From IMG/VR virus record IMGVR_UViG_3300032226_000438: DNA of 20,000 nt. One strand, 5' to 3'. The notes under the pieces are model-generated. The model worked only from the letters and a program-made list of their open reading frames with translations. It was not told the DNA's origin and did no database searches. The position numbers and the translations under genes were made by a program. Below are positions 1-20,000 of the stretch, one piece after another; positions within the stretch are counted from its first letter, which is position 1; the number at the start of each line of letters is the position of its first letter. The stretch is from an uncultured virus (IMG/VR IMGVR_UViG_3300032226_000438). Its lineage: Duplodnaviria; Heunggongvirae; Uroviricota; Caudoviricetes; Crassvirales.

Positions 1-3000
1 TAATTCTTTATTACGAGCTAACATAATTATATCTTTTTGATTTTTTTGGTAAGTAGCTATTGAATAATAATCTGAAGAATCATTTTTACTATTACCTATA
101 CCATAAGATGAACCATATTTTTTAAGAGATTTTTTTCTTAATATATCATAAGATGTATTAGTAGATGTTAATCCATTAATATCAATAATTTCTCCAATAA
201 AACCATCAGCAATGTTTCTCATCGCTTTATCTTTACCATCACCTTCTGGAGTTCCTTTACCAGTATTATCAAATCCTCCTTTATAACCTTGAAAACCTGA
301 TACTATAATAGGATTTAATTCACTACCTAATTCATTTACATCTTCTTCTTCAAATGCTTTATTATCATCTACTATAATTACATTGTTATAATCATCCATA
401 ACATCATTATATATATTATAATATAATGGAGATACTTCAATGTCACCACTTCTTTTACCAAGTAATGTTATTTCTTTAGTATTTTCTTCTCTATCAACAC
501 TAACATTATTATTATTAAAAGTATTTTTAGGAAAGTTATACTTATCTAATATCATGTTTAATACGTTAACACCTGTTGCAGGATTGTTAACTAATTCAAC
601 TATTTTATTATTTAATAACTTTGAATAGTTTTTTAATACATCAGTATAAAATTCAACTGGTATTAAGTGATTAAAACTATCTCTAGTAGTATCAAATCCT
701 GTAGTGCGTAATGAATATACAGCTAGTAATTCACCAACAAATTTAGCATCATCATTATTACTCTTTAATAAGTTTCTCCAATCTTGAGTAATTCTATCTT
801 GTTGGTCTTTGTCTTTAAAATCAACACTAAGAACTTGTAATTTTAAACCTTCACCTACATAACTTTTATCTATTTGTAAAGCATTAATAAATAAATTGTC
901 TGCGTATTTTGATTTTATTTTTAAGAATGCTTCTTCATTTAAAGATTTTAATTGACTATCCATTTTATTAAAATAATCACTTTGACTTTCTACAGTAGCT
1001 TTATAATATAAAGCATTGTATAACTTACCAAGAATCTTATCATCAATCTTTTTAATAAAGTTTCTCGATTCAATAAGTGTTCTAAATGAAGTTAGTTCTT
1101 TTAAGTCTGAGTTAAAAAACTCTGGAAGGCTTAATAATTTATTTACTATATCATTCTGTTCATTAATAAACATGTTAAATCTTGTAGTAAACATTTTCTC
1201 ATCTCCAAAATGATTTTTAATTGATTCTACATCAAAGTATTTTACTTCTGGATTTTTAACATAATTATTATAGTTTACAATATCTATATAATTCTCAAAG
1301 TAAGTAGGTTTACCACCACGATTACCTCTTTGTATATATGTTACAATATCATTAAATTCTTTACCTAATTGTTCGAGAATATAATAATTACGATATATTA
1401 TTTTTTCTATTTCAAGAAGTTCTGCACCAGCTTTTACATCATTTATTTCAATGTTTTTACGATTTTTAATATACTTTATAATACTATTCATATCAATATC
1501 AATAGTAACATTGTTACCTTTGTCAACATCAGCAGCTATAAGTTTCTTTTGTTCTGGAGTTAACATTGATTTACTAAGCATATTAGTAAATGCTTTATTA
1601 AAATATATTACATCTTCTAATGGATAACCTAAATGTAATGCTGCCATTGCTATATTAGCATTACTAGGATTTAATCCAAAATAACTAATCAATGGATTCT
1701 TACCATTATCTACAACTGCTGATAGTATTGTACTAAAAGCTCTTACTATAGTATTTTCATTATTAAAATCATATATACTTGATAAATCAACTTTAATATT
1801 TTCTAACTTTCCTGCATGCTTAATTGTTAATGTATCTAATAATTTAATTCCTGATTGTTGTATAATAGCTCTAGCAGCATTATGATTAGCAGCAATACCA
1901 GTCATATCTTTACCAACATTCATAGCCATTACAGTATCAATCCATAATGAAGGGTCTATAAATGTTCTAGCATTTCCATTTAATATAGACTTTTTATCAT
2001 TATCAGTTTTTTTATCGAATATATCTACAGTAACATTCTTATCAATAAATTCTTGATTCTCATCAAGCATATCATAGAATCTCATGTTTAATACAGCATC
2101 TTCTATAACTTTAAAACCTCCAGGAATAAGTTGTGATTTTAATGTTGTAGGATGTGATAACACAGCTCTCATTATATCTAACTTAGTATTATCAGATTTT
2201 AATGAATTATTATACATATTATAAGCTATCATAGCATTATTGTATGCTGTACTACCTTCTCTTAATACATTAGTATATTCATTATTATATTTATCTACTA
2301 TACTATTATATTCTTTTAATATTTCTTCAGGATAATTATTTCTATCATTACCATATTGTGATGTAATATTATTTATTAACTGATTTTTTGCTTTACTTTT
2401 AGATTTAAAATATACTTCATTAATATAATCTTCGTACTTTAATTCTGTTGATTTAAAGAATCCAAACATTTTATCTATGTCAAAATCTAATCCTGATAAT
2501 GCAGTAACCATTGGTGGCATAATAATAGCACTATCATCATTAGGTAAGAATCCTACAATCTTAACTTTAAACATAGAATATTTATCTTCAGTAGGAATAC
2601 GATATAGTAACCCTTCTAGTAATTCAGGATATGTGCTTCTTAAAGCATCCATATCTACAGTCTTTGATACTTTATCTACAAATTCATATATCTTTTTATC
2701 ATGAATAGGTGCGATAATTTCAAAATGGTCTATACCTAATGCTGGAGTTTCAATACCATTTTTATCAACATTCCATACTATTCTAGGTTTATTTTTAAAA
2801 CCATAAGATGATGCGTTAGCAGCTTTAAAACCTTTAACAAACTTTCTTACTGTAACATTATTTTTAAATATAGCATTGGTTTTAGGTTGTACTCTATTAG
2901 TTACAAATGGATGTGCTAATGGTAAACTTGTAATTAAATTACCATCTTCATCATAAGTAAATTCTAATGCTTTTTGCATATTAATAGTATCTTCAGACAT

Positions 3001-6000
3001 TTCTTCTTGAAGTACTTTAACAAACTTTTCTACATTAAAATCTTTACCATCACCATATTTTTCTTTTAATTCTTTAAGAGATATATTAACATCTTCAACT
3101 AGTATCTTATTATACATAGTTATGATTGCATCTTTAGTAGTTACTTTACCAGCTATATTAAATGTAGCATCATCAGGAATATCAGCCATTATCAGTTTCA
3201 TTAGCTGAGTACCATAAATACTTTCTTTACTAAAGTGTCCTTTAGGTGTTTCATTTTGTTTCTTCCAGAATCTAAATGGTACTGTAATAGTATGACCTTT
3301 CATATTACTATCAACTGGAGCATACATATTATTTCTATCATCTGTGATATCAGTACTTGGGTCTTCTGTTTTATCTGAAATAGGTAATCCTACTTTTACA
3401 GCAGTATTAAATACTACTAAATCTGAAATCCTTTTATTTTCAACATATTTTACAGTATGTGTAGTATCATTAAATTCGTAACCAAATTTATTTTGTAATA
3501 TGTTTCTATAAAAAGCATTGTAATTAGGATTATCTATAAATTCACCTTTTTCATTTTTAAGTTTTTGTAAACCATAATAAGGAGTTATCAGCATTTCTGA
3601 ATCCTTTATTTGAAATGGTTCATTATAAAAGCTCTTATTATCCTCTCTTTTAATACCACTACCATTATAAAAATAAAATGGTTTTATAGTTGTAAATCTT
3701 GAATCTGTACTTACTTTATTATTAGCTACATTATAACCCACAATTGAATTTCCAATCATAAGTTCATCCATTATAAGTTGGTCTGCATCAGTCCAATCTC
3801 TTAAACCTACCATTCTTTGTCTATAAGCAATAGGGTCTATATATGCTTGAGCATCAGTTTCTGAAGTATTATCAAATTGTGTTAATACATCTTGTTTTCT
3901 AATACTTAATAATGCTTGTTCAATTTCTCTATACTGTGGGTCTTGTGTAAAGAAATCATCTACATCATTAAGTATAGTAATTCTCATTTCTGTATCATCC
4001 TTTAATATAACTTTATCAGCTGTATTCTTAGGATTAGTATATGATGCAGTCATATCCATATCTATACCTGGAGATATGTTTTGTTTAGCTCTTTTAAATA
4101 CTTCTTCAATACGAGGATAGTATGATGGGTCATTAATAGTTAATAGTGTAATGTTTACATAAGATGCAGTAAATCTTTTAAGAAAATTATTTATTTCTTT
4201 TTTAGTATGAAGTATATTATCTGCTTTAATTTTATTTAAAAAATCTGTTCTTTCTTTAGGAGTTAACTTAAGACCTGGTTTTATAAACGGTTTAGCATAT
4301 CCTTGTATTTTTGATTTTAATAAACCTTCATTATCTATTATATCTAAACTCGTAAGATATTTAATAAACTCATTAGAACTTTCTTCAAAGTATTTATCAA
4401 ATGCTTTCTTTACATTAAACTCATTAAATTCAAGTTTATCTTCTTTAAGAATTTTATCTATAGCTTTAAAGATTACATATTCTGAACCATTTTTTCTATA
4501 ACTTTTAACGTCTCTATCTCTATTTCCTATAGATTCAATTCTATCTTTTTCAAATAACATTAAGTTATATAACTCTTTATCTATATCAATATTTCTACCA
4601 ATAGGTACAACATTATTTACAAACACCATATTACCTGAATCTCCTGGTACTGGTACTGGATAACTATTTTCTTTGTGCATTGATAACAACATTTCAGCTG
4701 CTAACTTTTTATCTAACTTTCCAATAGTTGTTCCTTTATCATTATATTGGTCATCATAACCAATAACTTGTATTACTTCAAATCTATCATCTCTATTAAG
4801 TACAGGAAGTTTTTTAAATAAAGGGTCTTTTCTTAGTTTATCAAAATGTTCTTCTGTATTATTTTGTACATAACCAATAAAGTTACCAGTAGTATCTTGA
4901 TACTGCATAGTCTTTTCTACAGTCATGTGTACAGCATTGCTTGACTTTGGTATATACTTTACTAATTCACGAATAAGTTCTTTAGTTGTAAATCTATATT
5001 TTTCATTATCAAGACCTTTTTCTCTTGTATCAAAAGTATAAGTATTTTTACCATAATTATATCTTTTATAAAAATCATCATCACTTAAAGAATTATATAT
5101 TTCTAAATTCTTATCATATCTAAGTAGTATTTGAGTAAGTATAGTTTCAAATTCTTTTATTTTACTTAAATCAATCTTTTCTTTATTACTTAACATTAAA
5201 GCATTTACTATATCTTTATACTTATATTCAGTCTTAGTTTTAATACCAGCATTAAGCATTGTAGATATAATATTCTCTGCTGATTGTCTATTTGATAATA
5301 CAGGATATATACTTTGTTTTTTATCTTTTATAACAGTTTTATAAGTAACTCTAATTTTATTACCAATAGCTACATATAGTTGTCCATATAATTCATCAGC
5401 ATTTTCACTATTATCAATATATGATTTAAGTCTTTTTATATACTCTATAGACTTAGAATATAATCCCATATTATATTTTAAATCATCAACATTTTTAGAG
5501 TTAACTAACTTATCTACAGTCATAGCATAAGCTGTATTAAGTTTATAATTAAGATTAATATTTAAACCTAAATTATCTTTTTCATCACTAATAATAGACT
5601 GTAATAATATTTTAGTATTCTTATTTAATGTAGTAGTAGGAAACTGGAATGTCTTAACTATTGACCATGCTTCTTTAGAATCTTTTTCTTCTTCTACTAT
5701 TGAAATATCTTCTGAATCTTCATGAGAATATGATTCATTTTCTATATCAACATTGTATCCATAGACTTTTAGTCCTTTAAGAATAGTAGAATAAAGTTTT
5801 CCAGAATCAGGTTTTACTTTGGTGTTTTTTACTAACACAAACTCGTTCTCTTCAGTAAGTTCTATAGCTTGTATATCAGGTCTTAATGATTTTACAAGTT
5901 TTACTACAGTAGTAAGATTAGCAGCATTAGTTTTTTCTAATAACAATAATACTAATTCATTTAAAAAGAAATTCTTTTCTGTTGAACCTTTAATAATAGA

Positions 6001-9000
6001 TATTAATTTATTAGGGTCATCGAAATCCAACTTCTTTTCTTGTATTGCTAATGCTAATAATGCTCTACTTGCATCAGCTAATGTAACTTGGTCTAATTCA
6101 GGTTCATTATCTAAGAAGTAAGCATCATCTACTTTACTATAAAACTCTCTTATTAATTTATTATTAGTATTTAATTCTATTTTTAAATCTTCTATATAAT
6201 TATATAATACACTAAAGTCTTTAATCCTTTCGCTATTATACATAGCATCTCTAATAAATTCAGCATCACTTAAATACTTTTTTCTTAAATCCTTTATTGT
6301 ACTATTATTAGTATTTTTAAGAATATGTGCTATTACATTATATTTATCTAAATCATTAATACTACTTAAAGACCTTACAAATTCATTAAATGATTCAGTA
6401 TAACTTACATCACTTTTATCTTGAAATTTGTTAGTTATCTCTGCAACAAACTGTGGTACTTCAGTAGATTGACTTCTATAATATGTTTCATAATTTAATG
6501 GTTTTCTAATACTCTTTTTAACATCATCATCTAATATTAAAAATCTACTAGTATATACTCTATCTGTTTCTTCATAAAATAATCCTTCTGCTATTAATGG
6601 TTCTTCTTTTATTGCTTCATCAAAATCTCCAGTAATAGGTTTAGAAGGTGTTGTTCCAAATACATATTGTACATTAACATAAGGGTCTCTATCTACATTA
6701 GTTATGAGATATTCAGACATTAATTTCTCACGATAATCTCTTTTAGATACTAAATCTTCAAAGTTAATTACCATGTTTTTATCATTAATATTATATTTAT
6801 TAATGAAATCATCATAACCTTTAATACTATTAACAAAATCAGTAGGAGTACTATATGTAAAATTAGTATAGTTATTTAATATTTCATCTATTACTCCTTT
6901 TAATTTAGATTCATTTAAATAAACACCTTCAACAATACTACTACTTTCTGCTAATTCAATAAGTTCAGTTATTTTATTTTTTAATCCTTTTTTATATTCT
7001 TTTGGTGCGTCATTATACTTTTTTAATGTTGCTGGAAGAATTACTGTTTTACCTAATTTATCAGATGTTTTATAGAATACTCTAAACTTATCTTCATAAG
7101 CATCTGTATTATATTCATTTAATATATCATTTTCTTCATTTGTTAAATTCTTTTGTGCAATAATTTCTTTTTTATTAATAACATATACTGTAGGTCTTTG
7201 TGTCTTACTATTTATTCTTTCACTTACAGCTTCATAATCTTTTGTTACATTTAATCCTGTAGTTCTTGCTCCTGTAAACTTTACTCTATCATAATCTATT
7301 TCAACTAATTTACCACTTGATAAATCTACATTACTAGCTAATGACTCTATTTCATTTCTTATGAAATTAGACATCATAATATTTCTTCTAGCTCTAGGTT
7401 TATTATCATCATTTTCTGTAGTATAAGCATATATAGATTGCTTTAATGTATTCATTAAACCGACTGGAATATATTGAGGTATATCTTGTGAAGTATCTTT
7501 ATAAGCTAATACAATATTTAAATTTCCTTTCTCTGATTTGTGAAGTAATATAGTAGCACTCTTTTTAAATAAATCTTTTTTAGCTTTATTTGTATATAAT
7601 TCTTCAAATTGTGAACGAGTATAATTAGTACCAAGTGTTTCACCATCTAATGTTACAACACCTCTAGCCATTAAATTACCAATAATATTATTTAATCCAT
7701 CATCATCAGTTGCAATTCTAGGATAAAAACTTCCATATATAGCTTCATCTACTGATTCAGCACCAAAGTAATCACCTCTTACAACTAATGTAGAATCTTT
7801 GTACGGATTATAAGTTATATCACTATCTATAAGTCCACTATATTGAAATGAATATTTTGATTCAGCAGTACTAATTTCATCATCAGATAATGGTGTTATA
7901 CCTTCAGTCATAAAGTTTGTTAAATCATCACCATAATTTATAAACTCTACTTTTCTTACAAACTCCTCATCATTTAATAAACTCTCATATATAGTTTTAT
8001 TCTCTAGTATATGAGAATTAGCATTCTTAGGATTTTCATCACTTGTTGGGTCTGATAATATAATAAAATTATCAACTATAGAATATAATTTTGGATTAGA
8101 AACTATTAGAATTTTATTAGGGTCTTTAGTTTTTAATATTTGTTCTACTTCAGGAATAGAATACTTATCATAATCTAAATAAATAATATCTTCACTTCCA
8201 ATATCATTTATAAATTTATCTACATTAACTCCTGGTGAAACATATACAATACTGCCAATATATTTATTCTTTAATTTTCTAAAAGAACCTTTTGTTTTAA
8301 GATTTGTAATATCACGTTTTACTCCTTTCTTTACAACTCCTAAGTCTTTTAATTCCTGAATATCTGTATCAGTTATTTCAGGTTGTTCAGCTGCATTTGT
8401 AAGTAATGGTATTAACTCATTAATATAACTTTTAATATTCTGTTTCTCTTTTAGTGTAGCTTTATTTCTATTAAGATTTTCTGTATTTCTTATTACATCT
8501 ATTACTTTATTTATAAGTTCTAATAGAGAGTTAATTAATTGTTCAAGAATACTTATCTCACGATTAATAAAATTAAGTTTTTCTATAATATCTTGTTTAG
8601 GTATAGATTCTGTTTCATTATTAAACATTTGTTCATAATAATCTTTTTGACCTTGATAGTATTCTAACTTATCTTCATAGAATTGTTTAAGTTTTTCAGC
8701 ATTATCTAATAAATTAGCTTCATTTTCATCAATAATATAAGCCTGTAATTTCTCTATACTTAATGAATCTCCATCAAGACTTTTAAGATTTTCTATCTTA
8801 CTTTCTATATCTGTTACTTTTTCTTTTAATTTGTCTAATGTTAATTCTTTAATATTATTATCAATAGCATTAGCAATAGTTATTACTTCAACACTTGTAT
8901 TATTTTCTTTAGCTTCGTTAACTTCATCTAAAGTAAAATTAATAAGTCGTAATGTATTATCTACTAATTCTTTAATAGAATAATATCCATACATTTCACT

Positions 9001-12000
9001 AGGTATAAAATCTTCATCACTTATCTTTTCAAAACCTAACTGTTGAGCAACTACTAATTCTTCTGCTGATACATTATCACTAATTAAATTTTCATATACT
9101 TTATCAAGTTCTCTGTAAGATTCTTCATTTGCTTTATAATATGAATTACCTGATTTTATAACATAAAAATCATTTTCATAATCAACTTCTTTAGCTGATT
9201 TATATCTTAAATAGTTATTATTAAGATAGTATATTTTATTATCAAGAATAGTAAAGAAACCTTTATTTATTTTAGATAAAAATATAGCTTGTTGTTTATT
9301 ATCAATTTCAGTTTTAAGATTATTAGTAATTTGTTTTCCAGTAATAACTATGTCACTAACTCCTTCTAAACCTCTTGCTGTTTGTATATTACTATACAAC
9401 GTAGCCATTTCTTTAATATCACTTTCTTTTACTTCTTTTAATAATCCTTTATAATCATTATAAAAATCAATAATATCTTTATAGTAAGCAACAAAGTCTG
9501 TTACAGTAAATTGTTTATCTACATTTGACTGAAGTACTTCTTTTTTAAAATGGTCTATTTTAGCTTTAAATATTTTATTAATATTCTTTGGTGTAATTAT
9601 GCCTTCAGTTTTGTTTGTAATTTCTAATACTTCAAATGCTGAATTATAAATCTTTCCACGATACTCAAGAGGATGTATATCAGATATCACCTTCATTGAT
9701 TCCATTGGTGATTCTTTTAACTCTGTTTTAATACCTGTAATAATACCTTCTTCACTACGTTCTAATATATAAGGTATTACACTTATTCCTGAAACTTTAA
9801 AATCAGTTCTATCTTCAAACATATCAGCATAAGCAGATAACTGTACACGATAACCATCTTTTTTTGATAGTGATTCTCCTGTTTTTTCATTATTATAATC
9901 TTTATAAGTTTTTTCATCAAACGTCTTAACATCCATAATATGAATGTTACCTAATCTATCATAAGCAATTAAATCTGTTTCTCCAGCTATATTCTTTTTT
10001 GTTTGTCTTGAGAATAATACTACTCCTTCACTTATAAATGTAAATCCTTTTTTCTCTAAATAATCTTTTCTTTTAGCTATTACTGTAATAGCATCATTTA
10101 ATACTGTTTCATCAGAAAATAAATCTTTATATTTTTTTATTAAACTAGTTCTATTTAATTCTGTAGTTCTAAATATTTCTCTATGTAATGAATCTATAGT
10201 ATTTCCAGGTTTAACATATTTATCTTTAGGAGCAGATTCTGGATATTTACTATTACTAATAGATTGTTTTAATGATGTTGTTGACCTAAACTTTTCACCA
10301 TCTATTTCATAATTACCATTTTCAATTATAGAACCATCAACACCAAGTTGATTTCTTCTTCTAATATCAATACCTTTATTAGATATAACTTCTAATATTG
10401 TAGTTATATCTTCAGGACTCCTTATTCTAAATTTAAGTGATGCTAATTCATTTATCTTTTTATATAAATCTGGTTTTACTTTTTTACCTTTAAGTAATTC
10501 TGTAACTTGAGTAACAGTAAGTGTACCATCATCCATAAGTTCTAGGTATTTATTATTATACCTATCATTTATTTCATTGTATATCTTATTGTTTATATCT
10601 ATTTGACTTTCATATTTCTGTGCTTTAACAAATACTCTTCTATCAAATTCAGGGTCATAGAATTGATTACTTGTATCTATTAATTCTCCATTTATTAACA
10701 TAAATGGAATAGAGTGTAAAGTCGTAGAACCTTCTTCGTAGTATGATAACTTAACTAATTCTCTTTCTTTAAGACCTAACTTTCTAGCAGCTTCTTTTCT
10801 AGTAGCTTTATTTTTATTACCTAATGTAAATGGTGTAAGATTTACATCACTACCTATTGTTTTTATTGCTGGTATTTTAATATCAGCTTTTTCTAATTCT
10901 TTTCTTCTATTACTTTCTATTTTATATACTTCAGGATTAGATAACTCTGCTAACATATCATGTTTAACAATATTCTCAATGTTAGTTCTATCATATACTA
11001 CAAGTCCTTCACCAACAACAATAGCTCTATCTGGAAGTATGATTAATGGTTTATTTGTTTCAGGGTCAGTAACTTTTCTAAAAGTAGTAATTATATCAGT
11101 AGGTTTTATCTTAGATGTCTCTAATTTAAAAGTATCAGATGAATCTTTTAACGACATAAAAAATCCTATATTATCTTCTATTTTGTATAATACATATTCA
11201 TCATTATCAAATCTTATTAAAGTTCCTGTTGTAGGTGTTATATTATATTTTAGTTTATCTCCAGTAACTAATTGATTACTAGATATTCCATTAGAGAATA
11301 AATTCCTAAATCTAAGTTTACTAGGGTCTTCTCTTGTAAGTAATGCTGATGCTTTATTGGCTTCGTATATAGGAAATAATTGATTAATATTCTTTTTATC
11401 TTTATCTTTATATACACTATTAGTTGCTAAAGTATTTATAGGATGTGTTTCATCATATATATTTTCCTTATACAAATTATCTAATATAAGATTGATTTCA
11501 TCAGTTAAATCAGGTCTATCATTTTGTACTTCTTGTAAAAAGTTTATATACTTCTCATCTGTATCAAAATCTTCACTGCCTCTTAATAATTCTAAATCTT
11601 CTATCTTTTCTAATCTTTCTTGTATCTTTCTATCCATACCAGCATACATAGAACCACTTTCTGATTCGTATGCTATAGCTTTAGAACTTGCTATTGATGC
11701 CATTATATCTGCTAACTCCATATTAGCATGATGATTTATTGCAGCTCTATGACTTCTACTACCCCAGCTATATCCTTCTTTAGGTTTATAAGTTGTTTTA
11801 GTTCCACCAATCTCATTCTTTGTTTTTTCAGCTATATATGTAGCTTTACGTTTTCTTATTTCTTGTATATTTCTAAGATTCTTACTAGGAGTTTGCATTT
11901 CATAACTCTCTAATTGAGTTAGTGCGTCTATCTTTAAATCTAATTCATCTATACCTTCAGGCATAGATAAAGTTCCTTTTTTAGTTTCTAATTGTTTAAA

Positions 12001-13482
12001 TAAGTCAGAATAAATTGCTTCATTCATTCTTTCTTTAATTATTAAATCACTATTAGCATTCTTTGTAATTAAAGGGTCAACTTTTAAATCATTATATGTT
12101 TTTAATAATTCATCAAATGAACCAACTTCGTTAAGTTTTAACTTAGGGTCTGTTCTTGCAGCTTCAAGCATTTCATTAGCTTTAACTTCATCTTGTTGAA
12201 GTAAATCTACGAATGCTTTTCTAGTCTTATAATATGGTGCTAATAATTTACCACTTCTTAAATCTTCATCTACAGTATTATCCATTTTAGCCAACCTCCT
12301 TACAGCTGGAGTAATAGCATCAAATACTTTACCACCTACAGCACCTAATGTTATTGATGTAAGAAACTCATCATTATTAAAATATTCTGGTAATACATTC
12401 TTAGCTATATCAGAATACTGTTTCATTATTGTTTCTATTCTATTATCAGGCATACCATCTGCTGCCATCTTAATAGATTCTTCTTTAACACCAAATTGCA
12501 AACCTTCTTCAGCTCCTTCAGTAATAGGAACTTTTACAGTTTTCCATGCTTTTTGTAATGTTCTTCTAGCTAAAGATTTAGTACTTAAATCTAAAGCATT
12601 CTCTGCTGCTTGAATACCAACTCTAGTACCAAACTGTTTAAATATACTATTGTATTGTAATAAGTCTAATGCTAATAATGGCATGTTACCAAGAAATGTA
12701 GCTGCTGATGCTTGTCCAGCTTTTTCAGTAGCTTCTTCCATTGACATACCTTCTTCCATATATTTCTGGTATGCTTGAGTACCAGCTTCAGTAGCTTCTA
12801 ATGTTCCTTCTGCCATTCTACTAAATACAGCAGCAGATACTCCAGTATAATTCTGTAATGCTGCACCACTCTTTTCTAATCCTTTAGCTAATAGATTAGC
12901 TGATTTACTATTAGCTGATATTCCTTTTGCTAATTTAGTTGATAACTTTCCAACTGTGGACATAAGTTTAGCACCACCTACTGATGGTATCATTAATGAT
13001 GCTGATGTAGCAATAGATGGAATCATAGATGCCCACCATTTAGCATTAGTAGGATGATATCCTTCTGCTGCATAAATAGGATTATCTTCAGCTACTTCTT
13101 TCTTTAACTCATTTATACTATCACTAAACCAATTACCAAATTCTCTTTCAGTTCCTTTTATAACATTAACCCATTGTGGTATGTCTAATAAAAATCCAGC
13201 ACCCTCTAATGTTCCTAAACCTATTTCTGATGCAGCTTGTATTCCTGCATTATAAAAAGCTTCACTTGTAGGTTGATTGATTAATCTATTTTGTTGTTGT
13301 GTTCTTTGACCCATTGGGTCATTCATTGCTTCAGCAAGATTTCTATCATACTTATTTTTACTTCCAGCAAAACTTTCTTTTAAATAAAAAGGTTCAGTAT
13401 TAGTTTTCAACTTAGTTACATCAATTATACCATCTAAGTAACTTTTACTATTATCAGGGTTTATTATAGACTGATTAGACAT
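1..13482 (-). CDS. Giant multidomain virion (ejected cargo) protein containing a crAss-like DNA-dependent RNA polymerase; at least 4494 aa, 3'-truncated by the window edge
   Basis: ATG at 13482-13480 (MSNQSIINPDNSKSYLDG...), 9 nt after the upstream TAA. I translated most of the frame by hand and met no stop. The ORF track lists no minus-strand ORF in 1-13482, consistent with no stop before the edge. The polymerase motifs are in frame with this start: TDAQAY (3841-3858), FNTAVKVG, GTQLMKLI, YRIPTEDKYS (2575-2604), GLDFDIDK (DFDID 2473-2487), AVVDNGKNP (1693-1719). Confidence 0.93.
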   Translation of the reverse strand, partial: MSNQSIINPDNSKSYLDGIIDVTKLKTNTEPFYLKESFAGSKNKYDRNLAEAMNDPMGQRTQQQNRLINQPTSEAFYNAGIQAASEIGLGTLEGAGFLLDIPQWVNVIKGTEREFGNWFSDSINELKKEVAEDNPIYAAEGYHPTNAKWWASMIPSIATSASLMIPSVGGAKLMSTVGKLSTKLAKGISANSKSANLLAKGLEKSGAALQNYTGVSAAVFSRMAEGTLEATEAGTQAYQKYMEEGMSMEEATEKAGQASAATFLGNMPLLALDLLQYNSIFKQFGTRVGIQAAENALDLSTKSLARRTLQKAWKTVKVPITEGAEEGLQFGVKEESIKMAADGMPDNRIETIMKQYSDIAKNVLPEYFNNDEFLTSITLGAVGGKVFDAITPAVRRLAKMDNTVDEDLRSGKLLAPYYKTRKAFVDLLQQDEVKANEMLEAARTDPKLKLNEVGSFDELLKTYNDLKVDPLITKNANSDLIIKERMNEAIYSDLFKQLETKKGTLSMPEGIDELDLKIDALTQLESYEMQTPSKNLRNIQEIRKRKATYIAEKTKNEIGGTKTTYKPKEGYSWGSRSHRAAINHHANMELADIMASIASSKAIAYESESGSMYAGMDRKIQERLEKIEDLELLRGSEDFDTDEKYINFLQEVQNDRPDLTDEINLILDNLYKENIYDETHPINTLATNSVYKDKDKKNINQLFPIYEANKASALLTREDPSKLRFRNLFSNGISSNQLVTGDKLKYNITPTTGTLIRFDNDEYVLYKIEDNIGFFMSLKDSSDTFKLETSKIKPTDIITTFRKVTDPETNKPLIILPDRAIVVGEGLVVYDRTNIENIVKHDMLAELSNPEVYKIESNRRKELEKADIKIPAIKTIGSDVNLTPFTLGNKNKATRKEAARKLGLKERELVKLSYYEEGSTTLHSIPFMLINGELIDTSNQFYDPEFDRRVFVKAQKYESQIDINNKIYNEINDRYNNKYLELMDDGTLTVTQVTELLKGKKVKPDLYKKINELASLKFRIRSPEDITTILEVISNKGIDIRRRNQLGVDGSIIENGNYEIDGEKFRSTTSLKQSISNSKYPESAPKDKYVKPGNTIDSLHREIFRTTELNRTSLIKKYKDLFSDETVLNDAITVIAKRKDYLEKKGFTFISEGVVLFSRQTKKNIAGETDLIAYDRLGNIHIMDVKTFDEKTYKDYNNEKTGESLSKKDGYRVQLSAYADMFEDRTDFKVSGISVIPYILERSEEGIITGIKTELKESPMESMKVISDIHPLEYRGKIYNSAFEVLEITNKTEGIITPKNINKIFKAKIDHFKKEVLQSNVDKQFTVTDFVAYYKDIIDFYNDYKGLLKEVKESDIKEMATLYSNIQTARGLEGVSDIVITGKQITNNLKTEIDNKQQAIFLSKINKGFFTILDNKIYYLNNNYLRYKSAKEVDYENDFYVIKSGNSYYKANEESYRELDKVYENLISDNVSAEELVVAQQLGFEKISDEDFIPSEMYGYYSIKELVDNTLRLINFTLDEVNEAKENNTSVEVITIANAIDNNIKELTLDKLKEKVTDIESKIENLKSLDGDSLSIEKLQAYIIDENEANLLDNAEKLKQFYEDKLEYYQGQKDYYEQMFNNETESIPKQDIIEKLNFINREISILEQLINSLLELINKVIDVIRNTENLNRNKATLKEKQNIKSYINELIPLLTNAAEQPEITDTDIQELKDLGVVKKGVKRDITNLKTKGSFRKLKNKYIGSIVYVSPGVNVDKFINDIGSEDIIYLDYDKYSIPEVEQILKTKDPNKILIVSNPKLYSIVDNFIILSDPTSDENPKNANSHILENKTIYESLLNDEEFVRKVEFINYGDDLTNFMTEGITPLSDDEISTAESKYSFQYSGLIDSDITYNPYKDSTLVVRGDYFGAESVDEAIYGSFYPRIATDDDGLNNIIGNLMARGVVTLDGETLGTNYTRSQFEELYTNKAKKDLFKKSATILLHKSEKGNLNIVLAYKDTSQDIPQYIPVGLMNTLKQSIYAYTTENDDNKPRARRNIMMSNFIRNEIESLASNVDLSSGKLVEIDYDRVKFTGARTTGLNVTKDYEAVSERINSKTQRPTVYVINKKEIIAQKNLTNEENDILNEYNTDAYEDKFRVFYKTSDKLGKTVILPATLKKYNDAPKEYKKGLKNKITELIELAESSSIVEGVYLNESKLKGVIDEILNNYTNFTYSTPTDFVNSIKGYDDFINKYNINDKNMVINFEDLVSKRDYREKLMSEYLITNVDRDPYVNVQYVFGTTPSKPITGDFDEAIKEEPLIAEGLFYEETDRVYTSRFLILDDDVKKSIRKPLNYETYYRSQSTEVPQFVAEITNKFQDKSDVSYTESFNEFVRSLSSINDLDKYNVIAHILKNTNNSTIKDLRKKYLSDAEFIRDAMYNSERIKDFSVLYNYIEDLKIELNTNNKLIREFYSKVDDAYFLDNEPELDQVTLADASRALLALAIQEKKLDFDDPNKLISIIKGSTEKNFFLNELVLLLLEKTNAANLTTVVKLVKSLRPDIQAIELTEENEFVLVKNTKVKPDSGKLYSTILKGLKVYGYNVDIENESYSHEDSEDISIVEEEKDSKEAWSIVKTFQFPTTTLNKNTKILLQSIISDEKDNLGLNINLNYKLNTAYAMTVDKLVNSKNVDDLKYNMGLYSKSIEYIKRLKSYIDNSENADELYGQLYVAIGNKIRVTYKTVIKDKKQSIYPVLSNRQSAENIISTMLNAGIKTKTEYKYKDIVNALMLSNKEKIDLSKIKEFETILTQILLRYDKNLEIYNSLSDDDFYKRYNYGKNTYTFDTREKGLDNEKYRFTTKELIRELVKYIPKSSNAVHMTVEKTMQYQDTTGNFIGYVQNNTEEHFDKLRKDPLFKKLPVLNRDDRFEVIQVIGYDDQYNDKGTTIGKLDKKLAAEMLLSMHKENSYPVPVPGDSGNMVFVNNVVPIGRNIDIDKELYNLMLFEKDRIESIGNRDRDVKSYRKNGSEYVIFKAIDKILKEDKLEFNEFNVKKAFDKYFEESSNEFIKYLTSLDIIDNEGLLKSKIQGYAKPFIKPGLKLTPKERTDFLNKIKADNILHTKKEINNFLKRFTASYVNITLLTINDPSYYPRIEEVFKRAKQNISPGIDMDMTASYTNPKNTADKVILKDDTEMRITILNDVDDFFTQDPQYREIEQALLSIRKQDVLTQFDNTSETDAQAYIDPIAYRQRMVGLRDWTDADQLIMDELMIGNSIVGYNVANNKVSTDSRFTTIKPFYFYNGSGIKREDNKSFYNEPFQIKDSEMLITPYYGLQKLKNEKGEFIDNPNYNAFYRNILQNKFGYEFNDTTHTVKYVENKRISDLVVFNTAVKVGLPISDKTEDPSTDITDDRNNMYAPVDSNMKGHTITVPFRFWKKQNETPKGHFSKESIYGTQLMKLIMADIPDDATFNIAGKVTTKDAIITMYNKILVEDVNISLKELKEKYGDGKDFNVEKFVKVLQEEMSEDTINMQKALEFTYDEDGNLITSLPLAHPFVTNRVQPKTNAIFKNNVTVRKFVKGFKAANASSYGFKNKPRIVWNVDKNGIETPALGIDHFEIIAPIHDKKIYEFVDKVSKTVDMDALRSTYPELLEGLLYRIPTEDKYSMFKVKIVGFLPNDDSAIIMPPMVTALSGLDFDIDKMFGFFKSTELKYEDYINEVYFKSKSKAKNQLINNITSQYGNDRNNYPEEILKEYNSIVDKYNNEYTNVLREGSTAYNNAMIAYNMYNNSLKSDNTKLDIMRAVLSHPTTLKSQLIPGGFKVIEDAVLNMRFYDMLDENQEFIDKNVTVDIFDKKTDNDKKSILNGNARTFIDPSLWIDTVMAMNVGKDMTGIAANHNAARAIIQQSGIKLLDTLTIKHAGKLENIKVDLSSIYDFNNENTIVRAFSTILSAVVDNGKNPLISYFGLNPSNANIAMAALHLGYPLEDVIYFNKAFTNMLSKSMLTPEQKKLIAADVDKGNNVTIDIDMNSIIKYIKNRKNIEINDVKAGAELLEIEKIIYRNYYILEQLGKEFNDIVTYIQRGNRGGKPTYFENYIDIVNYNNYVKNPEVKYFDVESIKNHFGDEKMFTTRFNMFINEQNDIVNKLLSLPEFFNSDLKELTSFRTLIESRNFIKKIDDKILGKLYNALYYKATVESQSDYFNKMDSQLKSLNEEAFLKIKSKYADNLFINALQIDKSYVGEGLKLQVLSVDFKDKDQQDRITQDWRNLLKSNNDDAKFVGELLAVYSLRTTGFDTTRDSFNHLIPVEFYTDVLKNYSKLLNNKIVELVNNPATGVNVLNMILDKYNFPKNTFNNNNVSVDREENTKEITLLGKRSGDIEVSPLYYNIYNDVMDDYNNVIIVDDNKAFEEEDVNELGSELNPIIVSGFQGYKGGFDNTGKGTPEGDGKDKAMRNIADGFIGEIIDINGLTSTNTSYDILRKKSLKKYGSSYGIGNSKNDSSDYYSIATYQKNQKDIIMLARNKEL
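420..5700 (-). other. Domain: single-chain two-barrel RNA polymerase of the crAss-like / phi14:2 gp66 type (boundaries approximate)
   Basis: Ordered motifs: YPVPVPGDSG; DPSYY...FKRAKQNISPG; ETDAQAYI...YRQRM; KPFY; QIKDSE; VFNTAVKVG; QNETP; GTQLMKLIMAD; YRIPTEDKYS; catalytic DFDID at about aa 3666-3670; IPGGF; GIAANH; SAVVDNGKNP. DFDID is the catalytic loop described for phi14:2 gp66, replacing NADFDGD of cellular RNAPs. Confidence 0.92.
9770..10315 (-). other. Domain: PD-(D/E)XK (RecB/Cas4-like) nuclease embedded in the giant protein, about aa 1057-1238
   Basis: Translation reads YEIDGEKFRSTTS...GNTIDSLHREIF...FISEGVVLF...IAGETDLIAYDRLGNIHIMDVKT...YRVQLSAYADMFE. This gives motif II G-x-x-D (D at 9973-9975), motif III D-x-K (9925-9933) and the RecB-family Q-x-x-x-Y (9829-9843), in the canonical order and spacing. 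Confidence 0.85.
12300..13260 (-). other. Domain: N-terminal Gly/Ala-rich amphipathic helical region, putative membrane-inserting ejection domain
   Basis: Segments IGLGTLEGAGFLL, WWASMIPSIATSASLMIPSVGGAKL, GVSAAVFSRMAEGTLEA, AATFLGNMPLLALDLLQY, ITEGAEEGLQ and SITLGAVGG. The E-G-x-E-E-x-x-Q motif followed by a G-x-x-G-G helix is a pattern I recall from podovirus internal virion proteins. Confidence 0.6.
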
Positions 13483-13494
13483 AATTTAGTTTTA
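13483..13494 (-). promoter_or_regulatory. A/T-rich translation initiation region without a Shine-Dalgarno sequence (Bacteroidota style)
   Basis: The minus strand reads TAA AACTAAATT ATG, with no GGAG-type element and an A at -3. The same pattern precedes 15642 (TAATAAACA ATG). Confidence 0.5.
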
Positions 13495-15642
13495 TTGATT
13501 TCTTAAAATTTCGTTTAATGCTGTAAAATTGTTATTACCTATTTTCATAATATAATCTTCTCCTTTAGTAAATTTTTCTGTTTGAGGATTAAATATTCTT
13601 TCAGTAAATTTTAATACTAAATCACTTCCATCTCCATAATCAAGCATATTATTATTTGCATCAAATTTAGGTTGTGCTATAATAGATACATCACCAACCA
13701 TAGTATTATTATCTAATGGTTGACCACTATATTTAAATGAAGGAATAATATTCATTCCAGCAAGTTGTTTTCCATTACTAAGATTTTCTATTGAAACACC
13801 GCTTAATGGTGGTATAGATGGAAAAAAAACAGCTCTTCCAGGTTTATCTATTGCGTTAACCATAGGTTGAAAACGAAAACTTCTATTCTTTTGTTCAGGA
13901 GTTGCAGTATCAATAAGATATTTATTCCCATTACTATCTTTTATTACATAACTATTAGGATTTGCTAATACATTTTCACCAAATTTACCTACAATTTTAT
14001 AATCAGTATTTTTTCCTGAAAACCATCCTCCTGAAGTAGGTTTATTATCTTTTTTCCAATAATAATCTTCTAATCCTTTTGCTATATCTTTTATCACATC
14101 ATCATTTGGTATTGATTTAGTTCCTTTTTCATTAAACATATAAACATTACTTTCATCAACTCTACCACTTAACTGTGATGCTAAATCAGTTAATTTTACA
14201 CCATCTATTTTATTATCTTTATCAGGAACAATCATCTTTTGAAACATAGATATTTGTTTACTTTGAGAATCTTTATATCTTTTTAATGTTGTAGCATTTA
14301 ATTCACTAACTGATATATCTTTACCTTTTTCTTTTTGTAATTGAATAGCTGTTTCTTTAAGTCCTGGCATTTCTTTATCTAAGAAATCTATAATCTTTTT
14401 ATCTTTTACATTATCTAATGTAGCTAAATTAACAGCTTTTAACCCTAATCCTTCACCTTCAATACTTTCAGGTTCAATTTTCATAATTTTATCAGTAATC
14501 TTGGGATTTTCTATTATTCCGAATTCTGTTTCTACTTTTACACTTTTACCTTTTTTAGTTTTTTTATGATACTCTCCTGTTAATGATTTATATTTACCAT
14601 TAATTTCTCTTTGATAAATATTACCTTCATCATCTTTATAAAATCCATTTAACACTTTACCATACATATCTACTTTCATTTCATCATTAACAGTCATTCC
14701 TGTTTTTAATTTAAGAGGATTAGATGTTTCATTTTTTAATGTAATATCTGAAAGTATTCCTCTATCAAGAGCATCTTGTTTTTCAAGTTCTTTATCTATT
14801 GATTTTTTAGCCATGTGTAATGCTAATTGGTCAGTACTAAACATTGATATATCTCTATCAACATACGCAGCCGCATCAGCAGAACTATAAACTATATCGT
14901 TTACCATTTTCATAGCTTTTTCAGTACCATATACACGTTGTAAATCTTGAATATAAGAAAATGCTTTGGCATCAGACATTACAGATTGCATTGTACCATT
15001 AAATACTGTTTTTAAATCTACAATTTCATTAGTTATTTTATGTGTATATATACCATTAGATTGAAATGTATAATTTTTATCAGCTTTATATTTACCAGCT
15101 ATATCATCTGACATCTTTTTTAAATCTACATAAGAAGCTGGTTGTCCACCTTGAAATGTACTATACTCTCCATTATCATTATAAGACTTAAACTTACTTG
15201 CAGAACTTACATAATCATTATAAATATCTCGAGTTATATCACCTTTAGCTAATCTTGATTTTAAATCTTCATTCCATTTAGATGATGCTTCAGCATTAGC
15301 TTTAAAATTATAAGCTACACCTCCAGGTTGATTAGATTCAATCATAAAAGCTTTTATATCTCTTAATGCTTTTACTCCTTCTAAAGAATTATTAGTTCTA
15401 AATGTTTCTACAGCTTTATCTTTAGCTTCTTTTATTGGATTCAAGTATTTACTTTGTACATCTTGAGCATCACTAGTTAAGTGTGCTGGAGGTTGTATTA
15501 TTGATACATCATCAAATAACGATTGCATTCCAGTAGCAATATTAGTTAAAGGAGTTATATCAGGAACAAGATTTCTCTTCTCTGGCACATATAGTGTAGG
15601 GTCTAACTTTGCAAATGTTTTTCTAAATCTACTTATAGCCAT
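13492..15642 (-). CDS. Putative ejected cargo / internal virion protein, 716 aa (positional equivalent of crAss001 cargo gp46)
   Basis: Long ORF with ATG start and TAA stop, tightly packed between the first cargo gene and the RNAP-containing gene. No catalytic motif recognised. The product call rests on synteny. Confidence 0.65.
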   Translation of the reverse strand: MAISRFRKTFAKLDPTLYVPEKRNLVPDITPLTNIATGMQSLFDDVSIIQPPAHLTSDAQDVQSKYLNPIKEAKDKAVETFRTNNSLEGVKALRDIKAFMIESNQPGGVAYNFKANAEASSKWNEDLKSRLAKGDITRDIYNDYVSSASKFKSYNDNGEYSTFQGGQPASYVDLKKMSDDIAGKYKADKNYTFQSNGIYTHKITNEIVDLKTVFNGTMQSVMSDAKAFSYIQDLQRVYGTEKAMKMVNDIVYSSADAAAYVDRDISMFSTDQLALHMAKKSIDKELEKQDALDRGILSDITLKNETSNPLKLKTGMTVNDEMKVDMYGKVLNGFYKDDEGNIYQREINGKYKSLTGEYHKKTKKGKSVKVETEFGIIENPKITDKIMKIEPESIEGEGLGLKAVNLATLDNVKDKKIIDFLDKEMPGLKETAIQLQKEKGKDISVSELNATTLKRYKDSQSKQISMFQKMIVPDKDNKIDGVKLTDLASQLSGRVDESNVYMFNEKGTKSIPNDDVIKDIAKGLEDYYWKKDNKPTSGGWFSGKNTDYKIVGKFGENVLANPNSYVIKDSNGNKYLIDTATPEQKNRSFRFQPMVNAIDKPGRAVFFPSIPPLSGVSIENLSNGKQLAGMNIIPSFKYSGQPLDNNTMVGDVSIIAQPKFDANNNMLDYGDGSDLVLKFTERIFNPQTEKFTKGEDYIMKIGNNNFTALNEILRNQ

Positions 15643-15648
15643 TGTTTA

Positions 15649-17775
15649 TTATTTTTTAGATGCAGCTTCTCTTGCTTGTCTATCTGCTTCTGCTTTTAAT
15701 GTTTTTCTAGTATCAGATGGTTGTCCAAATAGTTTTGGTATATTTGTATAGTCACCTTCTTGAATCATTTTTAACATCTTTTCCAAATTAGCTCCTGATA
15801 TTACATCAGGATTCTCAAATGCTGATTGAATGATTTTAAGTTTAGCATTTTGTACAGCTAACTTATCTTGTTCACTAGCTATATCTTGTTCATTACCTTG
15901 TTTCATAATCTCTGTTCCAAGATTATTTATATTCTCTACAAATGCAACTCTAGCATCTTGTGTAGCAGCTTTATTCATTAATGTATTTTCATCAAATCTA
16001 GCTAACTCTTGTTGTATTGCTGATGCCTTTTGTGTTTCATATCCAGCTTTTTGTGCAGCTAGTTGATTCATTATTTGTTGTTCTTGTACTCTTAATCCTG
16101 CTGCTTGTTGTCCAGCTCTTTGATTTACTGATTGCATATTAGAAGTATATTGTCCAGCAGTAGTAGCCATATTTCTAATAGCTTCTTGAGATTTACCTCT
16201 AGCTTGTTCAACTTCATTTAATGCTGGATTCATTGAGAATCCTGTAGCTTTACTCATTGCATCATCAGCTCTGCCAAAATCAGGAAGTCTTAGTGTTTCT
16301 TTTTGTGCTGGTTGTAATGCATTAAATAGTGAACCAGCCATTGCAGAACCTTTTAACATTAATCCACTCTTTAACATTTCTGATAACTTATCTCTTTGTT
16401 TAGGTTGTTCTACTACATCTAAAGAGTTTTGAGCATTAGTTCCAATATTAGGAGTTAATCCTTGATTAGAATAAAAACTTTTTAAAGCATTAGGAATACC
16501 TATTGTTCTATCATATTCTTTTATTCTTTCTGCATCATCTTCTGCTTGTGTTTTTTGTGTTACTACTGGAGTAGTTTGATTTGTAGTAGTTGATGGATTA
16601 ACAGTTGGTGGTTGAACACTTTGTCCAGTAGTTGTTGTACCTATACTAGGTTTTTTTTGTACAGGAGAAGGTGGTTGATAAAATCTATAAGTTCCATCAT
16701 CATTTCTCATTACAGCTTTATCATCTTCGGTAATATAAACCATGTCTTTTAATGCAATTTTACCTTCTTTTAATTTTCTTTGTAAATCTGTAAAACGTGT
16801 AACTTTATTAGAATCAAAAGAATAATCACCAATTTTTTGAATATTACGTTTTAAACTTACTAGATTTTCTGATACATTTTTATTATTAAATACTTTTGTT
16901 GTACCATAAGGATTTAACGGGTCTGTATTTATATTATCACCTAATATATATTTAGGTAATGGTTTAACATTTAGTTTACCACCATTTTTAGCATAAGTTG
17001 TATTTGGTAACTTCATAGCACTTCCTTGAGTTTGTAAATCTTGTACAGCTGTTTTATCAAACATAGCTTTTCCTAAATCAATAGCGTAAGGTGCTAATTG
17101 TATTGCAGCACCAACTCCTTGTCCAATTGGACCAAATGCACTAGCAATACCACTTAGTCCTGAAGTAACACCTTTAACTTTTTGTTTACTAGCAGCAGTT
17201 TGTGCTTGTTGCATTTCTTTACTTACATCTAATGCTTTAGTATCAGAAGTTATTTTAGGATTTACAGATTGAATTTTAGTTGGTAAATTAAACTTTTGTG
17301 AACCTGATAGTAATGGAGCAATAGGTTGCATAGGAACATTAGTTAACTCATTTTCTGGAGTTGATACTGCTCTGTTTGATGTAGGAATTAATCCACCTGG
17401 GTCATATCTTTTTAACATTCCACCTAATGCTGCTTGTTGCATTTGTGATTGCTCTTGTTGAGCTTTTAATACTTCATTTAACTTAACTGATTTATTAAGT
17501 AGATTAGTTCTTGTATTATAACTTATTCTATCATTATTTTTAAATCTATCAGCTTGTTTAGCCATGTTAGCTATTCCTAATTGTTCTGATAATATATAGT
17601 TATCTTTAGGATTAGTAGGATTATATCTATAGTTGTATTCTCCACCTTCAACTTCAGCTACAGCTTTATTAATGTCTTTAGTCTTGTTGCCTAAAGCATT
17701 AACCATTATTCCTCCTTGTTCGTGTTTGTTACCTTTATATTTCTTTAAAGATAAACCTGGTGCTATATTCTTCAT
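15649..17775 (-). CDS. Putative ejected cargo / internal virion protein, 708 aa (positional equivalent of crAss001 cargo gp45)
   Basis: ATG overlaps the upstream stop (TAATG) and the gene ends in a double TAA TAA. It has N-terminal GNKHEQGGI...AEVEGGE motifs, repeated xxGG motifs, a glycine-zipper segment (aa ~202-228), a P/T-rich linker and a Q/A-rich coiled-coil C-terminus. It lies directly after the muzzle-like gene. Confidence 0.7.
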   Translation of the reverse strand: MKNIAPGLSLKKYKGNKHEQGGIMVNALGNKTKDINKAVAEVEGGEYNYRYNPTNPKDNYILSEQLGIANMAKQADRFKNNDRISYNTRTNLLNKSVKLNEVLKAQQEQSQMQQAALGGMLKRYDPGGLIPTSNRAVSTPENELTNVPMQPIAPLLSGSQKFNLPTKIQSVNPKITSDTKALDVSKEMQQAQTAASKQKVKGVTSGLSGIASAFGPIGQGVGAAIQLAPYAIDLGKAMFDKTAVQDLQTQGSAMKLPNTTYAKNGGKLNVKPLPKYILGDNINTDPLNPYGTTKVFNNKNVSENLVSLKRNIQKIGDYSFDSNKVTRFTDLQRKLKEGKIALKDMVYITEDDKAVMRNDDGTYRFYQPPSPVQKKPSIGTTTTGQSVQPPTVNPSTTTNQTTPVVTQKTQAEDDAERIKEYDRTIGIPNALKSFYSNQGLTPNIGTNAQNSLDVVEQPKQRDKLSEMLKSGLMLKGSAMAGSLFNALQPAQKETLRLPDFGRADDAMSKATGFSMNPALNEVEQARGKSQEAIRNMATTAGQYTSNMQSVNQRAGQQAAGLRVQEQQIMNQLAAQKAGYETQKASAIQQELARFDENTLMNKAATQDARVAFVENINNLGTEIMKQGNEQDIASEQDKLAVQNAKLKIIQSAFENPDVISGANLEKMLKMIQEGDYTNIPKLFGQPSDTRKTLKAEADRQAREAASKK

Positions 17776-20000
17776 TATGATATACTTAGCTGTTGTTTAG
17801 ATTTCATTATATCAAGTATTATACGAGTTCCTTTTCCATTGAAAAAGAATCTTACATAAAAATACTTATCTTTTATGGATATTTGATTCCATTGTGATGC
17901 ATTATAGTTAACGTTAGTTGCAACAGCATCAATAGGAAAACTAGTTTGAATGTCATTCCATGCTTTACTCATTACAGGACTAGCTGTAGCTAAATCTCTA
18001 ATTGCACTAATTCTATAATTTCTTTCTCTATTACTTACTGTTTTCTTTTTATTATTCCAATCAATATTATAATCTGATTTAGGAATTAATTCTTGTAGTC
18101 CAGTTGACTGTTGTTTAGTATATACCATAAACCTATCAAACGTAGGATAGTTTACATTCTTCCAAGACTTAGTATCATTATCCCAGTCTAGTGATACAGC
18201 ATAATAATCAATAGCATCTAAGTCAACTGTAGTAGGAGCATTAATAACATACTCAAATATACTATCTGTATTTATACCATAGAACTCATTATATATTCTA
18301 CTATCGTGTGAGTATAGTTTACTATTTATAGTACTAAATAAAGTATCAAAACTATTAAAGAAATACTTAGGATGATAACTATGAAAGCTAATCCATGTTT
18401 GATAGTTAAAACTATAACTTATAACAAATGATTTATTCTCTGTTTTATCAAACTCATCTCTTTTATAAACCATTAGTCTTTTAAACTGTGGGTCATAACC
18501 TAATAATATATGTCCAGTTATTGTTGGTAGATATTCTTTAAACCATTGATTACATCCTGAATTAATATCTGTTAATTCTTTCATTCCTTCAGAGAATAAA
18601 AATACTTGTCCAGTTCTATCATCAACAGTTACAAATCCAAATTCAGTAGCAATAAAGTCTTTAGTTCCTTTACCACCACCAAAACCATAATCTACTTTTC
18701 TTATTTCTTGTGGTGGTATAGATAAGAAATCTCCAGTACCTATATATAGTGTACTTACATCTGTATTAATCTCTTGTGGATTTGGTGACATTACAAACAT
18801 ACTCTTTGTAGTACGAACTAATAATCTATTACTACTATAATTTAATGCAGTAATTGGTGATGTACCTACTGATGTAAAGTTATTAGCTAAGTATGTTTGA
18901 AAGAAGTCTGATTTATCTTCACTAAATGATGCAGCAGACCATATTATTCTATTAGGAAATTTAGCAGAACAATCTTCACAGTAATTCCAGTTAGCTGGTA
19001 ATGGGAAATAAGTCTTTCCCATAAACAATCTATTTAAATCTTTATTATATGCGTAGTATTCTTTTGTTTCATTTATTCCATATCTAAGTAATCTATCATC
19101 TTTTGTAGATACTCTATCTCCTTCATCTAATTCTCCTATTTTATTAAAGAAATATTTAGCTAGACCTTCAAAATATGATGTTTTTTTATAAACTACATTA
19201 TTAAATCCATTAAATGTTTCATTCTGTTTAGTACCTAAAATTCTATAGTTAAGATTATATTCTGATTCTAATAATACTTCTGTATATTCTATAGTGTATA
19301 ATTCTCTATCTCTACCTAATCCTAAGAATCCAGCTTCATCTCTATCTTCTAAAAAGAATGTTGTAAGTCTAAACCTATTAATATAAATATCTCCACTATA
19401 ATAATCTACAGTATCTATAGTATTATTTATAGTAGGAGTTAATGCCTTGTATTGTAAACTATTAATAGAAGCATAAGGTCTCGTAGCTTGTTTCTTTAAT
19501 ACATATCCTAGTTGTTGTTCTGCTGATTTAGATATTATATCTGTAGCGTTAAATTGATATTTAAGTTTTACAAAACTTACATCATTAGATTGAAATTGAT
19601 TAGCATAAACTTCACCATCATTGGATTCATATTTACTATAATTCTTAACGTAATAAGTATCTGCAACTGTTTGATAAATAGGATTATTACTTGAGTTAGA
19701 ATAATTATAATTCCTATTAAGTAATGTAGTAACAGCGTGTAGTACAGGATTTAAATATATTCTTAGAAACTCATTCTTAATCTTATAAAATAAATCTCCT
19801 TTAGTCTTACTTTTTTTATTAGGTAATATTATTTTATCTTCAGTTTCATTATACCAAACTGTAGTAGTATCTGTTTTATCTAAATCAAATACACAAGGAA
19901 TACTAATGTAATCAGTTCTAATTCCTTCTCCAGCTAATTCTTTAACACATAGTGTAGCATATACTGTATCACTAATACTATTAGTTAATGATGGTCTAAA
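17775..20000 (-). CDS. Tail muzzle / tail stabilization protein of crAss-like phage (crAss001 gp44-like, P22 gp10-related); 5'-truncated, at least 741 aa
   Basis: I read the frame codon by codon from 19028 to 20000 and found no stop, so the track's TTG start is internal. The sequence is aromatic and beta-rich: YSGDIYINRF, EYYAYNKDL, YCEDCSAKFPNRIIWS, LYIGTGDFLSIPP, LLGYDPQFKRL, WISFHSYHP. It sits immediately upstream of the cargo genes. Confidence 0.72.
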   Translation of the reverse strand, partial: FRPSLTNSISDTVYATLCVKELAGEGIRTDYISIPCVFDLDKTDTTTVWYNETEDKIILPNKKSKTKGDLFYKIKNEFLRIYLNPVLHAVTTLLNRNYNYSNSSNNPIYQTVADTYYVKNYSKYESNDGEVYANQFQSNDVSFVKLKYQFNATDIISKSAEQQLGYVLKKQATRPYASINSLQYKALTPTINNTIDTVDYYSGDIYINRFRLTTFFLEDRDEAGFLGLGRDRELYTIEYTEVLLESEYNLNYRILGTKQNETFNGFNNVVYKKTSYFEGLAKYFFNKIGELDEGDRVSTKDDRLLRYGINETKEYYAYNKDLNRLFMGKTYFPLPANWNYCEDCSAKFPNRIIWSAASFSEDKSDFFQTYLANNFTSVGTSPITALNYSSNRLLVRTTKSMFVMSPNPQEINTDVSTLYIGTGDFLSIPPQEIRKVDYGFGGGKGTKDFIATEFGFVTVDDRTGQVFLFSEGMKELTDINSGCNQWFKEYLPTITGHILLGYDPQFKRLMVYKRDEFDKTENKSFVISYSFNYQTWISFHSYHPKYFFNSFDTLFSTINSKLYSHDSRIYNEFYGINTDSIFEYVINAPTTVDLDAIDYYAVSLDWDNDTKSWKNVNYPTFDRFMVYTKQQSTGLQELIPKSDYNIDWNNKKKTVSNRERNYRISAIRDLATASPVMSKAWNDIQTSFPIDAVATNVNYNASQWNQISIKDKYFYVRFFFNGKGTRIILDIMKSKQQLSIS

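Follow-up and report, generated by a model that had tools for sequence, protein, structure and literature searches.

Does the long minus-strand frame in this stretch of crAss-like phage DNA encode one genuine protein, what is that protein built from, and is such a fusion new? The sequence-only reading of the window (the whole stretch of 20,000 nucleotides that was analysed) had proposed a single minus-strand ORF of at least 4494 aa. With open ends allowed, the ORF listing indeed returned one open frame from 13482 to 1, with an ATG start, 4494 codons and 25% G+C, which runs past the window edge and whose translation holds no stop. At the base composition of the window a codon is a stop with a probability of 0.097, and 4494 open codons would arise by chance with P of about 5e-200. 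The ATG start is sound, since the stop codon of the upstream ORF (13492-13494) lies 9 nt ahead of it and the first residues, MSNQSIINPDNSKS, are common to eight of nine aligned close relatives (the ninth row begins at residue 6). The part of the protein inside the window alone amounts to 514 kDa, and full-length relatives reach 5416-5711 aa (about 620 kDa). Judged by these relatives, about 900-1000 residues of the protein, called the giant here, would lie past base 1, for a full length of roughly 5,400 residues.

We consider it likely that the phage, a freshwater member of the crAss-like Crassvirales, encodes in the giant an RNA-polymerase cargo protein, about 5,400 aa long, that is packed and ejected with the DNA. 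In this protein two of three RNA polymerase (RNAP)-associated cargo proteins would be naturally fused, namely the first (gp67/gp47 type), made of a helical N-module and a RecB-type nuclease, and the virion RNAP (gp66/gp50 type); at the C-terminus, swappable small enzymes and an SF1B Dda/RecD-like helicase would be added. The gene is genuine, yet RNAP cargo fusions are already known in Crassvirales. The features of the window are collected in Table 1.

Table 1. Features of the window in the direction of the giant gene (aa, residues of the giant unless an ORF length is given)
Feature	Position	Strand	Basis
Tail muzzle protein, C-terminal 741 aa	17775..20000	-	phrog_15100 E 3.3e-33; 87% identical to L084 1335-aa ORF
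708-aa ORF, no cysteine, gene position of cargo protein C1	15649..17775	-	75% identical to L084 738-aa ORF
716-aa ORF, no cysteine, gene position of cargo protein C2	13492..15642	-	68% identical to L084 695-aa ORF
Giant cargo gene, first 4494 codons (about 83%)	1..13482	-	ORF listing, translation, full-length relatives
N-module, aa 1-470	12073..13482	-	Conservation, predicted structure (all-helical model)
PD-(D/E)XK nuclease (RecB/Cas4-like), aa 1084-1290	9613..10233	-	phrog_298, crAss001 gp47 match, motifs
Lineage-specific middle part, aa 1300-2230	6793..9585	-	Identity comparison
Alpha/beta sub-domain, aa about 1734-1860	7903..8283	-	Model pLDDT 57-79 there, Foldseek
Virion RNA polymerase module (phi14:2 gp66 / crAss001 gp50 type), aa about 2350-4310	553..6435	-	hhalign, tblastn
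DFDID metal-binding motif, aa 3666-3670	2473..2487	-	Column-for-column alignment with gp66 1361-1365
Start of variable C-terminal cassette region, aa 4369-4494	1..378	-	Comparison with relatives; cut by window edge

Modules of the giant protein

In the polymerase module, giant residues 3093-4290 aligned with residues 961-2182 of crAss001 gp50 (hhalign probability 100, E 3.7e-42) and residues 3024-3961 with 795-1648 of phi14:2 gp66 (probability 98.7, E 2.8e-16, 796 columns), a second hhalign comparison with gp66 giving a probability of 98.9. With the giant as query, tblastn found both genes as well (crAss001 gp50, E 4e-39; phi14:2 g066, E 7e-7). The DFDID motif is preceded in the giant by YRIPTEDKYS, which aligned with YRIPNQGQSS of gp66, and an RxP element is conserved 30-40 residues before the motif. 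Neither the single protein nor profile A3 matched any PDB sequence, 6VR4 included, so it is tblastn, together with hhalign against the phage record, that connects the giant to gp66. By these alignments the giant holds a crAss-type virion RNAP of the gp66/gp50 family with an intact DFDID, in the same chain as the N-terminal module and the nuclease, as had been proposed.

The nuclease was likewise recovered as a PD-(D/E)XK enzyme with its motifs intact (E1168-x-D1170, D1184-x-K1186 and Q1214-x-x-x-Y1218), and all six motif residues are invariant in 13 sequences of relatives. It matched the exonuclease family phrog_298 (E 9.5e-7) and residues 1710-1924 of crAss001 gp47 (E 5e-20), where all motifs are kept; the nuclease region of gp47 as a whole, 1706-1924, corresponds to giant residues 1084-1290. 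The Cas4 model of NCBIfam was reached at E 0.007, far below the family cut-off, and the region had no Pfam match; searches of the complete window protein against Pfam, NCBIfam and PADLOC stayed at noise level.

Conservation is highest in the N-module: a relative with about 46% BLASTP identity overall (48% in alignment A1) reaches 82-92% in this part, in which D46, R66, Q70, G94, G96, P135, R222, E225, D273, Q276, Y277, E322, E325, E326 and G380, among others, are invariant. As it is much better conserved than the polymerase core, it stands out as the part that fits invariant virion machinery and is a good target for structural work. A search with it returned 2268 representatives at E<=1e-3, and all 150 matches listed start within their first 160 residues. 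Giant residues 80-386 aligned with residues 100-398 of phi14:2 gp67 at an hhalign probability of 91.7 with profile A3 and 42.5 with profile A5, a moderate link that suggests a gp67-like N-module. Its predicted structure is all-helical (mean pLDDT 60.6, pTM 0.59), and this low-confidence model found no fold match by Foldseek (best E 0.11, TM <0.2). A membrane-like N-terminus had been suggested for this part; no 19-residue window reaches a Kyte-Doolittle value of 1.6, the best in the N-module being 1.20, and with the all-helical model this speaks against it. The ESM Atlas returned viral hypothetical clusters and one lead to LPD22, which was dropped when Pfam searches of 21 members of alignment A5 gave 0/21. 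Short relatives of the N-module yielded 17 matches, 16 of which are pieces with 72-98% identity, mostly on short contigs; the remaining one, P0133 (1619 aa, 34% identity), may be a split form.

The middle part is only 16-34% identical to the relative P0033, against 46-48% overall, and no function could be assigned to its roughly 930 aa. The counterpart of the gp67|gp66 gene border of split phages lies near aa 2130-2230. The model of a middle tile (mean pLDDT 54.2, pTM 0.31) gave no Foldseek match at E<=0.001, and the ESM Atlas returned nothing usable for the middle tile. The modelled alpha/beta sub-domain is probably what had earlier been called a P-loop-like domain: its Foldseek matches are weak (E 0.012-0.15, from a low-confidence model), and all are P-loop/RecA-like folds (Fap7, adenylate kinases, RIG-I and Rad54 domains). 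The Walker A pattern GxxxxGK[ST] does not occur in the 4494 aa, however, and the window protein matched no NTPase family in Pfam, NCBIfam or PADLOC, so this designation was not upheld; the real P-loop of relatives belongs to a helicase past the window edge. The coiled coil named earlier was not singled out by a crude heptad scan, which is no validated predictor: it found 8 windows against a shuffle mean of 5.15, none of them in aa 1500-1700.

At the window edge the giant enters a region that varies between relatives. Residues 4369-4494 are missing from the 96%-identical protein P0002, are 83-84% identical in the loci L084 and L086, and are 52-61% identical in giants that are otherwise 28% identical; they had no Pfam match and no family was found for them. 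In relatives the variable C-terminal cassettes comprise cpYpsA, NADAR and 2OG-Fe oxygenase domains, and in some ART-PolyVal. Past the window edge, and in relatives only, follows an SF1B helicase of the Dda/RecD type (phrog_325, E 1e-34; AAA_30; RecD TIGR01447, E 5e-11) whose consensus carries the Walker A motif GRAGTGKT. With a helicase fused to the virion polymerase, the cargo might even assist in opening the genome or drawing it in, an idea that can be tested.

Gene order and relation to known cargo proteins

In L084, whose giant has 5505 aa, the gene order is CrAss_Ring_2, crAss_MUZ, 738 aa, 695 aa, giant, 449 aa and 1571 aa, and relatives share the order muzzle, two ORFs of about 700 aa, giant, 449 aa and 1571 aa. 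The L084 1335-aa ORF matches Pfam crAss_MUZ. The three ORFs upstream of the giant in the window are 68-87% identical to their L084 counterparts, which places the giant in the gene order of the Crassvirales cargo block. The 716-aa ORF had no family match, and the window ORFs showed no detectable likeness to crAss001 gp45, gp46 or gp49. The 1571-aa partner of relatives matches the C-terminal part of phi14:2 gp65 (E 4e-19) and is a separate gp65/gp49 homologue. The proposal that the whole cargo is a single chain therefore fails, as relatives keep this homologue and the two ORFs of about 700 aa separate. Scans of the window found promoter- and terminator-like sites at or below chance and no Rfam family, tandem repeats or tRNA.

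The module order is shared with phi14:2, in which gp66 is described as a virion-packed RNA polymerase of 2180 aa (Drobysheva et al., preprint 10.1101/2020.03.07.982082). Its proteins gp67, gp66 and gp65 total 5398 aa, compared with about 5416 aa here, but the giant joins the gp67-like and gp66-like parts in one chain at an identity of about 22-24%, and its lineage adds the RecB-type nuclease, the variable cassettes and the SF1B helicase. In addition, phi14:2 gp65 has a zincin HExxH motif at 245, which is absent here. The phage crAss001 shares the gp50 RNAP, the gp47 nuclease match and, upstream, the muzzle and two smaller genes in cargo position. It differs in that gp47, gp50 and gp49 are three genes on two strands, gp47 has HExxH at 2157 and there is no helicase; the earlier assignment of this cargo to gp47-49 needs correction, as it comprises gp47, gp49 and gp50, the last of which is the RNAP.

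Two annotated ORFs of gut Suoliviridae have the same overall build as the giant of this freshwater lineage: cr118_1 gp14 (‘exonuclease V’, 4946 aa, NC_055872) and cr50_1 gp_05258 (‘DNA helicase’, 4774 aa, MT774375). In both, the RNAP core sits near residue 2800-3400, an SF1 helicase forms the C-terminal part, a cysteine lies 1-3 residues before the terminus, and the next gene encodes a large protein with Cys3. Detectable likeness to the giant is confined to the RNAP core (E 1e-9 to 1e-14), the N-module and nuclease being undetected with the profiles used. With these RNAP-plus-helicase ORFs in annotated genomes, and with fused polyproteins already described in the literature, fusion as such is not new; the particular domain combination had earlier been called possibly undescribed. 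A wider parallel is offered by the polyvalent proteins of phages and conjugative elements, a theme that Iyer et al. (2017, PMC5512222) describe for N4-like virion RNAPs: huge virion-linked chains in which an early-acting polymerase is joined by varying effector-like domains, such as the cassettes of the giant's relatives. The giant's polymerase is predicted to be of the two-barrel type, not T7-like, and the word ‘crAssphage’ has no occurrence in the text of that article. The gene extends the known fused RNAP cargo proteins of Crassvirales by a lineage from fresh water with low G+C, and offers a clean module map of N-module, RecB-type nuclease, polymerase, swappable enzymes and SF1B helicase.

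Cysteines and a possible continuity of the cargo chain

The window part of the giant has no cysteine in 4494 aa, whereas the other five frames have 45-213 cysteine codons. Full-length relatives have a single cysteine at the C-terminal end (residue 5504 of 5505), which faces Cys3 of the separate 1571-aa partner. A cysteine lies within the last 10 aa of 47 of 47 RNAP ORFs that are not fused to the third module and in none of the eight that are, and where the genes are split, terminal cysteine pairs sit exactly at the gene borders. The cysteine content of crAss001 gp47, gp49 and gp50 is 0.04-0.12%, against 0.73% in the muzzle. Literature searches found no paper describing a terminal-cysteine rule for these cargo proteins.

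A solved structure offers a precedent: the gp27 and gp26 ejection proteins of cyanopodophage A4 are reported to be joined by a Cys1715-Cys5 disulfide (PNAS 2025, PMC12002296). The end of the giant and Cys3 of its partner are proposed to meet in a similar way, a late cysteine of one protein bonding to an early one of the next, but the A4 proteins are unrelated and come from a T7-like podophage, and in crAss-like phages the facing cysteines are known from sequences alone. In crAss001 the candidate pairs are gp47 Cys2339 with gp50 Cys5 and gp50 Cys2404 with gp49 Cys5, and the crAss001 study analysed reduced as well as untreated samples. Through their single C-terminal cysteine, the full-length relatives are probably tethered to Cys3 of the third cargo protein, which is separate. 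We give about even chances to a broader reading, in which the cargo forms a covalently unbroken thread and the giant is one of its links. The RNAP-associated proteins of Crassvirales would then exit the capsid strung together as one, by peptide bonds where fused and by terminal disulfides where split, with the near-invariant N-module leading through portal and tail and the reducing cytoplasm freeing the split parts. Here the disulfide would connect Cys3 of the 1571-aa partner with the penultimate cysteine of the giant. If true, such a thread explains both the free recurrence of fusion and fission and the loss of all other cysteines; the fused and split forms with their cysteines offer a testable model for the way in which some 0.8 MDa of protein per copy is arranged for ejection.

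The giant might instead be a true polyprotein, translated as one chain and cut before or after packaging into gp67-like, gp66-like and helicase pieces, with the same working units as in split phages. According to the Drobysheva preprint, fused forms are ‘likely cleaved into individual components’, and gp65 orthologues are singled out there for their zincin protease. The stretch of the giant that corresponds to the border between gp67 and gp66 in split phages, about aa 2100-2250, is also poorly conserved (43% and 25% identity), as a linker would be. No HExxH motif was found, however, in the window ORFs, the six full-length relatives, P0002 or the 1571-aa partner, although a host protease or another phage protease could still act, and because the terminal cysteine pairs fall exactly at the split-gene borders, continuity of the chain, rather than separation, appears to be what is selected. 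We regard cleavage as rather unlikely.

Probable packaging and ejection

We infer injection of the giant because its homologues were found in virions: the phi14:2 record cites MS/MS for them, and mass spectrometry detected crAss001 gp47, gp49 and gp50, which were assigned to the cargo zone of the capsid (Bayfield et al. 2023, PMC10172136). By the example of these homologues, several copies would be packed in the capsid and would exit via the tail together with the DNA, partly unfolded. The lack of cysteine in the giant is in keeping with its travelling as an unfolded chain. Once inside, the polymerase could transcribe early genes, while the nuclease, helicase and variable enzymes may act on DNA or host defence. 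Polymerase, nuclease and helicase could also form a late transcription, replication or repair factory inside the infected cell, the latter two being typical replication and recombination parts, and virion detection comes from other lineages (phi14:2 and crAss001). Such a role is very improbable given that the gene lies in the structural block, directly behind the ring, muzzle and C1/C2-position genes, that two cultured phages carry its homologues in the virion, and that near-total cysteine loss is common to the known cargo proteins and not to the muzzle.

Integrity of the frame across metagenomes

Megablast of the window DNA against phage records gave no match, and single-protein patterns found no relative in viral or metagenome contigs; alignment-based and core queries did. 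Contigs from the sequencing runs listed with the stretch, none of which is an RNA run, cover long pieces of it, among them 3045-13518 and 2462-13518. Among the indels listed between these contigs and the stretch, there are two clusters whose net length is 0 or divisible by 3, and a 1-base deletion at 13384 has no partner; the indel list is no basis for calling the frames of those runs intact. One matching contig of 4.5 kb lies in an Alphaproteobacteria MAG, which we do not read as host evidence.

That the frame is an assembly artefact, with several genes or strains joined in frame, is next to impossible: the window does stem from a metagenome-type record and some run contigs contain joints, but all of these have sides of 20-28 letters, and sides below 30 usually mean other organisms or repeats by the aligner's own caution, whereas P0002 (5416 aa) is collinear with the giant from residue 1 (4204 of 4392 residues identical, 96%), six loci on contigs of other metagenome records carry uninterrupted collinear ORFs of 5445-5711 aa (5473 aa in L087), about 36 proteins are collinear at 44-97% identity, and contigs from 4 other public runs in 4 studies bridge as much as 11 kb of this DNA.

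The cargo gene is a single open frame cut by the window edge

The sequence-only reading had proposed one unbroken minus-strand ORF of at least 4,494 aa, and we found that it stands: the translation is free of stops, and six relatives carry the full-length gene as one ORF. The G+C content of the window is 23–32% and the stop-codon probability per random codon on the minus strand is 0.097, so that 4,494 open codons would arise by chance with P ~5e-200. The ATG of this gene (the giant) lies 9 nt from the end of the upstream ORF, and its N-terminus, MSNQSIINPDNSKS, is common to 8/9 aligned close relatives, the ninth row beginning at residue 6. The frame is cut by the window edge and is not biologically short. 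The relative P0002, a protein of 5,416 aa on a 98.8-kb contig, is collinear with the giant from residue 1 and identical to it at 4204 of 4392 positions. About 36 further proteins are 44–85% identical to the giant and mostly 5,100–5,800 aa in size; those below this range are probably truncated where their contigs stop. Scanning metagenome contigs with an alignment-based query yielded 13 loci, and in six of these the gene is complete in one ORF (L084, 5,505 aa; L086, 5,486; L087, 5,473; L092, 5,711; L093, 5,445; L094, 5,613).

Features of the giant cargo ORF
Feature	Position	Strand	Remarks
Giant cargo ORF	13482..1	minus	ATG start, 4,494 codons without stop, open at window edge
N-module	aa 1-470, window 12073-13482	minus	best-conserved part, all-helical model
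Extension	aa 470 to ~1004		common to a group of giants at ~28% identity
PD-(D/E)XK nuclease	aa 1084-1290		phrog_298 E 9.5e-7; crAss001 gp47 1710-1924 E 5e-20
Middle part	aa ~1300-2230		lineage-specific; BLASTP alignment only with closer relatives, at least 44% identity
RNA polymerase	aa ~2350-4310		crAss001 gp50 / phi14:2 gp66 type
Variable region start	aa 4369-4494	minus	up to window edge; P0002 alignment ends at aa 4391

Three same-strand ORFs lie upstream of the giant: one of 716 aa, one of 708 aa and a third that covers the C-terminal 741 aa of a larger protein. They are 68%, 75% and 87% identical to L084 ORFs of 695, 738 and 1,335 aa, respectively. The 1,335-aa protein matches Pfam crAss_MUZ, and a 216-aa ORF farther upstream in L084 matches CrAss_Ring_2. 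The region is the tail-to-cargo block of Crassvirales. In crAss001, muzzle gp44 is followed by cargo gp45 (C1) and gp46 (C2) and then by RNAP-associated gp47, while gp49 and gp50 lie on the opposite strand; mass spectrometry detected gp45, gp46, gp47, gp49 and gp50 in virions, and their ejection in a partly unfolded state is assumed (PMC10172136).

Conserved modules of the giant

The N-module is 82–92% identical to that of P0033, a relative with ~46% identity overall by BLASTP (48% in alignment A1), against 36–54% in the polymerase region and 16–34% in the middle part; its conservation is thus far above that of the catalytic polymerase core. An N-module profile of 21 sequences (A5) matched 2,268 cluster representatives at E<=1e-3, of which 1,178 also passed E<=1e-30. 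Among the matches listed, the matching stretch begins within the first 160 residues in 150/150 representatives, and of 146 new proteins 53 are at least 3,000 aa and 76 are 1,000–2,999 aa long. The module resembles the phi14:2 gp67 N-terminus (probability 91.7 with profile A3, 42.5 with A5) and the p-crAssphage 'RNAP associated protein fused to zincin protease' (E 1e-6 to 7e-8); the HExxH zincin motif is absent from the giant, six full-length relatives, P0002 and the 1,571-aa partner described below. The low-confidence model of the N-module (mean pLDDT 60.6) matched no solved fold. Invariant acidic/aromatic N-module residues (E225, D273, Q276, Y277, E322, E325, E326) match no known family. A membrane-like N-terminus, suggested earlier, is not shown, because no 19-residue window of the giant reaches a hydropathy of 1.6 (best within the N-module, 1.20).

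Sequence comparisons support both the proposed nuclease and the proposed polymerase. The nuclease motifs (AGETDL...IMDVKT...QLSAY) align with those of crAss001 gp47 (AGEVDI...IYDVKT...QLSAY), and these residues do not vary across 13 relatives; a PDDEXK domain in the large transcription-block protein of some crAss-like phages has already been stated (Yutin et al. 2021). The polymerase region matched crAss001 gp50 961-2182 (probability 100, E 3.7e-42) and the phi14:2 virion RNA polymerase gp66 795-1648 (probability 98.7, E 2.8e-16; 98.9 in a second comparison), and DFDID at aa 3666-3670 lines up with gp66 1361-DFDID-1365, a motif named in the gp66 study (preprint 10.1101/2020.03.07.982082). As to the P-loop-like domain of the same reading, the 4,494 aa contain no Walker A motif, and an alpha/beta sub-domain at aa ~1734-1860 in a low-confidence middle-part model (mean pLDDT 54.2) gave weak fold matches (E 0.012–0.15), all to P-loop/RecA-like domains.

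Two of three cargo proteins are fused

Downstream of the L084 giant lie a 449-aa ORF and then the 1,571-aa partner, whose C-part matches phi14:2 gp65 (E 4e-19), crAss001 gp49 (1e-18) and, in annotated gut Suoliviridae genomes, cr118_1 gp15 (3e-33) and cr50_1 gp_05257 (8e-36). Since this gp65/gp49-type protein has its own gene, the giant is a two-in-one fusion, gp67-like plus gp66-like, and the whole cargo does not form one chain as had been supposed. Nor is the fused build undescribed: cr118_1 gp14 (4,946 aa, 'exonuclease V') and cr50_1 gp_05258 (4,774 aa, 'DNA helicase') have the same build, with the RNAP core mid-chain and a C-terminal SF1 helicase. A review also mentions RNAP genes reaching ~6,000 aa.

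The RNAP matches total 473; among the 120 homologues listed, 68 reach 4,000 aa or more, 41 reach 5,000 aa or more, and 73 combine N-module and DFDID region by BLASTP. The frame holding the RNAP core reaches 4,000 codons or more in 22/80 IMG/VR loci. In another 22/80 the frame has only 83–330 codons under code 11 (L030, L032, L033, L035, L037, L042, L046-L048, L050, L051, L053-L055, L057-L060, L062, L064, L067, L068), which probably reflects stop-codon reassignment or introns, as reported for gut crAss-like phages (Yutin 2021). A FastTree of 56 RNAP cores requires at least three switches in fusion to the third protein and at least six in the presence of an N-terminal cysteine; fusion and fission therefore recur. 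The opposite partial fusion was seen in L018:1031-17077, where the first protein stands alone (1567 aa, C-terminal Cys) and the polymerase shares one chain with the third (3780 aa, Cys at the N-terminal end only).

Variable cassettes precede a helicase in relatives

Residues 4392-4494 (window 1-310) are absent from the 96%-identical P0002, yet this tail is 83–84% identical in L084 and L086, themselves 70% identical to the giant, and 52–61% identical in giants otherwise 28% identical; it is therefore a mobile cassette. Such swapping indicates recombination among the small modules that follow the polymerase. The stretch aa 4369-4494 matched no family. Beyond the window edge, cassettes vary among close relatives: cpYpsA in L094, NADAR and 2OG-Fe(II) oxygenase in L092, a weak DprA-like match (E 0.0046) in L093, and none recognised in L084, L086 and L087. 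More distant giants carry ART-PolyVal and DUF1848. In all six relatives an SF1B helicase follows (phrog_325 Dda-like E 1e-34, AAA_30, RecD/RecD2). The varying cassettes fit the 'polyvalent protein' theme described by Iyer et al. 2017 (PMC5512222); their paper deals with N4-type polymerases, and the term 'crAssphage' does not occur in its text.

Terminal cysteines mark the borders of cargo proteins

The giant has no cysteine in 4,494 aa, although its DNA read in the other five frames contains 45–213 Cys codons. The 716-aa and 708-aa ORFs likewise have none, making three Cys-free ORFs in window 1-17775, and the muzzle fragment has five. Most full-length close relatives have a single cysteine 1–3 residues from the end, and 108 of the 120 listed homologues have one within the last 8 residues. 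The partner's sole cysteine is residue 3 (5/5 partner starts begin MACNI), giving facing sites at 26500-26515 and 28125-28140 in L084, and likewise in L087, L092, L093 and L094. The intervening ORF of 449–473 aa (L084:26555-27904; L087:18262-19683) is without Cys and has no family match. Split borders carry cysteines in phi14:2 (gp67 C1797, the last residue; gp66 C3 and C2179; gp65 C3) and in crAss001 (gp47 C2339; gp50 C5 and C2404; gp49 C5).

Among 55 complete RNAP ORFs, 47/47 without the third-protein module have a Cys in the last 10 residues; with it, 8/8 lack a C-terminal Cys and 7/8 any Cys. The fully fused three-in-one ORFs (L011, L013, L015, L016, L034, L056) have no cysteine. Fusion and C-terminal cysteine change together in 3/3 independent pairs on the tree (p 0.25, too few for significance). 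Among the matches listed, 129 N-module proteins with 1,000 aa or more form an independent set, in which none has an N-terminal Cys and 106 have a C-terminal one; those scored without it are partly contig-end truncations or have Cys 9–15 residues from the end. Almost Cys-free cargo proteins with one terminal Cys facing the next protein suggest a putative end-to-end disulfide chain. Disulfides are present in crAss001 virions, in tail and portal vertex, and a Cys1715-Cys5 bond between two ejection proteins has been solved in phage A4 (PMC12002296). We found no paper stating the terminal-cysteine rule; 'cysteine' and 'disulfide' have 0 occurrences in the gp66 preprint (10.1101/2020.03.07.982082).

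A model for the giant

Building on the observed gene, modules, motifs, synteny and cysteine pattern of the relatives, we propose that the giant would be packed in the capsid cargo zone and ejected, and that its polymerase module would carry out early transcription, both by analogy with homologues. The crAss001 cargo zone could hold ~5.1 MDa (PMC10172136), which could leave room for a 619-kDa giant and its 181-kDa partner in about six copies each. More speculatively, the N-module may lead the chain and fit portal or tail; nuclease and helicase may process the incoming genome or host DNA, or supply single-stranded template to the polymerase; cassettes may counter host defence; and a disulfide may tie giant to partner. 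Proteolytic processing of the giant is an unlikely alternative to an intact chain, and action solely inside the cell is highly improbable.

Part or more of the stretch is present in 20 public runs from 14 studies; in four runs, each from a different study, contigs span it at ~97% identity in pieces of up to 11 kb. With the one-ORF relatives, these contigs exclude a chimera for practical purposes, and the notion that the long frame is an artefact retains a negligible chance against them and the six full-length loci. Short contigs of this lineage (L114 and that of P0129) are filed in MAGs labelled Alphaproteobacteria and Betaproteobacteria, a placement that probably stems from binning noise and says nothing about the host. 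The L084 contig has 170,074 bases, with other relatives on ~99–100-kb contigs, and may represent a larger genome, a concatemer or a mis-join.
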